Assembly: GCA_015062525.1 (NCBI GenBank)
Contig: SUUM01000002.1
Location: 82,964-146,963, forward strand
Origin: Alphaproteobacteria bacterium
GTDB lineage: Bacteria; Pseudomonadota; Alphaproteobacteria; Rs-D84
Reading direction: 5' to 3'
DNA: 64,000 bases
Below are positions 1-64,000 of the stretch, one piece after another (position 1 is the stretch's first letter; every line of letters begins with the position of its first letter). The notes below the pieces were generated by a model. The model did no database searches, was not told the DNA's origin, and saw only the letters and a list, made by a program, of their open reading frames with translations. The position numbers and the translations under genes were made by a program.

Positions 1-6
1 GATAAA

Positions 7-20
7 AAAGTGTATGACAT
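7..20. repeat. 14-bp direct repeat aaagtgtatgacat (left copy). Putative attL core of the 7-kb element; the right copy is at 7019-7032
   Basis: Exact 14-mer repeated at 7019-7032 (18/19 identity including flanks). It sits immediately upstream of the integrase gene. A gtaatac heptamer flanks both copies (24-30 and 7012-7018). Confidence 0.5.
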
Positions 21-1567
21 ATTGTAATACCGATAAATACATCCGGTTGCGAAACAATATTTTTTATTTTACAATGGAATTACCAAGACAAAACGGTAAA
101 AGACGGTTCTTTTGTAAATCGTTACATACCTACAATTATTACGAAGCAAGGGAAAAAGCAAAAATTATGGCGGAAAACGTTGAACATTTTGACACGATAC
201 AATTTATGAATGATTTCAATACGTTATGGAATCAGGTAATATTTGATTATAGTGGCACTGGTGGTAATTTTACCGGGTTTGCAGCCCGCAGGATATCGGA
301 TAAAACAAACCCTATGGTTTTAAAACAATTAAAAAACATGTCCGAAAAGTTAGATTTGATACAACAAAACCAACTTGACCCCGGGGACAAAATTATGTTG
401 GGACAATTAAAATCTGTTATTCCACAAATAAATGCTTTATTGGCCAAAGTGGATAATGTGGAACAATTATTGGCAAGTGCTCAAATTCAACAACCAAAAC
501 AAACCAAAAAATATAAAATTGGTGAAGTTTTGAAATCAATGTTAAAAAAGTCCAATAACCAAAAAGCAGAAACCGACAGAAAAAACAACAGTATTATAAA
601 AATGTTATCTGAAGTGGGTTTGAACCCAGATTGTGATTATGATGATTTTAATAATCCGGAAATAATCCAAAATATAGCAGAAAATATCAAAGGGTATCAA
701 ATTAAGGGTGATGCCAAACGAAAATACGTCAGATATATTCGTGATTTGATAAAACAAGCACATATTTTAGCCCCAGATTCATACCAAGAAAATTTTATAA
801 ATTTGTTGCCTGATTTACCAAAAACACCAAAACACCAACAAAAACCACATTTACCGTATTCCGAAAGTCAATTATTGGAAATGTTTGACCCGAAATACGA
901 CCACTTTAAAACTAACCCGGACGAATTTTGGACGGCTTTGATTGGTTTGTTTACCGGTGCCAGAATAAATGCAGCAACAACCTTGCAATATGGTGACATT
1001 ATTAACCAGGATGGGCTTGATTGTATTTATTTTAGACAAAATCACCCTGTAAAACACCTTAAAACCGAAGCATCCGAACGTATTGTTCCGATACCATCGC
1101 AGTTGTTGAATATGGGTTTTGTTGATTGGGTTAAAGCCAGAAAAGAAAAATTAAATACCACAGATGATGACTTCATTTTTCCAAAATGTAAAACAAAAAC
1201 AGGCAATTTTGAAAATAAATATTGGTCACGTGGTTTGGCGGTATTTTTGAAAGAAATCGGGGTTAAATCAAAAAATGGTGACCAGTTAGATTTTCATTCG
1301 TTCCGCAAAAACGCGAGTTTAAGATTACAAAATGCAGGAATAATCCAATCTTTTATTAACGATATTATCGGTTGGGAAGGCAAAAACACGATGGAACAAT
1401 CGTATTCAAATCACACTTTACCCCAGATAAAAGAACAAATTGATAAGTTGAATTATGACTTTTTACAACCCCATTTTGATAAATGGACGGAAATAATGAA
1501 AAAAGTAAAATGTAGTGAAAAAAGACGTTCGGAAACTGGGAAAAGTGGGAACAAAGGGAACAAATAA
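14..1567 (+). CDS. Tyrosine recombinase / phage-type integrase
   Basis: C-terminal catalytic-domain motifs are present: TGARINAA (box I Arg), HSFRKNASLRL (HxxR) and a downstream Tyr in EQSYSNH. The gene sits at the edge of an AT-rich island. The true start may be the internal Met (MELPRQ..., ~74). Confidence 0.75.
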   Translation: MTYCNTDKYIRLRNNIFYFTMELPRQNGKRRFFCKSLHTYNYYEAREKAKIMAENVEHFDTIQFMNDFNTLWNQVIFDYSGTGGNFTGFAARRISDKTNPMVLKQLKNMSEKLDLIQQNQLDPGDKIMLGQLKSVIPQINALLAKVDNVEQLLASAQIQQPKQTKKYKIGEVLKSMLKKSNNQKAETDRKNNSIIKMLSEVGLNPDCDYDDFNNPEIIQNIAENIKGYQIKGDAKRKYVRYIRDLIKQAHILAPDSYQENFINLLPDLPKTPKHQQKPHLPYSESQLLEMFDPKYDHFKTNPDEFWTALIGLFTGARINAATTLQYGDIINQDGLDCIYFRQNHPVKHLKTEASERIVPIPSQLLNMGFVDWVKARKEKLNTTDDDFIFPKCKTKTGNFENKYWSRGLAVFLKEIGVKSKNGDQLDFHSFRKNASLRLQNAGIIQSFINDIIGWEGKNTMEQSYSNHTLPQIKEQIDKLNYDFLQPHFDKWTEIMKKVKCSEKRRSETGKSGNKGNK

Positions 1568-1735
1568 TTCAGATTTAATTCCAGATTTGTCGAACCATAA
1601 ATAATAATAAATTACCCTTAAAAAAGTGTTCCAGGGTATCCAGTGTCAAATTTTAATGGTTTCTGTATGGTTCTATATGGGTCCGAAACGAAGAATTTAC
1701 GATTTTTTTCTAACAAACCAGCGCAGAATACAAAT

Positions 1736-2377
1736 TTACTTTTTTACATGTTTTTGAAATGATATTTGATGCAGATCAGAAATCAAATTTTTACCTTTAT
1801 AATTTTTTTCAAATTTTTTAAAGATATCAATCTGTTTGATAAAATCATCAGTATCAACATACCAGGTGTAATTATATTTATCAAATGCGTCAAACACAAT
1901 AATATCAATTTCTTTTCTGTGCTTTTTTATCCATTTATATACAGTTTCAAAATCAATATATAAAAACGTATCATTTTTTGCTATTTCGTGTATTTCACGA
2001 ATGGATAAAAATACACTAAAAAACTTGTTATTATCACTCGTTGTAATTTTTGGCACAACATTCACATTTTTCATATACAAATAATCAGTATTTTTGCAAT
2101 CTGGTAATTTTATAATACTTTTGTCGTTTGTTCCAGGGGGATAAATAGCACCAACTGGGATTAACATTTCAGAGTGCACCAACAGGGATAAAAAATACAT
2201 TAAACTTTCTGAATCCTTAAATGTTATAAATTCGGATAATGCACTAGATAACGTTCCACACAAATAATCTGTATGTTTTTCTTTGTGAATAATACAGTAA
2301 TCAAACTCATATTCAAAATCTTTGAAATGATTTTCATCCATTACATACATTGGTAAAGATTTTTTTAAATTTGACAT
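1736..2377 (-). CDS. Hypothetical protein; third gene of the nuclease operon
   Basis: 213-aa ORF lying 3 nt downstream of the GIY-YIG gene on the same strand. No recognisable motif. Confidence 0.5.
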   Translation of the reverse strand: MSNLKKSLPMYVMDENHFKDFEYEFDYCIIHKEKHTDYLCGTLSSALSEFITFKDSESLMYFLSLLVHSEMLIPVGAIYPPGTNDKSIIKLPDCKNTDYLYMKNVNVVPKITTSDNNKFFSVFLSIREIHEIAKNDTFLYIDFETVYKWIKKHRKEIDIIVFDAFDKYNYTWYVDTDDFIKQIDIFKKFEKNYKGKNLISDLHQISFQKHVKK

Positions 2378-2380
2378 ACT

Positions 2381-3370
2381 CTAATTATCATTATAACCAA
2401 AATCCCGAGTTTTTAAAACTTCTTTCCAATAATTTTCACGTTCTAGTGCTTTGGTTTTCCCTAACTCTGTCTTTGGAAATATTTCCATTATACTATATTG
2501 AAAGTTATCCTTAATATATTTAATCCCTTTTGTTTTAACTAATTCTTTTAATTTTTTATTTGGATAATCCTTGTTTGTGTCATCATAACCTTTATTCAGA
2601 TAAACAGACCAACGGCCATAAATTCCATTGTTTCCTGTTGCAGAACCTATGTATTGTTTCCCTGTATTCATATCTGTTAACACATATACACCAAACACAT
2701 TACTTAAATTCTCTTTCCAATCTCTGCTGTCTATCACTCGTTTCAAAGAATTATAATCTTTTCTAACGTTTTCATATCCAGTAAACTTTTCTTCCATATT
2801 TAAATATGGTTCTGGTAAAATTTCTGACACAACAACACTATTTATAACATCATCTGATGTATAATAAAATTGTTGGGGCTTGTTTGTGAAATTAACCACT
2901 AAACGACCATTAAACGATTCAAACTCTTTTAATTTTTTTGCGTTAGCATACCTGAAGTGTTCGTGTTTTACTTCATTAAAACCGTCTGCGTTTAAATCAA
3001 TAATTTGGTAAGCACCTATAAATAACCATTTATGAGTATCTATTTCTATAAATTCAAAAACAACATCTTCTAAACTTAACCGTTTCTTTTTTCCTGAACC
3101 CATAGACAATATAGCTTGGTCAAGAAACTTATCCTTATTCAGATACATTGTTTTAAAATCACGTATCTTTCTTACTTTCTTGCCATGTTCCTGAATTTCA
3201 TCTTGCCAAGATATATTAAACCTTAATTTACGTCGTTTGGTTGGGTAATTATTTTCAAAATTATTCTTATTAAGTCCGAATAAGATGTCAACTAGATGTA
3301 ATTCAGTATTCATATTATACCCTTTAATCGTTTGATTCTGGATATGGATAAGTTTCATCATAAATATCAC
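2381..3370 (-). CDS. GIY-YIG nuclease domain protein with an unknown ~200-aa N-terminal domain
   Basis: The C-terminus reads FGVYVLTDMNTGKQYIGSATGNNGIYGRWSVY...ENYWKEVLKTR, a canonical GIY...YIG...R...E...N arrangement. It overlaps the upstream gene by ~47 nt. Confidence 0.65.
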   Translation of the reverse strand: MIFMMKLIHIQNQTIKGYNMNTELHLVDILFGLNKNNFENNYPTKRRKLRFNISWQDEIQEHGKKVRKIRDFKTMYLNKDKFLDQAILSMGSGKKKRLSLEDVVFEFIEIDTHKWLFIGAYQIIDLNADGFNEVKHEHFRYANAKKLKEFESFNGRLVVNFTNKPQQFYYTSDDVINSVVVSEILPEPYLNMEEKFTGYENVRKDYNSLKRVIDSRDWKENLSNVFGVYVLTDMNTGKQYIGSATGNNGIYGRWSVYLNKGYDDTNKDYPNKKLKELVKTKGIKYIKDNFQYSIMEIFPKTELGKTKALERENYWKEVLKTRDFGYNDN

Positions 3371-3953
3371 GTAAATTTTTATTATTATAAGTCCAGTATT
3401 GACCTGGTTGAACGTAATACGGTAAATCCAATAATTCCTTTGTTAAAGCACTTAATGCGTATTCTTTATCATTATATAATACCTTTTTAGGACCAATAAC
3501 ACTAATTTTAATATCTGGGTCTTTTACATAAAACAATTCTGAACCGACAGGAATTCCCATTTCTTCAAAATTAAATTGCGGTCTGTGGAATTGTTTAGCA
3601 GCAGACTTTTCTGCATCAGATATATTACGAAACAAAGCATCCTGAACAGTATTTGTTATTTCACTTGTTGAAAATTCCTTTAATAAAGGGATAACTTGGT
3701 CGGGTGCAACATTGAAAAATTCACGTTTCGGGTTAACACGTTTATCCCGAAAAGCATTATGAATAATTTGTTCAATTGTTGTGCAATCTTTAACTTCACC
3801 AGCCCATAAACATTGAAAAGGGAACGGAACACCAGTTGAATATAATTCGGACATTCTGGCATTCAAATCTTTACGTTGTGTTTTTCCAATTTTTATTAAA
3901 TTCGGCATACCTTCATTAGCCAACACATAAACAATATTATATTTATCAGTCAT
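3324..3953 (-). CDS. T5orf172 / MUG113-type (GIY-YIG-like) domain protein with a C-terminal extension
   Basis: The N-terminus YNIVYVLANEGMPNLIKIGKT...ELYSTGVPFPF...EVKD...EQIIHNAF...REFF matches the conserved T5orf172 pattern (VYVL..KIG.T, STGVP.PF). Confidence 0.65.
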   Translation of the reverse strand: MTDKYNIVYVLANEGMPNLIKIGKTQRKDLNARMSELYSTGVPFPFQCLWAGEVKDCTTIEQIIHNAFRDKRVNPKREFFNVAPDQVIPLLKEFSTSEITNTVQDALFRNISDAEKSAAKQFHRPQFNFEEMGIPVGSELFYVKDPDIKISVIGPKKVLYNDKEYALSALTKELLDLPYYVQPGQYWTYNNKNLRDIYDETYPYPESND

Positions 3954-4102
3954 AATACATCCCTTTGTTATGATTATATTTTAATATACTTTGGGACTCG
4001 ATTCAATCCCATTTTGCATAAAAATATGATTTTTTACTTATTAGGGTTTACATTTTATTATTCACCCTTTATAATGTATTTTACATAAACAAGGTAAAAC
4101 AA

Positions 4103-4675
4103 ATGAAAAAAATTGTATTTATGGTCTTTTTGGTCTTTAATACCCTGTGTGCAAATGCTCAGGACGGATTTACTTTTTCACAAAATATCAGTAAATTGAA
4201 AAATTTAGATTTACATAATAACGACGCAGAGTTTACCCAAGAACAAAAGGAACAAAAACAAGTCAAAGTTTCTTTTTATAATACACTGTATAAAACCTGT
4301 ATTGATAATGGCAAACAAAGAATTAAACAAAAACAACCACTTGATAACGAAACACTTTATATGCTTGAAAAAGTGTGTGATTGTTATACTTTGACTATGA
4401 TGGACAAAGTTGATTGGAAAAAATTAAAAAATATGACAGGAAACGAAATTGATTCTTACCTGGCGACTTTCCATACAGAAGTAAAAGATGAATGTAGTGA
4501 AAGATTTAAAGATAGACCTGTTTATCAAGATAATAACACAAAAAATACAACACCTGAAAATATAAAAAACAAAGTCGATAACATAACGGGAAAAATTTTA
4601 GCGGGAATAATTTTTTCTTTAATTTTTACCCTGATAGCATGGTTGATAAGTAAAGCCATTAAAACAGATAAATAA
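4103..4675 (+). CDS. Secreted, C-terminally membrane-anchored hypothetical protein
   Basis: Signal peptide MKKIVFMVFLVFNTLCANAQ, scattered Cys residues, and a C-terminal TM helix ILAGIIFSLIFTLIAWLI. Confidence 0.5.
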   Translation: MKKIVFMVFLVFNTLCANAQDGFTFSQNISKLKNLDLHNNDAEFTQEQKEQKQVKVSFYNTLYKTCIDNGKQRIKQKQPLDNETLYMLEKVCDCYTLTMMDKVDWKKLKNMTGNEIDSYLATFHTEVKDECSERFKDRPVYQDNNTKNTTPENIKNKVDNITGKILAGIIFSLIFTLIAWLISKAIKTDK

Positions 4676-4843
4676 AATTGTAATAAATTTCATTTTTTAG
4701 TATGCGACAGGGTATTTTTGTATTATAATAGTAATAATAATGGGGTGTTGTGTAAATTTTCAGACACCCCATTTTTTTATTAAATACCCGTTTACGAATG
4801 GTCGTTTTTTTATTATAATCTTTTCGCAGACACAGAAAGATAG

Positions 4844-5050
4844 TTGACGAAAATGAAAAAAATAATGTATGCAAAACAAAGTGGTAATCAGGTCAGTTTA
4901 TACGACAGTTCAAACCGTGAATATTGTCGTGTTAATGGACAATTGGTATCATATACATCAGATTTTGTTATAACAAGTGGTGGAATATTTAGCACCCATA
5001 ACCACGTATATGATTCAAATGGTAAATGGGTTCGTGACGTGCAAAAATAA
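4844..5050 (+). CDS. Small hypothetical protein (68 aa)
   Basis: ORF only, in an AT-rich island. Confidence 0.25.
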   Translation: MTKMKKIMYAKQSGNQVSLYDSSNREYCRVNGQLVSYTSDFVITSGGIFSTHNHVYDSNGKWVRDVQK

Positions 5051-5057
5051 CAATTTA

Positions 5058-5579
5058 TTATTGTTTTGGTCTTTTATACGGAATATTAAATAATTGTTCA
5101 GATGTGAATAACCTAATTGAGTCAAAATGTTGATGGTTATCAGTTAAAATTTCTTTGCTGTTATACCCAGCAAGATTTTCAGGTGTTCGGTTTATGTTTT
5201 GCACGTCTATTGCCCTGGACGGCATTTTGTGTAAGTGCATAATAATTTCACAAGCACGTTGTATTTGTTCCAATGTATGATTGGGTGCTGTTAAATGAAT
5301 ATGAAAATGACACACGTGTTTTTTACCCAGTTCGATTACACCACGAAAACGTAAGTGGTGTCTGTTCCAATGTAGCCCACCTAATATACGTTCAAGGTCC
5401 AATAAAATGGGGTGCAATATATCAAGTGCTTTATACATATCAGATGTTTCAGAAAAAAGTGGTAAACGAATACACAAATAATGTGTGGGGTTATTTTCGT
5501 TTAAGAAGTCAATAAGTTGTGGAAGTATTTTAAGATATTGTTGTTTTGTATAAAAAGTGTCTGTTATGAATTTTTTCAT
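5058..5579 (-). CDS. Hypothetical protein with HUH-endonuclease-like motifs; possible rolling-circle Rep
   Basis: Three motifs in the canonical Rep order and spacing: YLCIRLP (motif 1-like), CHFHIHLT (HuHuuu), and AGYNSKE (YxxK). Confidence 0.4.
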   Translation of the reverse strand: MKKFITDTFYTKQQYLKILPQLIDFLNENNPTHYLCIRLPLFSETSDMYKALDILHPILLDLERILGGLHWNRHHLRFRGVIELGKKHVCHFHIHLTAPNHTLEQIQRACEIIMHLHKMPSRAIDVQNINRTPENLAGYNSKEILTDNHQHFDSIRLFTSEQLFNIPYKRPKQ

Positions 5580-6033
5580 TTTATTATTCCTGTATGTTGT
5601 GCCCCATAAAGTAATGTGTGTATTATTAAATTATGGGGTGTGTTAATTGTTATAATGTATTGTTTTTATTATATTTTTTATTTGTTGTTTTAATTATAGG
5701 TGTATTTGTCACTTGGGGTTCGTGCCCTTAAAAAAATATACCGATAATGCCCGACATTATTTTTCAAGACGTCTATTCATTAAGTCCATAATGTCCAATA
5801 ATGTCGTTTACACACACCATCAAATACTTATCAGGTGTGATATTTATACGCACCGTAACGTAAAGGCGTTTTTTCACCATACCCGGGGTCAGATACCCCA
5901 AAAATAATCACTCCATAGGTTGATAAGACACAAAACGGTTAAAATGTGTCTTTTAATAAATTGGGTAAAATAGTATCTGTTTGGGGGCTGTAAATTATAA
6001 ACCGACCATTACAAGCCCCCAACCTGTTATAAA

Positions 6034-6594
6034 TTAGACAAGATTGGTACGTAAACCATAATCCGTATTTAATCTTAGTTCTTTATAAAGGTCTATGCCA
6101 TCACGAATACTTTTCATTCGTTTGGGGTTTGTGTGGGTATATTTTGACCACAGATTCAATTCACATTGTTTGTGTGTGTCTATCAAAGCCACGTTTTCTT
6201 TGACCAAATGTATTTCAATTGTGGTCGTATCCAGCATAAAATCCAATATAACTATTTTACCAAAATCATGTGTTGGTAACTGTTCAGCACTATCAAATAC
6301 AACTGCAACGGATTGATGTAAACTGTTTATATAATTTATCATGTGATAGAATGTTTTATCATCATCCAATGGATTGCATTCTAAAAATGTTTTTATAATT
6401 ACCAGATCTTTATCAAAACAATATTTTGCAGTTCTAAATAATTGAGGTGTTAACGTATCGTTTTCATCCCCAGGGAAACAGGGATTTTGACTTGCAAATA
6501 TAATTGCATCAAAATAATTACTCATGTTTAATACCTTTGACTTAAATTCGGTCGTTTTGTTGTTTTCTGACCGAAAATGTTGATTGGAATCCAA
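6034..6594 (-). CDS. Hypothetical protein
   Basis: 186-aa ORF in the AT-rich island; no motif recognised. Confidence 0.4.
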   Translation of the reverse strand: MDSNQHFRSENNKTTEFKSKVLNMSNYFDAIIFASQNPCFPGDENDTLTPQLFRTAKYCFDKDLVIIKTFLECNPLDDDKTFYHMINYINSLHQSVAVVFDSAEQLPTHDFGKIVILDFMLDTTTIEIHLVKENVALIDTHKQCELNLWSKYTHTNPKRMKSIRDGIDLYKELRLNTDYGLRTNLV

Positions 6595-7018
6595 AGGACA
6601 TCAAAAAGGGACAAATGTTAAAAAACGACAAAAATAATCATACCGATATTTTTTTGATGACAAAGGTATTTGATTTGTTTTTGGATTTTATTTTGATTTG
6701 ACCCCACTTGGTGTCTTTTGGGGTTAATAAAAAATAGGTTCGGTTATGGGACAAAATTTATCACCCCATATATATTAGAACTATTTTTTTTACGTTTTTA
6801 ACGCTTGTTAGACTTTATAAATGTCATTTTTTTGCATTTTTTTTGATTTTTATGGTATTATGATACCAAAATCCCAAATTTTATGACTCCGTTGATAAAA
6901 CATCCTTGAAACAGTGGTCGATTGACCCAAAAAATATAAAAACTGGGTTCACGACCATAAAAACCCGTTTACATTATCAAAAAAATGGTATATAATCCGT
7001 ATCAAGAAAGTGTAATAC

Positions 7019-7032
7019 AAAGTGTATGACAT
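7019..7032. repeat. 14-bp direct repeat aaagtgtatgacat (right copy). Putative attR core
   Basis: Identical to 7-20. It is located where the AT-rich island ends and the core begins. Confidence 0.5.
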
Positions 7033-7097
7033 TTTGACGAATTTAGGTGCTGAAAATTAGCAAAAATGTTAGTTTTCTGGGGCATGACGGAAATATG

Positions 7098-7170
7098 GTA
7101 TGTTCCCCTTTGCTCGCACCAGATATTTTAAACCACCCGAAAGGGTGGTTTTTAAATATCTCGGGCAAAG
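7098..7170. repeat. ~70-nt imperfect palindrome (cccctttgc...agatattttaaaccacccgaaagggtggtttttaaatatct...gcaaagggg)
   Basis: Both arms were read directly from the sequence. Its centre is a stem-loop (accaccc gaaa gggtggt) followed by a T-run. Confidence 0.6.
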
Positions 7171-7227
7171 GGGCGAGTTGCGAGGCGAGGTTATGAAATA
7201 ACCGAAGTACTTTGCGAAGCCCAAAAT

Positions 7228-7262
7228 TTTAAAAACCACCCACTGGGGTGGTTTTTTATTGT
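7228..7262. terminator. Bidirectional intrinsic terminator (aaaaaccaccc actg gggtggtttttt)
   Basis: GC stem flanked by A-run and T-run, directly downstream of zapA (minus strand). Confidence 0.6.
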
Positions 7263-7534
7263 GTAATCTTGTGCTTAATCTCGCGTATTCGGGCCAGGAT
7301 TTCCTTCAAATCGGCATCTGTTGCGACGGCTTCTGGTTTGTTGTTCACCTCGTCAGCAAGGACAATACACAACGTCGCCAACAATGAACTTTCGGGCAGG
7401 GGCCCAATCTTGTCCAGAATCTGGCGCGCGCGCGCGTCAACCATTTTACCCAATTCAATCAGGCGCCCTTCCTGTCCATCTTCGCACCCCATTGGGTAAT
7501 TTTTATTTACAATCGGAATGGAAACAACACTCAT
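7256..7534 (-). CDS. zapA: Cell division protein ZapA
   Basis: N-terminal ...IVNKNYPMGCEDGQEGRLIELGKMVDARARQI resembles alphaproteobacterial ZapA (NYRMGCEDGQE). 92 aa. Confidence 0.7.
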   Translation of the reverse strand: MSVVSIPIVNKNYPMGCEDGQEGRLIELGKMVDARARQILDKIGPLPESSLLATLCIVLADEVNNKPEAVATDADLKEILARIREIKHKITQ

Positions 7535-7743
7535 TTTTTCAATTTCCTTAAAATAGATACAGATTTATCAATCATATCAACCGCGCGTGCATTTTTATCG
7601 CGCAGGCTGCGTACCTGTTCGGTTAATATTGCCACCTCTAAATCAGTTTGTTTGCCCGCGTGAATTGCGGTGCCACGTAATTTTGCGGCCGCTTCTTCCA
7701 GGTGGGCCAGTTCTTGAAAAATTTGCTGTTTTATATCTGCCAT
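7531..7743 (-). CDS. Small coiled-coil protein upstream of zapA (ZauP-like)
   Basis: 70-aa coiled-coil-type sequence, ATGA-overlap with zapA. This matches the zauP-zapA operon arrangement of alphaproteobacteria. Confidence 0.5.
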   Translation of the reverse strand: MADIKQQIFQELAHLEEAAAKLRGTAIHAGKQTDLEVAILTEQVRSLRDKNARAVDMIDKSVSILRKLKK

Positions 7744-7825
7744 ATCTTCAGTTTAAGACATTTTTTATATGCGTTCAACCCTAAAATGTGATATAATACG
7801 ACCATATACTGTGGGGGATGAATTT

Positions 7826-8806
7826 ATGAAGACCAAAATAATCTATATTTCCGGTAATGAAGTGTTTGAAATGTCTGAAATTCGCGCGGCATTTGATTCT
7901 GTGCGGGCCACGTTGGGGCTGGATAACGATACAATTTTATTTGGTGTTCCGGTTGACGCGGACAATGCATTATCAAATGTTGATATTACCACGCCAAGTA
8001 CGGAACCGATTGTTGAAACGGTGGTTATGCCGGCCGCAGAACCGGTTGTTGAATCAATTACAGAACCTGTTATTGAACCTGTTGTTGATGTTCAGTCATT
8101 GACCGCGGTGGACCCCGAACCGATTTCCCCAGATGAAGATATTGCCCCCCAGGAATCAGAACCTGTGATTCCAATTTTATCCATTTTATCTGCCCAGGAA
8201 ACGTCAATCGAACCCGAAATAAAAGCGGTCGCAGAACCTGTCGCAGAACCGATTGTGGAAACGGTTGCAGAACCCGTGGTGGAATCTGTGGAAGCGGCCG
8301 TGGCCCCCGCCACAGAAATTGTTGAAACCGCAATTATTTCGGATATTAACGTTAATGCGGAATTGTCTGCCCCGGTCAATGAAGATGATGCAACGGTTGA
8401 AACAATTACAATTGGCGACATGATTACGGATGATGCACCGGTTCCGCAAATGGAAAAAACGTTGGAAGAATTGTTGGAAACCATGGCACCCCTGCGCGAA
8501 GATGTTCAGCCCGAACCGGCACCTGAAATTTCCACCGATATTTTTGATGGCGACGATACGGATGCTACATTGGCGCAATTGGCAACCGAATTTGCCGACA
8601 CCCAGGATAAAATCCCCGCCACCCCACGTGCGACCGCGACGGGCAAAATTGGTAAATTAAAAAACATTTTACCATTCAAAAAGGCTAAACGCGATGACAA
8701 CGGTTTGATGGGCGATTTGTTTGGTTGGGCGGGTATTGCGGCCAACGATGATGATTTTACCATGCCTGGTTTTTTTACACCTGCGTCGAAAAAGCAGGGC
8801 GCATAA
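7826..8806 (+). CDS. Acidic, repeat-containing hypothetical protein
   Basis: Start chosen at MKTKIIYISG after a GGGGGA RBS. Body has AEPVVE/EPIVETV-type acidic repeats and a basic C-terminus. The ORF itself begins at 7769. Confidence 0.5.
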   Translation: MKTKIIYISGNEVFEMSEIRAAFDSVRATLGLDNDTILFGVPVDADNALSNVDITTPSTEPIVETVVMPAAEPVVESITEPVIEPVVDVQSLTAVDPEPISPDEDIAPQESEPVIPILSILSAQETSIEPEIKAVAEPVAEPIVETVAEPVVESVEAAVAPATEIVETAIISDINVNAELSAPVNEDDATVETITIGDMITDDAPVPQMEKTLEELLETMAPLREDVQPEPAPEISTDIFDGDDTDATLAQLATEFADTQDKIPATPRATATGKIGKLKNILPFKKAKRDDNGLMGDLFGWAGIAANDDDFTMPGFFTPASKKQGA

Positions 8807-8815
8807 TGGGCTGAT

Positions 8816-9337
8816 ATGAACGCGGATACAATTATTCGATTACTAACAAATTCTGGGTTTCACAACGTGCGTGTGGACCCCGATTTTGTATATATGGAAG
8901 ATCCGTCTTGTATCCTGCGCAGTTTTGAAACATTTGCACACTATGCCTGGGTTGCGATTGTTGTGCTGACGGGATTAATGCTGACCGGTTGGGCGATATC
9001 AATGATACGCGGTGCAAAAAATGATTTCTTTACCAATCTGCGCAATTTAATAATTATATTTGGTGTTCTATCAATTGCCAAGCCTATGATGAATATAATC
9101 TATGGCGACGATTTATTTGCGCACGGTTGTCGTACAATTACGGTTCCCATGACGGAAATGAATCGATTGCTGGATGCGCGAAATGCAAAATTAAAATCGC
9201 GTGATGAATATGATTTGTACGAAGATTTTAATATCTATGATTCCGGTGCAACATACAATGACACGCCAATTCATGAAGTTCCATATTCAGATGCGCCATC
9301 AACATCGGCGGGCGAACCCGCAGATTTAAAACTTTAG
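8816..9337 (+). CDS. Membrane protein, hypothetical
   Basis: Two hydrophobic helices (YAWVAIVVLTGLMLTGWAI and LIIIFGVLSIA). Confidence 0.45.
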   Translation: MNADTIIRLLTNSGFHNVRVDPDFVYMEDPSCILRSFETFAHYAWVAIVVLTGLMLTGWAISMIRGAKNDFFTNLRNLIIIFGVLSIAKPMMNIIYGDDLFAHGCRTITVPMTEMNRLLDARNAKLKSRDEYDLYEDFNIYDSGATYNDTPIHEVPYSDAPSTSAGEPADLKL

Positions 9338-9970
9338 TGATTTATTGTGCAACCAAGGCGACGCTTTATACGAATGCATAACACCATTAGATGCCAACAC
9401 CAAATGGTCAACCAGGGTAATATTTAATGGTGCCAAAGCCTGTCTAACATGTTCGGTCAGGTTGCAATCATCAAGTGAAAAACTGTTATCTGATATGGGA
9501 TGATTATGCAACAGCAATACACTTAACGCATTCAGTTCTAAGGCTTTCTTGGTAATTTCGCGTGGATATGCACCCGTTTGATTTATTGTTCCCTTGGTAT
9601 GTTCTTCTGTGTATATCAATCGCATATTGTCGCCCATATACAGTACAAAAAATTTCTCGACAGGTTCTTTTGCGACCAGATTGCGACAAAATTCATACAT
9701 ATATTTTTCATCATGCAAATAGTTGCCCGATTTTGCGTGTTGTTCATACGCCACCAATTCCAGTTCGTGAAACAGTTTAATAAGAATCGCTGTGTTCTTG
9801 CCAATACCTGGTACCATGGTCAATTCTTCGACAGGTGCCCGCAATACAAAATATATTCCCTGAAAGTGGTTAATTAACCTGCGTGCCAATGGCTTAACAT
9901 CGCGACGCGGTATTGCATAGGTCAACAATAATTCCAATTTTTCATAGTCTGCCAATTGGCCGTTCAGCAA
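9326..9970 (-). CDS. radC: RadC-family (JAB/MPN) protein
   Basis: LLLHNHPISD motif (HNHPSG-type) and an N-terminal ELLLTYAIPRRDV...L.NHFQG helix-hairpin region. Confidence 0.8.
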   Translation of the reverse strand: MLNGQLADYEKLELLLTYAIPRRDVKPLARRLINHFQGIYFVLRAPVEELTMVPGIGKNTAILIKLFHELELVAYEQHAKSGNYLHDEKYMYEFCRNLVAKEPVEKFFVLYMGDNMRLIYTEEHTKGTINQTGAYPREITKKALELNALSVLLLHNHPISDNSFSLDDCNLTEHVRQALAPLNITLVDHLVLASNGVMHSYKASPWLHNKSLKF

Positions 9971-10035
9971 CTTTTCTTTTTATCTTTCGCGGTGTCCCGC
10001 ATGAAACAGTTCGTCTGGCTTTGGCATATTGAATA

Positions 10036-10797
10036 TCAGACCATTTTTTCAGTAAAAATAATTGCACCATCTTCGGTAATACCGATTGTGTGTTCCCATT
10101 GTGCGGACAGACCACCATCCACCGTGCGTGCGGTCCAACCGTCCGCATCGATCTTGCATTCGGCAGATCCCGTATTAATCATCGGTTCAATCGTGAATAC
10201 CAAACCCGGGACCATTTTCACCTTGTCCCAGCGTTTATCATAGAAATGATAAATCTGTGGGTCATCATGCATAACTTTGCCAATACCATGCCCAACAAAA
10301 TCGCGCGATATTGAAAATCCGTGTGGTTTGACAACCGCCTCAATCGTCTTGCCGATTTCGGACAACGGCACACCCGGCGCACAGATTGAAATTGCTGCAT
10401 TTAATGCGTCCTGACAAACCTGAACCAGTTTTCGTGCCTGGGGGCTGACGTTGCCAATCATAAACATACGCGACGCGTCGCCATGAAACCCCTTGTACTC
10501 GGCCGTTAAATCAACATTAACAATATCGCCGTCTTTTAATATTACCTCATCACTTGGTATGCCATGTACAATAACATCATTGACAGATGTGCAAATATGC
10601 TTTGGATATCCCTGATACCCCAAATCAGACGAACGCGCCCCATTTTCTTTCAGAAATTGCGCAACCATGCGGTCAATTTCACCGGTTGAAATTCCGGCCC
10701 GAATATATGGTGAAATAAAATCAAAACAGCGTGCCACAACGTCGCCCGCCGCGCGCAGTCTTTTGAAATCCTTGGGTGCGTACACAGATGCCAACAT
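10036..10797 (-). CDS. map: Methionine aminopeptidase type I
   Basis: KVMHDDPQIYHFYD, FTIEPMIN and HGIGK motifs; 253 aa. Confidence 0.9.
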   Translation of the reverse strand: MLASVYAPKDFKRLRAAGDVVARCFDFISPYIRAGISTGEIDRMVAQFLKENGARSSDLGYQGYPKHICTSVNDVIVHGIPSDEVILKDGDIVNVDLTAEYKGFHGDASRMFMIGNVSPQARKLVQVCQDALNAAISICAPGVPLSEIGKTIEAVVKPHGFSISRDFVGHGIGKVMHDDPQIYHFYDKRWDKVKMVPGLVFTIEPMINTGSAECKIDADGWTARTVDGGLSAQWEHTIGITEDGAIIFTEKMV

Positions 10798-10803
10798 AGT
10801 TTA

Positions 10804-11793
10804 TCAGTTCCTTCTTTTTATTGCCAATTTTGCCGCACGCGCACACAGTTTTAATGCAAAGTCGCGCAATAAAACCTCGCCCGGCATGCCGGTTGTGCGC
10901 AGTTGGCGTTCCAATTCATTTAATCGGACCAGAACGGCGGTAATTTCCGCGTCTGGCCATATTTTTATTGCCTGTTTGAATTTATCTTCTACTTTCCAGA
11001 ACAGCCGTGGCAACTGTCCATCCACAACCGCGGTTTGCAGTTTTTTGAAATGCCCATCCAGCATACGGACCAGCATATTGGGTTCCTTGTTGTCGTACAG
11101 CAGTCTGTCCAACGCCTGCATAGTCTGTTGAATATGTCCCGCCGTCAAGGAATACAGAAAATCATCCAAATCCGCCGCCCCTGTATCCGGCAGACATTTT
11201 TCCACATCTGACAATTCTACAATTCGTTTGTCGTCAACATACAGCGCAATCTTGGTCAAAAATCCACGTGTAATCCCGCGGTCCCCCCCAAGGTGCGATG
11301 TCATATACGCCATGGCATCCGGTGTAATTTGTTGAATCCCCGCCGCGGCTGACAGTTCATTGCGAATTAATGTGGCAAGTGTTCGTGCATCATCGGTATA
11401 GCACGCCAATGCCGCCATATCATCCGCACCTTCGAACAGGGAACGCAATCCACCCCCCGCACGCAAATCGCCACCGGCAACAATTACCGTTGCGCACAGC
11501 CCAGAATGACCGACCAAATCTGCAACTTGTTTTGCGCATGCGTCACCTGCGTTGGAAATAATTACCATTTTGCGCCCACCGAACATAGATGGTGTACATG
11601 CCTCGGCAAACAGGGCGTCTTGCTTTTCGCGCAGTTCGTCAGAATCTAATGCAAACAGGTTGTCTTTTTCTATCCCCAGTTTTTTGACCGCTAAATCACA
11701 GTATTCATCAACCTGACCGGCGTCGGGTCCATAAATCAGCACAGCGCGGATTGTATCAATACCATTCTTAAAATCAGCATCCTTCCACTTCAT
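10804..11793 (-). CDS. holA: DNA polymerase III delta subunit
   Basis: N-terminal AVLIYGPDAGQVDEY; ~330 aa; lies immediately downstream of lptE in the conserved lptE-holA arrangement. Confidence 0.75.
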   Translation of the reverse strand: MKWKDADFKNGIDTIRAVLIYGPDAGQVDEYCDLAVKKLGIEKDNLFALDSDELREKQDALFAEACTPSMFGGRKMVIISNAGDACAKQVADLVGHSGLCATVIVAGGDLRAGGGLRSLFEGADDMAALACYTDDARTLATLIRNELSAAAGIQQITPDAMAYMTSHLGGDRGITRGFLTKIALYVDDKRIVELSDVEKCLPDTGAADLDDFLYSLTAGHIQQTMQALDRLLYDNKEPNMLVRMLDGHFKKLQTAVVDGQLPRLFWKVEDKFKQAIKIWPDAEITAVLVRLNELERQLRTTGMPGEVLLRDFALKLCARAAKLAIKRRN

Positions 11794-12281
11794 TATTTTG
11801 CGTCCGTACCCGTGTCAGCGTGTGAATATTTATATGTTTCTGCGATTGTGCGCGTACCAATCTTTTCGGCCAAAACGTTAATAGTATTTTTCACCGCATT
11901 ATTGTACGACGCATTTGACGCAACCAAATATCGCACAAAAGTGTACGATTCCGCCGCGTGTTCTGTACCGGTTGCAATTTGTTCACCGTTATGCGTCAAT
12001 GTGTATGTCGCGGTCAAAGACACCTCTTGCCAGGTTGCATCCCCGGTTTGTTCTAATGCCTTGTATTGAGTGTTCGGTTCGCTTAGTTCAACGGTTAATT
12101 TATATGTTGCATCTGCGCCGTGCTGACCGCCAAATTTTGCCCATAACGCGTTGCGCAGTTCAATGCCGTTAATTCCACTAATGGGTTCCACGTATATATC
12201 CGTATCTTGTCCTGAAAACATAGGCTTGAAACCACATGCCGATACAGCAACCAAAACAACCAGTAATAAAATTTTTTTCAT
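11793..12281 (-). CDS. lptE: LPS-assembly lipoprotein LptE-like
   Basis: Lipoprotein signal with lipobox (LVAVSACG); ~160 aa; stop overlaps the holA start. Confidence 0.55.
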   Translation of the reverse strand: MKKILLLVVLVAVSACGFKPMFSGQDTDIYVEPISGINGIELRNALWAKFGGQHGADATYKLTVELSEPNTQYKALEQTGDATWQEVSLTATYTLTHNGEQIATGTEHAAESYTFVRYLVASNASYNNAVKNTINVLAEKIGTRTIAETYKYSHADTGTDAK

Positions 12282-12348
12282 GACCCAACCATTTCCTGTT
12301 GCAATTTATTTGTATATTACCTAGACTTTTCATAAATCGCAAGGGGGA

Positions 12349-13590
12349 ATGATGAATATTTTTATCATGATTTTGGTGGCGCTGTTTATGGCGGGATACT
12401 ATCTGATGGATTCGCCCAGTCAAACTGTTGCCAAACATGAAACGGAATATGCCGTGTCTCGTTCTGACTTGCGTACTGTGGCCCAGTGTGCAACCGCTTT
12501 ACACAATGCCCAGATTAATGGCACAGAATTTAACGATATTTGTATTGAACAAAATGGTCTGGTCAGTGAATTTATCTGCCTGGACAATAAATTAAAAATC
12601 ACCAACTGTGAAATTGTTAAAAATAAAAAGCCGGCATTTAGTTATATCATTACTGCAACCCATCCAATTGACGTCAACGACCATAATGCAATGATGGAGG
12701 TGCTTGAAACTCATTACGCCGATGCCGGGACATTTGGATTGCTAAATGATGGTATGATAATGTCTGGTGGGACATCCTTGCGTCGTCAAATCCCTGCGGA
12801 AATTGTCAAAAATATGGAATTGGTGGACGGGCAATTGGTGTATTTAACCCAGTATGAAATCCCAGATGCGGGAACTGTTTATGATATTGCACCGACCCCT
12901 GACGTAATTTGTCCCGTTGGCACGGCCAAGGCATATCGTTTCGGTCGCTGGCAATGTGTGGGCTATAACACCAAAACAGATTGTGGTGGTGATATGATAT
13001 GGGATTCTGATTTATACGAATGTGTAGCGGACGAATCTCGCAAACCCCTGTGTGCAGATGCCCAGACGGCGGTTATGGTGGACAGTGTTTGGGAATGTAT
13101 TGACCCATTTCCCGATAAAATTTGTCCGGACAAAATGGTTGCGCGCCTGAATTATAATACGTTGGAATGGGAATGTGTGATGGACCCGTCTGCAACCACA
13201 AATGCTAAAAAGTGTACACATATAACATCCGGTGCGGTCTATGGTGCATTGGGTGCAACGTTGCGTGTTCCGCAAACTTCTTGTACGGACTGTGAACGTA
13301 TGGTTGTTGACAATGACACATGTACAGCAACCTGTGTACCGGACCCGGCGCGCTTGAACGATACGCGTTGTTATCCGGGCGTTGCCACCGAATGCAGCGG
13401 TCCAACACGTGCATTTTATTTTGGATTTCCATCGTCTGGTTACATTGAATCGGTCGAAGCGGTGGCGAATGTTTCGGTTCCATTGGGCAAATCATATGCC
13501 CAGAATCGTCGTTTTAATTGCCTGGATTGTGGTGCGGGCGAAATAGACGCGTCGCGTTCCATGCCACCATACGTTGCTGTGTGTAAATAA
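12349..13590 (+). CDS. Cysteine-rich secreted or membrane-anchored repeat protein
   Basis: N-terminal TM/signal, ~30 Cys, and recurring W(E/Q)C(V/I) motifs (RWQCVG, LYECVAD, VWECIDP, LEWECVMDP). Confidence 0.55.
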   Translation: MMNIFIMILVALFMAGYYLMDSPSQTVAKHETEYAVSRSDLRTVAQCATALHNAQINGTEFNDICIEQNGLVSEFICLDNKLKITNCEIVKNKKPAFSYIITATHPIDVNDHNAMMEVLETHYADAGTFGLLNDGMIMSGGTSLRRQIPAEIVKNMELVDGQLVYLTQYEIPDAGTVYDIAPTPDVICPVGTAKAYRFGRWQCVGYNTKTDCGGDMIWDSDLYECVADESRKPLCADAQTAVMVDSVWECIDPFPDKICPDKMVARLNYNTLEWECVMDPSATTNAKKCTHITSGAVYGALGATLRVPQTSCTDCERMVVDNDTCTATCVPDPARLNDTRCYPGVATECSGPTRAFYFGFPSSGYIESVEAVANVSVPLGKSYAQNRRFNCLDCGAGEIDASRSMPPYVAVCK

Positions 13591-13658
13591 CGCAATAAAG
13601 TCTATTGACAATATTCGGTAAAATTTATTAATCTATGATTAAGCGGGGGAACGTTCAT

Positions 13659-14351
13659 ATGACAAAACACTTTCACGGCGCACTTAATCGCATGACTTTA
13701 TTTACCACAATATTGATTGTGGGTGTGCTGTATTTCTGGGCTGATTTTATGGCGATTTCGATTGCGAATATTTGGTTGAACGGAATAATTATTGGCACGA
13801 CTTTGTTTGGTATTGGACTGTGTTTTGTTTTGATGTTTGGTCTGTTGCCTGAATATAAATGGTTGCATGGGTACACAACTGGTCGTCGCGGATTAAAATT
13901 ACCGCCGGTTTTATTGCGCCCGGTTGCCCAAATGTTGTCATCACGTCCAAAGCGTATATCGGCGACAACCCTGAACGGTTTTATGGAAATGATTTTATTA
14001 AGATTCGAAGATTCGCGTGAATCGGTCCGCTATATCACAAACACATTAATTTTTCTGGGACTGTTGGGAACATTCTGGGGATTGATTTTGACGGTTGGTG
14101 GATTTGCAGAATTAATCGGCAACCTGAATTTTTCTGATGAAACCGTTTTGCAGTCTATGCAGGCGGGGCTGTCCCGTCCATTGGCGGGCATGGCGACCGC
14201 GTTCACCAGTTCTTTGCTTGGCCTGGGGGGCAGTTTGACGGTTGGATTCCTGGGGTTACAGGTTCAGACCGCCCAGAATATGATTTATCACGAACTGGAA
14301 GATTACCTGGCATCACACACACGCATTGCCACCCCGGATTCGGAAAGATAG
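13659..14351 (+). CDS. MotA/TolQ/ExbB-family proton-channel protein
   Basis: LGLLGTFWGLILTVGG core helix and TM topology typical of the family. Start placed after a GGGGGA RBS; the ORF itself begins at 13635. Confidence 0.7.
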   Translation: MTKHFHGALNRMTLFTTILIVGVLYFWADFMAISIANIWLNGIIIGTTLFGIGLCFVLMFGLLPEYKWLHGYTTGRRGLKLPPVLLRPVAQMLSSRPKRISATTLNGFMEMILLRFEDSRESVRYITNTLIFLGLLGTFWGLILTVGGFAELIGNLNFSDETVLQSMQAGLSRPLAGMATAFTSSLLGLGGSLTVGFLGLQVQTAQNMIYHELEDYLASHTRIATPDSER

Positions 14352-14379
14352 AATTACAAGAAAGAGAGAGAGCGTTATC

Positions 14380-15492
14380 ATGATGAACATTCGTTATCGT
14401 ACATCAACAAACCCATGGCCTGGATTCGTAGATTTGTTTTCGAATCTGGTAATCATTCTGATATTTTTAATGATTGTGTTTGTTTTTCTGTGGACAACGA
14501 CCAGTGTGTTTAACAAAACAACGGGTGCCAAAACCGTTGCTGAATTAAAGGCGACAAACGCAGAACAGGCCGAAACAATTGCCCAAATGACCATGGACGA
14601 GGCCGAAGCCAAACGTCTGTTAATTCTTGCACGCAACCAACTGGAAATCCTGGAAAAATCTAATGCGGACCTAAATAATGAATTAAACGAAGTTGATTTA
14701 AGTGTGTCCGAACTTATCACCGCGTACGAGGCCAAGGTACTTGAATTACAGGCCCAGGGCAACGACCTGCAAAAAATGGTGGCGGACCTGAATACGCAAT
14801 TAAATCAGGCGAACCTGGACAAAGAAAAAACTGCGGCCCTGGAACAGGAACGCAAGTTGCTTCAGGACGAAATGGAATCCCAGCGTATAAAGCTGTCTGA
14901 ACAATTGGCGAAATTACAGGCGGCCCTGGATGCGTCCGAAGAAAAATCCCGCGCCCAGGAAATTCAGTATGTTGAAATGTCAACGCGCCTGAATCGCGCC
15001 CTTGCGGACAAGGTTGCAGAATTAAAAGACATGTCCCAGTATCAGTCTGAATTTTACAAGGCTGTAAAAATCGCAATTGGGGACCGCACAACAATTCACA
15101 GCGATGGCGACCGCTTTGTCGTCAACAGCGACATTTTGTTCCCAAGTGGTTCGTATAAATTATCGGCGGACGGCAAACGCCAATTACACCTGATTGCAAA
15201 TGTGATTAAAGATATGGAAGAAAAAATCCCAACCGATGTTAATTGGATTATTCGCGTTGACGGTCATACTGATAAAAAACAGGTTATATCTGGCACGGCG
15301 GGCTATAAAAACAATACTGAATTGTCCCTGTTGCGTGCAACGGCGGTTGCAAATGAATTGGCAAATGCAGGTGTGTCGCCACGTCGCCTGGTCCCCAGTG
15401 GCTTTGGCGATATGCATCCGGTGGAACTGGGCAACGACCCGGCGGCATTACAAAAAAATCGTCGCATAGAATTACAACTAACCAATCAATAA
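14380..15492 (+). CDS. MotB/OmpA-like protein with a long central coiled coil
   Basis: N-terminal TM WPGFVDLFSNLVIILIFLMIVFV. The C-terminal OmpA_C-like domain reads FPSGSYKLS...LLRATAVANEL...NRRIELQL. The ~230 aa between them is heptad-rich. Confidence 0.7.
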   Translation: MMNIRYRTSTNPWPGFVDLFSNLVIILIFLMIVFVFLWTTTSVFNKTTGAKTVAELKATNAEQAETIAQMTMDEAEAKRLLILARNQLEILEKSNADLNNELNEVDLSVSELITAYEAKVLELQAQGNDLQKMVADLNTQLNQANLDKEKTAALEQERKLLQDEMESQRIKLSEQLAKLQAALDASEEKSRAQEIQYVEMSTRLNRALADKVAELKDMSQYQSEFYKAVKIAIGDRTTIHSDGDRFVVNSDILFPSGSYKLSADGKRQLHLIANVIKDMEEKIPTDVNWIIRVDGHTDKKQVISGTAGYKNNTELSLLRATAVANELANAGVSPRRLVPSGFGDMHPVELGNDPAALQKNRRIELQLTNQ

Positions 15493-15516
15493 AAACACCC
15501 GCCACTGGCGGGTTTT
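15490..15516 (+). terminator. Intrinsic terminator (acacccgccactggcgggtttttc)
   Basis: Stem-loop plus T-run 3' of the MotB-like gene. Confidence 0.55.
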
Positions 15517-15527
15517 TCTTTTTTATG

Positions 15528-16025
15528 CTATTCAGTTATTGCATCATTGGTTGCGTCGCCTGATTTCGTCGTGTGGTCGTTAATATTTGTGCCACAGTTT
15601 TTCTGTATCATATCTGCCACATGAATGCTTTGCGCCCAGTCGCGCGCACTTGGCACCGCGCATGGGTCGCAGTCCACGCGAATTTGCCCCACATGGCACG
15701 TAAAGGCAACGTCCTGACATATGCCATATGTACGCGTTGTGATAACCTGGTTTAAATAATTTTCTGCAATTGTCCAGTACTTTTCTGGGACGGCACCCGG
15801 GTCGTATGCCCACATGCGCGCCACCATATCTCGGGTACGCTGAACACATGGGTCGGAATCTTTGACGTGAATCACATTGGTTGATACATTATTTTCCGGA
15901 TTGGGGTTATTATTTTTTATCATTACCCATGCAATTATCGCTATGCTAAATCCGACAACCAGAAACAGTAAAATATAGTGCGCTATACTGAATGCACTGG
16001 TATTTGTTTTGAATTTCTTTGCCAT
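15528..16025 (-). CDS. Membrane-anchored hypothetical protein
   Basis: Start at MAKKFKT after an AGGGG RBS; single TM (ILLFLVVGFSIAIIAWVMI); Cys-containing periplasmic part. Confidence 0.45.
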   Translation of the reverse strand: MAKKFKTNTSAFSIAHYILLFLVVGFSIAIIAWVMIKNNNPNPENNVSTNVIHVKDSDPCVQRTRDMVARMWAYDPGAVPEKYWTIAENYLNQVITTRTYGICQDVAFTCHVGQIRVDCDPCAVPSARDWAQSIHVADMIQKNCGTNINDHTTKSGDATNDAITE

Positions 16026-16165
16026 ATTGTGCCCCTGTCTTTTTTTTAATTTTATCACAGCTGCCCACGGCAAAATACGGATTTATATTCCCAGAATTTA
16101 TTGCAAAAGAAATTTTTTTGCGATAACATAACGCGAGTTTGAATTTCAGCCAAAAGGGGGATGCC

Positions 16166-17050
16166 ATGTTTGTAAGCGAAAAATTAAAAACATTCTCTTG
16201 GATAAATGTTGGCAATCCCGACCACGAAGATTTTGAAAAACTGCAAACCCAGTACAAGATTGACGAAGATACAATATCCGACATTTTGGACCCAGACGAA
16301 CAGCCACGCCTTGAAATCGAAGATGATTACAAGGTTATAATTGTCCGCTTTCCAATTATCAACCGTGAAACCGATACCCTGTGGCATACGGAACCGTTAT
16401 CGATTATTCTGTCGTCAAACCGCGTTATAACGGTCTGTCGCAAACGTTGTGATTTGCTGGATAAAATTAAAAAGTCGGAAAAAACATCGCGCGAAGAATT
16501 TATATTAAACATTTTGTACTATATCGCGGAATCATACCTGCGCATGTTAAAGGAATTAAACAAACGCGTTATCGCGTCCAAGCGTGTATTGCTGGAACGC
16601 ATCCGCAAAAAAGAATTACTTGATTTATTAGAGGTTGAAAACAGTTATACCCTGTACATGGCGGGCATACGTGGTAATGTTGCTGTGCTGGATAAATTGG
16701 AAAAGGTTCGCGGTTTTGTTAAAACAGACGAAGCCCAAGAACTGGCCGAAGATGCCCGCATTGAATTGGCCCAGGCGACCGAGGTTGTTGCATCATACAG
16801 TAAAATGTTAAAATCGATTAAAGAAACATTCGAAAGTGTTATTAACATGGATTCGAATACAAACATTAATCGTTTGACCATATGGAATATTTTATTAGTG
16901 ATACCGACGGTAATTGTTGGCTATTACGGCATGAATGTCCAATTGCCATTTGCCGAACATGATGATATTGCCCTGGCTATATTTATGTTTATTATGGTAT
17001 TACTGTTGGGGTTTGCGATATTCAGCGCAATCCGTCGTCGCATTGTGTAA
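16166..17050 (+). CDS. corA: CorA-family Mg2+/Co2+ transporter
   Basis: YYGMNVQLPF (GMN motif) followed by two C-terminal TM helices. Start placed after a GGGGGA RBS. Confidence 0.75.
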   Translation: MFVSEKLKTFSWINVGNPDHEDFEKLQTQYKIDEDTISDILDPDEQPRLEIEDDYKVIIVRFPIINRETDTLWHTEPLSIILSSNRVITVCRKRCDLLDKIKKSEKTSREEFILNILYYIAESYLRMLKELNKRVIASKRVLLERIRKKELLDLLEVENSYTLYMAGIRGNVAVLDKLEKVRGFVKTDEAQELAEDARIELAQATEVVASYSKMLKSIKETFESVINMDSNTNINRLTIWNILLVIPTVIVGYYGMNVQLPFAEHDDIALAIFMFIMVLLLGFAIFSAIRRRIV

Positions 17051-17254
17051 TTGCTGTGGTTGCGTATTGTGCAGTTCCAACGGACATTCGGTCATGGCAA
17101 TAAACATAATTTTTTGATATGTCGTTAATGACACCCAACCTGTGGTTATTTTATGATATTCTAATTCGGTTTCAATTGCCAAAATGTCGCACATTTTAAA
17201 AACAGGTATCCCCAGTTTTTGCCTGGTTGCCTCTATCTGATGTCCAATTCGCAT
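17000..17254 (-). CDS. Small hypothetical protein
   Basis: ORF only. Confidence 0.25.
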   Translation of the reverse strand: MRIGHQIEATRQKLGIPVFKMCDILAIETELEYHKITTGWVSLTTYQKIMFIAMTECPLELHNTQPQQLHNATTDCAEYRKPQQ

Positions 17255-17500
17255 GCTGTCCCCATTTGTTCACGTAAAACAAAAACCGCGATTGAGAATC
17301 AAAAGCGGTTGGAGTTTAAGCACAATTTAAACGAAATTGCGGGCTTATTCAATATATTCACCACACTCCAACCATCAGTTGGAGGTTTATCGTCTTTTCA
17401 GACGCGTTTAAATGGGTGCTTAATCCCAGTACTGGAAAATCCCCAGTACCCATACATTATACGATATCTAAAACACAATTTCAAATGCTTCGATAAATAA

Positions 17501-17950
17501 AAGTTTAGTTAAGATATTAATTTTTAGAAATTAAGCACCATTACCTGCCCCCGTCGGGCCCCGAAAAATTCAGATGAATTTTTTGGGTGACTTTGTGGGG
17601 CGGGACAGTTTTACTTGACCCGCCATGCGGGTCTTTAGTAAAACTTGGGTGGGGGCAAACATCGCATACGATAACACCAGAACAGAATACATAAAATCCC
17701 AGGGCTATAAACTAATCCGTATTCCCAATACATATTTGACCCGCACAGGAATAGATGAAGTTGTTCATACTTTGCACAGGTGCATACAAGATAATCTGGA
17801 TGTGCATAATTATTTTGTGCCTCGATATAACTAACACCCCCCACCCCGGAATTCCAACGCCAATAAATTGTCGGGAATTCCGCCCGCCCCACACACAGGG
17901 GGCAGGTAATGGTGCTTAATTTCTAAAAATTAATATCTCTGTTAAACTTT
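17501..17950. mobile_element. MITE-like non-autonomous element with 52-bp terminal inverted repeats
   Basis: 17501-17552 equals the reverse complement of 17898-17950 at 48/52 positions. Four mismatches cluster near the outer ends and the inner 39 bp are perfect. The interior contains further hairpins and no transposase-sized ORF. Confidence 0.7.
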
Positions 17951-17959
17951 TGTTTAGCG

Positions 17960-18200
17960 GGGTAAATGGGGGATTTTTAATTAAAGCGCAAAGAGCAATG
18001 AGCAAAGAGCAATTAATATTAAGACTTGTCATTCCTGCGTAGGCAGGAATAGGGTCTAGGAAGTTAATTTGGCGCACGCTGTGCGCGATTTCAAGTCCCT
18101 ATCCCCGCCTGCGCGGGGATGACAAAAATCATAGATTTTTGTAAAAACTAATGACTGATGACCGATGACTAATGACTGATGCCCAATATAAACATTGATT
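17960..18200. repeat. Cluster of short tandem repeats and GC-rich palindromes
   Basis: gcaaagagcaatgagcaaagagcaa; hairpins cattcctgcgtaggcaggaatag and atccccgcctgcgcggggat; and aatgactgatg-type 11-mers repeated ~4x (18150-18182). Confidence 0.55.
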
Positions 18201-18209
18201 TATATTGGA

Positions 18210-18569
18210 TTACAGTACAATCAAACATATCCACAATACAACGACAGATATTATTGTTAACATAACAACCGCGCTGCCGATATCTTTTACACGTCCCGAC
18301 ATTGGATTATATTCTGCCCCAATTCTATCAATGACGGTTTCTAACGCTGTGTTAATCAATTCAGCCAAGATTATAAAAGTCAGCGAAAACAACATGATAA
18401 TACGGTGTAATGTTGGGACGTCGATAAAAAATTGTAATGCGATACCGCCAACACATAACATTAAATCCTGTCGAAATGCGGCCTCGGTCTTGAAAGTGCT
18501 TACCAACCCATTCCACGAGTATCCAAATGCCCTAAGAATACGTTTGATACCGGTGTGTTCAGATTTCAT
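18210..18569 (-). CDS. dgkA: Diacylglycerol kinase
   Basis: ILRAFGYSWNGL...FRQD... and three TM helices typical of DgkA; 119 aa. Confidence 0.8.
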   Translation of the reverse strand: MKSEHTGIKRILRAFGYSWNGLVSTFKTEAAFRQDLMLCVGGIALQFFIDVPTLHRIIMLFSLTFIILAELINTALETVIDRIGAEYNPMSGRVKDIGSAVVMLTIISVVVLWICLIVL

Positions 18570-19984
18570 CTTCTTGTTCCTGTGTTAAGATAAAAATACA
18601 AGTCGTTTTTTTGTTCCAGCTTTTGTCCCAATTCAATGTCGTCATATCGTTCACGCAATGTCTTGACGTCTTGGCACCTGGTGGCAAGTGATACCCCCAA
18701 CCCTAAACGGCACCCATCTATGACGGCACCCGCAGCCTCTAAAACCGTGGGGAAAAAGTCCAAGGCCGAGACTGGTCTGTTCATATTCGCGCCATCAAAA
18801 ATATGTGTGTTAATGAAAACGTTTGCCAATGGACGATTTGGAATGTGTTGTAATGTTTTCATTAAATCACCTGCGGTTTGATTGTGGTCATTTACCAAAA
18901 TTACAACGGCGTCTGGGTCGACGGTACGAAACCATCGAACAAAGTCACCAATGATACGATCGTCGCATCGGGTGATATCCGCCATGGTTTCCTGGGGAAA
19001 ACCCAGATTGCGACAGTAATCTGTAAAATAACCTTCAAGGTGAGTATTAATGGTCTCCATAAATATAAAATATGGCTTTTCAGATTTTATAATGTCAACA
19101 ATCTTAGGTTTTGCCCAATCAAAGAATGTTCCATCATCAATCCCACCAAATGGTCGTTCTGTGGGTGGATTTTCTAATTCTGCGTATATCTGTGGTCCAT
19201 CTATTACATTATTAAACCCCATACATTTCATAAAGTTAGATTTCAGCGAAAACGAACCGCTTGCGGGGAACATAGACCAAGTTTGATATCCATTATTTGA
19301 CATTATGGTCCCCAACCCGTCGGATACCCCCAACATTTTTTCAATCTTACGAAAACGGGTGTGAAACAACGGCAAGCCTGTTGTAAATCCAGTTATTGCG
19401 GCAATAGTATGCGTTAAACCCGCCACAGAATGATAGTTCAAGAAAGAAGCGTGTGATTGCTCTAGCATGCCTATTTCCGGCGTTAACAGTAATCCATCCC
19501 CCCAATCGACAGAAGGGTTGCTGTAAGCGCGCTCCATGCTTTCCAATGCAATAAACAGTACATTGCGCTTTTTCGACCAAGAGATATTTACGTCTTTGGC
19601 ATCAACATACTCTGATTCATAGAAATTTGATTTTTGGAAATTAATAAAACTGCCAAACTGTACATTGCTGACGCACAGCTCGTATCCCAGCAAACCAATG
19701 CACAAAACATATATGCACGGCATTACGTATTTTCGGTTGCGAAATACATAGCAAACAAATGTCAACCCCACGGCAATCCCAAGTGCCAAGAACACAACAT
19801 CGTTCATAAAAGACCAAAACAACCATGGGTCCGAACCTGCTGCCGTGCCAGAGCTCAAGACAATGGCAATTTCGTCAAAGTTCACACGTTTGAACAATCC
19901 GTAAACCCAGTGTGCTGATCGCGCAAACGCTAACAAGATGAATATGGATAAAAAAACTATAACATATTTCAACAGCGTCTTCAT
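18566..19984 (-). CDS. Membrane-anchored sulfatase / alkaline-phosphatase-superfamily transferase (phosphoglycerol or phosphoethanolamine transferase-like)
   Basis: N-terminal multi-TM region followed by a sulfatase-like domain. Stop overlaps dgkA, and the dgkA pairing is typical of lipid-headgroup transferases. Confidence 0.65.
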   Translation of the reverse strand: MKTLLKYVIVFLSIFILLAFARSAHWVYGLFKRVNFDEIAIVLSSGTAAGSDPWLFWSFMNDVVFLALGIAVGLTFVCYVFRNRKYVMPCIYVLCIGLLGYELCVSNVQFGSFINFQKSNFYESEYVDAKDVNISWSKKRNVLFIALESMERAYSNPSVDWGDGLLLTPEIGMLEQSHASFLNYHSVAGLTHTIAAITGFTTGLPLFHTRFRKIEKMLGVSDGLGTIMSNNGYQTWSMFPASGSFSLKSNFMKCMGFNNVIDGPQIYAELENPPTERPFGGIDDGTFFDWAKPKIVDIIKSEKPYFIFMETINTHLEGYFTDYCRNLGFPQETMADITRCDDRIIGDFVRWFRTVDPDAVVILVNDHNQTAGDLMKTLQHIPNRPLANVFINTHIFDGANMNRPVSALDFFPTVLEAAGAVIDGCRLGLGVSLATRCQDVKTLRERYDDIELGQKLEQKNDLYFYLNTGTRR

Positions 19985-20057
19985 ACGAACAATTCTAAAT
20001 CCGAAACATAATCATGGCAAGGACAAAATTCCGATAAAAAATAGAAATATATACCAA

Positions 20058-20248
20058 AGAAAAACACCGCCGTTGCCGGCGGTATTTCCGAGTGTCCCGA
20101 AAGGAAGGAAAGGAGAAAAAGAAATTGGACACTCTAAACTGTGGTGTGGGCACCAGAGTCCAGAGGAGAGAGAATGTAGGAGGGAGTCTGAACCTCTGGT
20201 CCCCACGTGATGTTTTCACATCTGTCATTGGGTTTTGTCCCTTTGACG
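20058..20248 (-). ncRNA. Candidate sRNA (~190 nt) with consensus promoter and intrinsic terminator
   Basis: On the minus strand: -35 TTGACG (20283-20278), a 17-nt spacer, -10 TATATT (20260-20255). Nested hairpins with CU-rich loops (cuccCUCCUacauucucucuccu, uuucuuuuucuccuuuccuuccuuuc). Terminator ccgccggcaacggcgg + UGUUUUU (20083-20060). Confidence 0.5.
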
Positions 20249-20431
20249 ATTTAGAATATAGTACACTAAAATCGATTCGTCAAGCGTTTTGTCAAAAAAA
20301 ATTTTTGTATTATTAAAATACTTGTATTCCTAGGAAATGGTCCTTGTTGTTTTGCCCGTATTTCTGGAATAAAATCAACATCGTATCAGACGAAAGGTTT
20401 TTTCTGGTGCATAACCAAGAGGGAGAAAAAA

Positions 20432-20677
20432 ATGACACATGAAGATGTCTGGCGTGCCATAGAACGCTTTGCAACAGAACACGGTATGTCATGTTCTGGG
20501 TTGGCAAAATGCAGCGGTCTGGATCCGACAACGTTCAATAAAAGCAAACGTTGGTCCAAAGAAGGACAACCACGATGGCCGTCCACCAACAGCATTTCCA
20601 AGATTTTGTCGTCCACAGGGGCCAAGATTCAAGACTTTACCAAGTTTATTGATCCACCGGAACCTGTGCGCGACTAG
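20432..20677 (+). CDS. Small HTH DNA-binding protein (phage CI-repressor-type HTH); paralog of 49062-49307
   Basis: SGLAKCSGLDPTTFNKSKRWSKEGQPRWPSTNSISKIL, preceded by a GAGGGAG RBS. A terminator follows at 20704-20734. Confidence 0.55.
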   Translation: MTHEDVWRAIERFATEHGMSCSGLAKCSGLDPTTFNKSKRWSKEGQPRWPSTNSISKILSSTGAKIQDFTKFIDPPEPVRD

Positions 20678-20811
20678 ATTTCACCGGTCTTGACACCCCA
20701 AAAACCGCGATGCACCCCACCGCGGTTTTTTATTGCAAAATAAAGAATACTATGCTACTAAAACCGCAAAGGTTTGCACGATGTCGTTAATCTTGACAGA
20801 AGGAGAAAGCC

Positions 20812-21003
20812 ATGCTGAAAAACAAAGTTTTAACAGAAGAGATTATCCAATCAATAGACAATACAATTCGTTTGTTGCGTGAATTAAAGTTAGATAACGA
20901 GCAAGACAGAAAGCATGTAGAGGGCAGAATTGCCGCACTAGAATGGATTAAAACGGGGCAGGGTGGCAAGATTGTTGTTAATGTTCCAAAAGAAATGAAA
21001 TAG
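20812..21003 (+). CDS. Small hypothetical protein (63 aa)
   Basis: Preceded by a GGAG RBS and followed by a terminator (cgcccgattgggcggtttttt, 21016-21036). Confidence 0.4.
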   Translation: MLKNKVLTEEIIQSIDNTIRLLRELKLDNEQDRKHVEGRIAALEWIKTGQGGKIVVNVPKEMK

Positions 21004-21075
21004 TCGTATGTCAAAATCGCCCGATTGGGCGGTTTTTTATTGGACAAGGGAATTTATATATTCTAGAATTAATCC

Positions 21076-21495
21076 ATGTTAAACGGTGTTCGTATTTATG
21101 CATCAGACACAATATGGCGCCAAATCCTGACCGACTTTGGGGCAACTGTTTTGGACGCACCAAATCCCACGGATATAAACTTTGACGATTTGAATGTTTC
21201 TGGGCCATTAACCCCAATGGAATTAAAATCATTGATATTGAACGCTAACGATGATGCGGCTGTTTTGCGTGATGTATTTGGGGCGGATGTGTCCTTGTCG
21301 CGGGTTCCGGCTCAAATCGTGGTTGCCTTGCATAAATCAGGTGGCATGACCGGCAATGAATTAAAGGCGGCATTGGGCTATGCGCCCGATGTTGCAACAC
21401 ACACAATTGATACCGCAATTTATCAGTTGCGTCGTACATATGGACGTGGATTTATCGTTAACACAAATGGGGTATATCGCATTGGCAAACTATAA
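21076..21495 (+). CDS. Hypothetical protein
   Basis: 139-aa ORF; no motif recognised. Confidence 0.4.
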   Translation: MLNGVRIYASDTIWRQILTDFGATVLDAPNPTDINFDDLNVSGPLTPMELKSLILNANDDAAVLRDVFGADVSLSRVPAQIVVALHKSGGMTGNELKAALGYAPDVATHTIDTAIYQLRRTYGRGFIVNTNGVYRIGKL

Positions 21496-22147
21496 ATTAC
21501 TATCTTTTGATAAAATCCCAAGTACCCAGGATTACGCATTGGAATTAATCGCATCTGGTCGTGCAACCGACCATACGGCGGTCCTGGCGGCGGCCCAGTC
21601 TGCGGGGCGCGGTCGCATGCGTCGCACATGGGTGTCCCACCATGGTAATGTGTACATCAGTTTTATTTACGCGTCCCCGGAACGCGATGCACGCCTGTCT
21701 TATGCGGTTGCGGTTGCGATTGCGGAAACAATTGCATCATTTGGTATTCATCCGACGATTAAATGGCCAAACGATATTTTGGTTAATGGTAAAAAAATTG
21801 CGGGCACATTAATTGAATATTCTGGCAATTTTGTGGTTGTTGGAATTGGCATAAATGTAAATTCAAATCCAACGGTTGACCGATACAAAACAACCAAAAT
21901 GGACAATTTTGCCGAAATTCCTATGAATGAATTATTAAATCGTCTGATGCGCAACATGGATAAATGGCGTCGTGCGGATTTTCGTGCGGTGCGCGCCCGT
22001 TGGACGGAATTAGCGGCGTGTATTAATTGCCCGGTAAAATACCAGGGCGAATCGGCGGAACTGATTGGAATAAACGAAAATGGCGCATTGGTTTTGCGTC
22101 GTGGTTCGCGCTATTTGTTGGTATATGGTGATGAAATAAGCGTATAA
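21467..22147 (+). CDS. birA: Biotin--[acetyl-CoA-carboxylase] ligase
   Basis: ASGRATDHTAVLAAAQSAGRGRMRRTWVSHHGNVYISF (GRGRxGRxW motif). Start placed at the internal Met; the ORF is open from 21380. Confidence 0.75.
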   Translation: MGYIALANYKLLSFDKIPSTQDYALELIASGRATDHTAVLAAAQSAGRGRMRRTWVSHHGNVYISFIYASPERDARLSYAVAVAIAETIASFGIHPTIKWPNDILVNGKKIAGTLIEYSGNFVVVGIGINVNSNPTVDRYKTTKMDNFAEIPMNELLNRLMRNMDKWRRADFRAVRARWTELAACINCPVKYQGESAELIGINENGALVLRRGSRYLLVYGDEISV

Positions 22148-22316
22148 ATCCCTGGATTTCAGCGGGTTTGAAAATATTATCTTGACTTTTATCTGAATTT
22201 GTGATATTATATAACACATAAACAGCACAAATTCTGTCCACAACACGCGTTGTGGTTTTTTTATTCCCCATGTATTTTCTGCATGGGTTTTTATTTTTTA
22301 ACAATAGGGCCATCAA

Positions 22317-22733
22317 ATGCAAATGACATTAATAAAAAATCCAGACACGTCTGGGACTTCAAACATGGCATATAAAATCGCGCGGGTTGTCTATGCGCAA
22401 ACGGGTGGGGCATCGTTGCCATTGGTATGTGCATTTACATCAATGATAAAAAATTTATCAGACGCATCGGGCGTTGCGATATCTGATTTGATTGGCGATA
22501 AAACAATATTTCCGGCCCTGGGGGATTCGGATATAAATCATGTACGTCTGCATGTGCCGGCACAAAATCGTGCATTTCAAATGTGCGTACGTACGGCGTA
22601 TCGGATGCTGATGGGGCAACTGCCGGACAGTTGTTATGGCGCCACGCGTTTTCATTACTCGGATGAAATACCCGCATGGGCAACATCGCGTGGATACATT
22701 GCAGATATAGATGGCATATTATTTTATTTGTAA
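22317..22733 (+). CDS. SleB/Hydrolase_2-type cell-wall hydrolase (phage endolysin-like)
   Basis: IARVVYAQTGGASL... and ...GATRFHYSDEIPAWA resemble the conserved Hydrolase_2 ends. First gene of the phage-like cluster. Confidence 0.45.
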   Translation: MQMTLIKNPDTSGTSNMAYKIARVVYAQTGGASLPLVCAFTSMIKNLSDASGVAISDLIGDKTIFPALGDSDINHVRLHVPAQNRAFQMCVRTAYRMLMGQLPDSCYGATRFHYSDEIPAWATSRGYIADIDGILFYL

Positions 22734-22744
22734 TGGTCATATTC

Positions 22745-22942
22745 ATGAAACGAATAATACGCGGTGGATACCTGTCTGGGTATCGTACATACATAATTTC
22801 TGCAACGGGTATTTTGTCAGCCATTGGTGCATACCTGGTTGGCGATACAGATTTGTTCACAATGTTGCAGGCAATATTTACATTGGCTGGAATATATTTT
22901 CTGCGCCGTTCAAACGAAACCAAAGGAAAAAATAATGGATAA
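22745..22942 (+). CDS. Small two-TM membrane protein (holin-like)
   Basis: Two hydrophobic helices and a charged C-terminus, immediately after the putative endolysin. Confidence 0.35.
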   Translation: MKRIIRGGYLSGYRTYIISATGILSAIGAYLVGDTDLFTMLQAIFTLAGIYFLRRSNETKGKNNG

Positions 22943-23591
22943 CATCCCAGAAAAATTTCGCAACAATGATGGAACATTGAATACAGATGCGTTAATGCGA
23001 TCTTATAATGAATTGGAAAAAAAGATTGGCACAATGGTATCGATTCCAAATGAAAATTCAGATGATGCTGCGCGCCAAAAATTTAATCGTGCAATTGGTG
23101 TTCCGGACAGTGCATCTGAATATCCGACCAATGAATTATATGATGATGAAAATCTGCGTCAAAAATTTTTTGAAATAGGTTTAACAAAACACCAGGTGGA
23201 AAAAATTTATGATATAGCGAACGATTTTTTATCACCAGTAATTTCAGAATTGTTTGCCGCGCGTGATGATGTATCTGCGATGAATGAATTAAAAAATTTC
23301 TTTGGTGGCGATGAAAAAATGCTAGATGCATTGCGTGCGATAAACACATTTGGTGAACGTTTTTTACCACAAGATGCATTTGAATCATTGTGCGCCACAC
23401 CCCAGGGAATTCAAAGCGTGTACAAGATGATGCAATCAATGGAACCAAATATTAAAACAGACAAAAACGAAAATGAAAATTTATCAGATTCTGATTTGCG
23501 TCGCATGATGCGTGATCCAAAATATTGGCGTGATGGTGATACAGAATACATTCGAAAAATAGAAAACGGTTTCAAAAAATTGTATTCATAA
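22935..23591 (+). CDS. Putative phage head scaffolding protein
   Basis: N-terminal MDNIPEKFRNNDGTLNTDALMRSYNELEKKIG matches the IPEKF..DG..D.DAL.KSY.ELEKK scaffold signature of podovirus-like phages. Acidic and helical. Confidence 0.5.
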   Translation: MDNIPEKFRNNDGTLNTDALMRSYNELEKKIGTMVSIPNENSDDAARQKFNRAIGVPDSASEYPTNELYDDENLRQKFFEIGLTKHQVEKIYDIANDFLSPVISELFAARDDVSAMNELKNFFGGDEKMLDALRAINTFGERFLPQDAFESLCATPQGIQSVYKMMQSMEPNIKTDKNENENLSDSDLRRMMRDPKYWRDGDTEYIRKIENGFKKLYS

Positions 23592-23703
23592 TTTACAATA
23601 ATGCACTTTCTGCTTTACTAAGTTTTGTAATTACGATAAAATGTAATCAAGAACAAAACAGATTTGTTCTGTCCAAAACTTTTTATATTGAAGGAGAGAA
23701 AGA

Positions 23704-24165
23704 ATGGCATTCTTGTTTAAAAGAAAAACAGCAAAGAAAGTAGTTGCTGAAAAACCAGCGGCAAAACCAGCAGCAAAGAAAGCACCTGCAAAAAAAGTAG
23801 CTGCAAAACCAGTTGCGAAAAAAGCACCTGCTAAAAAAGTGGCTGCAAAACCAGTTGCGAAAAAAGCACCTGCAAAGAAAGTAGCGGCAAAACCAGTTGC
23901 AAAGAAAGCGCCTGCAAAAAAGGTAGCGGCAAAACCAGTTGCAAAGAAAGCACCTGCAAAAAAAGTAGCGGCAAAACCAGTTGCAAAGAAAGCACCTGCT
24001 AAAAAAGTAGCTGCAAAACCAGTTGCGAAGAAAGCACCCGCTAAAAAAGCAGCGGCAAAACCAGTTGCGAAAAAAGCACCTGCAAAAAAAGTAGCGGCAA
24101 AACCAGCTGTTAAAAAAGCATGTGCAAAAAAAACATGTGCAAAAAAAGTTTGCAAGAAAAAATAA
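23704..24165 (+). CDS. Lys/Ala-rich tandem-repeat basic protein (histone H1-like)
   Basis: ~9 copies of the 14-aa unit [14 protein letters not shown] (42-nt DNA repeats at 23790-24110); Cys-containing basic C-terminus; terminator at 24179-24200. Confidence 0.65.
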
Positions 24166-24380
24166 TATCAATTATTAACCCCGCATCTGCGGGGTTTTTT
24201 AATAAAAGTATCAGTCAGATATTTGCGCAGGTCTGACTGATATTTTTTATGGATAATCCGCACCTGCGGACCCTAAAACTTTTTGTCTGATGGCGCATTT
24301 TATGCACAACCAAAATACAAAATATTTTGCGGTGCCGTACATTGGCACCTGTGTTTAATTTTATACCAAAGGATTTTTTT

Positions 24381-25202
24381 ATGTCTGTTTCCATCGATAA
24401 TGTATTTGTGAAACAATTCGAGGCTGATGTTCATTTAGCGTACCAGCAAATGGGCACAAAACTGCGTTCCACGGTTCGCAGTAAATCGGGTGTCGTCGGT
24501 GCATCCACTACATTTCAAAAGGTTGGTCGTGGCACGGCCAGCACCAAATCACGTCATGGTATTGTGCCTGTGATGAATCTGAATCACGAACCGGTTGAAT
24601 GTATGTTGGCTGATTATTACGCGGGCGATTGGGTTGACGCATTGGATGAATTAAAGGTAAATATTGATGAACGTCGTGTTGTTGCATCTGCGGGCGCATA
24701 TGCCCTGGGGCGCAAGACCGATGAATTAATCGTGTCGGCCATGAACAATGCAACGGCAAATGTTGGAGATTATTCAACTGGTCTGACCAAAGATTTGATT
24801 TTATCGGCGGTCGAAGTCTTGAACACTAACGACGTCCCAGATGATGGTCGTCGTTTTGCGGTTGTTGGCGTACGCCAATGGAATGAACTGTTGTCAATGG
24901 ATGAATTCGTATCTGCCGATTACGTAGGTGATGCGTTGCCATTGTTGAACGGGGGCGTCGCACGCAAATGGTTGGGCATTACATGGGTTCTGTATAACGG
25001 TCTGCCGGGCACAGATACAAATCGCGATTGCTTTATCTATCACGCATCCAGCATCGGTCATGCCTGTGGCCAGGAAGTCAAAACGGATATCTCGTGGCAT
25101 GGTGAACGCGCTGCACACTTTATCAGCAACAGCATGTCCCAGGGTGCGGTCTTGATTGACGGCGATGGCATTGTCCGCGTTAAATGTTCGGATGCTGAAT
25201 AA
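24381..25202 (+). CDS. Putative phage major capsid protein
   Basis: The only call basis is its position immediately after the scaffold gene and its size (274 aa). Start at MSVSIDN after AAAGGA. Confidence 0.45.
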   Translation: MSVSIDNVFVKQFEADVHLAYQQMGTKLRSTVRSKSGVVGASTTFQKVGRGTASTKSRHGIVPVMNLNHEPVECMLADYYAGDWVDALDELKVNIDERRVVASAGAYALGRKTDELIVSAMNNATANVGDYSTGLTKDLILSAVEVLNTNDVPDDGRRFAVVGVRQWNELLSMDEFVSADYVGDALPLLNGGVARKWLGITWVLYNGLPGTDTNRDCFIYHASSIGHACGQEVKTDISWHGERAAHFISNSMSQGAVLIDGDGIVRVKCSDAE

Positions 25203-25242
25203 CACACTTTGAAATTCAACTTTTAACCAAAAGGAAACACAT

Positions 25243-25476
25243 ATGGCTTTTCAGAACAAGAATTTATCTGTCATCGCGTATGCAAATGGATTTACATTGT
25301 GGCATTATTGCGGCACATCTGAAACATTGGCAACAATTAGTGCCAACGGATATTTCAATGCGGTCAAAACATTGATGAACATTGGTGATATTATCATCAT
25401 CAACGCATCAGATAACACCGCGATTAAGAAAATTAATATCACAGACCTGAATGTGACAACGGTTGCATTGGCATAA
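25243..25476 (+). CDS. Small phage-cluster protein
   Basis: ORF with RBS; context only. Confidence 0.3.
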   Translation: MAFQNKNLSVIAYANGFTLWHYCGTSETLATISANGYFNAVKTLMNIGDIIIINASDNTAIKKINITDLNVTTVALA

Positions 25477-25557
25477 CATACTTTTTTTTCTCCTTTCCTT
25501 TAGGGGTCGGCAAAAATTTGCCGACCTTAAAACATTTATAAAACCAAAGGTGCAAAA

Positions 25558-26076
25558 ATGCTTACTAAAATAGACTTATGCTCTATGGCGTTATTAAAAA
25601 TTGGCGAAAGCCCAATTCAATCATTAACCGATGACAGCGCACCTGCGAAACTGGCACGTACATTGTTTGATACTGTGATGGATTCACTTATTTCCGCCCA
25701 CCCATGGCGTTTTGCAACCCAAGTTCTGGATTTAACCAAGAACACAGACGGCGATTTTTTAATTCCGACCAACGTTTTGCGCGTGTTAAAAACATCTGGA
25801 CGCATCAACGGAAACCGGGTTGTCTGCGATGGTGACACAACAACAATAACAGCCGTTGTAAAAACGTCCCCAGAATCATATCCGGGATATTTTGTATCCC
25901 TGGCGGCGACACGCCTGGCGATGGAATTTTGTATTCCGTTAATGGGGGATCAAACAGTATTTCGCATGTTGGCGGCATTGTATGAAACAGAATTACAAAC
26001 CGCAAAGTTCATAGACAGTACAACTGCCACATCTGATGGTATATCTGATTTTTCATTAATTAACGCACGCTTTTAA
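25558..26076 (+). CDS. Phage structural protein, hypothetical
   Basis: Context only. Confidence 0.35.
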   Translation: MLTKIDLCSMALLKIGESPIQSLTDDSAPAKLARTLFDTVMDSLISAHPWRFATQVLDLTKNTDGDFLIPTNVLRVLKTSGRINGNRVVCDGDTTTITAVVKTSPESYPGYFVSLAATRLAMEFCIPLMGDQTVFRMLAALYETELQTAKFIDSTTATSDGISDFSLINARF

Positions 26077-26093
26077 TTTGGGGGATTTATCAC

Positions 26094-27809
26094 ATGGCAG
26101 ATTTTATTAAAACACAAAATTCATTTGCAAATGGTGCGGTTGCGCCCGAATTCTATGCGCGCGATAATATCAACGGCCTGTCCAGATTGGAAAATATGGA
26201 TGTTTTGGCGGGTGGCGGTCTGTCGCGTCGGTGCGGATTGCGTGATATAATTTCGTTGCGGGGACCGGCACGTTTAATACCTTTTTCCGTGTCAGATGGC
26301 GAAGAGTATATTCTTGCAATAACTGATTTTTATATTGGTATATACCAAGACGGCATACGCACTCAATCGCTAAAGACCCCATGGTCATATAATGATGCCA
26401 TGCATCTGCAATATGCCCAGCGTTTTGGAACAATGATATTTGTACATCCTGATTATCAGCCACAAACATTGTATAAATCAGGCGACACATTTTGTTTTCG
26501 TGAATTTGAATTTTCGCGCAACGATGCGGATATGACGGTTAATATGCCATTTGTAAAGTTTGATGATGCATCCGACATAAAAATAACGGTCAGCGCCCAT
26601 TCATCTGGCAATAACTATGCAACGTTCACCACAAACGCAGATTTTTGGACGCCTGAAAATGTTGGCGGTCGTCTGCATTTATTGACACGTCAATGGCAAA
26701 TCACAGAATACATCAGTCCGACACAGGTCGTTGTTCATACAAATGGCACCTATACTTTGCCGAACGCGGCTGTATCTGATTGGCGCGAGTGTGCATTCAG
26801 CACGCGTCGCGGTTGGCCACGCAGTATTACATTTCACCAAGATAGATTGGTGTTTGGTGGTTCGCGTTCATGGCCGGCGGGAATATGGCTGTCGCGTGTT
26901 GGACAACATAATAACTTTGACACTGGTACTGGTCTGGATGACGAAGCGATATTTATATCTTTATTATCGGCACAACGTCAACAAATTTGCACCGTCGTCA
27001 GCAGTGATTCATTACAAATCCTGACCAATGTCGGTGAATGGGCTATTTCCAGCAAGCCTTTAACCCCATCTGTTGTTGATATTAAACAACACACATCAGT
27101 CGGTTCGTATGTTGCGCGTTATCTGCCACCCCAGAAAATCGAAGGCGCAACCGTATTTGTATCTACATCCGGTCATGATATACGCGAATTGGCATTGGAT
27201 GAACTGGGTGAAAAATATAACGCAAATGATTTATGTGCATTTTCCAAGCATTTGCTAAATAATCCGATTGATATGGCATATAATGATTCCACGCGCCAAT
27301 TGTTTGTTGTATTGGCGGATGGCACAATGTCTGTTTTGAACCAGAATGCGGCCCTGGGGATTTCTGCATGGGGCGCGTATAAAACCCGTGGTGAATTTTT
27401 ATCGGTTGCGGTTTGTGATGGGCATACGTATGTTGCAACACACCGTGAAGATGGTGTGCATTTGGAAAGATTTGATGCAGATACAATGACGGACGCAGGC
27501 AAGTACAGTTTTTCTTTTTATGCATCTGGTCTGCCTTTGCGCGCGTCCGGGCATAATGCCACGCGTCTGCGCCTGCGCAAGATAGTGGCGCGTGTTCTAA
27601 ACACTAAATCCATATCAATAAACAATCATCAAATAACCCTGCCAAATGAAATATATGCCCCCAACCATCCTGGATTCAGCGGCGATGTTTCCGTTGGTCT
27701 GTTGGGAACCAAGAACGATTGTATGACGCCAACATGGACAATTCATGGCAACGAAGATTATCCAATAACGGTACTTTCTGTCAGTTTGCACGGTTGGTAC
27801 TCGGTTTAA
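26094..27809 (+). CDS. Large phage structural protein (tail/tubular-type?), hypothetical
   Basis: 571-aa ORF downstream of the capsid gene; context only. Confidence 0.4.
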   Translation: MADFIKTQNSFANGAVAPEFYARDNINGLSRLENMDVLAGGGLSRRCGLRDIISLRGPARLIPFSVSDGEEYILAITDFYIGIYQDGIRTQSLKTPWSYNDAMHLQYAQRFGTMIFVHPDYQPQTLYKSGDTFCFREFEFSRNDADMTVNMPFVKFDDASDIKITVSAHSSGNNYATFTTNADFWTPENVGGRLHLLTRQWQITEYISPTQVVVHTNGTYTLPNAAVSDWRECAFSTRRGWPRSITFHQDRLVFGGSRSWPAGIWLSRVGQHNNFDTGTGLDDEAIFISLLSAQRQQICTVVSSDSLQILTNVGEWAISSKPLTPSVVDIKQHTSVGSYVARYLPPQKIEGATVFVSTSGHDIRELALDELGEKYNANDLCAFSKHLLNNPIDMAYNDSTRQLFVVLADGTMSVLNQNAALGISAWGAYKTRGEFLSVAVCDGHTYVATHREDGVHLERFDADTMTDAGKYSFSFYASGLPLRASGHNATRLRLRKIVARVLNTKSISINNHQITLPNEIYAPNHPGFSGDVSVGLLGTKNDCMTPTWTIHGNEDYPITVLSVSLHGWYSV

Positions 27810-27836
27810 CACACTATAAAATACAAGGACATAAAC

Positions 27837-28184
27837 ATGGGACAAGTTGTATCAGATATAACAGAAATCTTGGATTACAAAGACGCTAAAAAGGCGGCAA
27901 AAAACCAACGCCAGGAAATTATTGCACAAATGGCGGCGGATGAAGCGGAAAAAACAAATCTGGTGAAAAAGGCATTGGCAACCCAGCGTGCAAAATACGG
28001 TGCATCTGGCATGCGCACCGCCGGGATAACCGAAGGTGCGGTGTTGCGACGCTTGAAATCGGAAACCGCCGCCCCGTACGAAGAAAAACGTCGCAACAAT
28101 ATGACAAAATTAAAAAACGCGCGTGCTAAAAAGCCAAATTTATTGAAATCTTTACTATCCAGATTTGATGATTTGGTTGGTTAA
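27837..28184 (+). CDS. Basic hypothetical phage protein
   Basis: Context only. Confidence 0.3.
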   Translation: MGQVVSDITEILDYKDAKKAAKNQRQEIIAQMAADEAEKTNLVKKALATQRAKYGASGMRTAGITEGAVLRRLKSETAAPYEEKRRNNMTKLKNARAKKPNLLKSLLSRFDDLVG

Positions 28185-28203
28185 TATGTGATGGGGGTAT
28201 ACT

Positions 28204-28755
28204 ATGTATAAAATATCTTATATCACAGACGGCTTGACAACGGAATTTGCATTCTCTTTTCCTTTTTTCCAGGTCGCAGATGTTCGCATTGCAATAAATG
28301 ATTCTGTTGGGGATGGTGCTTTTAATTACACTATTATGCCAAATGAAGATTTTTCTGGCGGAAATGTTGTTTTTGATATTGCGCCCCCCGCGGATACAAA
28401 ATTAGATATCTTTCGTCAAATATCGTTATCGCGCACAATTGATTACCAACCCACCCACAGAATAGACCCCGAAGATTTGAATACAGACTTTAACTTTCTG
28501 TTATCCGCGTTTCGGGATTTACATTCTGTGAACGTTGACCTGGTTGAATGGGCGAACATCCATGATGATATTAAATCGTTAATAAATTACACACACGATG
28601 TCATCAACGATAAATTGGGTGGTGGTGCAGTATTGGGGTTGTATCGGAATCTGGTTGGTGTATTGGAAAATGCGCTGCCTAAACTGATTAACGATTACGG
28701 TTCAATCACAGAACCCGCCCCGAATGAAAACCGCGATGATTACGGAATTTTATAG
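28204..28755 (+). CDS. Hypothetical phage protein upstream of terminase
   Basis: Context only. Confidence 0.35.
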   Translation: MYKISYITDGLTTEFAFSFPFFQVADVRIAINDSVGDGAFNYTIMPNEDFSGGNVVFDIAPPADTKLDIFRQISLSRTIDYQPTHRIDPEDLNTDFNFLLSAFRDLHSVNVDLVEWANIHDDIKSLINYTHDVINDKLGGGAVLGLYRNLVGVLENALPKLINDYGSITEPAPNENRDDYGIL

Positions 28756-29341
28756 TTTTTTAGATGAATGGAATCGTGTTCTGGGGTTGCAGACACCCGC
28801 GCATCACCGTCAAATTATGGAATTTTTATACGGTGTTTTGTGTGAAGCGCCACATCGTGGATTGTTGATGGCGTTTCGTCATTCGGGCAAATCAACGGTT
28901 GTTGGTGTGTTTGTGGCGTGTGTATTATACCTGCGTCCACAAACCAGAATTTTGATACTGTCTGCGGAATCGGGACTGGCATCGCGTATGGTATCGCACA
29001 TTCGGCATATATTGGAAAATCATCCGTGGTGTGCACATTTGGTACCACAAAATAAGAAAGAATGGGCATCCACCCGTATAACGGTTAATCGCCCAATCGG
29101 TATTCGCGAACCATCTGTTATTTGCCAGGGATTACATGGCAACATAACCGGTCTGCGTGCAGATATTATCATATGCGATGATGTGGAAGTTCCAAACACA
29201 TCCAACACCCCCCAGAAACGCGAACAAATGCGTGAACGTTTGCGGGAATTGGATTTCATCTTGTCCCCAAATGGGGCGATGATTTATATCGGCACGCCAC
29301 ACACGCACGATACAATATATCGAACCGCGGACGACGATTAA
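28724..29341 (+). CDS. Terminase large subunit, N-terminal ATPase fragment
   Basis: Walker A AFRHSGKST and Walker B IIICDDVE. Ends ...IYIGTPHT (motif III region), then a stop. Confidence 0.7.
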   Translation: MKTAMITEFYSFLDEWNRVLGLQTPAHHRQIMEFLYGVLCEAPHRGLLMAFRHSGKSTVVGVFVACVLYLRPQTRILILSAESGLASRMVSHIRHILENHPWCAHLVPQNKKEWASTRITVNRPIGIREPSVICQGLHGNITGLRADIIICDDVEVPNTSNTPQKREQMRERLRELDFILSPNGAMIYIGTPHTHDTIYRTADDD

Positions 29342-29979
29342 TTCATACTGCTGATAAATGTGCGCAGTTTTGCCAACAATTCCGCACCCGCATCACCAAA
29401 CATAGGCAAATAAGTTTCATATTCTGGCATATCGGCTTGCACTTGGGCACGCACACGTTCTGAAATCGGATTAGCAATAATTTCATTCGCCACATCCCAC
29501 AGTCTATAGGCATTATAGGTTTGTTTAACAATGTTCCATTTGTCTAATAGATTGGGTCGCGCATTTAATATTGCCCGAATGGAATTCTGCCATTCTTCGC
29601 CAAAGTTGCGTACCAGTTCCAATGACATAAACCTGTCCAGGCCTGCCTGATCTGGTGTAAATTCTTGCAGGGCATTTTCCAGTTCGCGCCATTGATTTGG
29701 GTTCAGTTTAATTGTTGCAACATCTTCGGCGGTCATCATTCCACCATATGGTAAAAGTTCTGAATCTATTGAATCCATAGCAGTTTTGCCACTGCGCAGG
29801 TTTTCAATATGTTGTACCAATAATTTACCCGTTGGCATGTCGCGCAGTTCCTTGATTACATCATCGGTTGCATCATTCACAAAAATTGGATTAACTGTTG
29901 CCCAACCGCCAATAATAACATGTTCTTGGCGATACAGGTTTAATAATCTTAATGCGATTGCGCTGGTTTTAACGTTCAT
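29338..29979 (-). CDS. Hypothetical protein (part of the opposite-strand insert module)
   Basis: 213-aa ORF; no motif recognised. Confidence 0.4.
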   Translation of the reverse strand: MNVKTSAIALRLLNLYRQEHVIIGGWATVNPIFVNDATDDVIKELRDMPTGKLLVQHIENLRSGKTAMDSIDSELLPYGGMMTAEDVATIKLNPNQWRELENALQEFTPDQAGLDRFMSLELVRNFGEEWQNSIRAILNARPNLLDKWNIVKQTYNAYRLWDVANEIIANPISERVRAQVQADMPEYETYLPMFGDAGAELLAKLRTFISSMN

Positions 29980-30003
29980 AGGTTCTCTCTCCGTCTGTGT
30001 GTG

Positions 30004-31017
30004 TTATTCCATAACAATCATAACAACCTTGTGCATGGTCTGGGCTGTGATTTTTTCATCAGGTGATGACATCTGACCATAAACTTTGCCCTTGGAATCC
30101 TGGCGTACACTGACGATTTGTGCGTTGATTGTTGTTTCATCATCCAATGCGTCAAAGTCTGTATCAATCGCCACCGCCAAATCACCAGGCTGTGCCGGGG
30201 TTGCAGAATCTGCAAACACATACGATTTTTCTGGTATAAAACCGCCCAAACGCTTGGAATTTGGTATAACCGCATAGATACCCGCGCGCCCCTCTAATGT
30301 CATGGGGGCGACAATCATAGTTTTGTCAGATTTTTTGAATGCGATTACTTTGCCCGCGGGTGTACCGAACACAGGCACCAGTTTTTTGCGTGCGCTGTCA
30401 TACAATTTTGCGCCATACAATCCGCCATGCATATCCATGCCCGACATTGGATTACCCGGCACCAGTACAGACTTAACACGTTCTTTGACCTTGCTGATAT
30501 GCTTGTTCAATTCGCCGGATTTATACAGGTTCGCGATTTTATCGAACAATTCTTCGGCACCCATTGCAAATGATTTTGCCAATGGTTCAATTTCATTTTG
30601 ATAAATTTCGCGTTGTCCAACCTCAATCTTATGATAAACGGACAGCGTCATACCGGCATCTTTGGCGGCCTGGGCGATTGTTTTGCCGGTTTGCTGACGA
30701 ATTTTACGCAGACCGCTGCCAAATACCTTCAGACCGCTGTTTTCATTGTCTGACATACGGCGTTTAATTTCGCTTTGCCATTGGTCTGCAACATCATCGG
30801 ATTCCTTGATGAAAATATCAGACAGTTTGCACCCCAGAATATTACAAATATTCAGCAACTGCTTCTGATTCAGGCGGCGCACACCCTTTTCAATCTTGGA
30901 AACAGCGGACAAAGACAACCCAGCACGACGTGCCAATTCGGTCATCTTCATACCATTCGCCAAACGAATGTTGCGTATATTATTTGGAAATATAATTTCT
31001 TCTTGGGCCATGGGCAA
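30004..31017 (-). CDS. CI/LexA-like repressor with two XRE-type HTH domains and an S24 peptidase-like C-terminus
   Basis: Two HTH_3-like segments (IRLANGMKMTELARRAGLSLSAVSKIEKG and LRKIRQQTGKTIAQAAKDAGMTLSVYHKIEVG). The C-terminal VPGNPMSGMD motif is GDSM-like, with downstream Lys residues. Confidence 0.6.
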   Translation of the reverse strand: MPMAQEEIIFPNNIRNIRLANGMKMTELARRAGLSLSAVSKIEKGVRRLNQKQLLNICNILGCKLSDIFIKESDDVADQWQSEIKRRMSDNENSGLKVFGSGLRKIRQQTGKTIAQAAKDAGMTLSVYHKIEVGQREIYQNEIEPLAKSFAMGAEELFDKIANLYKSGELNKHISKVKERVKSVLVPGNPMSGMDMHGGLYGAKLYDSARKKLVPVFGTPAGKVIAFKKSDKTMIVAPMTLEGRAGIYAVIPNSKRLGGFIPEKSYVFADSATPAQPGDLAVAIDTDFDALDDETTINAQIVSVRQDSKGKVYGQMSSPDEKITAQTMHKVVMIVME

Positions 31018-31088
31018 ACTCCTAAATGACTAATACTTGACAAAATAATAGTCAATTTAAGTCCCCCGCGCAAGCAAATAATTATAAA

Positions 31089-32654
31089 TTACAATGGCAT
31101 ATCATCTGGGATTGCGTCTGGGTCAATTGCGGTCGGCATAGAATCCGTATCATTTGCCAATTGCGCCGCCGTAATTGTTGGGGCGGGCTGTGCAAATTCA
31201 TTTTCGCCACGTGCCTCGAATTCATCCAGATTGTCGAACAAACTGTAATCGCCAAAGAATGCAGTACGCACGGTTTCGGGTCGTCCATGACGGTTTTTCC
31301 CGATAATGATATCGGCCTTGCCACGTGCGCGTTCCATTCTGCTTTGCCAAGATTCGCGCATTTTCTCGTTAACGTTATTTGATATGCGTTCGGACGGGTC
31401 GCGATTCTGCAAATAGTACTCTTCGCGGTACGTGAACATAACAATGTCCGCGTCCTGTTCAATGGAACCAGATTCACGCAAATCAGACAGCATTGGTCGC
31501 TTATCATCACGCGATTCCACGCTGCGCGACAACTGGGACAGGGCGATAACCGGCACATCCAATTCCTTGGCCAGCATTTTTAACCCTCGTGTAATTTCGG
31601 AAATTTCCTGAACACGGTTGTCATTGTGTTTTCCACCGGGCGACGTCATCAATTGCAAATAGTCGATAACAATCAACGCAATTCCACCATGTTTGCGCGC
31701 CAAACGTCGCGCACGCGTACGCATCATGGGTACCGACATACCCGGTGTATCATCAATAAACAACGGCACCTGACCAATTGCGGCGGAATACTGTGACATC
31801 TTCAAGAAATCTTCATCGGTCAGCGTCCCTTCGCGCATGGCGGTTGCGGGAATTTTTGATTGCGACGACAGTACACGCGCCGCCAATTGGGATGCCGACA
31901 TTTCAAGGCTAAAAAACACCACCGCGCCCTTGTAATTTTTATTTGCGCGACCAAAGGCGATTGCCTGGGCTGCATTGAATGCGATATTCATAGCCAACGT
32001 GGTTTTACCCATTGCCGGTCGTCCCGCGATAATAATCAGGTCCGAATGGTGTAATCCGCTGATTGATTTGTCCAACGCATTCAGCCCCGTTGTCAGACCG
32101 GACAATTGTCCATCTGCCTTGTATGCAATTTCCGCCTCGGCCAGGGCGCTTTGCAATGCATTTGAAATAGATGTAATTTCGCGTTCAGATGTTCCCGTTG
32201 TTGCCATATCGAACAACTTTTGTTCTGCGACCTCAATCTGACGCGCCACGGGGTTGTCTAAATCTTCTACAAATGCCTTGTCCGATATATCTTGGGCCAG
32301 GGCGATTAAATCACGGCGCAGTGCATGTTCATATACAATGCGTCCATATTGTTCAACATTAACAACGGTTGCGCCGGCGCTGGTCAATTGGCTTAAATAG
32401 TCCACGCCACCAACGGATTCCAGAACACCCTGTTGGTCCAGATAATTTTTCGCGGTAATAATATCAAACGGAATACCGGCGGCAAATTGTTTTTCCGCCA
32501 ACTTATAGATTTCCTGATGCGCAGGATGTGAAAAATGTTTGTAATTCAGGAATTCGCCAACCCGTTCCAACGCACGATTATTCATCAGCACTGCGGCCAA
32601 AACCGCCTGTTCTGCTTCCAGATTTGTTGGTAATGTTTTGGGGGTAAAATCCAT
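31089..32654 (-). CDS. DnaB-family replicative helicase
   Basis: N-terminal LEAEQAVLAAVLMN, Walker A GRPAMGKTTLAMNIA, DYLQLM, and a C-terminal acidic extension. Start placed at MDFTPKT; the ORF is open to 32864. Confidence 0.8.
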   Translation of the reverse strand: MDFTPKTLPTNLEAEQAVLAAVLMNNRALERVGEFLNYKHFSHPAHQEIYKLAEKQFAAGIPFDIITAKNYLDQQGVLESVGGVDYLSQLTSAGATVVNVEQYGRIVYEHALRRDLIALAQDISDKAFVEDLDNPVARQIEVAEQKLFDMATTGTSEREITSISNALQSALAEAEIAYKADGQLSGLTTGLNALDKSISGLHHSDLIIIAGRPAMGKTTLAMNIAFNAAQAIAFGRANKNYKGAVVFFSLEMSASQLAARVLSSQSKIPATAMREGTLTDEDFLKMSQYSAAIGQVPLFIDDTPGMSVPMMRTRARRLARKHGGIALIVIDYLQLMTSPGGKHNDNRVQEISEITRGLKMLAKELDVPVIALSQLSRSVESRDDKRPMLSDLRESGSIEQDADIVMFTYREEYYLQNRDPSERISNNVNEKMRESWQSRMERARGKADIIIGKNRHGRPETVRTAFFGDYSLFDNLDEFEARGENEFAQPAPTITAAQLANDTDSMPTAIDPDAIPDDMPL

Positions 32655-33522
32655 GTCAAATTCCTTTACTTCTATGCCAATGGTATATGAAAAAAATGCT
32701 TTTTCAACGCCTTTTTTGCGTGGGTATAAATTGCTGAAAATTCCGATAGTTAATGCAGCGGGCACCCCTGCGTGGCCCGAAGTTTTTCCCATTGCGCGCA
32801 TTGACCAATTGCGTGAAACGGTTGGCGCGCGCCACTTTTCATCGCAAATGATGTTGGAATGCACACCACTTGAACGTGCACGCCTGGACCCAGGTGGGGT
32901 TAAATTTTATGATGCCGAATTCGACACGCGCACCGCACATATTGGTGAATTTCACATAACGGGTATGACCCTGTATTGGGACCCTGCAACCGGTCGTCGC
33001 CATCGCGACGGCAGTGCCTGTGTATTATTATATCGTGATGATAAAAACCGCCATATTTTCATTCATGATATTTTATACCTGACCGTATCAGATGACGAAA
33101 TGTTCCCATTGTCGCGCCAGTGCGATATGGTCCTGGATTTTATGTGCGCGCGTTCTTTACATCGCATAACACTAGAAACTAATGGCCTGGGAATCGGGGT
33201 GCCTGAAATTATGCATGATTGTGCGACAAAACGTGGTGCAAACATTTATGTGAACAGAATCCAAAATCACAAATCAAAATCAGATCGTATTTTGAATGCA
33301 ATTGAACCGGCGCTATCAACGGGGCGGCTGCACGCGCACACGCGCGTACAAAACACACCCCTGATGGCGGAAATGTTGGGCTGGTCGCCGATTGGCGCGC
33401 CGGGCATTCACGATGACGGTCTGGACGCAGTCGCCGGCGCGATTGCAGACACGCCAACCCCCGTTCGCGCAATCGGCACCCAAATTCAAACATTCACCGC
33501 CAATACAAATTTCAAGATATAA
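32638..33522 (+). CDS. Terminase large subunit, C-terminal fragment (post-motif-III linker plus RNase-H-like nuclease)
   Basis: TPAWPEVFPIARIDQLRETVGARHFSSQMMLE matches the WPE.FP...L..R..(I/V)G...F..QY.Q.P element. Nuclease motifs YWDPATG...DGSA and GIHDDGLDA are present. Confidence 0.7.
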   Translation: MGVKSMSNSFTSMPMVYEKNAFSTPFLRGYKLLKIPIVNAAGTPAWPEVFPIARIDQLRETVGARHFSSQMMLECTPLERARLDPGGVKFYDAEFDTRTAHIGEFHITGMTLYWDPATGRRHRDGSACVLLYRDDKNRHIFIHDILYLTVSDDEMFPLSRQCDMVLDFMCARSLHRITLETNGLGIGVPEIMHDCATKRGANIYVNRIQNHKSKSDRILNAIEPALSTGRLHAHTRVQNTPLMAEMLGWSPIGAPGIHDDGLDAVAGAIADTPTPVRAIGTQIQTFTANTNFKI

Positions 33523-33539
33523 AACCAAAAGGAACCAAA

Positions 33540-34775
33540 ATGTATCAAAATTTACAAAATATGTATAAACGTGCATTGGATATGCGAGCACCATGGATTT
33601 CTCGCTGGGATGCGGCGCGCCGCTATGCCATGCCGTCGGCCGATGATGATGCGGCAACATTATTTGACGCAACCGCCATGGATGCATCGGATAATCTGGC
33701 GGCATCGATTTATACATTGCTGACACCGCCCGAATCAATGTGGTTGCAATTGGTGGGCGAAAGCGACTTGTCCCAGAACGCAGATTATGCCACATCTGTC
33801 TTGCGTGCGAATTTGAACGACTCAAATTTTTATACGACAATTCACCAATGTTATATGGATTTGGTCGTGTTGGGGACAGCGTGCCTGTTTATGTCAGAAA
33901 GCCCAATTGGCGCATCATCTGCATTTACATTCACGGCAATCCCAATGAACGATATTGCGATATTACCCAACGCGGTATTCCACACAACATCCATGTCCGC
34001 CCGTGAAGTCATGGAAAAATATCCCACATGGACACCACCGGCAAACCTGCGCGACACAATAAATCGCGACCCCGAAACCCCATTAAAATTGGTGCAAAGC
34101 CTGGTTGGCACAGATTTTGTAGCATGGTTGGACGTTGGTGGCGATATTGAAAATAATATTGTATCCACAGGCACATTTGAAACGAACCCATACATTATAT
34201 TCCGCTGGGCTGTGTCATCTGGTGAATTATATGGACGCGGTCCGGTCTTGCGCGCATTGCCAGACATTAAAACAGCGAACAAAGTCGTTGAACTGGTATT
34301 AAAGAACGCAACAATCGCGGTATCTGGCATCTGGATGGCGGACGATGATGGTGTTATAAATTTGCAGAACATAAACCTGACACCTGGCGCGATTATTCCC
34401 AAGGCTGTGGGTTCATCGGGCCTGACGCCGTTAACCAGTGGTGCGAACTTTGATGTGTCCCAGTTGATATTGCGCGACCTGCGCGAACGCATCCGCCATG
34501 CATTATTGGCGGACCGATTGGGACTGCTAAGTGAAAAAGAAATGACCGCCACAGAAATCATGGCGCGCAACGCCGACATGATGCGAATCTTGGGGGCGAC
34601 ATACGGTCGCCTGATGCATGAATTCATCCGTCCCCTGTGCGACCGCGGACTTCAGATACTTGCACGTCGCGGAATAATTGAACCAATCCGCCTGAACGGT
34701 GATGCAGAACTAAAATACATCGCGCCAATCGCACAAATGACGGCATTGGAAACTGTTATCGGGGGTAATTTATGA
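33540..34775 (+). CDS. Putative phage portal protein
   Basis: 411 aa; position immediately 3' of the terminase is the only call basis. Confidence 0.45.
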   Translation: MYQNLQNMYKRALDMRAPWISRWDAARRYAMPSADDDAATLFDATAMDASDNLAASIYTLLTPPESMWLQLVGESDLSQNADYATSVLRANLNDSNFYTTIHQCYMDLVVLGTACLFMSESPIGASSAFTFTAIPMNDIAILPNAVFHTTSMSAREVMEKYPTWTPPANLRDTINRDPETPLKLVQSLVGTDFVAWLDVGGDIENNIVSTGTFETNPYIIFRWAVSSGELYGRGPVLRALPDIKTANKVVELVLKNATIAVSGIWMADDDGVINLQNINLTPGAIIPKAVGSSGLTPLTSGANFDVSQLILRDLRERIRHALLADRLGLLSEKEMTATEIMARNADMMRILGATYGRLMHEFIRPLCDRGLQILARRGIIEPIRLNGDAELKYIAPIAQMTALETVIGGNL

Positions 34776-34975
34776 CAGATATATCATTAAACTACGCGCG
34801 TTGCTTTGGCGCGCCATCGGGTCGTGCGGTCTTGGAACACCTGCGCAAAATAACGATTGAACGCACATTGGGTCCCAACACATCGGACAACGAATTGCGC
34901 TGGGCCGAATCCCAGCGCGCCTTGGTTCGCCAAATCGAAGCACTTATTGCGCGGGGCAGGGGGGACAAATCATGA
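34772..34975 (+). CDS. Small hypothetical protein
   Basis: ATGA overlap with the portal gene. Confidence 0.3.
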   Translation: MTDISLNYARCFGAPSGRAVLEHLRKITIERTLGPNTSDNELRWAESQRALVRQIEALIARGRGDKS

Positions 34976-35208
34976 TAACATTGGACTTTCTGCGCAACAG
35001 TTGGTTTTTGATAGTGTTCATTGGTGGGTTGGTCTATTGGGCCGCCCGCCAAGATTTATCGGTTGCCGAACACGAAACATTTGACAGTCGCATAACATCA
35101 CTTGAAAATCGCACGACGATATTGGAAACAGGTATCGGCCAAATTCAGATAAAAATCGACGATATCAAAGAAGACCTGACACTAATCAAAGGCGCAGTTA
35201 TTAAATAA
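34972..35208 (+). CDS. Small membrane protein with a coiled-coil tail
   Basis: N-terminal TM (WFLIVFIGGLVYWAA). Confidence 0.35.
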   Translation: MITLDFLRNSWFLIVFIGGLVYWAARQDLSVAEHETFDSRITSLENRTTILETGIGQIQIKIDDIKEDLTLIKGAVIK

Positions 35209-35269
35209 TCCCCAAAATTCCCCTCCTGTGGAGGGGTGGCAATCTCGGCGTAGCGTAGCGAAGACGGAT

Positions 35270-35475
35270 GGCGGGGAGGATTCTTTATTTTTCTCAACAC
35301 AACGAAATTTTTCGTCGGAACTTTTCAAGCAATCAATCCCCTTCGCTGGCGAAGGGGTGCCCACAGGGCGGGGTAGTGGTAATATATTGCTATTAATACT
35401 CACCGCCCTTGGCGGGGAGGATTCTTTATTTTTCTCAACACAACGAAATTTTTCGTCGGAACTTTCAGACAATCA
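35270..35475. repeat. Two ~60-65-bp direct repeats (141-bp period) with intervening GC hairpins
   Basis: ggcggggaggattctttatttttctcaacacaacgaaatttttcgtcggaacttt occurs at 35270 and at 35411. The palindromes cccctcctgtggagggg and ccccttcgctggcgaagggg lie nearby. Confidence 0.7.
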
Positions 35476-35501
35476 GAAAACCGGCAAAAGGAATAATAAA
35501 C

Positions 35502-35978
35502 ATGCCTATTCAGATTCAGTTCCGACGCGGCTCATCCGCCGAACACGAAACATTTACCGGTGCGCCCGGCGAAATCACGGTTGACACCACAAATAACACG
35601 CTGCGCGTTCATGATGGCGAAACGCCCGGTGGCACCACACTTGCGAAACGCAGCGAAATCCCCGACCTGACGCCACTTGATTATATTGTAGAATCTGGTC
35701 GCACAGACACCATGTGGTGGCGCAAATACAAAAGTGGCGCTGTTGATATGGGCGGTCATTACACAGGTAATGCAACCACAATCACATTACCCGTAAAACT
35801 GGCAAATACGAATTATGAAGTCCTGATAACCAAGAACAGCGCCCCATCTTATTGGGCGACAACGCATATAACCCTTGGTTCGCGCAGTGCAGATAAATTT
35901 GTTGTTGCCGCATATGGCGACAGTGCCAGCATACGCATAGCATGGCAAATAACGAATGCCATTGCCGCCAGCGAATAA
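35502..35978 (+). CDS. Phage tail-fibre-like protein (conserved N-terminal IQ(F/L)RRG...GE...DT..L..GDG module)
   Basis: MPIQIQFRRGSSAEHETFTGAPGEITVDTTNNTLRVHDGETPGG; terminator at 35978-36004. Confidence 0.55.
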   Translation: MPIQIQFRRGSSAEHETFTGAPGEITVDTTNNTLRVHDGETPGGTTLAKRSEIPDLTPLDYIVESGRTDTMWWRKYKSGAVDMGGHYTGNATTITLPVKLANTNYEVLITKNSAPSYWATTHITLGSRSADKFVVAAYGDSASIRIAWQITNAIAASE

Positions 35979-36003
35979 AAAAACCGGGTCCCCCCGGTTT
36001 TTA

Positions 36004-37143
36004 TTAGAATTTAAGATGCTTCAGATGTCGGAACAACCGTTGAAAACTAGATTCATGTTTCTTTGATTTATAGTTATACAAGTCATTAACATGTTGTGCG
36101 GAATAATTTATAACAAATTCGCAATAATCAAACATCAGGCGGTTTGAATTTTCTTCTGAGACATGTTTTACAGGTGTCATATTATCCAGAATATTCAAAA
36201 CTTCATTTATCTTTGTGGATAATTTATATCGTTGTTCTGCAATACGCTTTAATTCATCAGATTGTTCTAATGTCGTATTGTATTGCGACACAATTTCATC
36301 CGCAATTTGTTCTGCTGTTTTCTTGGTAAAGAAATTTCGGCCCGAAAAATTTGCACTTTCTTCAACTAAGACATTTTCAGGTGTGATATATCCGCTACCA
36401 CCAAATCGGTCATAATTATATACGGGGATTCCCATTGCCATGGCGTACTGTACTGTTTTACCAATAGACACAACCACATCGTGTCTTGCAAGTACATCTG
36501 GCACAATATCAACTGGATTTTTACCACCATAAACAATAGTATCGTAACCCTGATTTTCCAGTATTTGTAATGCGGCACTTAATTCACAAGGAATATGGTT
36601 TGATATAACAGCGATACTTTTTAGCGGGCGCGAATAATCATGTTTATAATCAAAAAAATAATCTGGCGCAGTATTTGGCAACACATGAATAATATCACCA
36701 TCAATATCATATTCGTTTATGAACATGTTTTTAGTTTTTGGGGTTAAAGTTAAAAATAAATCCACAGACTTTGTAAAGAACAACGGTTTGTCAATTGGTA
36801 AAATTTTACTGATACAAGAGTTTATCAATCTGTCATATTGCAAACCTCTGCGAATCAAGTATGGCAATATGGGCCAATGGTGTGCCCAAACAATGTCGAT
36901 ATGTATATCTGTTGGAAAATCAAAAACGTTGAATAATTTTACATTATTTCTGGCAAAGAATTGTTTTGTTGATTCATTGGTAAGTGCGCCAACACAAAAC
37001 ACATTATACCCCAAAGAGTGTAAATAGTTCCCGATTTCTGCCGTATATTTTACACCCCCATGCAAACCATCGGCATAGAAAATAGTAATCAGAACGTTTT
37101 TCACGATTTTATCCTCTTTTGGTATTGTATAAATTTTGTACAA
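36004..37143 (-). CDS. Putative glycosyltransferase (GT-B-like), hypothetical
   Basis: 379-aa ORF in an operon with GT4 and GT2 genes; weak GT-B-like C-terminal pattern. Confidence 0.4.
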   Translation of the reverse strand: MYKIYTIPKEDKIVKNVLITIFYADGLHGGVKYTAEIGNYLHSLGYNVFCVGALTNESTKQFFARNNVKLFNVFDFPTDIHIDIVWAHHWPILPYLIRRGLQYDRLINSCISKILPIDKPLFFTKSVDLFLTLTPKTKNMFINEYDIDGDIIHVLPNTAPDYFFDYKHDYSRPLKSIAVISNHIPCELSAALQILENQGYDTIVYGGKNPVDIVPDVLARHDVVVSIGKTVQYAMAMGIPVYNYDRFGGSGYITPENVLVEESANFSGRNFFTKKTAEQIADEIVSQYNTTLEQSDELKRIAEQRYKLSTKINEVLNILDNMTPVKHVSEENSNRLMFDYCEFVINYSAQHVNDLYNYKSKKHESSFQRLFRHLKHLKF

Positions 37144-38254
37144 GTGCTGTTATCTGATCTAATACAACATAGGGGTTAAACCTATCTAAGTTCTGAAGCG
37201 CTATCGATTTCATTTTGTCAATGTTGATCTGATTGTGATAGACCTGAGACATTTTTACTGCTAAATCATTTGGGTTTTGTGGTTTAAATAATAAGCCTGC
37301 TTCTCCGTTCATTAAAATCTCTGCCACACCAGACTTTACATTTGAAGCTATATTCAATGTATTCAAGGCTTGTGCCTCTATCAACACGGTTGGCAATACC
37401 TCTCCAAAAGATGATAGGATATGGGCTAAAGCCCCCTTAACGTATCCGAAAGGATTGGGGACATTCCCCAAAAACACAACATGATTGTCTAGATGTAGCT
37501 GGTCAGTCAATTCTTCCCATTGTTGACGTAATGGACCATCGCCACACATGTACAACTTCACGTCAGGATAATTTTCTTGCTCTAGAAAAAGTTTAAAGCC
37601 CTTAATCAATGTTTCGTGGTCTTTATCTGTGTGCAATCTGGCAACTGATACAAAATATTTATGTGGTAATTCTGACATTTGTCCTTGTTCTACACGATTT
37701 TGTATAGATATAACATCAACAGGATTATAAATACATTCTATTTTATGTGCTAATTCAGGATGTTTAATAACAAAGTCGTTATAGAATGATTGGGATATGG
37801 CAACAATTTTGTGATAGGATTCTATATTTTTCATGTATTCAGGATTAGAAAAATATGCAGATATAGAACAATGTAAAAAAGCGATTTTGGGTCTGTTGAC
37901 TTTTTTTATCTGATTACAAAAACATCCATTAAAATAATCGATAACAATATCATATTGCCTTAACTGTCTGCAAAAACGAATTTTTTCTATACGTTTCCTC
38001 AGCCGCCAAATTTTTTTTTGTAAATATTTAGTTGGTCTGGGTTGCATGTGATAAAAAAAGCCATTGTCAAACAAATTTATATTGTTGTTTTGAAAGAAGT
38101 GTAAAAAACGTTTTTCTGTGACCTTGACGCGTGATATAACGCTAACTTCATACTTGTCATTATCTTTTAATAGTTCCAAGATTTGTAATAAACAAGTCTC
38201 TATCCCACCCGTTATTAGGTGGTGCATTAAGAAAACTACTTTTACTTTTGGCAT
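37109..38254 (-). CDS. Glycosyltransferase family 4 (GT-B)
   Basis: N-terminal HHLITGGIETCLLQ and C-terminal ...SFGEVLPTVLIEAQALNT...; 381 aa. Confidence 0.65.
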   Translation of the reverse strand: MPKVKVVFLMHHLITGGIETCLLQILELLKDNDKYEVSVISRVKVTEKRFLHFFQNNNINLFDNGFFYHMQPRPTKYLQKKIWRLRKRIEKIRFCRQLRQYDIVIDYFNGCFCNQIKKVNRPKIAFLHCSISAYFSNPEYMKNIESYHKIVAISQSFYNDFVIKHPELAHKIECIYNPVDVISIQNRVEQGQMSELPHKYFVSVARLHTDKDHETLIKGFKLFLEQENYPDVKLYMCGDGPLRQQWEELTDQLHLDNHVVFLGNVPNPFGYVKGALAHILSSFGEVLPTVLIEAQALNTLNIASNVKSGVAEILMNGEAGLLFKPQNPNDLAVKMSQVYHNQINIDKMKSIALQNLDRFNPYVVLDQITALVQNLYNTKRG

Positions 38255-40209
38255 TTTTCTACCTCTTTACCAATACAAATAGCGTAATACAGTTTGCCAA
38301 TCTTTATTTCCAATGTGCCAAGATTATCGTGTAGTTTCGGAAATATCAAAACCTTCATGGTCTTAATGCCTCTAATACGTATCTTGATTGGGTCAAACAC
38401 ACAAACCGAAAAAGTTTGCAAAGTAGTGCGCCATATAGATTTTTTTGCAATTTTAAGTGATTTTAATGGATGCTTTATTACCGTCCCCATAGGAATTTTG
38501 GAACCAAATAAAGACATATAAATATCATTTTGAGGATTGCTGGATGTCTTGATATTGAACATATGTTTCTTATCTTGTTTGCTTGGCTCCTCAACAAAGC
38601 AGTTTATCCAGGCTACAATGGTTTCGTATTCAAGATAAATATCTGCCCCAGCAAATAATTTCTTTATATCATTTGCAAATTGTTCCGCAGCATTTGAAAT
38701 ATCGGGATACACTGTTCGAATTATCTTTTCCGCCTCGGATATATTTTTTTTATATATAGGTTGTCCTTGTTCTGTTATGCCTTCAATAGGATATTCGGGT
38801 GATGTCATCAAAAATTCCATCAAAGCCCAATGTGAAATATAACTGATTTTTGGATGTTTTTTAGATGTTAAAGCCCACGAGGAATATGTGTTTCTGGGTA
38901 ATATTTCTGTTTTATTTATAGTATGCCAATACATGGCATAGCTATTAACAGATTTTTTTAACGCAGATTCAATTAATTGCTGTGCTGAAAAGTTTTCAGT
39001 TATTGTATCTACTATACCAACGTTCTTGCTGTTCGCGGTACATGAATAAATGTAATCTGAATATGTGGTAAAATTTTTATTTGCCAAAGGTTGCAAATAT
39101 TGTTTGTTAGATTCTAAAAAATCTAGCATAGAGATTTTTGTAAAATCGGCTTCACTAACTTTTTTAGCAAAAGAATCATCATTGTTTGCAAAATACTGAA
39201 TCACAGCACGTTGTTGAGTATCAGCAACAGCAGATTTGTCAGACCTGTAATCCAATCGACAAATCAGGTTCAAGAACCGTGGTGCATAAACATATGAATT
39301 CTTGATTGTGTTATTAAATGTGTTAAAAACACGCTGCAAACTGTATCCATCGCGTGCCACAAACATAAGGTGGTCAATCCCCTGATTCTGTGCCGTCTGT
39401 TCAATCCATCGTGTATAACCATAAATTACTGGACCCCCATATTCGTATCCCAATTTTTCCCAGTAATTTTTGGCAACTGCCATACCCATACGTTCGACCT
39501 GGTCACGCATTGCCATAATCGCCACCAGAATACTTGCCCCCAGGTTGTCGTCCTGCTTGCGATAAAATTTGGACATGCGAACATTATTTTTCAGAAAGGT
39601 TTTCACCAGGTGTGGATACAAATATGCCCGCAATCCATGTTCGCGTGGTCTTTTATAGTCTGATTTTTTGTTGTCCCCAATATGCAATATTTTGTTTGCC
39701 GGCACCCCCATATCGCGAATTATTGTATCAAACAGTATCCCGCGCGCCTTGGTCTGGTTAATGTCGCCCGACACATACAGCCTGTCATAACCACCAAACC
39801 CATTCTTATCCAATACATCTGCAATAAATTCTGTTGGCAGATACATATCAGATGCAACAACGATTTTTTTGCCATTTTCACGTGCGAAATCCCAAATTTC
39901 TTTCATTTCTGGGTTTTGGCGCAACACCATACGTTCCCAATCCAGCTCTATCGACTTCAGATGTTTAAAGCATCCATCGATTTCCTCGTAAATTTCATCA
40001 AATGTAATATCTTGCTTGGCCGGGTTTTTCTGACGTACATTCCATTCTGCTGCCACACGGCATGTCATAAAGAACGGTGCATTATAATGCTTTTCGATAT
40101 GTAAAAACAAATCAATGGGTCGCACATATGGTCGAAATAACAACGTATCAAATATGTCAAATGACACAATATCAACATTTTTTATCAACTTTTGTATTTT
40201 TTTATTCAT
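38242..40209 (-). CDS. HAD-superfamily hydrolase domain protein with a large C-terminal unknown domain
   Basis: N-terminal VSFDIFDTLL (DxDx(T/V) motif I) and ...HIGDNKKSD (motif IV-like). The C-terminal ~450 aa is unassigned. Confidence 0.5.
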   Translation of the reverse strand: MNKKIQKLIKNVDIVSFDIFDTLLFRPYVRPIDLFLHIEKHYNAPFFMTCRVAAEWNVRQKNPAKQDITFDEIYEEIDGCFKHLKSIELDWERMVLRQNPEMKEIWDFARENGKKIVVASDMYLPTEFIADVLDKNGFGGYDRLYVSGDINQTKARGILFDTIIRDMGVPANKILHIGDNKKSDYKRPREHGLRAYLYPHLVKTFLKNNVRMSKFYRKQDDNLGASILVAIMAMRDQVERMGMAVAKNYWEKLGYEYGGPVIYGYTRWIEQTAQNQGIDHLMFVARDGYSLQRVFNTFNNTIKNSYVYAPRFLNLICRLDYRSDKSAVADTQQRAVIQYFANNDDSFAKKVSEADFTKISMLDFLESNKQYLQPLANKNFTTYSDYIYSCTANSKNVGIVDTITENFSAQQLIESALKKSVNSYAMYWHTINKTEILPRNTYSSWALTSKKHPKISYISHWALMEFLMTSPEYPIEGITEQGQPIYKKNISEAEKIIRTVYPDISNAAEQFANDIKKLFAGADIYLEYETIVAWINCFVEEPSKQDKKHMFNIKTSSNPQNDIYMSLFGSKIPMGTVIKHPLKSLKIAKKSIWRTTLQTFSVCVFDPIKIRIRGIKTMKVLIFPKLHDNLGTLEIKIGKLYYAICIGKEVEKCQK

Positions 40210-40227
40210 GATAAACGCTCTCCAGGC

Positions 40228-41133
40228 TCAGGCAATTCGACCTATTTTTATAAATTCAAACAGATATATTTCTCCGTCCTGCACCTTTAACAATGGTATT
40301 TTTTCAAACAGGTAATATTTTGTTTTTGTGATACCGTACTGTTTTTTTCGAATAATTGGCAAGAACCCGAATAAACGCACGTGTTTGTTGGTTTCGCCCG
40401 CTAACGCCATCAGGTGCTCTTTTAGCCTATTATCATCTGTAATATATTCTATAATATTTGCCTTTACTCGTTCTGCGCTTTCGCGTTGTATTTTCTGTGA
40501 TACAACGGACACGTTCATATTGTGCCAACGGTATCTTAACAATTTTTCCGGGACATTGTGTATAGGTGCAACCTTGATAATCTGCGACCAAATTTCATAG
40601 TCCTCGGCGTGTGGAAAATCTGGATTATAGTATATTTTGTTATCTCGCAATACTGATGTTCGGATGGTTGTCGTGGGGTGCGATAAGGGTGTTCCAACAA
40701 TCAACATATCTAAAATTTTTGCGCGTTCAGGATATTGGCGAACAGATGGATTAATATTTTCACCGAACTTTTCATGCCACCCACCAACCGCACCAACATG
40801 TGGGTTTTCATCCAGATATGCAACTTGTTTTTCCAATCTCTCGGGCATGGCTATATCATCACTATCCATGCGGGCGATGTATTCACCACGTGCTAAATCC
40901 AGTCCCTGGTTCAGAACGGCAATTAAACCCTGATTTTTCTTGTTGTCAATAAATCTTATGCGTTTGTCGGTCTTGGCATATTGGGCGATGATATCTGCGG
41001 TTTTATCTGTGCTGCCATCATTAATGATTAAAAATTCAAAATCGGAAAAAGTCTGATTCAGGATACTTTCAATTGCCTCTGCAATATATCTCTCAGAATT
41101 ATATGCAGTCATTAAAACAGAAACTTTTGGCAT
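40228..41133 (-). CDS. Glycosyltransferase family 2
   Basis: VSVLMTAYNSERYIAEAIESILNQTFSDFEFLIINDGSTD and DSDD motifs. Confidence 0.8.
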   Translation of the reverse strand: MPKVSVLMTAYNSERYIAEAIESILNQTFSDFEFLIINDGSTDKTADIIAQYAKTDKRIRFIDNKKNQGLIAVLNQGLDLARGEYIARMDSDDIAMPERLEKQVAYLDENPHVGAVGGWHEKFGENINPSVRQYPERAKILDMLIVGTPLSHPTTTIRTSVLRDNKIYYNPDFPHAEDYEIWSQIIKVAPIHNVPEKLLRYRWHNMNVSVVSQKIQRESAERVKANIIEYITDDNRLKEHLMALAGETNKHVRLFGFLPIIRKKQYGITKTKYYLFEKIPLLKVQDGEIYLFEFIKIGRIA

Positions 41134-41280
41134 GGGCGTCCTTTACGTTAAAAAAACAGGGGATGGACGTTCAAACAATCAGAAAACAAGTTAAACTTTT
41201 TTTCTAACTTCGCGCGTTTTCAATATATGGCGCACGCGTCCACCCCACATGGGAATGAGATCCGGTTGCCCCAGATATGT

Positions 41281-41499
41281 AAAAACCGCCATAATTCAGG
41301 CGGCCGGGAAGTTAGAAACCTCATGGTAATTAGATGAGCCCGTGGGTTTTTGGGCGTGCACCCTGTTATATGACCCGCGGCTTCCCGAACCACGCCGGGA
41401 AGCGATGCGTATGCACCGCATTTTTAACGATGCACAACGCACCGAATTACCAAGAGGGGAGTTTCTAAGTCCCCGGATTTCCACACTCACGGGAAAACC
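41281..41499 (-). ncRNA. Candidate structured RNA (~220 nt) between rpmG and the glycosyltransferase operon
   Basis: Perfect minus-strand promoter: TTGACA (41534-41529), 17-nt spacer, TATGAT (41511-41506). Multiple hairpins, loop-loop complementarity (cuuagaaac / guuucuaa), and terminator gccgccugaauuauggcggUUUUU (41305-41281). No protein-like ORF. Confidence 0.45.
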
Positions 41500-41597
41500 A
41501 AACCAATCATAGGAATAAATGCTATAATTGTCAAGCCACATATATACAAAAAAATCCCCCGCGATTGCGGGGAACTGAACCAAACTGAATATGGGTA

Positions 41598-41776
41598 CTA
41601 GTGTGAAACCTTTGCTTCGGTCATAACGACATGCTTGCGCAATTTTTTGTCGTATTTACGGAACTTCATTTTGCCCTGTGTATTTTCAGACTTAGTATTT
41701 TTAGTTGTAATATAGAAGACGCCAGTTTCATTATTTCTTAACTGTACAACTTCTTTGCTACCTTTTTTAGATGCCA
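41598..41776 (-). CDS. rpmG: 50S ribosomal protein L33
   Basis: Manual translation gives MASKKGSKEVVQLRNNETGVFYITTKNTKSENTQGKMKFRKYDKKLRKHVVMTEAKVSH (58 aa). It matches the L33 pattern TG.FYTTTKN...KKFD...R.HV..EAK. The ORF is below the track cutoff. Confidence 0.75.
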
Positions 41777-41918
41777 TTTTATTCGCCCTTTATTTCATTC
41801 TGGGTCGGATTGTATGTTATATTTTACTGGAAATCAAGTAATTTTTATCATAAAATAAAAATCTATATAAAAAAAGCGCGGGTATGGCGACTATGGAATG
41901 CCGCCATACCCGTGGAAT

Positions 41919-42003
41919 GCGGGTATGGCGAAACTGGTAGACGCACTGGATTTAGGTTCCAGCGGGGCAACCCATAGGAGTTCGACTCTCCTTACCCGCA
42001 CCA
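41919..42003 (+). tRNA. tRNA-Leu (anticodon UAG) with long variable arm
   Basis: 7-bp acceptor stem gcgggta/tacccgc, anticodon loop tuUAGgu, long variable arm, T-loop ttcgact, 3' CCA encoded. Confidence 0.8.
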
Positions 42004-42090
42004 ATCTTATTATGTATTCATTAATTGTTTTTTGCGCTTTTTGAAGTTTGTTTGTTGAAAAAAATCCCGCAATCGCGGGATTTTTAATCT

Positions 42091-42585
42091 TTATTCTGCC
42101 ATTTCTGGTGCAGGTGTTTCCGGCGCCGGCATTTCTGGGCGTGTATTGCGTTTCATATGTTTGCGCGCTGCTTTGAATTCTTCGCGTGAAACACAGCCGT
42201 TCGCATCTGTGTCCATCATTGGAACCATTTCCGCCAATTTTGGACATTTTACAACCAAGCAACCATTTTCAAATTCTGGACGCGGACACATTTTGCCACG
42301 TTTGTCACAGCAAGACATTTTTGCCGTCGCAAAACCCAATGCGAAAATGATTAAAACCAAAACCAGTTTTTTCAGGAAACGACCAAATGTGCATTTCTTT
42401 TTCGCGCACATGCATTCGCCACCACATGCACATCCCTTGTCGCAACCGCATGGGAATTTTTCAACGACTGGTGCCGCCACTACCTTTTTTGCGACTGTTT
42501 TTTTTGCTGTCGCTGGTTTAGAAACTGTTTTTTTTGCAACTGTTTTTTTTGTTGTTGTTGCTTTTTTAGTTGTTTTTTCTGCCAT
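42091..42585 (-). CDS. Lys-rich / Cys-cluster / single-TM protein with a C-terminal EF-hand-like loop
   Basis: N-terminal KKxxAKK repeats; Cys-rich PCGCDKGCACGGECMC; TM LVLVLIIFALGFA; DTDANGCVSREEF fits the EF-hand consensus DxDxNGxVSxxE. Confidence 0.5.
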   Translation of the reverse strand: MAEKTTKKATTTKKTVAKKTVSKPATAKKTVAKKVVAAPVVEKFPCGCDKGCACGGECMCAKKKCTFGRFLKKLVLVLIIFALGFATAKMSCCDKRGKMCPRPEFENGCLVVKCPKLAEMVPMMDTDANGCVSREEFKAARKHMKRNTRPEMPAPETPAPEMAE

Positions 42586-42685
42586 TTGTCCTTCCTTTAT
42601 TTGTTCGACATTTTGATTGTATTCAAATTAAAAAACGTTGTAAAGAAAAAATTTCTAATATAAACCCCGCAATTGCGGGGTGAAA

Positions 42686-42916
42686 TTACTTTTTCTTGGC
42701 TGCAGTTTTCTTGGTGCTTGGTGCTTTTTTTGTTGGCAAAGCCTTGTATTCTTTGTGCAGCACTACAATGCAAGTATATGCCAACAGCGCAGAAATCGCG
42801 GTAATCAACCCTGGAATTAATCCATCAGAAAATACCGCAAACAGCAAAATTGCCACCACCAGCACGATGGTATAACCCAAATTTTTGGATAACACAGTCA
42901 ACAGTTTATCAAACAT
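42686..42916 (-). CDS. Small membrane protein with a basic tail
   Basis: Two TM helices plus KKAPSTKKTAAKKK. Shares the MFDKL N-terminus with the next gene. Confidence 0.4.
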   Translation of the reverse strand: MFDKLLTVLSKNLGYTIVLVVAILLFAVFSDGLIPGLITAISALLAYTCIVVLHKEYKALPTKKAPSTKKTAAKKK

Positions 42917-43054
42917 TGATTTCCCCCTTGTGATTTTGTTTGGACAATAACACTATACAAATGTTTTTATTATTTTTCCACGAAAAAATACCACCCATTT
43001 CTGGGTGGCATTAAACAAGGGAGATATGAACAAACTAACATTGTAATTTATGGC

Positions 43055-43816
43055 TTACAAAACCACATGCCCGCCCAGACGTGCCGTCTTTGGAATTGGC
43101 CCAAATGATGAACGTGGACTGACATAAATGTTGCCTGTGATGACAAAGTCGCCACAGAACTGCAACATATTCACATCGCGCAGGAACAGGTTCCCATTGA
43201 TACGAATATCACATGGCAACGTGTATTTGCGCATATTCTGCAAATACAAATTACCGTCAACTTGTGCGCCATTTTGCAACATTGCGCCGGCGCCACGACT
43301 GTCAATAACAATATCGCCCATAAATTTATTGTTGCGGTGTGCTATTTGTTGTTTTGCAATCTGTACCTCAACGCGTTTTACAGGAACAACATTAATGGCG
43401 GGTTGTTCTTTTTTATATGTCTGCGCATTGACCTTGATTGGCAAAACGGGACGAGGTCTAACGTTGCGTGGGGCGGCGGCTTCTGAAACCACTATTTGTT
43501 CCGCATGCTGTGGCTTTGCGACAACTACAACCTGCTTGCGACAGCCAACTACATCAATAATCAGCATAGAAAACAAAACGATGATTGCAACCAGTAATGC
43601 CAAATTTACCATCGCGACCAAATTAATGCCACACAGCCAGTTCCAAAAGCGTCTGCACAGTTTTGCAATCATACGGAATGGCCAACAGATAACATTCCAC
43701 ACACGTGCCCAGAACCCCTTACGCTTGGTATTTTTGCGTGTGGTCTTTGTTTTTGTATTTTTCTTGTTTGCCTTAACACGATGTGCGGCGAATTTCATTT
43801 TTAGTTTATCAAACAT
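43055..43816 (-). CDS. Membrane-anchored protein with a bactofilin-like beta-helical repeat region
   Basis: Basic N-terminus, TM, and a C-terminal G/N-periodic region (IDSRGAGAMLQNGAQVDGNLYL...RINGNLFL...VITGNIYV). Confidence 0.4.
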   Translation of the reverse strand: MFDKLKMKFAAHRVKANKKNTKTKTTRKNTKRKGFWARVWNVICWPFRMIAKLCRRFWNWLCGINLVAMVNLALLVAIIVLFSMLIIDVVGCRKQVVVVAKPQHAEQIVVSEAAAPRNVRPRPVLPIKVNAQTYKKEQPAINVVPVKRVEVQIAKQQIAHRNNKFMGDIVIDSRGAGAMLQNGAQVDGNLYLQNMRKYTLPCDIRINGNLFLRDVNMLQFCGDFVITGNIYVSPRSSFGPIPKTARLGGHVVL

Positions 43817-43946
43817 TTATTGCCCCTTTGGCTGTCTGTAATTTCTTTAGCCTAAAAATAGTATTTGTCAATACGTTTGTCAAGTCTTTTTGTCAAATTT
43901 TTATCTTTTGACCTTTTTTGCGATATAGGTTAAGATATACATCTAG

Positions 43947-44669
43947 ATGAAAACGAATATATTACTGTCTTTATTAATGGCTGGATGCGCGGCCACGTGG
44001 CATGCCCCGTCTGATTTTACATATACGCCAATTAGTGCGGGTAAATATACACTTGCCACGTACCAGCATTTATCTGACACCACATCCCCAATTCATATTT
44101 ATATCGAAGGCGACGGCAATTCATTCAATGCGCGTGGCGTTCCAACATCTGACCCGACCCCGCATGGCACATTTGTTCGTGACATGGCAACGCGTGACAC
44201 ATCACCAAACGTTGTGTATCTGGCGCGTCCGTGTCAATATATTATGTCGCCCGCATGCACTCGGTCTGATTGGACCGACGGTCGTTTTTCACCCGATATT
44301 ATTGATTCTATGACCCAGGCTATCAAGACCCTGGCACAAAATCGCCCAATTGTTTTGATTGGCTATTCAGGTGGTGCGATGGTATCTGGGATGGTCATAA
44401 ATCAAAACCCAAAAATGAATATTGTGCATTGGATAACGGTGGCGGGTGTTCTAAATCATTCCGACTGGACGGCCCATTTTGGCGACAAACCACTGACAAA
44501 ATCGCTTAATATGACCGCGTTGCCACGCGTGCCCCAGACACACTATATCGTATCAGGCGACCGCGTCGTTCCGAACCACCTGTCGCATAAATGGGTTGGG
44601 GCGGAAAAATTGATAGAAATTACGAACGCAACACATGATAGAATACCCGAATTACAATTAAGTTTCTAA
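43947..44669 (+). CDS. Lipoprotein, alpha/beta-hydrolase-like
   Basis: Lipobox LLMAGCA; nucleophile-elbow-like LIGYSGGAMVSG. Confidence 0.5.
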   Translation: MKTNILLSLLMAGCAATWHAPSDFTYTPISAGKYTLATYQHLSDTTSPIHIYIEGDGNSFNARGVPTSDPTPHGTFVRDMATRDTSPNVVYLARPCQYIMSPACTRSDWTDGRFSPDIIDSMTQAIKTLAQNRPIVLIGYSGGAMVSGMVINQNPKMNIVHWITVAGVLNHSDWTAHFGDKPLTKSLNMTALPRVPQTHYIVSGDRVVPNHLSHKWVGAEKLIEITNATHDRIPELQLSF

Positions 44670-44755
44670 TATTTTTGTTGACAGAAGTATATTTTGTGTT
44701 GTATGCTTGTTTGCATAAAACAATCAAGTATATCTCGTGTTACTAAGGGGCAGTC

Positions 44756-45361
44756 ATGGCATACTCGTACGCAGAAAAAATAGCAATTTTAGAATTCGCA
44801 CGCAACCGTGGTACTATCGCGGCCGCAGAACATTTTGGCGTTTCGTCATCAACGGTTGTGCGCTGGAACAAAAAATACCAAATTTATGAAACCTTGATTA
44901 TGCGTACATTTTCAATTGAGCAGAAGATTGAAATGTTGCAATACGCAAACGAACATGGGTTGTCTAATGCCATGAATCACTATGATGTGGACGTTGCTAC
45001 ACTGCAGGCATGGAATAAAAAATTAAATGTCTACAAACGGCGCGGTACAAAGCGTTTTTCTACAACTAACAAATTATCTGTGCGTGGGTCACTTGCAACC
45101 AAGATGCGTGTATTAGAATATGCGCGCGACCATGGGCCTGCTGCGGCGGCACGTGTGTTTAATATTGCCGCGTCAACCATTCGTTTTTGGAACCAAGAAC
45201 TGAATGTATATCCTACACGAAAATATCGCATATTTTCAGCGGAATTACAGTCTGAAATAATTGCATACGCAAACCAGCACGGTATCACTGACGCGGCGCG
45301 ACATTTTAAAGTTCGTGTTTTCCAGATTCAGGATTGGATTACCAAACAAAATCAAAAATAA
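44756..45361 (+). CDS. Protein built from four tandem ~50-aa HTH repeats
   Basis: Four repeats of (E/Q)KI..LE(F/Y)A...G...AA..F.V..ST...WN..LNVY, resembling transposase-OrfA/HTH_Tnp-type helix-turn-helix units. Confidence 0.55.
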   Translation: MAYSYAEKIAILEFARNRGTIAAAEHFGVSSSTVVRWNKKYQIYETLIMRTFSIEQKIEMLQYANEHGLSNAMNHYDVDVATLQAWNKKLNVYKRRGTKRFSTTNKLSVRGSLATKMRVLEYARDHGPAAAARVFNIAASTIRFWNQELNVYPTRKYRIFSAELQSEIIAYANQHGITDAARHFKVRVFQIQDWITKQNQK

Positions 45362-45363
45362 TC

Positions 45364-46920
45364 TTATAACTTAACACCATATTTGCCACGGTTTATCGGG
45401 CGATATGACAAAGCCTCGGCTAAATCGGTCATTTCTATGTCGTCGCCCCCGCGCAAATCGGCGATTGTGCGCGCCAATCGTTTAATACGGTTATACCCAC
45501 GTGCCGACATCCCCATTTTTTCCGCGGCAGTATTCAAAAATGTCGTTAATTCTGGTGATAGGGCGGCAAATTGTTCCAGCGCGGGTCCGTCCAGCATCGC
45601 GTTAACGCACCCTTGGCGCGATATTTGTCGGTCGCGTGCCGCAACAACGCGTGCGCGGATTGTTGCGCTGGATTCGCGCGGGGTTGTATCGGTTGTCATT
45701 TCCCAAGGTTTTACCGCGTCCACATCAACATGTAAATCAATACGGTCCAATAATGGTCCTGAAATCTTGTTCTGATATGCCTCGGCACATCGTGGTGCGC
45801 GCGAACAAGACAACGCTGCATTCCCCAAATGTCCGCACGGACATGGATTCATCGCGGCGATTAATTGAAAACGTGCGGGATATGTTGCGTTTCTTTTTGC
45901 GCGTGAAATCAAAATGCGTCCCGATTCCATTGGCTGGCGCAGGATTTCCAACGTTGCGCGATTAAATTCTGGCAATTCGTCCAAGAACAGTACCCCATTG
46001 TGCGCCAATGATATTTCACCCGGTCTTGCATCTGACCCACCACCCGCCAACGCGACGGGGCTGGACGTATGGTGCACGCTACGGAATGGGCGGGTTGCTA
46101 ACAAACCGCGCGTTCCCAATTCCCCCGCAATGGAATATATAGTTGATGTTTCCAGTATTTCATGCGCGGTCATTTCGGGCATAATTGTTGGCAATCGCGA
46201 TGCCAGCATTGTTTTCCCAGACCCCGGTGGCCCGACCATTAACATTGCATGCCCACCGGCCGCCGCAATTTCCAGCGCACGTTTTGCCGCCGCCTGGCCA
46301 TGAACATCCGCCATATCCAGCGCGGATTCAGGCGCGCCCGCAGGTGCCGTTAATTCCGGTACTGGCAAAATCTGGGTGCCTTTGAAATGGTTAATCAGTT
46401 GTACAACATGAAACGGTGCCAGAATATTTTCATGCCCCGCCCATCGTGCCTGGGCGCCTTGGTCGCCGGGACAGATTATCCCCAGTCCCCGTGAATTTGC
46501 CCAAACGGATGCAGGTAATACTGCATCTGTCTTTACAATTGCGCCGTTTAATCCAACTTCGCCCAGAATGACATATTTTTCCAATTCGTTTTCGGGCAAC
46601 ACCCCAATTGCACATAAAATTCCGCATAAAATAGGCAAATCAAAGTGCGATCCACTTTTTTCAACGTCCGCCGGCGATAAATTGACCGTCAACCGCTTTG
46701 GCGGTAATGATAAATTCATCGACGCCAACACATTACGAATACGTTCCGCAGATTCCTTGACCGCGCGGTCCGCCAGTCCAATGATGTTAAATTCAGGCTT
46801 AGACAGCCCCGACGACAATTGCACCTGGACATCAATCTGTGTCGCTTCCATTCCATTAAATATGATTGAATTCAAAGATATCATAAGTTTCATATTATAA
46901 CTTGAATTAACTTTGTGCAA
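45364..46920 (-). CDS. comM: YifB/ComM-family Mg-chelatase-like AAA+ ATPase
   Basis: N-terminal Lon-protease-like domain followed by an AAA+ core (Walker A LMVGPPGSGKTM, Walker B LFLDELPEF); ~515 aa. Confidence 0.85.
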   Translation of the reverse strand: MHKVNSSYNMKLMISLNSIIFNGMEATQIDVQVQLSSGLSKPEFNIIGLADRAVKESAERIRNVLASMNLSLPPKRLTVNLSPADVEKSGSHFDLPILCGILCAIGVLPENELEKYVILGEVGLNGAIVKTDAVLPASVWANSRGLGIICPGDQGAQARWAGHENILAPFHVVQLINHFKGTQILPVPELTAPAGAPESALDMADVHGQAAAKRALEIAAAGGHAMLMVGPPGSGKTMLASRLPTIMPEMTAHEILETSTIYSIAGELGTRGLLATRPFRSVHHTSSPVALAGGGSDARPGEISLAHNGVLFLDELPEFNRATLEILRQPMESGRILISRAKRNATYPARFQLIAAMNPCPCGHLGNAALSCSRAPRCAEAYQNKISGPLLDRIDLHVDVDAVKPWEMTTDTTPRESSATIRARVVAARDRQISRQGCVNAMLDGPALEQFAALSPELTTFLNTAAEKMGMSARGYNRIKRLARTIADLRGGDDIEMTDLAEALSYRPINRGKYGVKL

Positions 46921-46956
46921 GTTTTATTATACCACATAACAACAAAAGGATTTTAT

Positions 46957-47835
46957 ATGCCCGCCAAGAATAAAAATGTCGCCCGTGAATGGTTTAACAC
47001 AATATTTTATGGGGCTCTGATTGCCATTGTTTTTCGCAGTTTTCTGCTGGAACCATTTAATATTCCATCCGGATCAATGATACCAACACTACACGTTGGC
47101 GATCACATATTTGTAGAAAAATGGGCATATGGCTATTCGCGTTATTCGTTCCCATTTGGTTCTTGGAAAATGTGGAATGGTCGTTTCTGGGCGACGGAAC
47201 CGGAAATAGGCGACGTTATTGTGTTCCGCAATCCAATCAATGAACACCAGGATTATGTTAAACGTTTAATTGGCAAACCGGGCGACAAGATTCAGATGAT
47301 AGACGGCCGCCTGCATATCAATGGCACGATGGTGCCGCGCGAAAATCCGCGTCCATACATTGTTGCGATGTTGCCTAAATCGATGCGTTCGGTCGGCTAT
47401 TATCGTGATAATATGTCGATTAAGGGCAACAAAATCTGGATTGATAATAAGCCCGCCGATTTTAATTACACAATTGAATACAAGCCTGATGATTTTTGCC
47501 ATATGTACAACGGTGCATGCGGTGTGTTCAGTGCGACGGAATATAGCGAAACATTACCAAACGGCGTATCGCACAGCATAATTGAAATGGCGGATAATGC
47601 GCACTTTGATAACACAGAATTATTTACTGTACCTGAAAATCATTATTTCTTTATGGGCGACAATCGCGACAACAGTGGCGACAGCCGTGGCGACGTTGGC
47701 TTTGTCCCACGCGATAATGTACTGGGTAATGTATGGTTTATATGGTATTCACATAATTACTATGCGCCAATGCTGGCCATTTGGAATTGGGGCAATAAAA
47801 TGCGTTGGGACAGATTTGGCATGGGGATAGATTAA
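46957..47835 (+). CDS. lepB: Signal peptidase I
   Basis: TM, then IPSGSMIPTL (Ser nucleophile) and later GDNRDNSGDSR (catalytic Lys region). Start placed after AAAAGGA; ORF open from 46915. Confidence 0.85.
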   Translation: MPAKNKNVAREWFNTIFYGALIAIVFRSFLLEPFNIPSGSMIPTLHVGDHIFVEKWAYGYSRYSFPFGSWKMWNGRFWATEPEIGDVIVFRNPINEHQDYVKRLIGKPGDKIQMIDGRLHINGTMVPRENPRPYIVAMLPKSMRSVGYYRDNMSIKGNKIWIDNKPADFNYTIEYKPDDFCHMYNGACGVFSATEYSETLPNGVSHSIIEMADNAHFDNTELFTVPENHYFFMGDNRDNSGDSRGDVGFVPRDNVLGNVWFIWYSHNYYAPMLAIWNWGNKMRWDRFGMGID

Positions 47836-47836
47836 A

Positions 47837-48484
47837 ATGAAAGAACTTGGATACGAATTTAAGAATAAATCATTACTGGACCTTGCGCTGACACAAAGCG
47901 GTGTAAATTCCATACATAACAACGAACGATTGGAATTTATTGGTGATCGTGTGCTGGGGTTATCTGTGGCAGATTTGTTAATGGATATGTACCCGTGCGA
48001 GACCGAGGGCGAACTTGCCCGTCGTCATGCCCAGTTGGTATCGACCGACACATTGGGACAAATGGCGCGTGAATTGGGTCTGCACCAGCGGGTGCGTCAT
48101 GGGCACATGACGGCGGGGCGCACAAAACACATGCTGGCAAACAGTATGGAGGCTATATTCGGCGCCATATATATTGACGGGGGATTCGAAGCCGCACGTG
48201 ATGTCATTGTTAAATTATGGCGCGATTTGGCGGCGCGTGATGTTGTCGCCCCAAAGGATCCAAAAACAGCACTACAAGAATTGGTCCAGCAAACCGCCAA
48301 GGGGCAATTGCCAGTATATGAATACGGCACCGGTCGTGGCGAATCCCATAATCCGGTATTTCATGTGCGTGTTACGGCGCTGGGGAAATTTGCAATCGCA
48401 TCTGGTGATTCTAAAAAGGCGGCCAGCACAGCCGCCGCGGCAGAATTACTGAAAGTGCTTGCAAATTCAGGGCAGGGGAATTAA
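47837..48484 (+). CDS. rnc: Ribonuclease III
   Basis: ERLEFIGDRVLGLSVADLLM signature and C-terminal dsRBD; lepB-rnc synteny. Confidence 0.9.
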   Translation: MKELGYEFKNKSLLDLALTQSGVNSIHNNERLEFIGDRVLGLSVADLLMDMYPCETEGELARRHAQLVSTDTLGQMARELGLHQRVRHGHMTAGRTKHMLANSMEAIFGAIYIDGGFEAARDVIVKLWRDLAARDVVAPKDPKTALQELVQQTAKGQLPVYEYGTGRGESHNPVFHVRVTALGKFAIASGDSKKAASTAAAAELLKVLANSGQGN

Positions 48485-48519
48485 AATCAACACAAACAAC
48501 AAACAAGTAAGGGTAAAAA

Positions 48520-48849
48520 ATGTTTTCAATTTTATTGGTTTTATTAATTATCGTCGCAGTTATGATGATTGGTCTAATTTTATTACAAAAGTCCGAAGGT
48601 TCGGGCATGTCTGGTTCATCTGCGGCATCTATGTTTGGTGGCGCTTTAACTGGTGCTGCGGCGGGTAATTTTTTGACGCGTGCAACGGCATGGTTGGCGA
48701 CAATTTTCTTTATTTTATGTGCTGCATTGGCTCTTGTGGCATCTAAATCCGATATGGCTGCGCCACAAAGTGATTTGCGCAATGAAATCATACACCAGGA
48801 AAGCGCACCAACCCCACAACAACCTGCGCCCGCCCCAATTACAGAATAA
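48520..48849 (+). CDS. secG: Preprotein translocase subunit SecG
   Basis: MFSILLVLLIIVAVMMIGLILLQKSEGSG...FGG; terminator at 48853-48876. Confidence 0.8.
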   Translation: MFSILLVLLIIVAVMMIGLILLQKSEGSGMSGSSAASMFGGALTGAAAGNFLTRATAWLATIFFILCAALALVASKSDMAAPQSDLRNEIIHQESAPTPQQPAPAPITE

Positions 48850-49061
48850 AACACCGCCCAATCGGGCGGTTGTTTTTTATTATTTTGAACTAATATGATT
48901 GTTTGGTATCGCGCATCCGATTCATTTGCCTAAACGCAAATTTGGGATATCTTTTGTTATATCGGGGTTCAAAACAACTGGTGGTTGTATGACTCGATAT
49001 TCTGTTGTGTTTGTGCCAAAATACACATCATACATATTTTTATTTACAAGGGAATAAAATA

Positions 49062-49307
49062 ATGAAATATCATCACGCTATTTGGCAATCGATATGCTAT
49101 ATTGCCCAAATTAATAATACAACATGTTCCGGACTTGCCAAAATGTGTGGTCTGGACGCGACAATTTTTAACCCCAGCAAGCGCAAAACAGTCTATGGTC
49201 AGCCCCGCTGGATAAGCACCGCCACCCTGGCCAAAGTCTTAACCACAACAAACATCAGCCCCATTCAATTCGCAGAAATTGTGCAAATGTTTCTGGATGA
49301 AAAATAG
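49062..49307 (+). CDS. Small HTH protein, paralog of 20432-20677
   Basis: CSGLAKMCGLDATIFNPSKRKTVYGQPRWISTATLAKVL aligns with SGLAKCSGLDPTTFNKSKRWSKEGQPRWPSTNSISKIL. Confidence 0.5.
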   Translation: MKYHHAIWQSICYIAQINNTTCSGLAKMCGLDATIFNPSKRKTVYGQPRWISTATLAKVLTTTNISPIQFAEIVQMFLDEK

Positions 49308-49464
49308 GAACGCTCACCTCAGAAATATTATTATGTCGCCGTTTAAAAGCCTGCATTATTCAGGCGTTTAGAACAACCCGCCAAGTAAATTTCTGAAAAA
49401 ACATAATTTAATGAAAAAAACACTTGAAATAGGATTTAATAAGGTATATTATTAGCAACGCTAT

Positions 49465-49502
49465 TCGGGCATAGTTCAGTCGGTAGAACAACGGACTGTT
49501 AA
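49465..49502 (+). pseudogene. Truncated tRNA-Asn, 5' half only (through the anticodon loop)
   Basis: 49444-49502 matches 58942-59000 (promoter region plus tRNA positions 1-38, 2 mismatches) and then diverges. A shared terminator-like hairpin cccagatttctggg+T-run lies at 49538-49556 and 59045-59066. Confidence 0.7.
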
Positions 49503-49625
49503 GCATGAGAGTAAGCCCAACAACAAATTCGAGTTTTGCCCAGATTTCTGGGTTTTTTTGTTGCTTTTTTTCAGTTCTGACGACTTATCACATTACGCTT
49601 AAAACCTGTTAAAACCTGTATGGAT

Positions 49626-49740
49626 ACCGTTTGAAAAACATACATTTTCATACCGCAAACCGATTTGAACCAAATTTTGTGTTCCACGATTTCAATACTG
49701 ATTTCTAGTTGATTTCAATGATGATTTCAACCAGAAAAAT
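49626..49740. repeat. Iteron-like short repeats (gatttcaa x4-5) plus a shared ttgaaaaacatacattt...accgcaaaccgatttgaa motif
   Basis: cgatttgaacc, cgatttcaatactgatttctagttgatttcaatgatgatttcaacc. The ~45-bp motif recurs at 59136-59180, and its first half also at 58818-58836. Confidence 0.55.
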
Positions 49741-49995
49741 TATACACACTTTTCCCCACCCCAGCACAACGGAATATCAATCTCTATCATTTTGCCCTCA
49801 CAATGCATAGAATAGCAAAAAAGGAGTCGCCAAACGGCTAACCCCTTTCCTATTCTGCTTTGGTTTTACACTACAATTATATGGATTTCAACAGGAAAGA
49901 TTTCATACTGCTGTAGCTATATGTGCATTTTCTTTATTGAATATACTTGCATATTGCTTTTTTGTGGATAAAATGTGTAAAAGTCGCTAAATAAA

Positions 49996-50595
49996 ATGTT
50001 AGATAAAGCCAAACAGATTGTCCAGTTTATGGATACTGTTGAAAAACTTTGTTATATAAAACGGTTTGCTACCTTAAAAGACAATAACAGGGAACGTGAT
50101 AGTGACCACATAATGAAATTGTCTTTCTTGGTTTTGTTGGTAGCCGATTTTCTTAGTGATAGATTAAATAAAACAAAACTTTTTGAACTTGCTCTTGTTC
50201 ATGATTTAGCTGAAGCGGATGCTGGTGATGTCTCTTATATAGAACAATTTGAGAATAATGAAGCCGTTGAACATAAAAGAGTTAAAGAATTAAATGTTAT
50301 TAAATCGTATCAAAAGCTTTTACCGTCACCACTTAATGATAAAATATATGAATTATTCATGGAGTATGAAACAGGCTGTACCATAGAATCCAAAATTATA
50401 CATAGTTTGGACAAGTTAGAGGGTGACTTGCAGTGTTGTAAGGACCTAAACCTATCGACTTATTGCAATCACAATGCTTTTATATCCCGTATATCCGCAC
50501 TCCAAAAGCATAAATATAGCACCATGACGAATGAGCCGATTATAGAAGCACTGGAAAGATTGATTCTTGAAAAGTCAAAGGATACTTCGAATTAG
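49996..50595 (+). CDS. HD-domain phosphohydrolase (YfbR-like)
   Basis: RDSDHIMKLSFLVLLVADFL ... LVHDLAEADAGDV (H...HD...D metal-ligand pattern). Confidence 0.6.
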   Translation: MLDKAKQIVQFMDTVEKLCYIKRFATLKDNNRERDSDHIMKLSFLVLLVADFLSDRLNKTKLFELALVHDLAEADAGDVSYIEQFENNEAVEHKRVKELNVIKSYQKLLPSPLNDKIYELFMEYETGCTIESKIIHSLDKLEGDLQCCKDLNLSTYCNHNAFISRISALQKHKYSTMTNEPIIEALERLILEKSKDTSN

Positions 50596-50618
50596 TAGAA
50601 ACGAGGAGCTAAACAAGT

Positions 50619-52229
50619 ATGACAAGGTTTACCAATAATTTGACAGGCGATATGGGTATTTCAAAGGAAAGCTATTCTAAATTATTTGGATACTTATCTG
50701 AAGTTTTTGCTCAAAAATTAAAAAAAACAATCCTAAATGAAATCAACAAATTAAGAGAGACAAACAAAGATTATAGACTTCTTGAGGTTTCTGATACACT
50801 TATTGTATCCATCTTTAAGTCCACAAAAAGAGAAGCTGTACGCTTGTGTGTTGGCTATCCTTTTCCGTTAGCTAGCAAGCAGTCTAGAATCTTCTTTTCA
50901 GGATATAAAGTTTCTGTTTTTATCCGTGATGAGCCCGTTAGAAAATTGCAACGGGAATATTTATTCAATTATTTGCAAAAAAACTATTCTGCAAAGCTGA
51001 ACATCATACATTCTACTGGTGATTTCAGAAAAAATTTATCTGGAACAAATAGAAAATTTAATAACAGGTGTTTTTATGTTGATTTGTATGACTTTATTGG
51101 AGACAGTATTATCGGCTTAAAATTTCTAGAGTCACTCAGGAAAACGCTTAGAATTCCAAAGACACGGTGCACTGTATTTTCTAAACATAGCAAACACATC
51201 CCGACTCAATACGCTATCTTTAACTCAACCAAATTTGCCAATTTAGTCAATAATTATGAGTATTCTACAATTATTGTTCCTGCATTGATTGACAATCAGT
51301 TTGATGCGTTTCTTAAAATTTTAAAATCAATTACACTCAAGAATTTCCGAATTATTGTTCCCAGCCGGAATCTATTTCTGACATTTTCTGAGAATAACAG
51401 TGAGATATTCTGGTGTAAATCACGAGACGTTCTTTTCAAGACAAATTCCATAGATAACTACATGGACATAGCATTAAATACTTTTACTGGAGAGCCTATT
51501 TCTGTGCTACCAAAAACAATAAAGGTTAGAAAAATTACAAAAAATGTATTTATAAATCCATTTAGCTCTTTAGAGGGGAAATCTATTTCTGTTGATGATT
51601 GTTCTAAAATTTGTGAACATTTACTATACAATGGCTTTAATGTCTTTGTTTCTGCAGGCTTTCACCAAGAGGAGTACATACAAAAATTAAAAGTTAAGAA
51701 TATAACTTTACTATATGATTCTGGATTTAAGGACCTTTCAGAAAAACTAACAGCACATAACATTGGATTGGTGATTAGCACAGATTCTGGTATTGCTCAT
51801 ATGACAGCGACCCTAGGCATTGCAACAATTGTGATTTATCATAGTTTCTTTTGGGACAGCTGTAGCAAACAATCAATTAGCAACGATGCCCTTGGCGGTT
51901 TTTGTCGAGCGCATTTACCAATGATACCAGTTGTAAATTCCGGGATACTGGATGCAGTAGAAAATATTTACCATCCTGCCATGACGTATAAACAGAAAAA
52001 ATGTATTAGGAGAACATTAAAACGAATGCAGGGAGCTTCAAATAAAACTGTCTTTTCTTTACATAAAGATCTTGTTTCTAAATTCCCGCATTTACATACG
52101 TTCTATTGCCCGGACATGTTACTTAAAAACGTTATAAACAATTCTAACAAAACAGACTCTTGGTCCTTGGTTAGTAATGTATGGCAAAATCTACCTGCTT
52201 ATAAAGTATCCAATTTTACTTTTGTTTAG
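50619..52229 (+). CDS. GT9-family (heptosyltransferase-like) glycosyltransferase with a ~150-aa N-terminal extension
   Basis: CFYVDLYDFIGDSIIGLKFLESLRK (GT9 N-terminal motif) and ISTDSGIAHMTATLGIATIVIY (GT9 C-terminal NDSGPMHLAAALG-like motif). Confidence 0.55.
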   Translation: MTRFTNNLTGDMGISKESYSKLFGYLSEVFAQKLKKTILNEINKLRETNKDYRLLEVSDTLIVSIFKSTKREAVRLCVGYPFPLASKQSRIFFSGYKVSVFIRDEPVRKLQREYLFNYLQKNYSAKLNIIHSTGDFRKNLSGTNRKFNNRCFYVDLYDFIGDSIIGLKFLESLRKTLRIPKTRCTVFSKHSKHIPTQYAIFNSTKFANLVNNYEYSTIIVPALIDNQFDAFLKILKSITLKNFRIIVPSRNLFLTFSENNSEIFWCKSRDVLFKTNSIDNYMDIALNTFTGEPISVLPKTIKVRKITKNVFINPFSSLEGKSISVDDCSKICEHLLYNGFNVFVSAGFHQEEYIQKLKVKNITLLYDSGFKDLSEKLTAHNIGLVISTDSGIAHMTATLGIATIVIYHSFFWDSCSKQSISNDALGGFCRAHLPMIPVVNSGILDAVENIYHPAMTYKQKKCIRRTLKRMQGASNKTVFSLHKDLVSKFPHLHTFYCPDMLLKNVINNSNKTDSWSLVSNVWQNLPAYKVSNFTFV

Positions 52230-53130
52230 ACTGTTTATGGCTTAACATTGGATAAAAACAGCACTCTGTACAGCAGGGACATTTCTCTTTTGTGCCAAGA
52301 TCCTTGATAACCATGGGCTTACTTATAACCCTACCACTATTTATACAAGGTGTCATTGTTCCATCTGGGCGCACGAATACAAATTCGCTACCTGCAAGGC
52401 AATTATCCATTATGTCTATCTGCCCAGTCTTAAAGAAATTGTGTTGAGCTGCAATAAACTTATCATCAGCCTTGAACTTACGAGAGAAGTCCATTATTGT
52501 TGTCACGTCTTCTTCTGGGATACACAAATTAACATCTGAGTTATGATAAAAGTCATCGTTATTATTAGCAAATCTAAAGGTATATGTGCATCCATATTTA
52601 CTTGCTAGTTCCGCAACATGTTCCAAGTTCGCAATGTTGCTATTGTGAGGTGTTATTGTTGTAGAAAACACAACGTTTATCTTCGGCAGCTGTTCTCTGA
52701 TTAGTTTCGCTGTTTGTATAACTGAATCATAGCAATTTATTCCACGTACTTTATGCATATCCTCTGGTCGCCCCTCTATTGATAGACATAAATATTCATT
52801 CTCTATCTTACCGTATACACTTTCCAGCAATGCCAAAACTCTTTTAGGATACGTTCCATTTGAGTTTACCCATAAATGCTTTAAGGCAGGCAGGTTGTCT
52901 ATTATAGACTTTACAACGTCTATTGCATCTTTTCTTAAAACGGGTTCGCCTCCTGATATACTCGCATCAATTATATCCTTGAAATAATCCTGTTTAAACA
53001 AATCGCCAAACTGTTCTGCATTTATTTCTGTTGGGGTAATCCCGGTCTTCCATATGTTGCACATAGTACAACGACTATTACATTTGTTGGTTATGGCAAT
53101 TGTTGCATATTTTACCATTTTACTTCCCAT
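52216..53130 (-). CDS. Radical SAM enzyme with C-terminal SPASM/twitch Cys cluster
   Basis: CNSRCTMCNIW (CxxxCxxC), SGGEP glycine-rich motif, and C-terminal C...C...CPCCTECC. Confidence 0.75.
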   Translation of the reverse strand: MGSKMVKYATIAITNKCNSRCTMCNIWKTGITPTEINAEQFGDLFKQDYFKDIIDASISGGEPVLRKDAIDVVKSIIDNLPALKHLWVNSNGTYPKRVLALLESVYGKIENEYLCLSIEGRPEDMHKVRGINCYDSVIQTAKLIREQLPKINVVFSTTITPHNSNIANLEHVAELASKYGCTYTFRFANNNDDFYHNSDVNLCIPEEDVTTIMDFSRKFKADDKFIAAQHNFFKTGQIDIMDNCLAGSEFVFVRPDGTMTPCINSGRVISKPMVIKDLGTKEKCPCCTECCFYPMLSHKQSKQK

Positions 53131-54181
53131 TTCTTTGTTTTTGCAATTGATGATCGTACATTAGTTTATTCAGTCTTTTTCTGAACTCTATTTCTGGTAG
53201 ATTGATATCCAGATTTATCTTGAAGTTTTCTTTTTCTTCAAGTTCGGATATTTCCTGAGAGTGATAATTTCTTTCTACTTCCTTGCTTATTACATCGTAT
53301 GTATCCTGTTCAGAATGAATAAATTGAATTCCTGTTGACAGCCAATATTCATATGAAATTTTAACAAGCAACCTCAGATCTACCTTATTCTGATTCAATA
53401 GCGGCATTAGTTTCTTTAGCAGCATACGCATTTTGGAGCCTTGCCCCTTATACTTTGGAACAATACCAGAAGCCGCCATCAATACTGACGTATGAACACA
53501 ATCCAATAGTGCGGTCATATTATCTTTATCTAATTTACTATCTGTATAAAATTCTTTGAATACGGGCAAATACAAGCCATTTTTATTAAGTAACCAATTC
53601 AGACGTTCTAACCCCATACCAACCTCAATAATATTATAAGTTTTGGACATGTATGGGAAATCATGCATAAATATTACTTCAGAAATTTGATCTTCGCCCA
53701 GATATAAGGCTAAAAAGGATTCACTGAATTTTTTATTACCCCATTGCGCTTGGTATGTAGAAGTTCTGACATCGACCCTGTCTGGGGTAGCACCATAATT
53801 AACCATCGTTTTTATCAAGTTATTTGCGGACGAGATAAATTGTTCTTCCGTTCCATTGATTGTAACAGCAGCAAAATTTATAAATGAAGTACCAGTCCCC
53901 TGTTTCACATCATTAACATATTGCATCCTGATAACTGGTTGATACACCATGAAATTAGGGACCGTTGATAGGTCCACTCCCTTTGACTCCATACTTTCTA
54001 AACGCTGAATTGCAGAAGTTGTAAACAGTGTTGTTTCCCTTTTATCATCTCTAACAACACTTTCTGGTTTCATTAGATTGTATTCTGGGAAGAATTTGTG
54101 GGGTTCTCCCCCCTTGGCCGAAATGATCGTATTTGGCCATGAAACACTTTTTTCAATCTTTTGCAAATCCAGGTTTATCAT
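53120..54181 (-). CDS. Class II aminoacyl-tRNA-synthetase catalytic-core-like protein (AlaRS/GlyQ-type)
   Basis: IIEVGMGLERLNWLL matches the (D/E)(T/V)GMGLERL element of AlaRS/GlyQ. TLFTTSAIQ resembles the AlaRS FTNAGMNQF region and EVIFMHDF resembles E(I/V)WNLVFMQ. 353 aa, with no tRNA-binding or editing domains. Confidence 0.45.
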   Translation of the reverse strand: MINLDLQKIEKSVSWPNTIISAKGGEPHKFFPEYNLMKPESVVRDDKRETTLFTTSAIQRLESMESKGVDLSTVPNFMVYQPVIRMQYVNDVKQGTGTSFINFAAVTINGTEEQFISSANNLIKTMVNYGATPDRVDVRTSTYQAQWGNKKFSESFLALYLGEDQISEVIFMHDFPYMSKTYNIIEVGMGLERLNWLLNKNGLYLPVFKEFYTDSKLDKDNMTALLDCVHTSVLMAASGIVPKYKGQGSKMRMLLKKLMPLLNQNKVDLRLLVKISYEYWLSTGIQFIHSEQDTYDVISKEVERNYHSQEISELEEKENFKINLDINLPEIEFRKRLNKLMYDHQLQKQRNGK

Positions 54182-55500
54182 TTCATGTGTTCCTTAAAGC
54201 TTGTATATTTTTGCATTTTTATTCGTTCTCTAAGGTCATCAAACGTGTTCTCTATACGAACTTTATTTCTTGTATGCGGAATTATAACATCTTGCCCACC
54301 CATGTAAGGTTGCAGGGCTTTTGGTATTCTTATGTACCCATCTTTTGTCTGATGATTTTCCATCAGTGCAATTACAGCACGTTCAGTTATTGCGGTAGAT
54401 GATATTGTATGTGCAAATGACCTCGTGCCTTTATCCTTTATTTTAATGTTAGCCCGACGAGCTTGGAAATCTGACAAATTTGAATTAGAGTGTGTTTCTT
54501 TATATGTTTGTTGAGAAGGGAACCATGCCTCAGTATCATACTTTTTATATCCAGGTGCCGCTATATCGCCAACACAAACGTTAACCACTCTAAACGGAAT
54601 TTCCAAGGATTTCATTATATCTTCTATGTTTCGTTGACAGAACAACTGCATCATTTCAGAGTCTTCTGGACGACAAAATATAATCTGTTCTTGTTTGTAA
54701 AATTGATGAACTCTGAATATCCCTCGATTAGCTTTTCCCGCAGCCCCAGATTCACTCCTAAAACAAGGAGTCTGTGCAGTATATAACAATGGCAACTTGT
54801 CTGCATCTAGAGTTTCGCCTGAATGATAGGGTACAATTGTTTGTTCAGATGTGCCTATCATGGTCAAATCCCAATCTTTTACATTATACTCTTGGTCCAT
54901 AATAAACGGGTGATACCCTGTAATATATAAGGCCTGTTCTTTTGTTAATAATGGCGTTCCCATTATTTCAAAACCTCGTTTTTCTAACAGATCTTCTGTG
55001 AAAGCAAAGACAGCATTCCTTAATCTAAGGCCATCATTTAGCCAGTAGAAAAATCCTCTGCCAGATATTTTTGTGCCTTTTTCAATATCTAAAATACCTA
55101 ATCTTGTCCCCAATTCATCATGCGACAACACCTTAAATCCTTTTGGAGTTGTATCACCGAATTTATATATTTCTACATTTTCAGTATCATCTTGACCAAC
55201 GGGTACATCTTCTGAGAGGTCGTTTGGGATCATTGCTGACAGAGCTCTCAACTCCTGACTTTTTTGAGCTATTTTGGTTTCTAACTGGGCCAATTTTGGT
55301 TTTTGTTGTTTTGCGGCCTCAATGTTTCTTTCAGCAGCATATTTATTTGCTAACGCACGCTCTTGTTCCACACAAGCTAACAGCTGACGATATTCTTCAT
55401 CTGCTTTGAGCAATGCATCAACATCTAATTTTACTTTTCGTAAAGCAACAAGTTTTCTAAAATAATCAGGATTTTGTCTAATAGCTTTCATGTCTAACAT
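54178..55500 (-). CDS. serS: Seryl-tRNA synthetase (full-length paralog or acquired copy)
   Basis: N-terminal MLDMKAIRQNPDYFRKLVALRKVKLDVDALLKADEEYRQLL (coiled-coil arm), TPCFRSESGAAGKANRGIFRVHQFYKQEQIIF (motif 2/3 region), AT-rich codon usage. ORF open to 55539. Confidence 0.8.
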   Translation of the reverse strand: MLDMKAIRQNPDYFRKLVALRKVKLDVDALLKADEEYRQLLACVEQERALANKYAAERNIEAAKQQKPKLAQLETKIAQKSQELRALSAMIPNDLSEDVPVGQDDTENVEIYKFGDTTPKGFKVLSHDELGTRLGILDIEKGTKISGRGFFYWLNDGLRLRNAVFAFTEDLLEKRGFEIMGTPLLTKEQALYITGYHPFIMDQEYNVKDWDLTMIGTSEQTIVPYHSGETLDADKLPLLYTAQTPCFRSESGAAGKANRGIFRVHQFYKQEQIIFCRPEDSEMMQLFCQRNIEDIMKSLEIPFRVVNVCVGDIAAPGYKKYDTEAWFPSQQTYKETHSNSNLSDFQARRANIKIKDKGTRSFAHTISSTAITERAVIALMENHQTKDGYIRIPKALQPYMGGQDVIIPHTRNKVRIENTFDDLRERIKMQKYTSFKEHMK

Positions 55501-55601
55501 GTATAAACCCCTTGTTAATTGTGGATATTTGTAGCACAAAATTGACAGATGTCAATATATTTGTTTGACAACACGCCTTTTTTTGTATAAATTTATCTCA
55601 A

Positions 55602-56543
55602 ATGGAACAGAAAAATACATTTTTTGCAAATCTGAAAACAAAAATTAAGCTTGCATCTTGGTGGCGACATTTTGTTCACCCACACCAACTATGGACTGCC
55701 ATAAAGTTCGCAGGACACTTTTATACAAAATTTTCTCAGGAAGAAAAAACACAATTTCAAGATGAACTGTCTGTTGTTTTAATTATTAAGGATGAGGCAA
55801 GCTACTTAGCTGAATGGATTGAATATCATAAAATAGTTGGGGTTACTAAGTTTTATATATATGACAATGAGTCTACAGATAATATAAAAGAAATTCTTAA
55901 AAATTACAGGGAGGACGTTGTCTATAAATATTGGCCTGGTAGAGGCCAGCAAATTTCTGCCTATAACGATGCTCTTAAGAATTATAAATTAAAAACTAAA
56001 TGGATGGCATTCATTGATACTGACGAATTCTTGGTACCTGTCCAACATAAAACTATTATTGATGTCATAAATGATATAAAACCAAAATATGGCCTGGGGG
56101 CGAGTTGGGTTAATTATGGTGACAGCGGACATGCGAAGCGAACCCCGGGGTTAACCATAGAACGGTTTACAAAAAGAGCACCATTGGAACATCCTAAAAA
56201 TCTCATGGTGAAATCGATTATCAACCCAAGGGCTGCTTTTATGTTTGCTGTCCATAATGGTTGTTTTCTTGGTTTCAGAAGCGGAATTGATGAAAATGGT
56301 AGAAAAATCGCAGGTTTTAATCTAAAACCCAGCATAAAGAAAATTCGTGTTAATCACTATTTTACAAAAAGTTATGAGGAATTTTTGAATAAAACAAAAC
56401 GTGGCGATGCAGAAACGCCAGACGGTCGTTTCAATAAATCCTTTGATGAGGGGAACACAAATGACATATATGATGATATTATGTTAAAATATGTTCCCGA
56501 AATCAAGGCTAGGCTAGAGAAGAAGGGATTGCTTACTCGATAA
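55602..56543 (+). CDS. GT92/GT2-like glycosyltransferase
   Basis: VVLIIKDEASYLAEWIEYHKIVGVTKFYIYDNESTDN signature. Confidence 0.5.
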   Translation: MEQKNTFFANLKTKIKLASWWRHFVHPHQLWTAIKFAGHFYTKFSQEEKTQFQDELSVVLIIKDEASYLAEWIEYHKIVGVTKFYIYDNESTDNIKEILKNYREDVVYKYWPGRGQQISAYNDALKNYKLKTKWMAFIDTDEFLVPVQHKTIIDVINDIKPKYGLGASWVNYGDSGHAKRTPGLTIERFTKRAPLEHPKNLMVKSIINPRAAFMFAVHNGCFLGFRSGIDENGRKIAGFNLKPSIKKIRVNHYFTKSYEEFLNKTKRGDAETPDGRFNKSFDEGNTNDIYDDIMLKYVPEIKARLEKKGLLTR

Positions 56544-57174
56544 TCTCTACTCCCTCACCAACAGTTTCTAATACATTTCCATCTACATCGAATATCAAGC
56601 CACAATTTTCTGGTATACAATAAACCTTAAACTTGTTTTCTTTTGCCACTTTTTTGACATGCTCAGAAGTTTCAGGCCAATGACACGCAACACATGCACC
56701 TTGTAATAAATTTAGCCCATCTTCTTGTTTATAATCGCCACGTTCATCCATTGCAGCAGCGGTCTTTATTGAACGCCCCATAATGATTGCACCGGCACTG
56801 CCACCATAAACTGGCTTACCCGATTTCATAAACATTATTAACTTTTTATCAAGTCCGTACTTTAATACATTATCTAGAAGTTTAAATGTATTTCCACCGC
56901 CAATATATACAGCATCATAATCATCTAAAATAATATTTTTTCCTGTCTGATCGTTTAGCATTTCTATAGCGATCGTATCACTGTATAACCTAACAACACT
57001 TGTAAACCATTCAAGCCCACCAGTATAATTTCCAGAATCCATCGCCAATGGCACATATAGGATTCTTCCTGTTGCTGGTAACGTATTGAAAAATATCGTA
57101 TCCAAGCGAGCACTATCCTCTGCACCACCGCCACCACCTAGATACAAAGTTGCTTTTTTATTTTCTATCGACAT
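56533..57174 (-). CDS. Peptidase S51 (dipeptidase E / cyanophycinase-like)
   Basis: LYLGGGGG..., VYGGSAGAIIMG (Ser nucleophile GxSAG), later His/Glu. Confidence 0.65.
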   Translation of the reverse strand: MSIENKKATLYLGGGGGAEDSARLDTIFFNTLPATGRILYVPLAMDSGNYTGGLEWFTSVVRLYSDTIAIEMLNDQTGKNIILDDYDAVYIGGGNTFKLLDNVLKYGLDKKLIMFMKSGKPVYGGSAGAIIMGRSIKTAAAMDERGDYKQEDGLNLLQGACVACHWPETSEHVKKVAKENKFKVYCIPENCGLIFDVDGNVLETVGEGVEIIE

Positions 57175-57799
57175 TGTTTTCTCCTTTGTTTTGGTATAAT
57201 TGTGGATTCAAATCTGGATCATTATACATCTTAAATTGATAATACGATGCAATTCTTTTTTTCCCAGACAGATATTCTTTTATTAAGTGTTTTACTGCTT
57301 TGACGAGAGATTTTTTTTGTTCCAACAAAACATCCAGCTTTTCAGAAGCTTGTTTCACTTTTTCAAAGCTGGTGTCGGTTCTTTGTGTTTGTTCGTTCAT
57401 GTGAAAAATTTTAAGGGATAAAATTGATAATCTATCTATCGTCATACCAAGTGTTTCTGTGTTTTGTATATCTTCACATACATCGGGTAATTCTGGGAGT
57501 AATAATTTAGTTATTGCGGTATCTATATTTTCATAGAAATTAGTTCGCATTTGATTAAGCTTATCAATTTTATATTTACAATCTGCAATTACAACAGGAG
57601 GAACATCTTTACGTCTGGCTATGTCTTCTGTATGCCATAACTTAAAGTTCATCAAATGATTTGCTTTAACATAGTTATATAATGTTTCTATCGGAGAACT
57701 GGATACCTCAAACTCCTCAGCCAAATCTTCCTCGTTTACATGCCATAATTCTGTATATTTTTCTTGGGCTTTAGCGATAGTATCTATTATTTCATCCAT
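57158..57799 (-). CDS. Hypothetical protein
   Basis: 213-aa ORF overlapping the S51 gene start; no motif recognised. Confidence 0.4.
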   Translation of the reverse strand: MDEIIDTIAKAQEKYTELWHVNEEDLAEEFEVSSSPIETLYNYVKANHLMNFKLWHTEDIARRKDVPPVVIADCKYKIDKLNQMRTNFYENIDTAITKLLLPELPDVCEDIQNTETLGMTIDRLSILSLKIFHMNEQTQRTDTSFEKVKQASEKLDVLLEQKKSLVKAVKHLIKEYLSGKKRIASYYQFKMYNDPDLNPQLYQNKGENNVDRK

Positions 57800-58135
57800 T
57801 ATATACCTCTCTTATAATTTCATTAACTAGCATATTTTTCTTCATTAGACAATATTTTTATCATTATATGATTTACATTCTGAATATATTTCGCCTTTGG
57901 CCAATCCAGCCAATGATATACGTGTGGTTGAAACAACGTTCTTTAGATTTGCAACCTCATCCAATGTAAAGTATTGCATATCTGCACACTTGTCCCCCTC
58001 GCAGTTGCGAATTGTGCCGGTATATTTTGATACCTCGAAAAAGAAATCAAAAGATTCTGTTCGACTGGCCAGATTGCTGGTGACATGAACACATTTGATA
58101 TCGCAAGTGGCTATTTAGCAAATTATAATAGATTA

Positions 58136-58729
58136 TTATTTTGTGCCATTCTCTGCTTCAATCAACTCATCAATGGCCATTAGCTTATCCTCCTGTTTAG
58201 ACAGACTTTTTTTCACAATAGATAAATCCTGAGTTTTGACATATTTTGCAACATCTTTTGGAATATATTTTAGTTTTTGACCTTCTATTTCTAGCGCTTT
58301 GCGCTGTTTTGTTAACGCCATAACTGTCTGTTTCCTTAAATCACGCAAAAACGCTATTCTTTCCGTTTTTTTTAGATGTAAATATTTTTCATTATTTACT
58401 ATTTCTATTTTAAATGGTTCTAGTTTAGATTGTTTAGCTTTTGCTTTCACCGCTCTTATAGTCCAAATTGGTAAAAGGATCAAGAGCCAATACATCAGTA
58501 AAACTATCGCGGTCGCAGCGATACCAATTCCCACTCTATAAATAGCTTTTTCTCGAACCGGGGCAGGAACAAAACAACATACCAACACCATAAGCAACAA
58601 CCAAAAACTAAATTGCATAATTTTTTTATTTGTCTTCGAGGTTTCGCCATATATTTTATATAAACACCAAAACAAAACAACAAAAGCTACCAAACCTATA
58701 AATTTAAATATGGTTACTAAAACATCCAT
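58136..58729 (-). CDS. Membrane protein with a C-terminal coiled coil, hypothetical
   Basis: Three to four TM helices followed by a Lys/Glu-rich helical tail. Confidence 0.45.
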   Translation of the reverse strand: MDVLVTIFKFIGLVAFVVLFWCLYKIYGETSKTNKKIMQFSFWLLLMVLVCCFVPAPVREKAIYRVGIGIAATAIVLLMYWLLILLPIWTIRAVKAKAKQSKLEPFKIEIVNNEKYLHLKKTERIAFLRDLRKQTVMALTKQRKALEIEGQKLKYIPKDVAKYVKTQDLSIVKKSLSKQEDKLMAIDELIEAENGTK

Positions 58730-58962
58730 GGAAAAACCTCTTATTTTTATTCCTATTCTAGCAACAACATTTGAAAATGTAAATTGAATATATTAGCGAT
58801 TAAATTATTGTTAGCACGGTCGTTTGAAAAACATACATTTACATACACTCTGGGACAAAAGTCGCAGGTTTCTGCGGTTTTGCGGGGTGCATAACACACG
58901 ACAAAATTCTTCTAAAAACGCTTGACTTCTGCATTTTTTTAGTATATTATATGCAACGCTAT

Positions 58963-59038
58963 TCGGGCATAGTTCAGTCGGTAGAACAACGGACTGTTAA
59001 TCCGTATGTCGTTGGTTCGAGTCCAACTGCCCGAGCCA
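58963..59038 (+). tRNA. tRNA-Asn (anticodon GUU)
   Basis: Acceptor tcgggca/tgcccga, D-stem gttc/gaac, anticodon loop cuGUUaa, T-arm gttgg ttcgagt ccaac, CCA encoded; 76 nt. Confidence 0.85.
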
Positions 59039-59279
59039 GATTTAGCCCAGATTTCTGGGCTTTTTTCTTTGTTTCCAGATTTCTAACTTGTTATCATTTT
59101 CCTCATTAAATGATTCTTGTTGACCGTATAGTCATTCAAAAAACATACATTTTTACACCGCAAACCGATTTGAAATGGTTTATTGATATACGTTATAAGA
59201 GTTAATATCAACCCTTATTTTAATGCCAGTTTTCTCTGTTTGTCCTTAATAAACTTTGCCCTAGACACTCGAAACCTTT

Positions 59280-60746
59280 TTATGAGATATAGCCCTGCAC
59301 CACCTCTAGCAACCGAACCATTGCGATAGTGTCCTGGCCACAGTATTCATGCAAATTCTTCATCATTTCTTCGGTTTGTGCTGGCGTTTGTTTACCAACC
59401 ATAAAGTCCATAAATTGATCACTGGCCTCGGTTCCGTTGTGTATTCCCAAATTCTCATACGACATTTCCGGTATGAATGCTGGCAATGTTTGTTTAATCG
59501 ATGCGCTGCCGTTCTGACATGGGCGATACAATCCACGTTCACGAAATGGCATCAGCAAGTCCAACATGCGGTCATTTATCGCCAGCAGTTGATCTGAATA
59601 TTCTGGAAAGTCACGGGCCATTTCTGTATTGCGACCTTGTTCAAATCCCTGGTTATAGACAATGACCGATCCGGTGGTACCGATAGTTTCTATCAGTTTC
59701 TTTATCAAACCCGGTCTTGGATCTGTGCTGGATTCATCGTGCAGATATTCGTAGTGTTCCAGTTCGCCCCCTGGGGTCCGTTGCACATGCAGTGAAAACT
59801 GGAAACAAATCTGCTGATATGGCCTTGAGTTATCAAACATCGGTACCGCTGGCATGATGGACTCGTAGTCCAGGAAATACAGTGGCCACTGCAATTGGTC
59901 TGTAAAGTTGTGCAGAATGTCCGGATTGACGACTTCGGTTCCGGTCAGGTATGCCTCTATGTCGCCTGGGTGCATTTGCTTGATACGTTCCTGTTCCGGT
60001 ATGCCGGTCAGGTCCGCACCGTATGCTGCATACATTTCATCTGCCAGCGCACCCTTAAATGCATTGAATACTGAATAGTCCGGTATATTCCGCCAGCAAT
60101 GGTGTTTGTAAGGACAATCATAGAACTTATTGCACTTGCCCTTGGATATTGCAATCCCCAGTTCTGGGCCGTCTAACACCGCACGAATGCGTTTCACATC
60201 TGCTGCGACTTGTTCCATTGGCTGCAGCTCTTCGTTTACGTTATGCAGCACAAACAGTTCCTGGATATCCAGCGCACCGTGTCTGACGTATTCTGGGTTC
60301 AGGGTAAGTATGTAGCAATCACGTATTTTGACACCACATTGTGTGAATACATATTTCTGGAATGACGCATCAAGATAGTGGTATTCGTGGGGGCTTGTGG
60401 TTGACTTAACCTCTATGATGTCCCATGTGCCGTCATTATTATTACGAAGAATGTCCACCGCACAGTATTCGCCTGTCTTGGTGGACAATGTTGCCTCATA
60501 GATATATGGGTCATCAGCCTTTATGGCATCTTGGGTCTGCCATGCTGCCTCATATTCCCATGGTTTAGCTGTGATGTATCTGCCACCTGGGAACTTATCT
60601 ATGGCCAATCTTCCGATTTCGTGTCCACGTTCCAGGATTGCCATGTTCATTTCAGTCTGGATATCCTTGCGCAGTTTCTTGAACCATATTGCGTTTGGAC
60701 ATTTTACCCCTAATACATAATCTGATTTTGATATTTTGAACATCAC
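59280..60746 (-). CDS. PD-(D/E)XK-fold nuclease-like protein (Cas4/RecB-like N-terminus, DUF2779-like)
   Basis: N-terminal ...SDYVLGVKCPNAIWF... then CAVDILRNNNDGTWDIIEVKSTTS (D...D/E.K core). 488 aa; 4-nt overlap with the downstream gene. Confidence 0.5.
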   Translation of the reverse strand: MMFKISKSDYVLGVKCPNAIWFKKLRKDIQTEMNMAILERGHEIGRLAIDKFPGGRYITAKPWEYEAAWQTQDAIKADDPYIYEATLSTKTGEYCAVDILRNNNDGTWDIIEVKSTTSPHEYHYLDASFQKYVFTQCGVKIRDCYILTLNPEYVRHGALDIQELFVLHNVNEELQPMEQVAADVKRIRAVLDGPELGIAISKGKCNKFYDCPYKHHCWRNIPDYSVFNAFKGALADEMYAAYGADLTGIPEQERIKQMHPGDIEAYLTGTEVVNPDILHNFTDQLQWPLYFLDYESIMPAVPMFDNSRPYQQICFQFSLHVQRTPGGELEHYEYLHDESSTDPRPGLIKKLIETIGTTGSVIVYNQGFEQGRNTEMARDFPEYSDQLLAINDRMLDLLMPFRERGLYRPCQNGSASIKQTLPAFIPEMSYENLGIHNGTEASDQFMDFMVGKQTPAQTEEMMKNLHEYCGQDTIAMVRLLEVVQGYIS

Positions 60747-61522
60747 GAAACCTTTATTCTTCCTTTATAATAGTACCAAAGCAAATGATCAAAACCATTT
60801 TTGCTTATCTTGTTACCTGCTTTTTTTATAATTTTCTCTATTGTTTCCGAATATACCGCATAGTCTTCCAGTTCTTGCTTTTTTACTTCAATTCCATAGT
60901 AATCAATATACAGTGGTAATGCGTTTTTTAATATTGAGTCGTATATTGAGTAATTGTCTTGCTCTTTCTTGCCCTCGAACAGATAAAAGCATGCATAGTG
61001 ACAGAACTTGCTTGCAAACGACTTGTTTTCCCTGGGCCTTATGGTTGCACTAGTTTTCCTTGCAATTATTTCTACCAGTTTATATTTCGTGCCATGTGGG
61101 TCTTGTAGATAATGTAGTAGTTTTTCTAGTGGAATCTTGCATATTCTTTCTGTTATTTCATCACGTCCAATACCGTCTGCGTTCAGATGTGTGGAATTAT
61201 CTCGATCTACAGCTATCACAGCATTTGCTATGATGTTCTTGTATGTTTTTCTGTCCGTCATGTTTTTTTTAATGTAATCCCTTAACTGACACATCCAATA
61301 TGCTGTTGAACCACCTTTGCCATTCTTGTCCGGCCCATACTCTTTGTTGCCGGAGTTTAAGTATGCAGCATCATTTTGAATCATAGCCTCAACCCTGGCC
61401 ACATTGTCTTGGGTTATTTCTACGAGTCCCTTAGTTTCTATGGTCGTGAGCATATATTTTTTTGCTATTTCTAGTTCATTTCCGATCTTATTCATTGATT
61501 GCCTTTCCATTGATTGTGCCAA
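60743..61522 (-). CDS. Hypothetical protein co-transcribed with the PD-(D/E)XK gene
   Basis: 259-aa ORF; no motif recognised. Confidence 0.4.
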   Translation of the reverse strand: MAQSMERQSMNKIGNELEIAKKYMLTTIETKGLVEITQDNVARVEAMIQNDAAYLNSGNKEYGPDKNGKGGSTAYWMCQLRDYIKKNMTDRKTYKNIIANAVIAVDRDNSTHLNADGIGRDEITERICKIPLEKLLHYLQDPHGTKYKLVEIIARKTSATIRPRENKSFASKFCHYACFYLFEGKKEQDNYSIYDSILKNALPLYIDYYGIEVKKQELEDYAVYSETIEKIIKKAGNKISKNGFDHLLWYYYKGRIKVS

Positions 61523-61659
61523 TTATAATTCTTCATAGGAATAAAAGCAATCTGTATCAAGATTGTTTTTTGCTAATTTTTCTTATAAAAGTCTGGAATT
61601 TTTTCCATTCAATGGTATAGTAAAAAGGATATTTAATTCTAGACATAAAGGGATATGAT

Positions 61660-64000
61660 ATGGCCGACACTGATTTCCGATTTTTCACGAATACTGATAG
61701 GGATTCTCTGCTTTCTCGATTTCAAACGACATTAAAAGACGCACGGTATTTTGATGTCCTGGTCGGGTATTTGCGTGCCAGTGGTTTTAACAATCTGTAC
61801 AAGGCATTTACTAAAATTGAAAAAATGAGAGTTTTGGTTGGTCTAAGTGCCGACCGTCAGGTTGTTTCCTTAGTTGAAGAATCTAATCCCCAGGGGCAAC
61901 TAAGGTTGTCACGCCATGATCTGAAGCAGAATTGTGCGGAACATGTCAAAAAGGAATTTGAGAATTGCGATGATTCCCCCGACACCGAAGACTCTGTTGC
62001 CTCTTTGCGACAGATGATTAAGGATGGTAAGCTTGAAATTCGTGCGTTCCCAGAACGGAACATTCATGCCAAGGTATATATCACCCGTTTCCCTGATGAC
62101 GATCGTGATTTTGGTAGTGTTATTACTGGATCTAGCAATTTTAGTGAAAACGGCTTAAAGGCAAACCATGAATTCAATGTTGAATTAAAAGATACACCGG
62201 ATGTAAAATTTGCCCTGGAACGCTTTGAGCAACTTTGGGAGCAAAGTGACGATATTACCAGCGAATACATCGATACAATCGATACGCAGACATGGCTAAA
62301 CCCCAATATTACACCTTACGAAATCTATCTGAAGTTCCTGTACGAATATTTCAAGGAGGAAATCAATTTCGATAAGGAAGGTGGCTTTATGTTGCCAGAT
62401 GGCTTTATGGAATTGGAATACCAGAAACAAGCTGTTACAGCGGCTAAAAAGATCCTGAATGCATATAACGGTGTATTCCTTGCTGACGTTGTTGGTTTAG
62501 GAAAAACATATATTACTGCATTATTGCTGCAACAAATGCCTGCCGAACGTAAACTGATTATTTGTCCACCTGTCTTGATGGATGGTTGGAAGGCTGCTAT
62601 TCGGGATTTTCGTGTTGGCGGTGCGGTCGTGGAATCTTTGGGCAAACTGGACAAAATTGAAAAACAGGCTGAAAACTACGATATTATCGTGATTGACGAA
62701 GCCCACCGTTTCCGCAATGAAGTTACATTTGGCTTTGAAAAGCTACAGCAAATCTGTCAGGGCAAAAAGGTTGTTCTGGTTTCTGCTACGCCAATCAACA
62801 ATAAATTTGATGATTTACTGTCCCTGATCAAGTTGTTTCAGCCAGTGAAACGCAGCACCATCCCTGGTGTAGTCAACTTGGAAGAATTCTTTAAGAGACA
62901 GTCTAGAAAACTAAATGGTCTGCAAAAAGGCACGCCTGAATATCGTGCTGCTGTTTCTGCTGCCTCTGCACAAATCAGAAACAAGGTTCTATCTCATCTT
63001 ATGGTTCGCCGCACTAGAACTGAGATCAAAAAATACTTTGATAAAGACATTAAAAATCAGGGACTTCATTTCCCAGAAGCGGCCGATCCACGTCGTATTA
63101 TTTACCAGTTTGATGAGCAGATCGACAATGTCTTTAATCAGACAATCGATTTGTTAAAGGAATTTTCATATTCCCGTTATACGCCACTGCTTTTCTTAAA
63201 GGAAAAACTTAGTGATTTTGCCGCACAACGTCAAAAGAATATTGGTGGCTTTATGAAGGGCATCCTTGTAAAACGTCTGGAAAGCAGTTTCTATGCATTT
63301 AAGCAGTCAACTGACAGGTTTGTCTTATCTTATGAACGCTTTATTGACATGTTCCAAAAAGGAACTGTGTACATCAGCAACAAGGTGAATGTTTATGACC
63401 TGCTGGACAACGACCAGGAAGACAAGCTCTTGAAGCTGGTTGAGGATGAAAAGGCGGAGATGTATTCTTCCGATCAGTTTAATGATGATTTTCTACCGGC
63501 TCTGCGAAGTGATCTGACCATACTGAGACATATCCAAAAGTTATGGAAAGAGATTGATCAAGACCCAAAAGCGGATGAGTTTGTCCGCATGTTGAAAAAG
63601 GACAAGGACCTTGCCGGTAAGAAAGTTATCGTCTTTACGGAATCCAAGGAAACATCCGACATTGTGTACAAACGCCTGGCCAAGGAATTCAAGGGCCGTG
63701 TTATTCGCTATTCTAGTGAGGGTGGCGACTTTGATGGCCGAACGTTATCTACCGAAGATGCACGCCAGCGCATCAATGAAAACTTTGATCCACGTGAAAA
63801 AACACAGTCGGACGACATTGATATTTTGATTACCACTGACGTGTTGGCTGAAGGTGTGAATCTGCATCGTTCAAATATCTTGGTCAATTATGATCTGCCT
63901 TGGAATCCAACCAGAGTTTTACAGCGTGTCGGTCGTGTAAATCGTGTTGGTTCATCGTTTGCTGAATACTTTGTCTATAACTGTTTCCCAACATCGGTAT
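61660..64000 (+). CDS. PLD-family (HKD) nuclease domain fused to an SNF2-family helicase; 3' end beyond the window
   Basis: HKD motif NIHAKVYITRF...GSSNFSENGL; helicase motifs DVVGLGKTYI (I), DEAHRFRN (II), SATPINN (III), QRVGRVNRVGS (VI). No stop codon before 64000. It is absent from the ORF track only because it is incomplete. Confidence 0.75.
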   Translation, partial: MADTDFRFFTNTDRDSLLSRFQTTLKDARYFDVLVGYLRASGFNNLYKAFTKIEKMRVLVGLSADRQVVSLVEESNPQGQLRLSRHDLKQNCAEHVKKEFENCDDSPDTEDSVASLRQMIKDGKLEIRAFPERNIHAKVYITRFPDDDRDFGSVITGSSNFSENGLKANHEFNVELKDTPDVKFALERFEQLWEQSDDITSEYIDTIDTQTWLNPNITPYEIYLKFLYEYFKEEINFDKEGGFMLPDGFMELEYQKQAVTAAKKILNAYNGVFLADVVGLGKTYITALLLQQMPAERKLIICPPVLMDGWKAAIRDFRVGGAVVESLGKLDKIEKQAENYDIIVIDEAHRFRNEVTFGFEKLQQICQGKKVVLVSATPINNKFDDLLSLIKLFQPVKRSTIPGVVNLEEFFKRQSRKLNGLQKGTPEYRAAVSAASAQIRNKVLSHLMVRRTRTEIKKYFDKDIKNQGLHFPEAADPRRIIYQFDEQIDNVFNQTIDLLKEFSYSRYTPLLFLKEKLSDFAAQRQKNIGGFMKGILVKRLESSFYAFKQSTDRFVLSYERFIDMFQKGTVYISNKVNVYDLLDNDQEDKLLKLVEDEKAEMYSSDQFNDDFLPALRSDLTILRHIQKLWKEIDQDPKADEFVRMLKKDKDLAGKKVIVFTESKETSDIVYKRLAKEFKGRVIRYSSEGGDFDGRTLSTEDARQRINENFDPREKTQSDDIDILITTDVLAEGVNLHRSNILVNYDLPWNPTRVLQRVGRVNRVGSSFAEYFVYNCFPTSV

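Follow-up and report, generated by a model that had tools for sequence, protein, structure and literature searches.

Why should a full-length seryl-tRNA synthetase (SerRS) be encoded in one operon with a small protein resembling alanyl-tRNA synthetase (AlaRS) and with a radical SAM enzyme, among genes for glycosyltransferases? This arrangement was found in an alphaproteobacterial DNA stretch of 64,000 nucleotides (the window), in which a preliminary description had singled out this region. All eight of its genes are present at the positions in Table 1. The three minus-strand genes are coupled as claimed: serS ends, and the 353-aa gene begins, within a common ATGA (4-nt overlap), and the stop of the latter overlaps the first ATG of the radical SAM gene by 11 nt. 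The observation is confirmed, and its interpretation is partly supported. Together, the AlaRS-like protein and an S51 hydrolase turn out to form the core of a pathway that is widespread and as yet undescribed. Its probable function is the attachment of an amino acid, which is likely to be serine, to a molecule based on sugar.

Table 1. Features of the cassette and its borders, in window positions
Feature	Position	Strand	Basis or remarks
Left border repeat, decayed copy of the tRNA-Asn locus	49416..49670	+	Repeats, alignment, Rfam, ARAGORN
HD_3/YfbR-like HD phosphohydrolase (5'-nucleotidase-like)	49996..50595	+	PF13023 82 bits, PF12917 42 bits
GT9-like glycosyltransferase, 536 aa	50619..52229	+	PF01075 20.3 bits, cutoff 22
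Radical SAM enzyme, SPASM/twitch-like type, 304 aa or 300 aa (second ATG)	52216..53130	-	PF04055 56 bits
Truncated AlaRS paralogue, 353 aa; core enzyme of the system	53120..54181	-	AlaRS aminoacylation domain and first part of tRNA-recognition domain
SerRS, full length, divergent clade A paralogue; first gene of the SerRS/AlaRS-like/radical SAM operon	54178..55500	-	TIGR00414
Divergent intergenic region between serS and the GT92 gene	55501..55601	.	Read from sequence
GT92/GT2-type (GT-A fold) glycosyltransferase	55602..56543	+	PF01697 99 bits, PF13704 63 bits
S51-family (PepE/cyanophycinase-like) Ser-His-Glu hydrolase	56533..57174	-	PF03575 84 bits
DUF4254 protein	57158..57799	-	PF14063 156 bits
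Predicted membrane protein, 197 aa	58136..58729	-	Inside island; low GC, GC3 0.278
Right border repeat, functional tRNA-Asn(GTT) gene with promoter and terminator	58914..59174	+	ARAGORN, Rfam

Structure modelling indicates that the 353-aa protein is a truncated paralogue of the class II AlaRS type. By sequence the match is weak (Pfam E 5.8e-4; E 1.2e-4 to residues 234-371 of E. coli AlaRS in a PDB profile search; 19.7 bits against TIGR00344, with a cutoff of 457). The AF2 model (pLDDT 80) resembles catalytic fragments of AlaRS: the 26 best Foldseek matches have E 6e-11 to 3e-8 and TM 0.56-0.66, and the class II AlaRS-type assignment of the preliminary description is borne out (E 6e-11, TM about 0.65). 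The editing and C-terminal (C-Ala) domains are missing. The editing domain had been predicted to be absent; the tRNA-binding domain had been too, which did not hold, as the first part of the tRNA-recognition helical domain is kept with its R-rich helix (R252 invariant, K256 in 46 of 49 family members).

The arginines of motif 2 (R85) and motif 3 (R193), proposed earlier as a check of the fold, are intact and invariant across 49 diverse family members. The equivalents of E. coli AlaRS E209, N212 and D235 are Q165, E168 and E186. Across the 49 proteins, the E209 equivalent (Mg/ATP position) is E or Q, and 45 of them have E or D in place of N212; E186 at the D235 position is shared by the window subfamily. 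The position binding the alpha-amino group keeps an acidic residue (D or E) in the family. Compared with canonical AlaRS, the amino-acid pocket is remodelled. The AlaRS 'PSN' Asn, which reads G3:U70, is kept in about half of the family. Since tRNA(Ser) has no G3:U70 pair, this could point to tRNA(Ala), and it speaks against a role of Ser-tRNA.

The AlaRS-like proteins form a large family that has no annotation (348 clusters at 50% identity). Their obligate partner is the S51 hydrolase, not SerRS or the radical SAM enzyme: in 24 of 26 lineages the S51 gene adjoins that of the AlaRS-like protein, the two are fused in P0120 (71.9 bits), and weaker matches suggest fusions in P0056 (GT4 domain) and P0152 (methyltransferase). 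The hydrolase, previously regarded as flanking context, is the constant partner. Its catalytic motif (GGSAGA, His, Glu) is invariant with Ser rather than Cys as the nucleophile, and its secondary matches are to the GATase_3 and SNO/PdxT glutaminase families. The operon of the wider family consists of Ino1, MAT-like, AlaRS-like, S51, GT, GT4 and PIG-L genes, the PIG-L proteins scoring best against MshB. The MAT-like partner is near-constant (22 of 26 lineages) and is left unexplained by a Ser-tRNA model. A glycoconjugate or sugar context, proposed earlier for the cassette, is consistent throughout the family.

SerRS is a facultative but recurrent partner. It lies less than 6 kb from the AlaRS-like gene in five of the 26 dereplicated lineages, in five different arrangements, and these synthetases are only 31-36% identical to one another. 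By chance 0.1-0.3 genes would be expected (Poisson P between 3e-5 and 8e-8); no other aminoacyl-tRNA synthetase type recurs within 7 kb. The other 21 lineages have no SerRS nearby, which counts against Ser-tRNA dependence, and it is missing from cassette relatives at 48% identity (loci L004-L014). The trio of SerRS, AlaRS-like protein and radical SAM enzyme does co-occur elsewhere, namely in L019 and, differently arranged, in L015 and L024. As a conserved unit it was not upheld, because of the 48%-identity relatives without SerRS and the non-orthologous radical SAM enzymes of the different architectures.

The window SerRS is full length with its N-terminal coiled-coil arm (PF02403), as had been described; it scores 372.8 bits against TIGR00414 (cutoff 301.65), and the motifs FRSE, TSE and RVHQF are all there. 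Translation likely starts at ATG 55500 (440 aa), which is preceded by the ribosome-binding site AAGGGG, rather than at TTG 55539. The promoter-like TTGACA-N17-TACAAA of the divergent intergenic region is a consensus match only, since the promoter scan as a whole was not above shuffled expectation. The enzyme shares 66-74% identity with the SerRS of L015 and L016a and only 48-53% with the housekeeping SerRS of Holosporaceae, the reference copy of which sits in a mur-fts cluster. Three different clusters of biosynthetic appearance include a SerRS of this paralogue clade A, and at one locus, L016, such a paralogue occurs together with a housekeeping-type SerRS. Because of this coexistence and the island-like codon composition of the gene (GC3 0.277), the window serS probably encodes an accessory paralogue rather than the housekeeping SerRS, as the preliminary description suspected.

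The radical SAM gene has a second ATG 1 nt past the stop of the 353-aa gene, at which the JGI gene call starts. The protein carries CX3CX2C and a C-terminal set of seven Cys, which is invariant in six orthologues; over the whole protein the invariant Cys are 17, 21, 24, 115, 181, 244, 262, 284, 286, 287, 290 and 291. Of the SPASM Cys cluster described earlier, the seven C-terminal Cys stand, whereas the Pfam SPASM model reaches E 0.025 at most, in one orthologue only. Assignment to a subfamily gave partial NCBIfam matches, the best being to ScmE, a twitch-domain radical SAM enzyme, WgkB and StsB, and all scores are far below the cutoffs. The enzyme is 54% identical to its L004 orthologue, is not orthologous to the radical SAM enzymes of L015, L024 or L022, and has counterparts in only six of 26 lineages.

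As for the surrounding genes, the HD_3, GT92 and S51 assignments all clear the Pfam cutoffs, in agreement with the preliminary description. The GT9-like protein falls just under the PF01075 cutoff in the window, and its L004 orthologue passes (29 bits); the match is limited to the nucleotide-sugar-binding half, the remaining part being uncharacterised. Its gene converges on the radical SAM gene with a 14-nt overlap and is conserved in all alphaproteobacterial cassettes. The HD_3 gene (orthologues in L004 and L008) and the DUF4254 gene (present in L004-L014) are likewise conserved there. The GT92 gene occurs only in the cassette version that has SerRS, L004-L014 having an unrelated 318-aa protein instead. 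DUF4254 is a family known only by gene linkage to the heptosyltransferase RfaF (PMC9425974). The earlier proposal of the LPS core as target would draw solely on this linkage and on the GT9-like similarity.

The cassette is carried by a low-GC segment of about 9.5 kb between tRNA-Asn on one side and a decayed tRNA-Asn copy on the other. Repeat families D1, D3 and D4 recur at this spacing and mark both borders. At the right border, the tRNA-Asn(GTT) gene (58963-59038) is called by ARAGORN and scores 74.5 bits with Rfam. In the left repeat, alignment to this locus shows that the promoter, the terminator hairpin and the downstream block are shared, and that the tRNA is identical in its 5' half as far as the anticodon loop but diverged in its 3' half; the Rfam tRNA model gives only 18 bits (E 0.5) at 49465-49544, and ARAGORN found no tRNA in the repeat. 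The 197-aa membrane protein has weak KwaA-like and PigN-like matches only and is missing from L004-type cassettes. The gene grouping is not due to chance, because the whole order is repeated in a second species (L019) at 79% identity. The segment may best be explained, if tentatively, as a mobile island acquired horizontally by an uncultured gut alphaproteobacterium.

A model for the function can be drawn from ascamycin biosynthesis in Streptomyces sp. 80H647, where AcmD is a full-length aminoacyl-tRNA synthetase, AcmF a truncated AlaRS-like aminoacyl-tRNA-dependent transferase and AcmE a hydrolase (PMC12945691; ACS Catal 2024 cited therein). AcmF has Q for N212 and E for D235, the Glu at the latter position being essential, and most of its ATP-binding residues are described as lost (PMC12945691). 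The preferred reading of the window, which is given somewhat less than an even chance, is Ser-tRNA-dependent aminoacylation of a glycoconjugate. The catalytic core would be a two-protein module of the truncated AlaRS paralogue and the S51 hydrolase. The AlaRS-like protein, having lost tRNA charging, would act like AcmF: the retained acceptor-stem-binding helices would bind the donor, Ser-tRNA(Ser), and the amino acid would pass to the amine or hydroxyl group of an acceptor sitting in the former adenylate pocket. The accessory SerRS encoded immediately upstream would supply the donor as AcmD does, and relatives without it would draw on the housekeeping Ser-tRNA pool. The GT9-like/DUF4254 pair, the GT92 glycosyltransferase and the HD_3 phosphohydrolase may build the acceptor, which the radical SAM enzyme may oxidise or rearrange. 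The S51 protein might relay the aminoacyl group via an acyl-enzyme intermediate, or trim or remove it as a counterpart of AcmE; the hydrolase-transferase fusion is hard to square with a simple reverse role. In the wider family, with its inositol-phosphate synthase, GT4 and PIG-L deacetylase, the acceptor might be a pseudodisaccharide of the GlcN-inositol type, following a mycothiol-like logic.

This Ser-tRNA reading is supported by the fold and domain content of an AlaRS catalytic fragment that includes the R-rich tRNA-recognition helix, and by the replacement here of both active-site positions highlighted for AcmF. Further support comes from the recurrence of SerRS and of no other synthetase, from the ATGA overlap, clade A status and island-type GC3 of serS, and from the adjacency, conserved motif and P0120 fusion of S51; the sugar side is supported by the Ino1/GT4/PIG-L operon and the DUF4254-RfaF linkage. 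Against the model, the product is not defined by any transporter, carrier protein or known acceptor-forming enzyme, and a search of 163 family members gave no residue spacing like that of AcmF.

The main rival is an MshC-like ligase, which is somewhat less likely. Here the AlaRS-like protein would activate Ser, Ala or Gly with ATP as the aminoacyl-adenylate and couple it directly to an amino sugar in a tRNA-free reaction, SerRS being loosely linked through regulation or serine supply. The arginines of motifs 2 and 3 are conserved, whereas most ATP-binding residues are reported lost in AcmF, so that this conservation would fit an ATP-dependent adenylating ligase just as well; E or Q at the Mg/ATP position, the acidic alpha-amino-binding residue, an operon reproducing the MshA/MshB/MshC reaction order and the many lineages without SerRS also favour it. 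The significant repeated recruitment and translational coupling of SerRS and the retention of tRNA-recognition helices would be unexplained, and the N212 Asn, which AlaRS requires for canonical adenylate formation (PMC12945691), is replaced family-wide. An amidoligase may be considered as well, in which the class II core would adenylate a substrate carboxylate and S51, with its class I glutamine-amidotransferase-like fold, would deliver ammonia or be the amide-forming partner. AsnA is such a class II synthetase-like amidoligase, and the glutaminase-family matches of S51, its obligate pairing or fusion and the conserved ATP-site arginines agree with this. It is nevertheless highly improbable: the S51 nucleophile is Ser, to our knowledge no S51 protein is a glutaminase, and neither SerRS recruitment nor the tRNA-recognition helices would be accounted for.

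Other explanations start from the SerRS or the radical SAM enzyme. Duplicated aminoacyl-tRNA synthetase genes in clusters often mark inhibitors of these enzymes (albomycin, mupirocin and similar pathways), and this favours self-resistance: the cluster would make a seryl-adenylate mimic, an aminoacyl-nucleoside 'Trojan horse' like albomycin or ascamycin, with clade A SerRS as the insensitive immunity copy, possibly also supplying the donor, and S51 as processing or immunity peptidase. The three biosynthetic-looking clusters, one with a housekeeping-type SerRS too, the HD_3 nucleotidase and the adenosine-handling MAT-like enzyme of the wider family fit this, as does the acceptor of AcmF, a nucleoside in the adenylate pocket (PMC12945691). 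It is unlikely all the same, as exporter, siderophore and peptide carrier genes are absent, the closest SerRS-less cassettes would be without immunity, and the wide occurrence of the operon in uncultured environmental bacteria suggests a physiological product more than an antibiotic. Slightly less probable still is that the SerRS is the sole housekeeping enzyme of the organism, replaced horizontally, and its position functionally meaningless. It looks fully functional, with its arm and motifs intact and its score above the cutoff, no second SerRS of the same MAG occurs among the database matches listed, and the nearest SerRS-less cassettes work without it; the recurrence in five arrangements, the coexistence in L016 and the island-type GC3 with translational coupling argue otherwise. 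Maturation of a RiPP, with the SPASM-type enzyme modifying a ribosomal peptide and the synthetase-like proteins extending or decorating it by PEARL-like logic, is scarcely credible and already weakly refuted. The seven-Cys cluster and the partial matches to the peptide maturases ScmE, WgkB and StsB are in its favour, and against it stand their scores far under the cutoffs, the rarity and non-orthology of the radical SAM enzymes, the absence of LanB, PqqD or RRE-type partners, and the search for a small precursor peptide suggested earlier, which gave no plausible ORF in the five intergenic gaps of the cassette.

Among known systems, canonical AlaRS (TIGR00344/PF01411) and the GlyRS alpha subunit share with the window protein the class II AlaRS-type fold, the GxGxER motif 3 and the motif 2 Arg; identity is 13-17%, and the protein differs in domain content and in its remodelled pocket. 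Dedicated SerRS copies occur in the biosynthetic clusters of valanimycin (VlmL, with VlmA) and albomycin (AbmK). The resemblance lies in a second full-length SerRS in a pathway cluster, for Ser-tRNA or seryl-adenylate supply or for resistance, whereas the transferase partners VlmA and AbmF belong to other families. In mycothiol synthesis, MshC, a class I CysRS paralogue, ligates an amino acid to an amino sugar without tRNA. The wider-family operon resembles MshA/MshB/MshC and BshA/BshB/BshC (bacillithiol) in reaction logic, in which a GT4 glycosyltransferase acts first, a PIG-L-family deacetylase second, and a ligase of synthetase-paralogue type then adds an amino acid to the freed sugar amine. 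Unlike MshC, the ligase would be a class II AlaRS paralogue; the PIG-L, Ino1 and GT4 proteins stay far below the cutoffs of the mycothiol families, S51 and the MAT-like enzyme are extra constant partners, and the window cassette itself is without Ino1, GT4 or PIG-L.

The preliminary description knew of no comparable system, yet AcmD/AcmF/AcmE has the same logic (PMC12945691). In ascamycin the context is a nucleoside sulfamate pathway of Streptomyces; here it comprises glycosyltransferases, inositol enzymes and a radical SAM enzyme in uncultured gut Alphaproteobacteria and environmental bacteria. The companion synthetase is a SerRS where ascamycin has an AlaRS, and in place of its secreted alpha/beta hydrolase there is a cytoplasmic S51 protein, obligately adjacent and sometimes fused. 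Both arginines (motifs 2 and 3) are fully conserved, and the residue spacing of AcmF was not found among 163 family members. Both clusters encode a full-length synthetase, a truncated AlaRS-like protein and a hydrolase; in both, the AlaRS-like protein keeps only the aminoacylation and tRNA-recognition domains with the N212 and D235 positions substituted, the D-to-E change being identical in the window protein (E186). By analogy, AcmD/AcmF/AcmE may be taken as the closest described precedent.

In the window, the SerRS, the 353-aa AlaRS-like protein and the radical SAM (rSAM) enzyme are encoded together with two glycosyltransferases, a DUF4254 protein, an HD_3 protein and an S51 peptidase, so that every gene named in the preliminary description is present. 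The minus-strand genes are coupled through overlaps as described: the stop codon of serS and the start of the AlaRS-like gene have ATGA in common, and the first ATG of the rSAM gene is overlapped by 11 nt at the stop of the AlaRS-like gene, with a second ATG lying 1 nt past that stop. The SerRS start is probably the ATG at 55500 (440 aa), which is preceded by an AAGGGG site and matches the JGI gene call.

Cassette genes and bracketing tRNA-Asn repeats in the window
Feature	Position	Strand	Basis or content
Left repeat	49416-49670		same promoter, identical tRNA 5' half, diverged 3' half, same terminator and 36-nt downstream block
HD_3	49996-50595	+	ORF listing and family scans
GT9-like protein, 536 aa	50619-52229	+	ORF listing and family scans
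Radical SAM	52216-53130	-	ORF listing and family scans
AlaRS-like protein, 353 aa	53120-54181	-	ORF listing and family scans
SerRS	54178-55539	-	ORF listing and family scans
GT92/GT2	55602-56543	+	ORF listing and family scans
S51	56533-57174	-	ORF listing and family scans
DUF4254	57158-57799	-	ORF listing and family scans
Right repeat	58914-59174		functional tRNA-Asn(GTT) at 58963-59038, promoter and terminator

The S51 protein scores 84.3 bits against PF03575 (cutoff 23.9), and its Ser-His-Glu triad, comprising the GGSAGA motif, His and Glu, is invariant in 8 diverse orthologues. The rSAM core is equally clear (PF04055 56.3 bits, cutoff 29.5; CX3CX2C formed by C17, C21 and C24), while every NCBIfam subfamily score is far under its cutoff. 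As to its supposed SPASM Cys cluster, seven C-terminal Cys are invariant across six orthologues, and the SPASM domain PF13186 was matched at E 0.025 at best, in the L004 orthologue only, L004 being one of the cassettes lacking SerRS. The GT9-like protein reaches 20.3 bits with PF01075 against a gathering cutoff of 22, and its L004 orthologue 29; both matches cover only the centre of the 247-position profile (106-209 and 74-211, respectively), and the single-sequence AF2 model of the protein has a pLDDT of 40. DUF4254 is known only through gene linkage to the heptosyltransferase RfaF (PMC9425974).

The AlaRS signal in the 353-aa protein is weak at the sequence level (Pfam E 5.8e-4; PDB profile search E 1.2e-4 over residues 234-371 of E. 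coli AlaRS), and the canonical AlaRS cutoffs are missed, with 19.7 vs 457 bits for TIGR00344 and 18.9 vs 30.3 for PF01411. For structural comparison, seven homologues were used to build an AF2 model (pLDDT 80, pTM 0.77). The top 26 Foldseek matches are AlaRS catalytic fragments (E 6e-11 to 3e-8, TM 0.56-0.66, identity 13-17%), the GlyRS alpha subunits being far behind at a TM of about 0.35. The editing and C-Ala domains are absent: the alignment stops near E. coli residue 410, and the protein has no tRNA_SAD match. The structural and profile match takes in the first helices of the tRNA-recognition domain, including a conserved R-rich helix with R252 invariant and K256 kept in 46/49 members. 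Because the match extends into these helices, the protein is a truncated AlaRS minus the editing and C-terminal domains and not a bare catalytic core. It had been described as an AlaRS-type class II core devoid of tRNA-binding and editing domains; the class II fold and the loss of editing are borne out, while the start of the tRNA-recognition domain is kept.

The active site was compared in an alignment of 49 family members with E. coli AlaRS (L025), residues being given in E. coli literature numbering. The motif 2 Arg, R69, and the motif 3 Arg (gene index 243) correspond to R85 and R193, each invariant in 49/49. At E209 of the Mg/ATP site, Glu is found in 36/49, with Q165 in the window subfamily. 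The alanine pocket is not kept in the window protein, N212 being replaced by E168 (Glu or Asp in 45/49) and D235, which binds the alpha-amino group, by E186; the D235 equivalent is still Asp in most of the wider family (33 members, against 16 with Glu). Among the 'Asp-plus-Asn' residues reading G3:U70, the Asn is kept in 24/49 and is a Tyr in the window protein; at the Asp column, the alignment is unreliable. By score, domain content and pocket residues, the protein thus stands outside canonical AlaRS.

The extent of the family depends on the search. A word-indexed search returned 7 close clusters only, and the genome-collection scan with alignment A1 only 2 species; the exhaustive profile search raised this to 348 representatives (50% identity), of which 220 have E <= 1e-10. 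Nearly all representatives are stand-alone proteins of 330-420 aa. The closest outgroup cassettes (48% identity; L004-L014 and L020) carry genes for DUF4254, a 318-aa protein, S51, the AlaRS-like protein and rSAM, with the GT9-like gene on the opposite strand, followed by HD_3; both SerRS and GT92 are absent from them. The 318-aa protein is unrelated to GT92 and has no match in Pfam, NCBIfam, PADLOC, PHROGs or PDB. Scanning metagenomes with a broader alignment added 38 loci, annotated with HMMs built from the proteins already characterised, and these show a strongly conserved operon of Ino1, an archaeal-type MAT-like protein, the AlaRS-like protein, S51, a 345-aa GT, GT4 and PIG-L.

After dereplication at 70% identity, neighbours up to 6 kb away from the AlaRS-like gene were counted in 26 lineages. 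S51 is present in 24/26 and the MAT-like gene in 22/26, followed by the 345-aa GT (12), Ino1 (10), GT4 (9), PIG-L (8), rSAM (6/26) and SerRS (5/26). In P0120, the AlaRS-like domain is fused to S51 (PF03575 71.9 bits); sub-threshold matches point to fusions with a GT4 domain in P0056 and with a class I SAM-dependent methyltransferase in P0152. The rSAMs are non-orthologous between different architectures. From the neighbour counts, the conservation of S51, the fusions and the non-orthology of the rSAMs, it follows that the AlaRS-like protein and S51 form the functional core, SerRS and rSAM being facultative additions. The set of SerRS, AlaRS-like protein and rSAM on which the preliminary description centred is thus not the conserved unit. 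Two further family members of about 700 aa, P0080 and P0128, have C-terminal halves without a detectable family.

The archaeal-type MAT-like gene (PF01941) lies directly 5' of the AlaRS-like gene in these 22 lineages (e.g. L031 4499-11664; L021-L063). Its product falls under the NCBIfam MAT cutoffs. Since L015 encodes a normal MetK as well, the role of the MAT-like enzyme may be specific to the pathway. In two unrelated lineages (L004 20136-21047; L052 1-1794), the AlaRS-like gene has a canonical alaS 8-9 kb away, possibly by chance.

The SerRS of the window is a full-length seryl-tRNA synthetase, as first described: it scores 372.8 bits against TIGR00414 (cutoff 301.65), keeps the N-terminal coiled-coil arm (PF02403 43.7 bits) and has intact motifs, namely FRSE247 (motif 2 FRxE), TSE217 and RVHQF263 with the motif 3 Arg. 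SerRS genes stand beside the AlaRS-like cluster in five arrangements (the window with the second species L019; L015; L024; L056; L061/62), which involve SerRS lineages only 31-36% identical to one another. By chance, 0.1-0.3 serS genes would be expected in the 201 kb of visible flank, which gives a Poisson P(>=5) of 3e-5 to 8e-8, and no other synthetase type is recurrent within 7 kb of the AlaRS-like gene. The recurrence of SerRS is therefore not due to chance, although SerRS is facultative.

Two SerRS groups were distinguished. Clade A (window, L015 and L016a; mutual identity 66-74%) is only 48-53% identical to the SerRS of Holosporaceae and alphaproteobacterial MAGs, and clade B (L016b and L017) is 61-65% identical to the housekeeping type, represented by a reference SerRS in the plain context murG-murC-murB-ddl-ftsQAZ-serS. 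In L016, genes of both clades lie 3.3 kb apart. The GC3 of the window serS is 0.277, compared with 0.26-0.34 in the rest of the island and 0.35-0.50 in host genes. This island-like GC3, together with the coexistence of clade A and a housekeeping-type SerRS in L016, suggests that the window SerRS is most likely an accessory paralogue. The protein is identical to MBE6460624.1 ('MAG: Alphaproteobacteria bacterium'), and comparison of NCBI accession ranges found no second serS of the same MAG among the SerRS matches listed.

L016 (418-9740) and L017 (5041-13766) have no AlaRS-like gene and thus represent a second, different type of SerRS-associated cluster, with two SerRS genes (54% identical) in one locus. 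These clusters also encode Lactamase_B, shikimate-DH-like, AP_endonuc_2 and GFO/IDH/MocA proteins, resembling inositol or sugar oxidation enzymes. Their other products are a GT92 protein, an rSAM of 475 aa and a 473-aa protein whose GTADKFSDLD motif is nucleotidyltransferase-like.

The segment carrying the cassette, about 9.5 kb long, has a GC of 0.33-0.36, against 0.42-0.47 in the flanks. It is bracketed, about 9.5 kb apart, by direct repeats of the tRNA-Asn locus comprising promoter, tRNA, terminator and downstream block; in the left copy, decay of the 3' half has left a pseudo-tRNA that tRNA scoring does not recognise. The window belongs to an uncultured alphaproteobacterium of the gut; a cassette with 79% identity was found in a MAG from horse faeces, in which the AlaRS-like protein is labelled 'hypothetical protein'. 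Cassettes of relatives occupy other chromosomal sites. In L011-L014, the cassette has a serine recombinase on one side and a terminase/DUF5681/ParB-methylase block on the other, with SIR2_2 genes close by, which is a sign of mobility. Apart from the neighbours already counted, only a large serine recombinase recurs near the AlaRS-like operons, in 4 lineages (L011 1353-2972; L023; L031; L047). A phage-cargo reading was rejected because the family has no relative in the IMG/VR viral contigs and no match in PHROGs. A promoter and terminator scan of the island gave nothing above shuffled expectation.

Other parts of the window were annotated alongside. The stretch from secG to the left border of the island contains an 81-aa ORF (49062-49307) that is also a called gene on the JGI contig, and a 197-aa membrane protein with a weak KwaA-like match is encoded at 58136-58729. 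This match and a weak pVip-like one to the rSAM were the only PADLOC results, and a defence-system reading of the cassette was rejected, as both are generic. Just past the tRNA-Asn, the region 59280-61522 (and L001 1-4902) encodes a DUF2779 protein with a weak Cas4-like match and a 259-aa protein without a detectable family, followed on the matching JGI contig by a 1066-aa PLD-SNF2 helicase; it looks like a defence island. A second low-GC segment (36004-41133, GC 0.34-0.39), near the tRNA-Leu at 41919-42003, encodes two glycosyltransferases of the GT4 type, a GT2 and a 655-aa protein that has a HAD-hydrolase domain, and looks like another horizontally acquired glycosylation island by a tRNA gene. 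The low-GC region 14-6000 (about 0.30), encoding an integrase of phage type (14-1567), a protein with a GIY-YIG nuclease domain (2381-3370) and a T5orf172/MUG113 protein (3324-3953), is probably a mobile-element remnant.

As to the function of the cassette, transfer of a seryl group from Ser-tRNA to a sugar-containing acceptor is tentatively favoured, at somewhat short of even confidence, because the window offers the three roles of AcmD, AcmF and AcmE in ascamycin biosynthesis: a full-length synthetase, a truncated AlaRS-like protein and a hydrolase. The acceptor would be made by the GT9-like/DUF4254 pair, GT92 and HD_3 and would be modified by the rSAM. The main rival, an ATP-dependent ligase of the MshC kind, is judged somewhat less likely; the full conservation of the ATP-site arginines and the wider operon, which mirrors the order MshA/MshB/MshC with MshB as the best match of PIG-L, speak for it, but it leaves both the recruitment of SerRS and the retained tRNA-recognition helices unexplained.

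Several lesser alternatives were considered. The serS could be an incidental housekeeping gene, against which stand, as indirect evidence, the base composition and clade coexistence that argue for an accessory paralogue, or it could confer resistance to a seryl-adenylate mimic. The AlaRS-like protein could act as an AsnA-like amidoligase. A reading as RiPP maturation was rejected, since the small precursor-peptide ORF considered in the preliminary description has no credible candidate in the island's intergenic gaps. The near-constant MAT-like partner and the fusion of hydrolase to transferase are explained by no model.

Synthetase paralogues acting outside translation (MshC, AcmF, GluQRS, EpmA, AsnA) have each revealed new biochemistry, and the present system is rated among the pathways that aminoacylate via such a paralogue. 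This truncated AlaRS family comprises at least 348 sequence clusters without annotation; the literature search found no papers on the family, its S51 pairing or its operon. It is distinguished by an obligate hydrolase partner, natural fusions, a strongly conserved inositol/amino-sugar operon and the repeated, independent recruitment of SerRS. A broader proposal, considered doubtful, is that the AlaRS-like/S51 pair represents a widespread undescribed aminoacylation pathway. In uncultured environmental bacteria, it would yield a new mycothiol-type small molecule with an amino acid, probably serine, on GlcN-inositol, the SAM-synthetase-like protein being the third constant partner; in gut Alphaproteobacteria, the module would have moved to a mobile island and, equipped with a SerRS paralogue of its own, would now act on a heptose or LPS-type glycan. 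The MAT-like partner hints at SAM or an adenosyl compound in the old adenylate pocket, which, if true, would be new chemistry for the class II synthetase fold; that the system stands for new chemistry, or for aminoacylated inositol-sugar metabolites of a new class, is likewise judged improbable. Were the reaction tRNA-dependent, AcmF-type chemistry would extend from one Streptomyces antibiotic to a broad range of uncultured bacteria including gut symbionts, with a new aminoacylated glycoconjugate or low-molecular-weight metabolite as the product; were it ATP-dependent, the enzyme would be the class II counterpart of MshC. The tRNA-Asn-bracketed island is a clean unit for heterologous expression.

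Among known pathways, the wider operon appears from its family scores, all under their cutoffs, to resemble mycothiol synthesis in logic alone. PIG-L reaches 44-54 bits against the MshB cutoff of 224, though MshB is its best match, and Ino1 352 against 638; the GT4s are generic in comparison with MshA, and a CysRS-like MshC is absent. The window's own cassette lacks the mycothiol-type genes Ino1, GT4 and PIG-L altogether.

The closest described system is ascamycin biosynthesis (PMC12945691). AcmF, an AlaRS-like protein reduced to the aminoacylation and tRNA-recognition domains, moves alanine from Ala-tRNA to a nucleoside sulfamate bound in what was once the adenylate pocket; AcmD, the cluster's own full-length AlaRS, makes the Ala-tRNA, and the hydrolase AcmE reverses the step (PMC12945691). 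AcmF carries the substitutions N219Q and D232E, Glu232 being essential, and retains the motif 2 Arg as Arg93 (PMC12945691). AcmF is described as lacking most ATP-binding residues, whereas in the present family the motif 2 and motif 3 Arg are invariant and the E209 equivalent is Gln in the window subfamily but Glu in most members; the AcmF-like residue spacing (R-x6-W-x3-F; E-x2-Q-x12-E) is absent among 163 family members. Unlike AcmD, the synthetase of the window is a SerRS and not an AlaRS, and such a gene accompanies only a minority of the lineages. Like AcmD, it is a full-length enzyme encoded within the cluster, translationally coupled upstream. As judged from the published description of AcmF, the window protein is similarly cut down to the aminoacylation and tRNA-recognition domains, and both pocket positions are substituted in the two proteins, Asn by Glu and Asp by Glu in the window, compared with Asn by Gln and Asp by Glu in AcmF.

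Follow-up and report, generated by a model that had tools for sequence, protein, structure and literature searches.

A PLD-SNF2 protein beside a tRNA-Asn gene as the putative restriction subunit of a two-gene R-M-like module

Type ISP restriction-modification (R-M) enzymes, such as LlaGI and LlaBIII, carry in this order a nuclease, a superfamily 2 (SF2) translocase, a gamma-class N6-adenine methylase and a TaqI-like target recognition domain (TRD). In Type III R-M systems, Mod is a beta-class methylase with an internal TRD, and Res joins an SF2 motor to a C-terminal PD-(D/E)XK nuclease. Type 2 of the BREX-related (BR) systems pairs an N6-methylase with an effector in which an HKD endoDNase and a Swi2/Snf2 helicase form one polypeptide; a DUF499 AAA+ ATPase is the defining component of BR systems, and DUF3780 is a further one of Type 2 (Rakesh & Krishnan 2026, PMC12839542). 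SauUSI (ref. 79 in PMC12839542) is a Type IV enzyme with a PLD nuclease and an SF2 ATPase; its active site needs a dimer of two PLD domains and cleavage depends on ATP. The most similar loci are found in Table 3 of Milman, Yelin & Kishony 2023 (PMC9881135), where a PLD+SNF CDS lies next to Cj0031-like 'Type II R-M' genes (CP083813.1, CP044495.1) that undergo programmed inversions, in the PADLOC model PDLC01075 'C3a139 HKD+Snf2', which derives from Shah et al. 2018 (PMC6546367), and in the family phrog_26785. In these catalogues, the architecture appears as an 'accessory' cluster of type III CRISPR, a PHROG of unknown function and a table row, with no name, test or mechanism. An earlier note on the DNA analyzed here had suggested that the fusion of a PLD nuclease to a SNF2 helicase, paired with a PD-(D/E)XK protein, may be an uncharacterized variant; the architecture has been catalogued already (C3a139, phrog_26785, Milman et al. 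2023), and the literature searched yielded neither a biochemical nor a genetic study of the PLD-SNF2/methylase family.

The PLD-SNF2 protein and the methylase gene downstream

The window, i.e. the whole stretch of 64,000 nucleotides from an Alphaproteobacteria bacterium that was analyzed, contains a tRNA-Asn (GTT) gene on the + strand (58963-59038; ARAGORN, Rfam tRNA 74.5 bits), with a promoter-like TTGACT-17-TATTAT at 58922-58950 (sequence scan) and a terminator hairpin after it at 59044-59061. To its right lie two genes on the - strand and, transcribed divergently from them, the PLD(HKD)-SNF2 gene on the + strand, whose ATG at 61660 is preceded by AAGGG. The intergenic region between the two operons (61496-61659, read from the sequence) presumably holds both divergent promoters, and a consensus promoter scan of it gave no score above chance. 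The PLD-SNF2 frame stays open for 780 codons from its ATG through the window end (61660-64000), which, with the nuclease and helicase motifs that it encodes, is far beyond chance. The long ORF that the earlier note saw running off the window edge is therefore genuine, and its full length is 1066 aa in contig L001, which is 100% identical to window positions 49280-64000.

PLD-SNF2 combines a Pfam PLDc_2 domain (aa 32-193, 3e-10) with SNF2-rel_dom (60.8 bits) and Helicase_C (65.8 bits), both helicase scores being above their cutoffs, and it also reaches the cutoff of RE_NgoFVII (24.0 bits versus 23.8). A single HKD motif (IHAKVYI...GSVITGSSNF; 62062-62142, + strand) includes H136 and K138 and agrees at the sequence level with the HxK...D...GSxN pattern of Nuc, BfiI and NgoFVII. 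The motifs of the SNF2-family ATPases are present on the same strand: GLGKT (motif I, 62494-62508), DEAH (motif II, 62695-62706), SATP, TTDVLAEGVNLH and QRVGRVNRVG (motif VI, 63922-63951), with motif V located at 63832-63867. The earlier reading of an HKD nuclease followed by a complete SNF2 core was thus correct: neither the catalytic His and Lys nor any of the helicase motifs is disrupted, and among 71 orthologues HxK...GSSN, GLGKT, DEAH and QRVGR are each at least 90% conserved. Sequence matches in the PDB include the ZorD-like 8qy7, ISWI, Rad54 and RapA. The protein belongs to the HKD+Snf2 family by near full-length profile matches to PDLC01075 C3a139 (9.4e-58, aa 13-778 to profile positions 7-742 of 948) and phrog_26785 (1.9e-209, aa 5-1000 to positions 2-1062 of 1087), and no recognized domain was found in its C-terminal ~270 aa. 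These features point to a putative restriction subunit that combines nuclease and translocase.

The earlier note had raised the possibility of a downstream methyltransferase, and in L001 the gene of an Eco57I/TaqI_C-type N6-adenine methyltransferase (methylase) begins 4 nt past the stop of PLD-SNF2, on the same strand and just outside the window. Of 81 PLD-SNF2 loci, 11 lie on contigs that break off too early to show the next gene, and each of the 70 with downstream DNA has a methylase gene directly behind PLD-SNF2 (70/70). The stop-to-stop ORF gap ranges from -54 to +19 nt in 65 of these 70, and both reverse look-ups (2/2) from methylase homologues of ~45% identity found PLD-SNF2 directly upstream. 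Such reciprocal coupling, with ORFs that nearly touch or overlap, speaks for two genes that depend on each other. A conserved third gene is lacking: no other neighbor is common to more than 4 of ~55 loci. Judged by this gene order, the partner of PLD-SNF2 would be the methylase beyond the window and not the neighboring nuclease-like gene pair. The best reading, to which we assign a probability of roughly 0.7, is a widespread, self-contained, two-subunit ATP-dependent R-M-like defense module.

In the methylase, FYTP, DPAxGSG and NPPY follow one another and precede a C-terminal TaqI-type TRD, an order characteristic of the gamma class; across 57 methylases the three motifs are conserved and the TRD is not. 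The fold model matches CamA, PglX/BrxX, MmeI, DrdV and M.TaqI, the whole-length model being of moderate confidence (pLDDT 68, pTM 0.40). The N-terminal domain (aa 1-175) is predicted as an alpha/beta fold with pLDDT 82-90, and its invariant residues are R60, R88, R92, N93, W123, R124, S126 and similar. The methylase is a gamma-class N6-adenine methyltransferase similar to Type IIG enzymes and PglX; its N-terminal domain is specific to the family, and its TRD is of the TaqI type. The 'Type IIG' filing of the family normally implies a nuclease of its own, and it was counted against the two-subunit reading.

The alternative that survives best, although unlikely, is that the methylase is a self-sufficient Type IIG enzyme with an N-terminal nuclease, and PLD-SNF2 is auxiliary or independent, e.g. 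a nuclease in reserve or one that processively degrades DNA already cut. Milman et al. name such genes Cj0031-like Type II R-M enzymes. The PADLOC model 'REase_MTase_IIG' covers the methylase over its whole length (9e-276), and the N-terminal 175 aa form the confidently predicted alpha/beta domain. However, of the Type IIG features only the methylase (NPPY) and the TRD (TaqI_C) were found: no D...(D/E)xK triad is conserved in the N-terminal domain among 44 to 57 aligned sequences, and a profile of the N-terminal 390 aa gave no match in the PDB. Moreover, the long structural alignments (1069-1133 columns) go to PglX/BrxX, which to our knowledge lack a nuclease domain, and the strict reciprocal coupling with PLD-SNF2 favors an obligate pair. 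A cryptic nuclease may nonetheless reside in aa 1-175, and PLD-SNF2 may function without the methylase.

The relationship of the methylase to PglX/BrxX in sequence and structure also fits a BREX-like, non-degradative exclusion, by which the methylase would mark self DNA and the SNF2 motor would block phage replication without cleavage; SNF2 helicases are components of BREX type 3 and of some BREX-related systems. This alternative is improbable. The conservation of the HKD His, Lys and GSSN in the orthologues implies selection for catalysis, and PglZ, BrxC/DUF499, BrxA/B and DUF3780 were not found in the flanks.

Neighboring genes and the probable tRNA-Asn island

The two genes on the - strand were described in the earlier note as a 488-aa Cas4/RecB-like, DUF2779-like protein and a 259-aa partner. 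The first description was accurate except for the start: the gene spans 59280-60743 and encodes 487 aa from the ATG at 60743, as called in public assemblies, while the longer form (59280-60746, 488 aa) begins with a GTG for which this ATG is the next codon. An identical protein is annotated in an Alphaproteobacteria MAG. The match to Pfam DUF2779 (PF11074; 153.9 bits versus a cutoff of 23.3, 3e-45) places it firmly in that family, whereas Cas_Cas4 stays under its cutoff (16.7 bits versus 22.7; PADLOC Cas4 1e-5). A D97/E112/K114 triad, the cysteines C15, C204, C210 and C216, and exonuclease motifs (LDYES at 291, YNQGFE at 363, HNGTEASD at 435) indicate a Cas4-like PD-(D/E)XK nuclease domain containing four Cys at the N terminus and an exonuclease domain of the DEDDh 3'-5' type at the C terminus, a domain assignment that follows PMC13621843 and PMC3985635. 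Its homologues adjoin or are fused with uracil-DNA glycosylase, and it is more likely a DNA-repair nuclease. The second gene (60743-61495) encodes 250 aa from an ATG at 61495 with a GGAAAGG ribosome-binding site; the 259-aa form starts from a TTG (60743-61522). Its TGA stop overlaps the DUF2779 ATG (TGATG), which indicates that the two genes form an operon. The 250-aa protein belongs to PF27257 (HI_0787_N; 702 homologues), and its AF2 model is all-alpha (pLDDT 93.4) with no Foldseek match in the PDB or BFVD.

That PLD-SNF2, the DUF2779 nuclease and the 259-aa protein together form a new DISARM-like system, as the earlier note proposed, is more improbable still than exclusion without cleavage. 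The three genes are adjacent and divergently transcribed, the 250-aa gene is divergent from PLD-SNF2 in 4/4 copies of the cassette lineage (window, L003, L093 and L094), and nuclease or unknown functions are typical of defense islands. However, by tblastn, the DUF2779 and 250-aa proteins accompany PLD-SNF2 only in L001-L003, copies of one cassette lineage with 96-98% nucleotide identity, and in 0/79 more distant loci (82 in total). Both are degraded in L003, where a deletion has left only a remnant of DUF2779 and a frameshift disrupts the 250-aa gene next to an intact PLD-SNF2 and methylase; L093 likewise has no more than the DUF2779 remnant. Homologues of each were found in unrelated contexts, those of the 250-aa protein being solitary genes with variable surroundings. 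DrmA and DrmB were not found in the flanks, and the NCBIfam DrmD score is 134 against a cutoff of 610. The co-occurrence data largely refute the three-gene model, and of the supposed 259-aa partner the ORF stands and the partner role does not. Both proteins are apparently neighbors rather than conserved partners in the R-M module, and the 250-aa gene may have an accessory role within the cassette lineage.

The position beside tRNA-Asn and the restriction-like defense character of the locus, both noted earlier, are supported. A direct repeat of 59 nt (49444-49502, + strand, versus 58942-59000; 96.6%, blastn) comprises the 5' half of tRNA-Asn and 21 nt upstream, which suggests that this tRNA has been used repeatedly as an insertion site. 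The 9.4 kb between the repeats have 34.7% GC versus 41% on both sides. In L093, the cassette lies between a full tRNA-Asn and, 9474 nt away, a direct repeat of 83 nt that copies the 3' half of this tRNA; in the window and L001, no second repeat of the 3' half was found within 6.7 kb past the window end. The tRNA-Asn marks an insertion hotspot that the cassette adjoins, and by these sequence signatures the module probably sits on an island beside it. The weakest alternative, a housekeeping SNF2 protein (a RapA-like transcription or repair factor) near a methylase by chance, retains almost no probability despite a weak RapA match (1e-13, helicase C-terminal motifs only), as it scores 50 versus a cutoff of 576, carries an N-terminal HKD nuclease, and is patchily distributed across many phyla with variable flanks. 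It is already refuted by the conserved methylase partner and by the mobility of the cassette, copies of which share 97% identity beside tRNA-Asn in genomes that are otherwise unrelated.

Specificity, proposed mechanism and comparison with known systems

In the close relatives L003, L004 and L018, the methylase locus contains inverted repeats (450 nt at 92%, 291 nt, and 303 nt at 99%, respectively), a silent antisense ORF that carries TaqI_C, and an adjacent recombinase gene matching the model of Mpi-family serine invertases (317 bits versus a cutoff of 272). L093 likewise has the silent TRD ORF and the invertase gene, and in the natural variant P0128 the silent-arm sequence is found fused to the methylase's constant region. 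Judging from the silent antisense TRD and the 291-450-nt inverted repeats flanking the invertase gene, specificity in these relatives is evidently phase-variable. L001 has an intact invertase and lacks both TRDs as well as the inner repeat arms, and its methylase is cut exactly at the TRD start, leaving 892 aa; in the assembled contig, the truncation is a fold-back junction with ~6 nt of microhomology. Since the methylase of the window's strain has no specificity domain, this copy of the R-M module is probably inactive. Another contig of the lineage, L094, stops at the repeats with a fold-back artefact, which was counted against the L001 truncation.

For the two-subunit module, we infer methylase-dependent restriction by translocation, collision and PLD dimerization. 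The methylase-TRD subunit would read a short, probably asymmetric site and methylate host DNA. At an unmethylated site, it would recruit or license PLD-SNF2, whose SNF2 motor would translocate on double-stranded DNA driven by ATP. Cleavage would follow once two PLD domains meet, because one HKD motif supplies only half of the catalytic center, as it does in Nuc, BfiI and SauUSI; the meeting would possibly be a collision of converging complexes, as in Type ISP or Type I enzymes.

Among the known systems, the loci of Milman et al. 2023, C3a139 and phrog_26785 have the same HKD/PLD and SNF2 domains beside an Eco57I/TaqI_C methylase, and in some members the TRD is invertible. Type 2 BR systems share the N-terminal HKD-Swi2/Snf2 effector paired with an N6-methylase; DUF499 and DUF3780 are absent from the Pfam matches listed for the flanking genes here. 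SauUSI is similar in the fusion of an N-terminal single-HKD PLD domain to an SF2 motor but reads modified DNA through a C-terminal domain of its own and is not known to have a methylase partner. Unlike SauUSI, a PLD-SNF2 protein coupled to a methylase presumably attacks unmodified DNA.

Class 1 DISARM (DrmA, DrmB, DrmC-PLD, DrmD-SNF2 and DrmMI) likewise combines a SNF2 helicase, a PLD nuclease and a large N6-adenine methylase, and partial HMM matches were obtained to DrmD (5e-33) and DrmMI (1.5e-29). However, the module is not DISARM: PLD and SNF2 are fused here, and no DUF1998 (DrmB) is among the Pfam matches listed for the flanks in L001/L083, L003 and L093. Type III R-M is distinguished by the N-terminal PLD nuclease, the gamma-class motif order and the C-terminal TaqI-type TRD of the present module. 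Type IIG/IIL enzymes and BREX PglX (MmeI, DrdV, BrxX) are homologues of the methylase-TRD subunit by both sequence and fold; the difference is that no nuclease motif was found in this subunit, and PLD-SNF2 would supply nuclease and motor in trans.

Compared with Type ISP enzymes, the module has the same activities in the same order; by this likeness, it would start from an asymmetric site, translocate with ATP and cleave when complexes collide. It differs in its two polypeptides, in a PLD/HKD instead of an Mrr/PD-(D/E)XK nuclease and in its SNF2-like motor. The split genes and the PLD nuclease place it outside Type ISP and make the likeness a functional one: by this analogy, the module is like a Type ISP enzyme divided into two subunits, with PLD as its nuclease.

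PLD-SNF2 and the methylase gene downstream

The right end of the window contains a tRNA-Asn(GTT) gene (58963-59038; found by ARAGORN and the sole match of the Rfam search), two minus-strand genes and a divergent plus-strand frame, all where the earlier note had placed them. The first minus-strand ORF (59280-60746) can be read as 488 aa from a GTG start, a product with no exact database match; the form on record in public assemblies is 487 aa from ATG 60743 and belongs to DUF2779 (Pfam, 153.9 bits), with a sub-threshold match to Cas4. The second (60743-61522, minus strand, 259 aa) is called as a 250-aa protein from ATG 61495, which has GGAAAGG ahead of it, and its stop overlaps the DUF2779 start (TGATG), implying that the two genes form an operon. 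On the plus strand, PLD-SNF2 starts at ATG 61660, preceded by AAGGG, and its frame then runs without a stop through 780 codons until the window ends; the Pfam domains are PLDc_2 (aa 32-193), SNF2-rel_dom and Helicase_C, with RE_NgoFVII barely over cutoff. Scanning the divergent region for promoters yielded no signal above shuffled expectation.

An exact match to the 487-aa protein lies on contig Ga0257090_10001078 (L001), which is 100% identical to window positions 49280-64000 and extends 6.7 kb further. Full-length PLD-SNF2 was found there to be 1066 aa, and the downstream methyltransferase envisaged in the earlier note is present, a gene of the Eco57I/N6_Mtase/MmeI_Mtase type that begins 4 nt past the PLD-SNF2 stop. 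Next come a serine recombinase of 199 aa, an EcoRI-like methylase and two small PLD proteins. When a single genome of each species was scanned, 80 loci with relatives of PLD-SNF2 (41-100% identity) were recovered, in groups that include clostridial lineages, Chloroflexota, Proteobacteria, Bdellovibrionota and CPR lineages. By tblastn, the methylase lies directly downstream in 70 of 81 loci, the other 11 contigs stopping short of it, and in 65 of these 70 the two stop-to-stop ORFs are separated by -54 to +19 nt. In the reverse direction, two methylase homologues at about 45% identity were picked blind to context, and both have a 1064-1066-aa PLD-SNF2 directly upstream (2/2). Clustering of every ORF up to 4 kb away on each side brought out no third conserved gene (the biggest neighbour cluster covered 4 of about 55 loci). 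This constant pairing and the lack of any other shared neighbour define a two-gene module amid variable surroundings: PLD-SNF2 and the methylase are an obligate pair, encoded by near-abutting or overlapping genes. The methylase has at least 8000 relatives. Searches of plasmid and phage proteins returned distant relatives alone (at most 37% identity), with uninformative annotation such as 'helicase-related protein'. Methylase frames from two Peribacteria MAGs (L063 and L078) have TGA codons in frame where Gly or Trp-like residues are conserved, consistent with an alternative genetic code of those CPR lineages and not with pseudogenes.

The motifs for nuclease, ATPase and methylase activity are intact at the sequence level. 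Among 71 full-length PLD-SNF2 orthologues, conservation reaches 90% or more in the single HKD motif of each polypeptide (IH-x-K...G-x-VITGSSNF), in motif I (GLGKT), in motif II (DE-x-H), in motif V and in motif VI (QRVGR-x-NR). An alignment of 57 methylases showed conservation of FYTP, DPAxGSG, NPPY, a long N-terminal region and a PFLNGGLF/YNFT block; the C-terminal TaqI_C region varies among relatives, as expected of a specificity domain. The methylase matches PADLOC 'REase_MTase_IIG' end to end (9e-276), and its moderate-confidence model aligns with CamA, PglX/BrxX (about 1100 columns), M.BseCI, MmeI, DrdV and M.TaqI. Its N-terminal 175 residues are predicted to form a confident alpha/beta domain with invariant Arg, Asn, Trp, Ser and His residues, and it is possible that the methylase carries a cryptic nuclease of its own. 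This region contains no D...(D/E)xK triad, and a profile search of the PDB with the N-terminal 390 aa gave no match; we therefore consider PLD-SNF2 the probable nuclease of the system.

The EcoRI-like adenine methylase past the recombinase (invertase) has 271 aa; the two PLD proteins with it are NucT/DrmC-like with a single HKD each, one of 333 aa with a hydrophobic N-terminal leader and the other of 165 aa. The trio occupies L001 1-2160 and L083 303-2912, about 2.7-6.7 kb past the window end, and a similar trio stands behind the cassette in L004, another PLD-SNF2/methylase locus. It may represent another R-M pair or a nuclease that is secreted.

DUF2779 and the 250-aa protein

The earlier note had taken the PD-(D/E)XK (DUF2779) gene pair as the partner of PLD-SNF2, a role that falls instead to the methylase. 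By tblastn, the DUF2779 and 250-aa genes adjoin PLD-SNF2 only in L001-L003, one cassette lineage with 96-98% nucleotide identity. Even within this lineage they decay: all that is left of the DUF2779 gene in L003 is a remnant in which the first codons abut the last, and a frameshift interrupts the 250-aa gene. PLD-SNF2 (99% identical) and the methylase are intact in L003. Of two further copies of the cassette, L093 retains a DUF2779 remnant and an intact 250-aa gene, and L094 has the 250-aa gene without DUF2779. Judged from gene content, the two proteins are neighbours and not partners of PLD-SNF2. A T5orf172/MUG113 (GIY-YIG-like) gene occurs in the window at 3324-3953 (minus strand); its 37%-identical homologue in L004 (9180-9758) sits between tRNA-Asn and PLD-SNF2, the slot of the window's 250-aa/DUF2779 pair.

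The DUF2779 protein combines a Cas4-like PD-(D/E)XK nuclease (D97, E112, K114; Cys15/204/210/216) with a DEDDh exonuclease (LDYES, YNQGFE, HNGTEASD), a make-up that agrees with published descriptions (PMC13621843, PMC3985635). The window gene appears among the annotated genes of an Alphaproteobacteria MAG, and its relatives form a graded series, several of them fused to, or directly followed by, uracil-DNA glycosylase (UDG). Homologues P0242, P0244, P0248, P0276, P0291 and L095 7001-8968 are 74-95% identical and often about 650 aa long; P0291 includes the UDG domain, and in L095 a UDG gene begins 3 nt after DUF2779. A mycoplasma member is published as quasi-essential. This UDG fusion or linkage, together with the quasi-essential member, points to DNA repair, which we infer to be its role over dedicated defence.

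The 250-aa protein belongs to a large orphan family, PF27257 (HI_0787_N), with at least 702 homologues. Inspection of three contexts showed homologues as solitary genes among NERD/Macro, Fic/DUF488/helicase, or HerA/MutH/Dcm/HNH genes. Its AlphaFold model is confident (pLDDT 93.4) and all-alpha; Foldseek comparison of the model with the PDB and BFVD returned noise only (E >1), and a profile search of the PDB gave nothing significant. The family has many invariant residues, for example in SFASKFCHYAC and QDN, and recurs in defence-like variable regions.

Mobility of the cassette and inversion of its specificity domain

L003, binned as Oscillospiraceae, and L093 carry the cassette at 97-98% identity, on backgrounds otherwise unlike that of the window. 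In every copy of this cassette a tRNA-Asn or a fragment of it is adjacent. The defence locus beside tRNA-Asn proposed at the outset is supported. The L093 segment begins with the DUF2779 remnant, continues with the 250-aa gene, PLD-SNF2, the methylase and the silent target-recognition domain (TRD), and closes with the invertase. The tRNA stands at one end of it and an 83-nt direct repeat of the tRNA 3' half with its terminator at the other, 9474 nt apart; genes for a tyrosine integrase and an HTH_17 protein are located across the tRNA from the segment. L003 retains the 3' half only of tRNA-Asn (8863-8902). Upstream of its cassette are Type I HsdM/HsdS and Abi_C genes (3425-8791), and downstream a ParB-N6_N4 methylase, DUF5681 and a terminase large subunit (18613-21676); this setting is a defence island abutting phage-like genes.

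The window also holds a separate 9.4-kb insertion (49503-58941) with 34.7% GC against 41% in both flanks. It is flanked by a 59-nt direct repeat (49444-49502 and 58942-59000, 96.6% identical) made of the 5' half of tRNA-Asn and 21 nt upstream, and looks like an island inserted on the 5' side of the tRNA; no integrase was seen within it. Its genes encode a seryl-tRNA-synthetase paralogue, radical-SAM, GT2/GT92, peptidase S51, DUF4254 and HD hydrolase proteins, and unknowns.

An antisense 299-aa ORF in L003, which has a TaqI_C domain too, shares an inverted repeat of 450 nt (92% complementary) with the 3' part of the methylase gene; similar inverted repeats occur in L004 (291 nt) and in L018, a further PLD-SNF2/methylase locus (303 nt), and L093 has the same antisense TRD ORF and an invertase gene. 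The recombinase by the methylase belongs to the NCBIfam Mpi 'master DNA invertase' family (317 bits against a cutoff of 272). In P0128, a natural variant, the constant part of the methylase is connected to the silent-cassette sequence PLKEWGINIYRGVLTGCN, the arrangement that switching should produce. Variability and inversion are restricted to the methylase TRD. Programmed inversions have been described in a Cj0031-like Type II R-M gene beside a PLD+SNF CDS (Milman et al. 2023, PMC9881135).

The L001 methylase is 892 aa, against 1114 aa in the intact operon of the L003 or L093 type, and runs to ...GIKTGCNE, after which the sequence folds back into the reverse complement of the silent-cassette start (ACAGGTTGT-AATGAATGCAT-CATTACAACCTGT). 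The junction lies at about 3249-3263 of L001, about 3.5 kb past the window end, at a conserved TGCN(D/E)AF motif; the sequence across the apparent TRD deletion is ACAGGTTGTAATGAATGCATCATTACAACCTGT, and relative to L003 both TRDs (~1.4 kb) are gone. The deletion may be genuine, or it may have arisen in the reads or the assembly. A metagenome scan with the 51-nt junction sequence gave no match, its own source contig included, and so carries no weight either way. The tail of L094 (10764-10988) folds back on itself at the methylase inverted repeat, indicating that metagenome assemblies mis-join at this shufflon and that gene calls there require caution; the junction in L001 shares only ~6 nt of homology, which in our judgement makes a k-mer assembly artefact unlikely. 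If the junction is real, the window strain combines an intact nuclease-motor gene with a methylase unable to recognise DNA. Such a combination would be tolerable only if restriction needs the methylase-TRD subunit, and it hints, indirectly, that restriction depends on this subunit.

Proposed mechanism and comparison with known systems

The obligate pairing leads to a concrete, testable model of an ATP-dependent restriction enzyme whose nuclease is of the PLD type, to which as an overall picture we assign a probability of roughly 0.7. The methylase-TRD subunit would recognise the sequence and mark self DNA, and would license PLD-SNF2 on unmodified sites; the SNF2 motor would then translocate along dsDNA. 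Cleavage would require two single-HKD domains to pair, by analogy with Nuc, BfiI and SauUSI, either in a standing dimer or when converging complexes collide, as in Type I and Type ISP enzymes, the collision detail being much less certain.

The locus is a defence module, and an ordinary one; the value of the analysis is mostly corrective, the partner being other than first proposed. The main gains are a clear definition of the two-gene unit, its invertible specificity domain, which makes the module a natural example of inversion-driven specificity switching, and a natural TRD-less variant. Standard tools would label the methylase alone ('Type IIG') and leave PLD-SNF2 an orphan or a CRISPR 'accessory', which misdescribes a very common two-gene module of many phyla, including Chloroflexota, Proteobacteria, CPR and many clostridial groups.

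The DISARM-like reading of the earlier note does not hold, as neither DrmA nor DrmB is present and DrmD scores far under cutoff. Nor is the locus a Type-2 BREX-related system, since DUF499 and DUF3780 were not found among the Pfam matches listed for the flanking genes. Among other systems considered and rejected, MANTIS/Gao_RL (four genes including an AAA+ ATPase), Hma/BR, Mokosh, Zorya ZorD and Dpd DpdE/DpdK gave partial or sub-threshold matches or lacked their defining partners. The fusion architecture, which the earlier note thought might be an uncharacterised variant, is catalogued, PLD-SNF2 belonging to an HKD+Snf2 family (PADLOC C3a139, phrog_26785), and no experimental study of the pair was found in the literature. 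This is a known kind of system, biochemically uncharacterised. C3a139 originates from a type III CRISPR 'accessory' cluster (Shah et al. 2018, PMC6546367). The pair differs from Type III in nuclease type and position and in its gamma-class methylase, and from Type ISP in comprising two polypeptides and a PLD nuclease; it would work like a split version of a Type ISP or Type I/III-like enzyme. We tentatively suggest, as a reading somewhat less likely than not, a distinct, unnamed class of ATP-dependent R-M systems, a split, PLD-armed counterpart of Type ISP that would be methylase-dependent, cleave through paired HKDs and be switchable by an Mpi-type invertase; in addition, the 250-aa gene, with its confident but unmatched fold model and its defence-like neighbourhoods, could be an unrecognised accessory or stand-alone defence gene.
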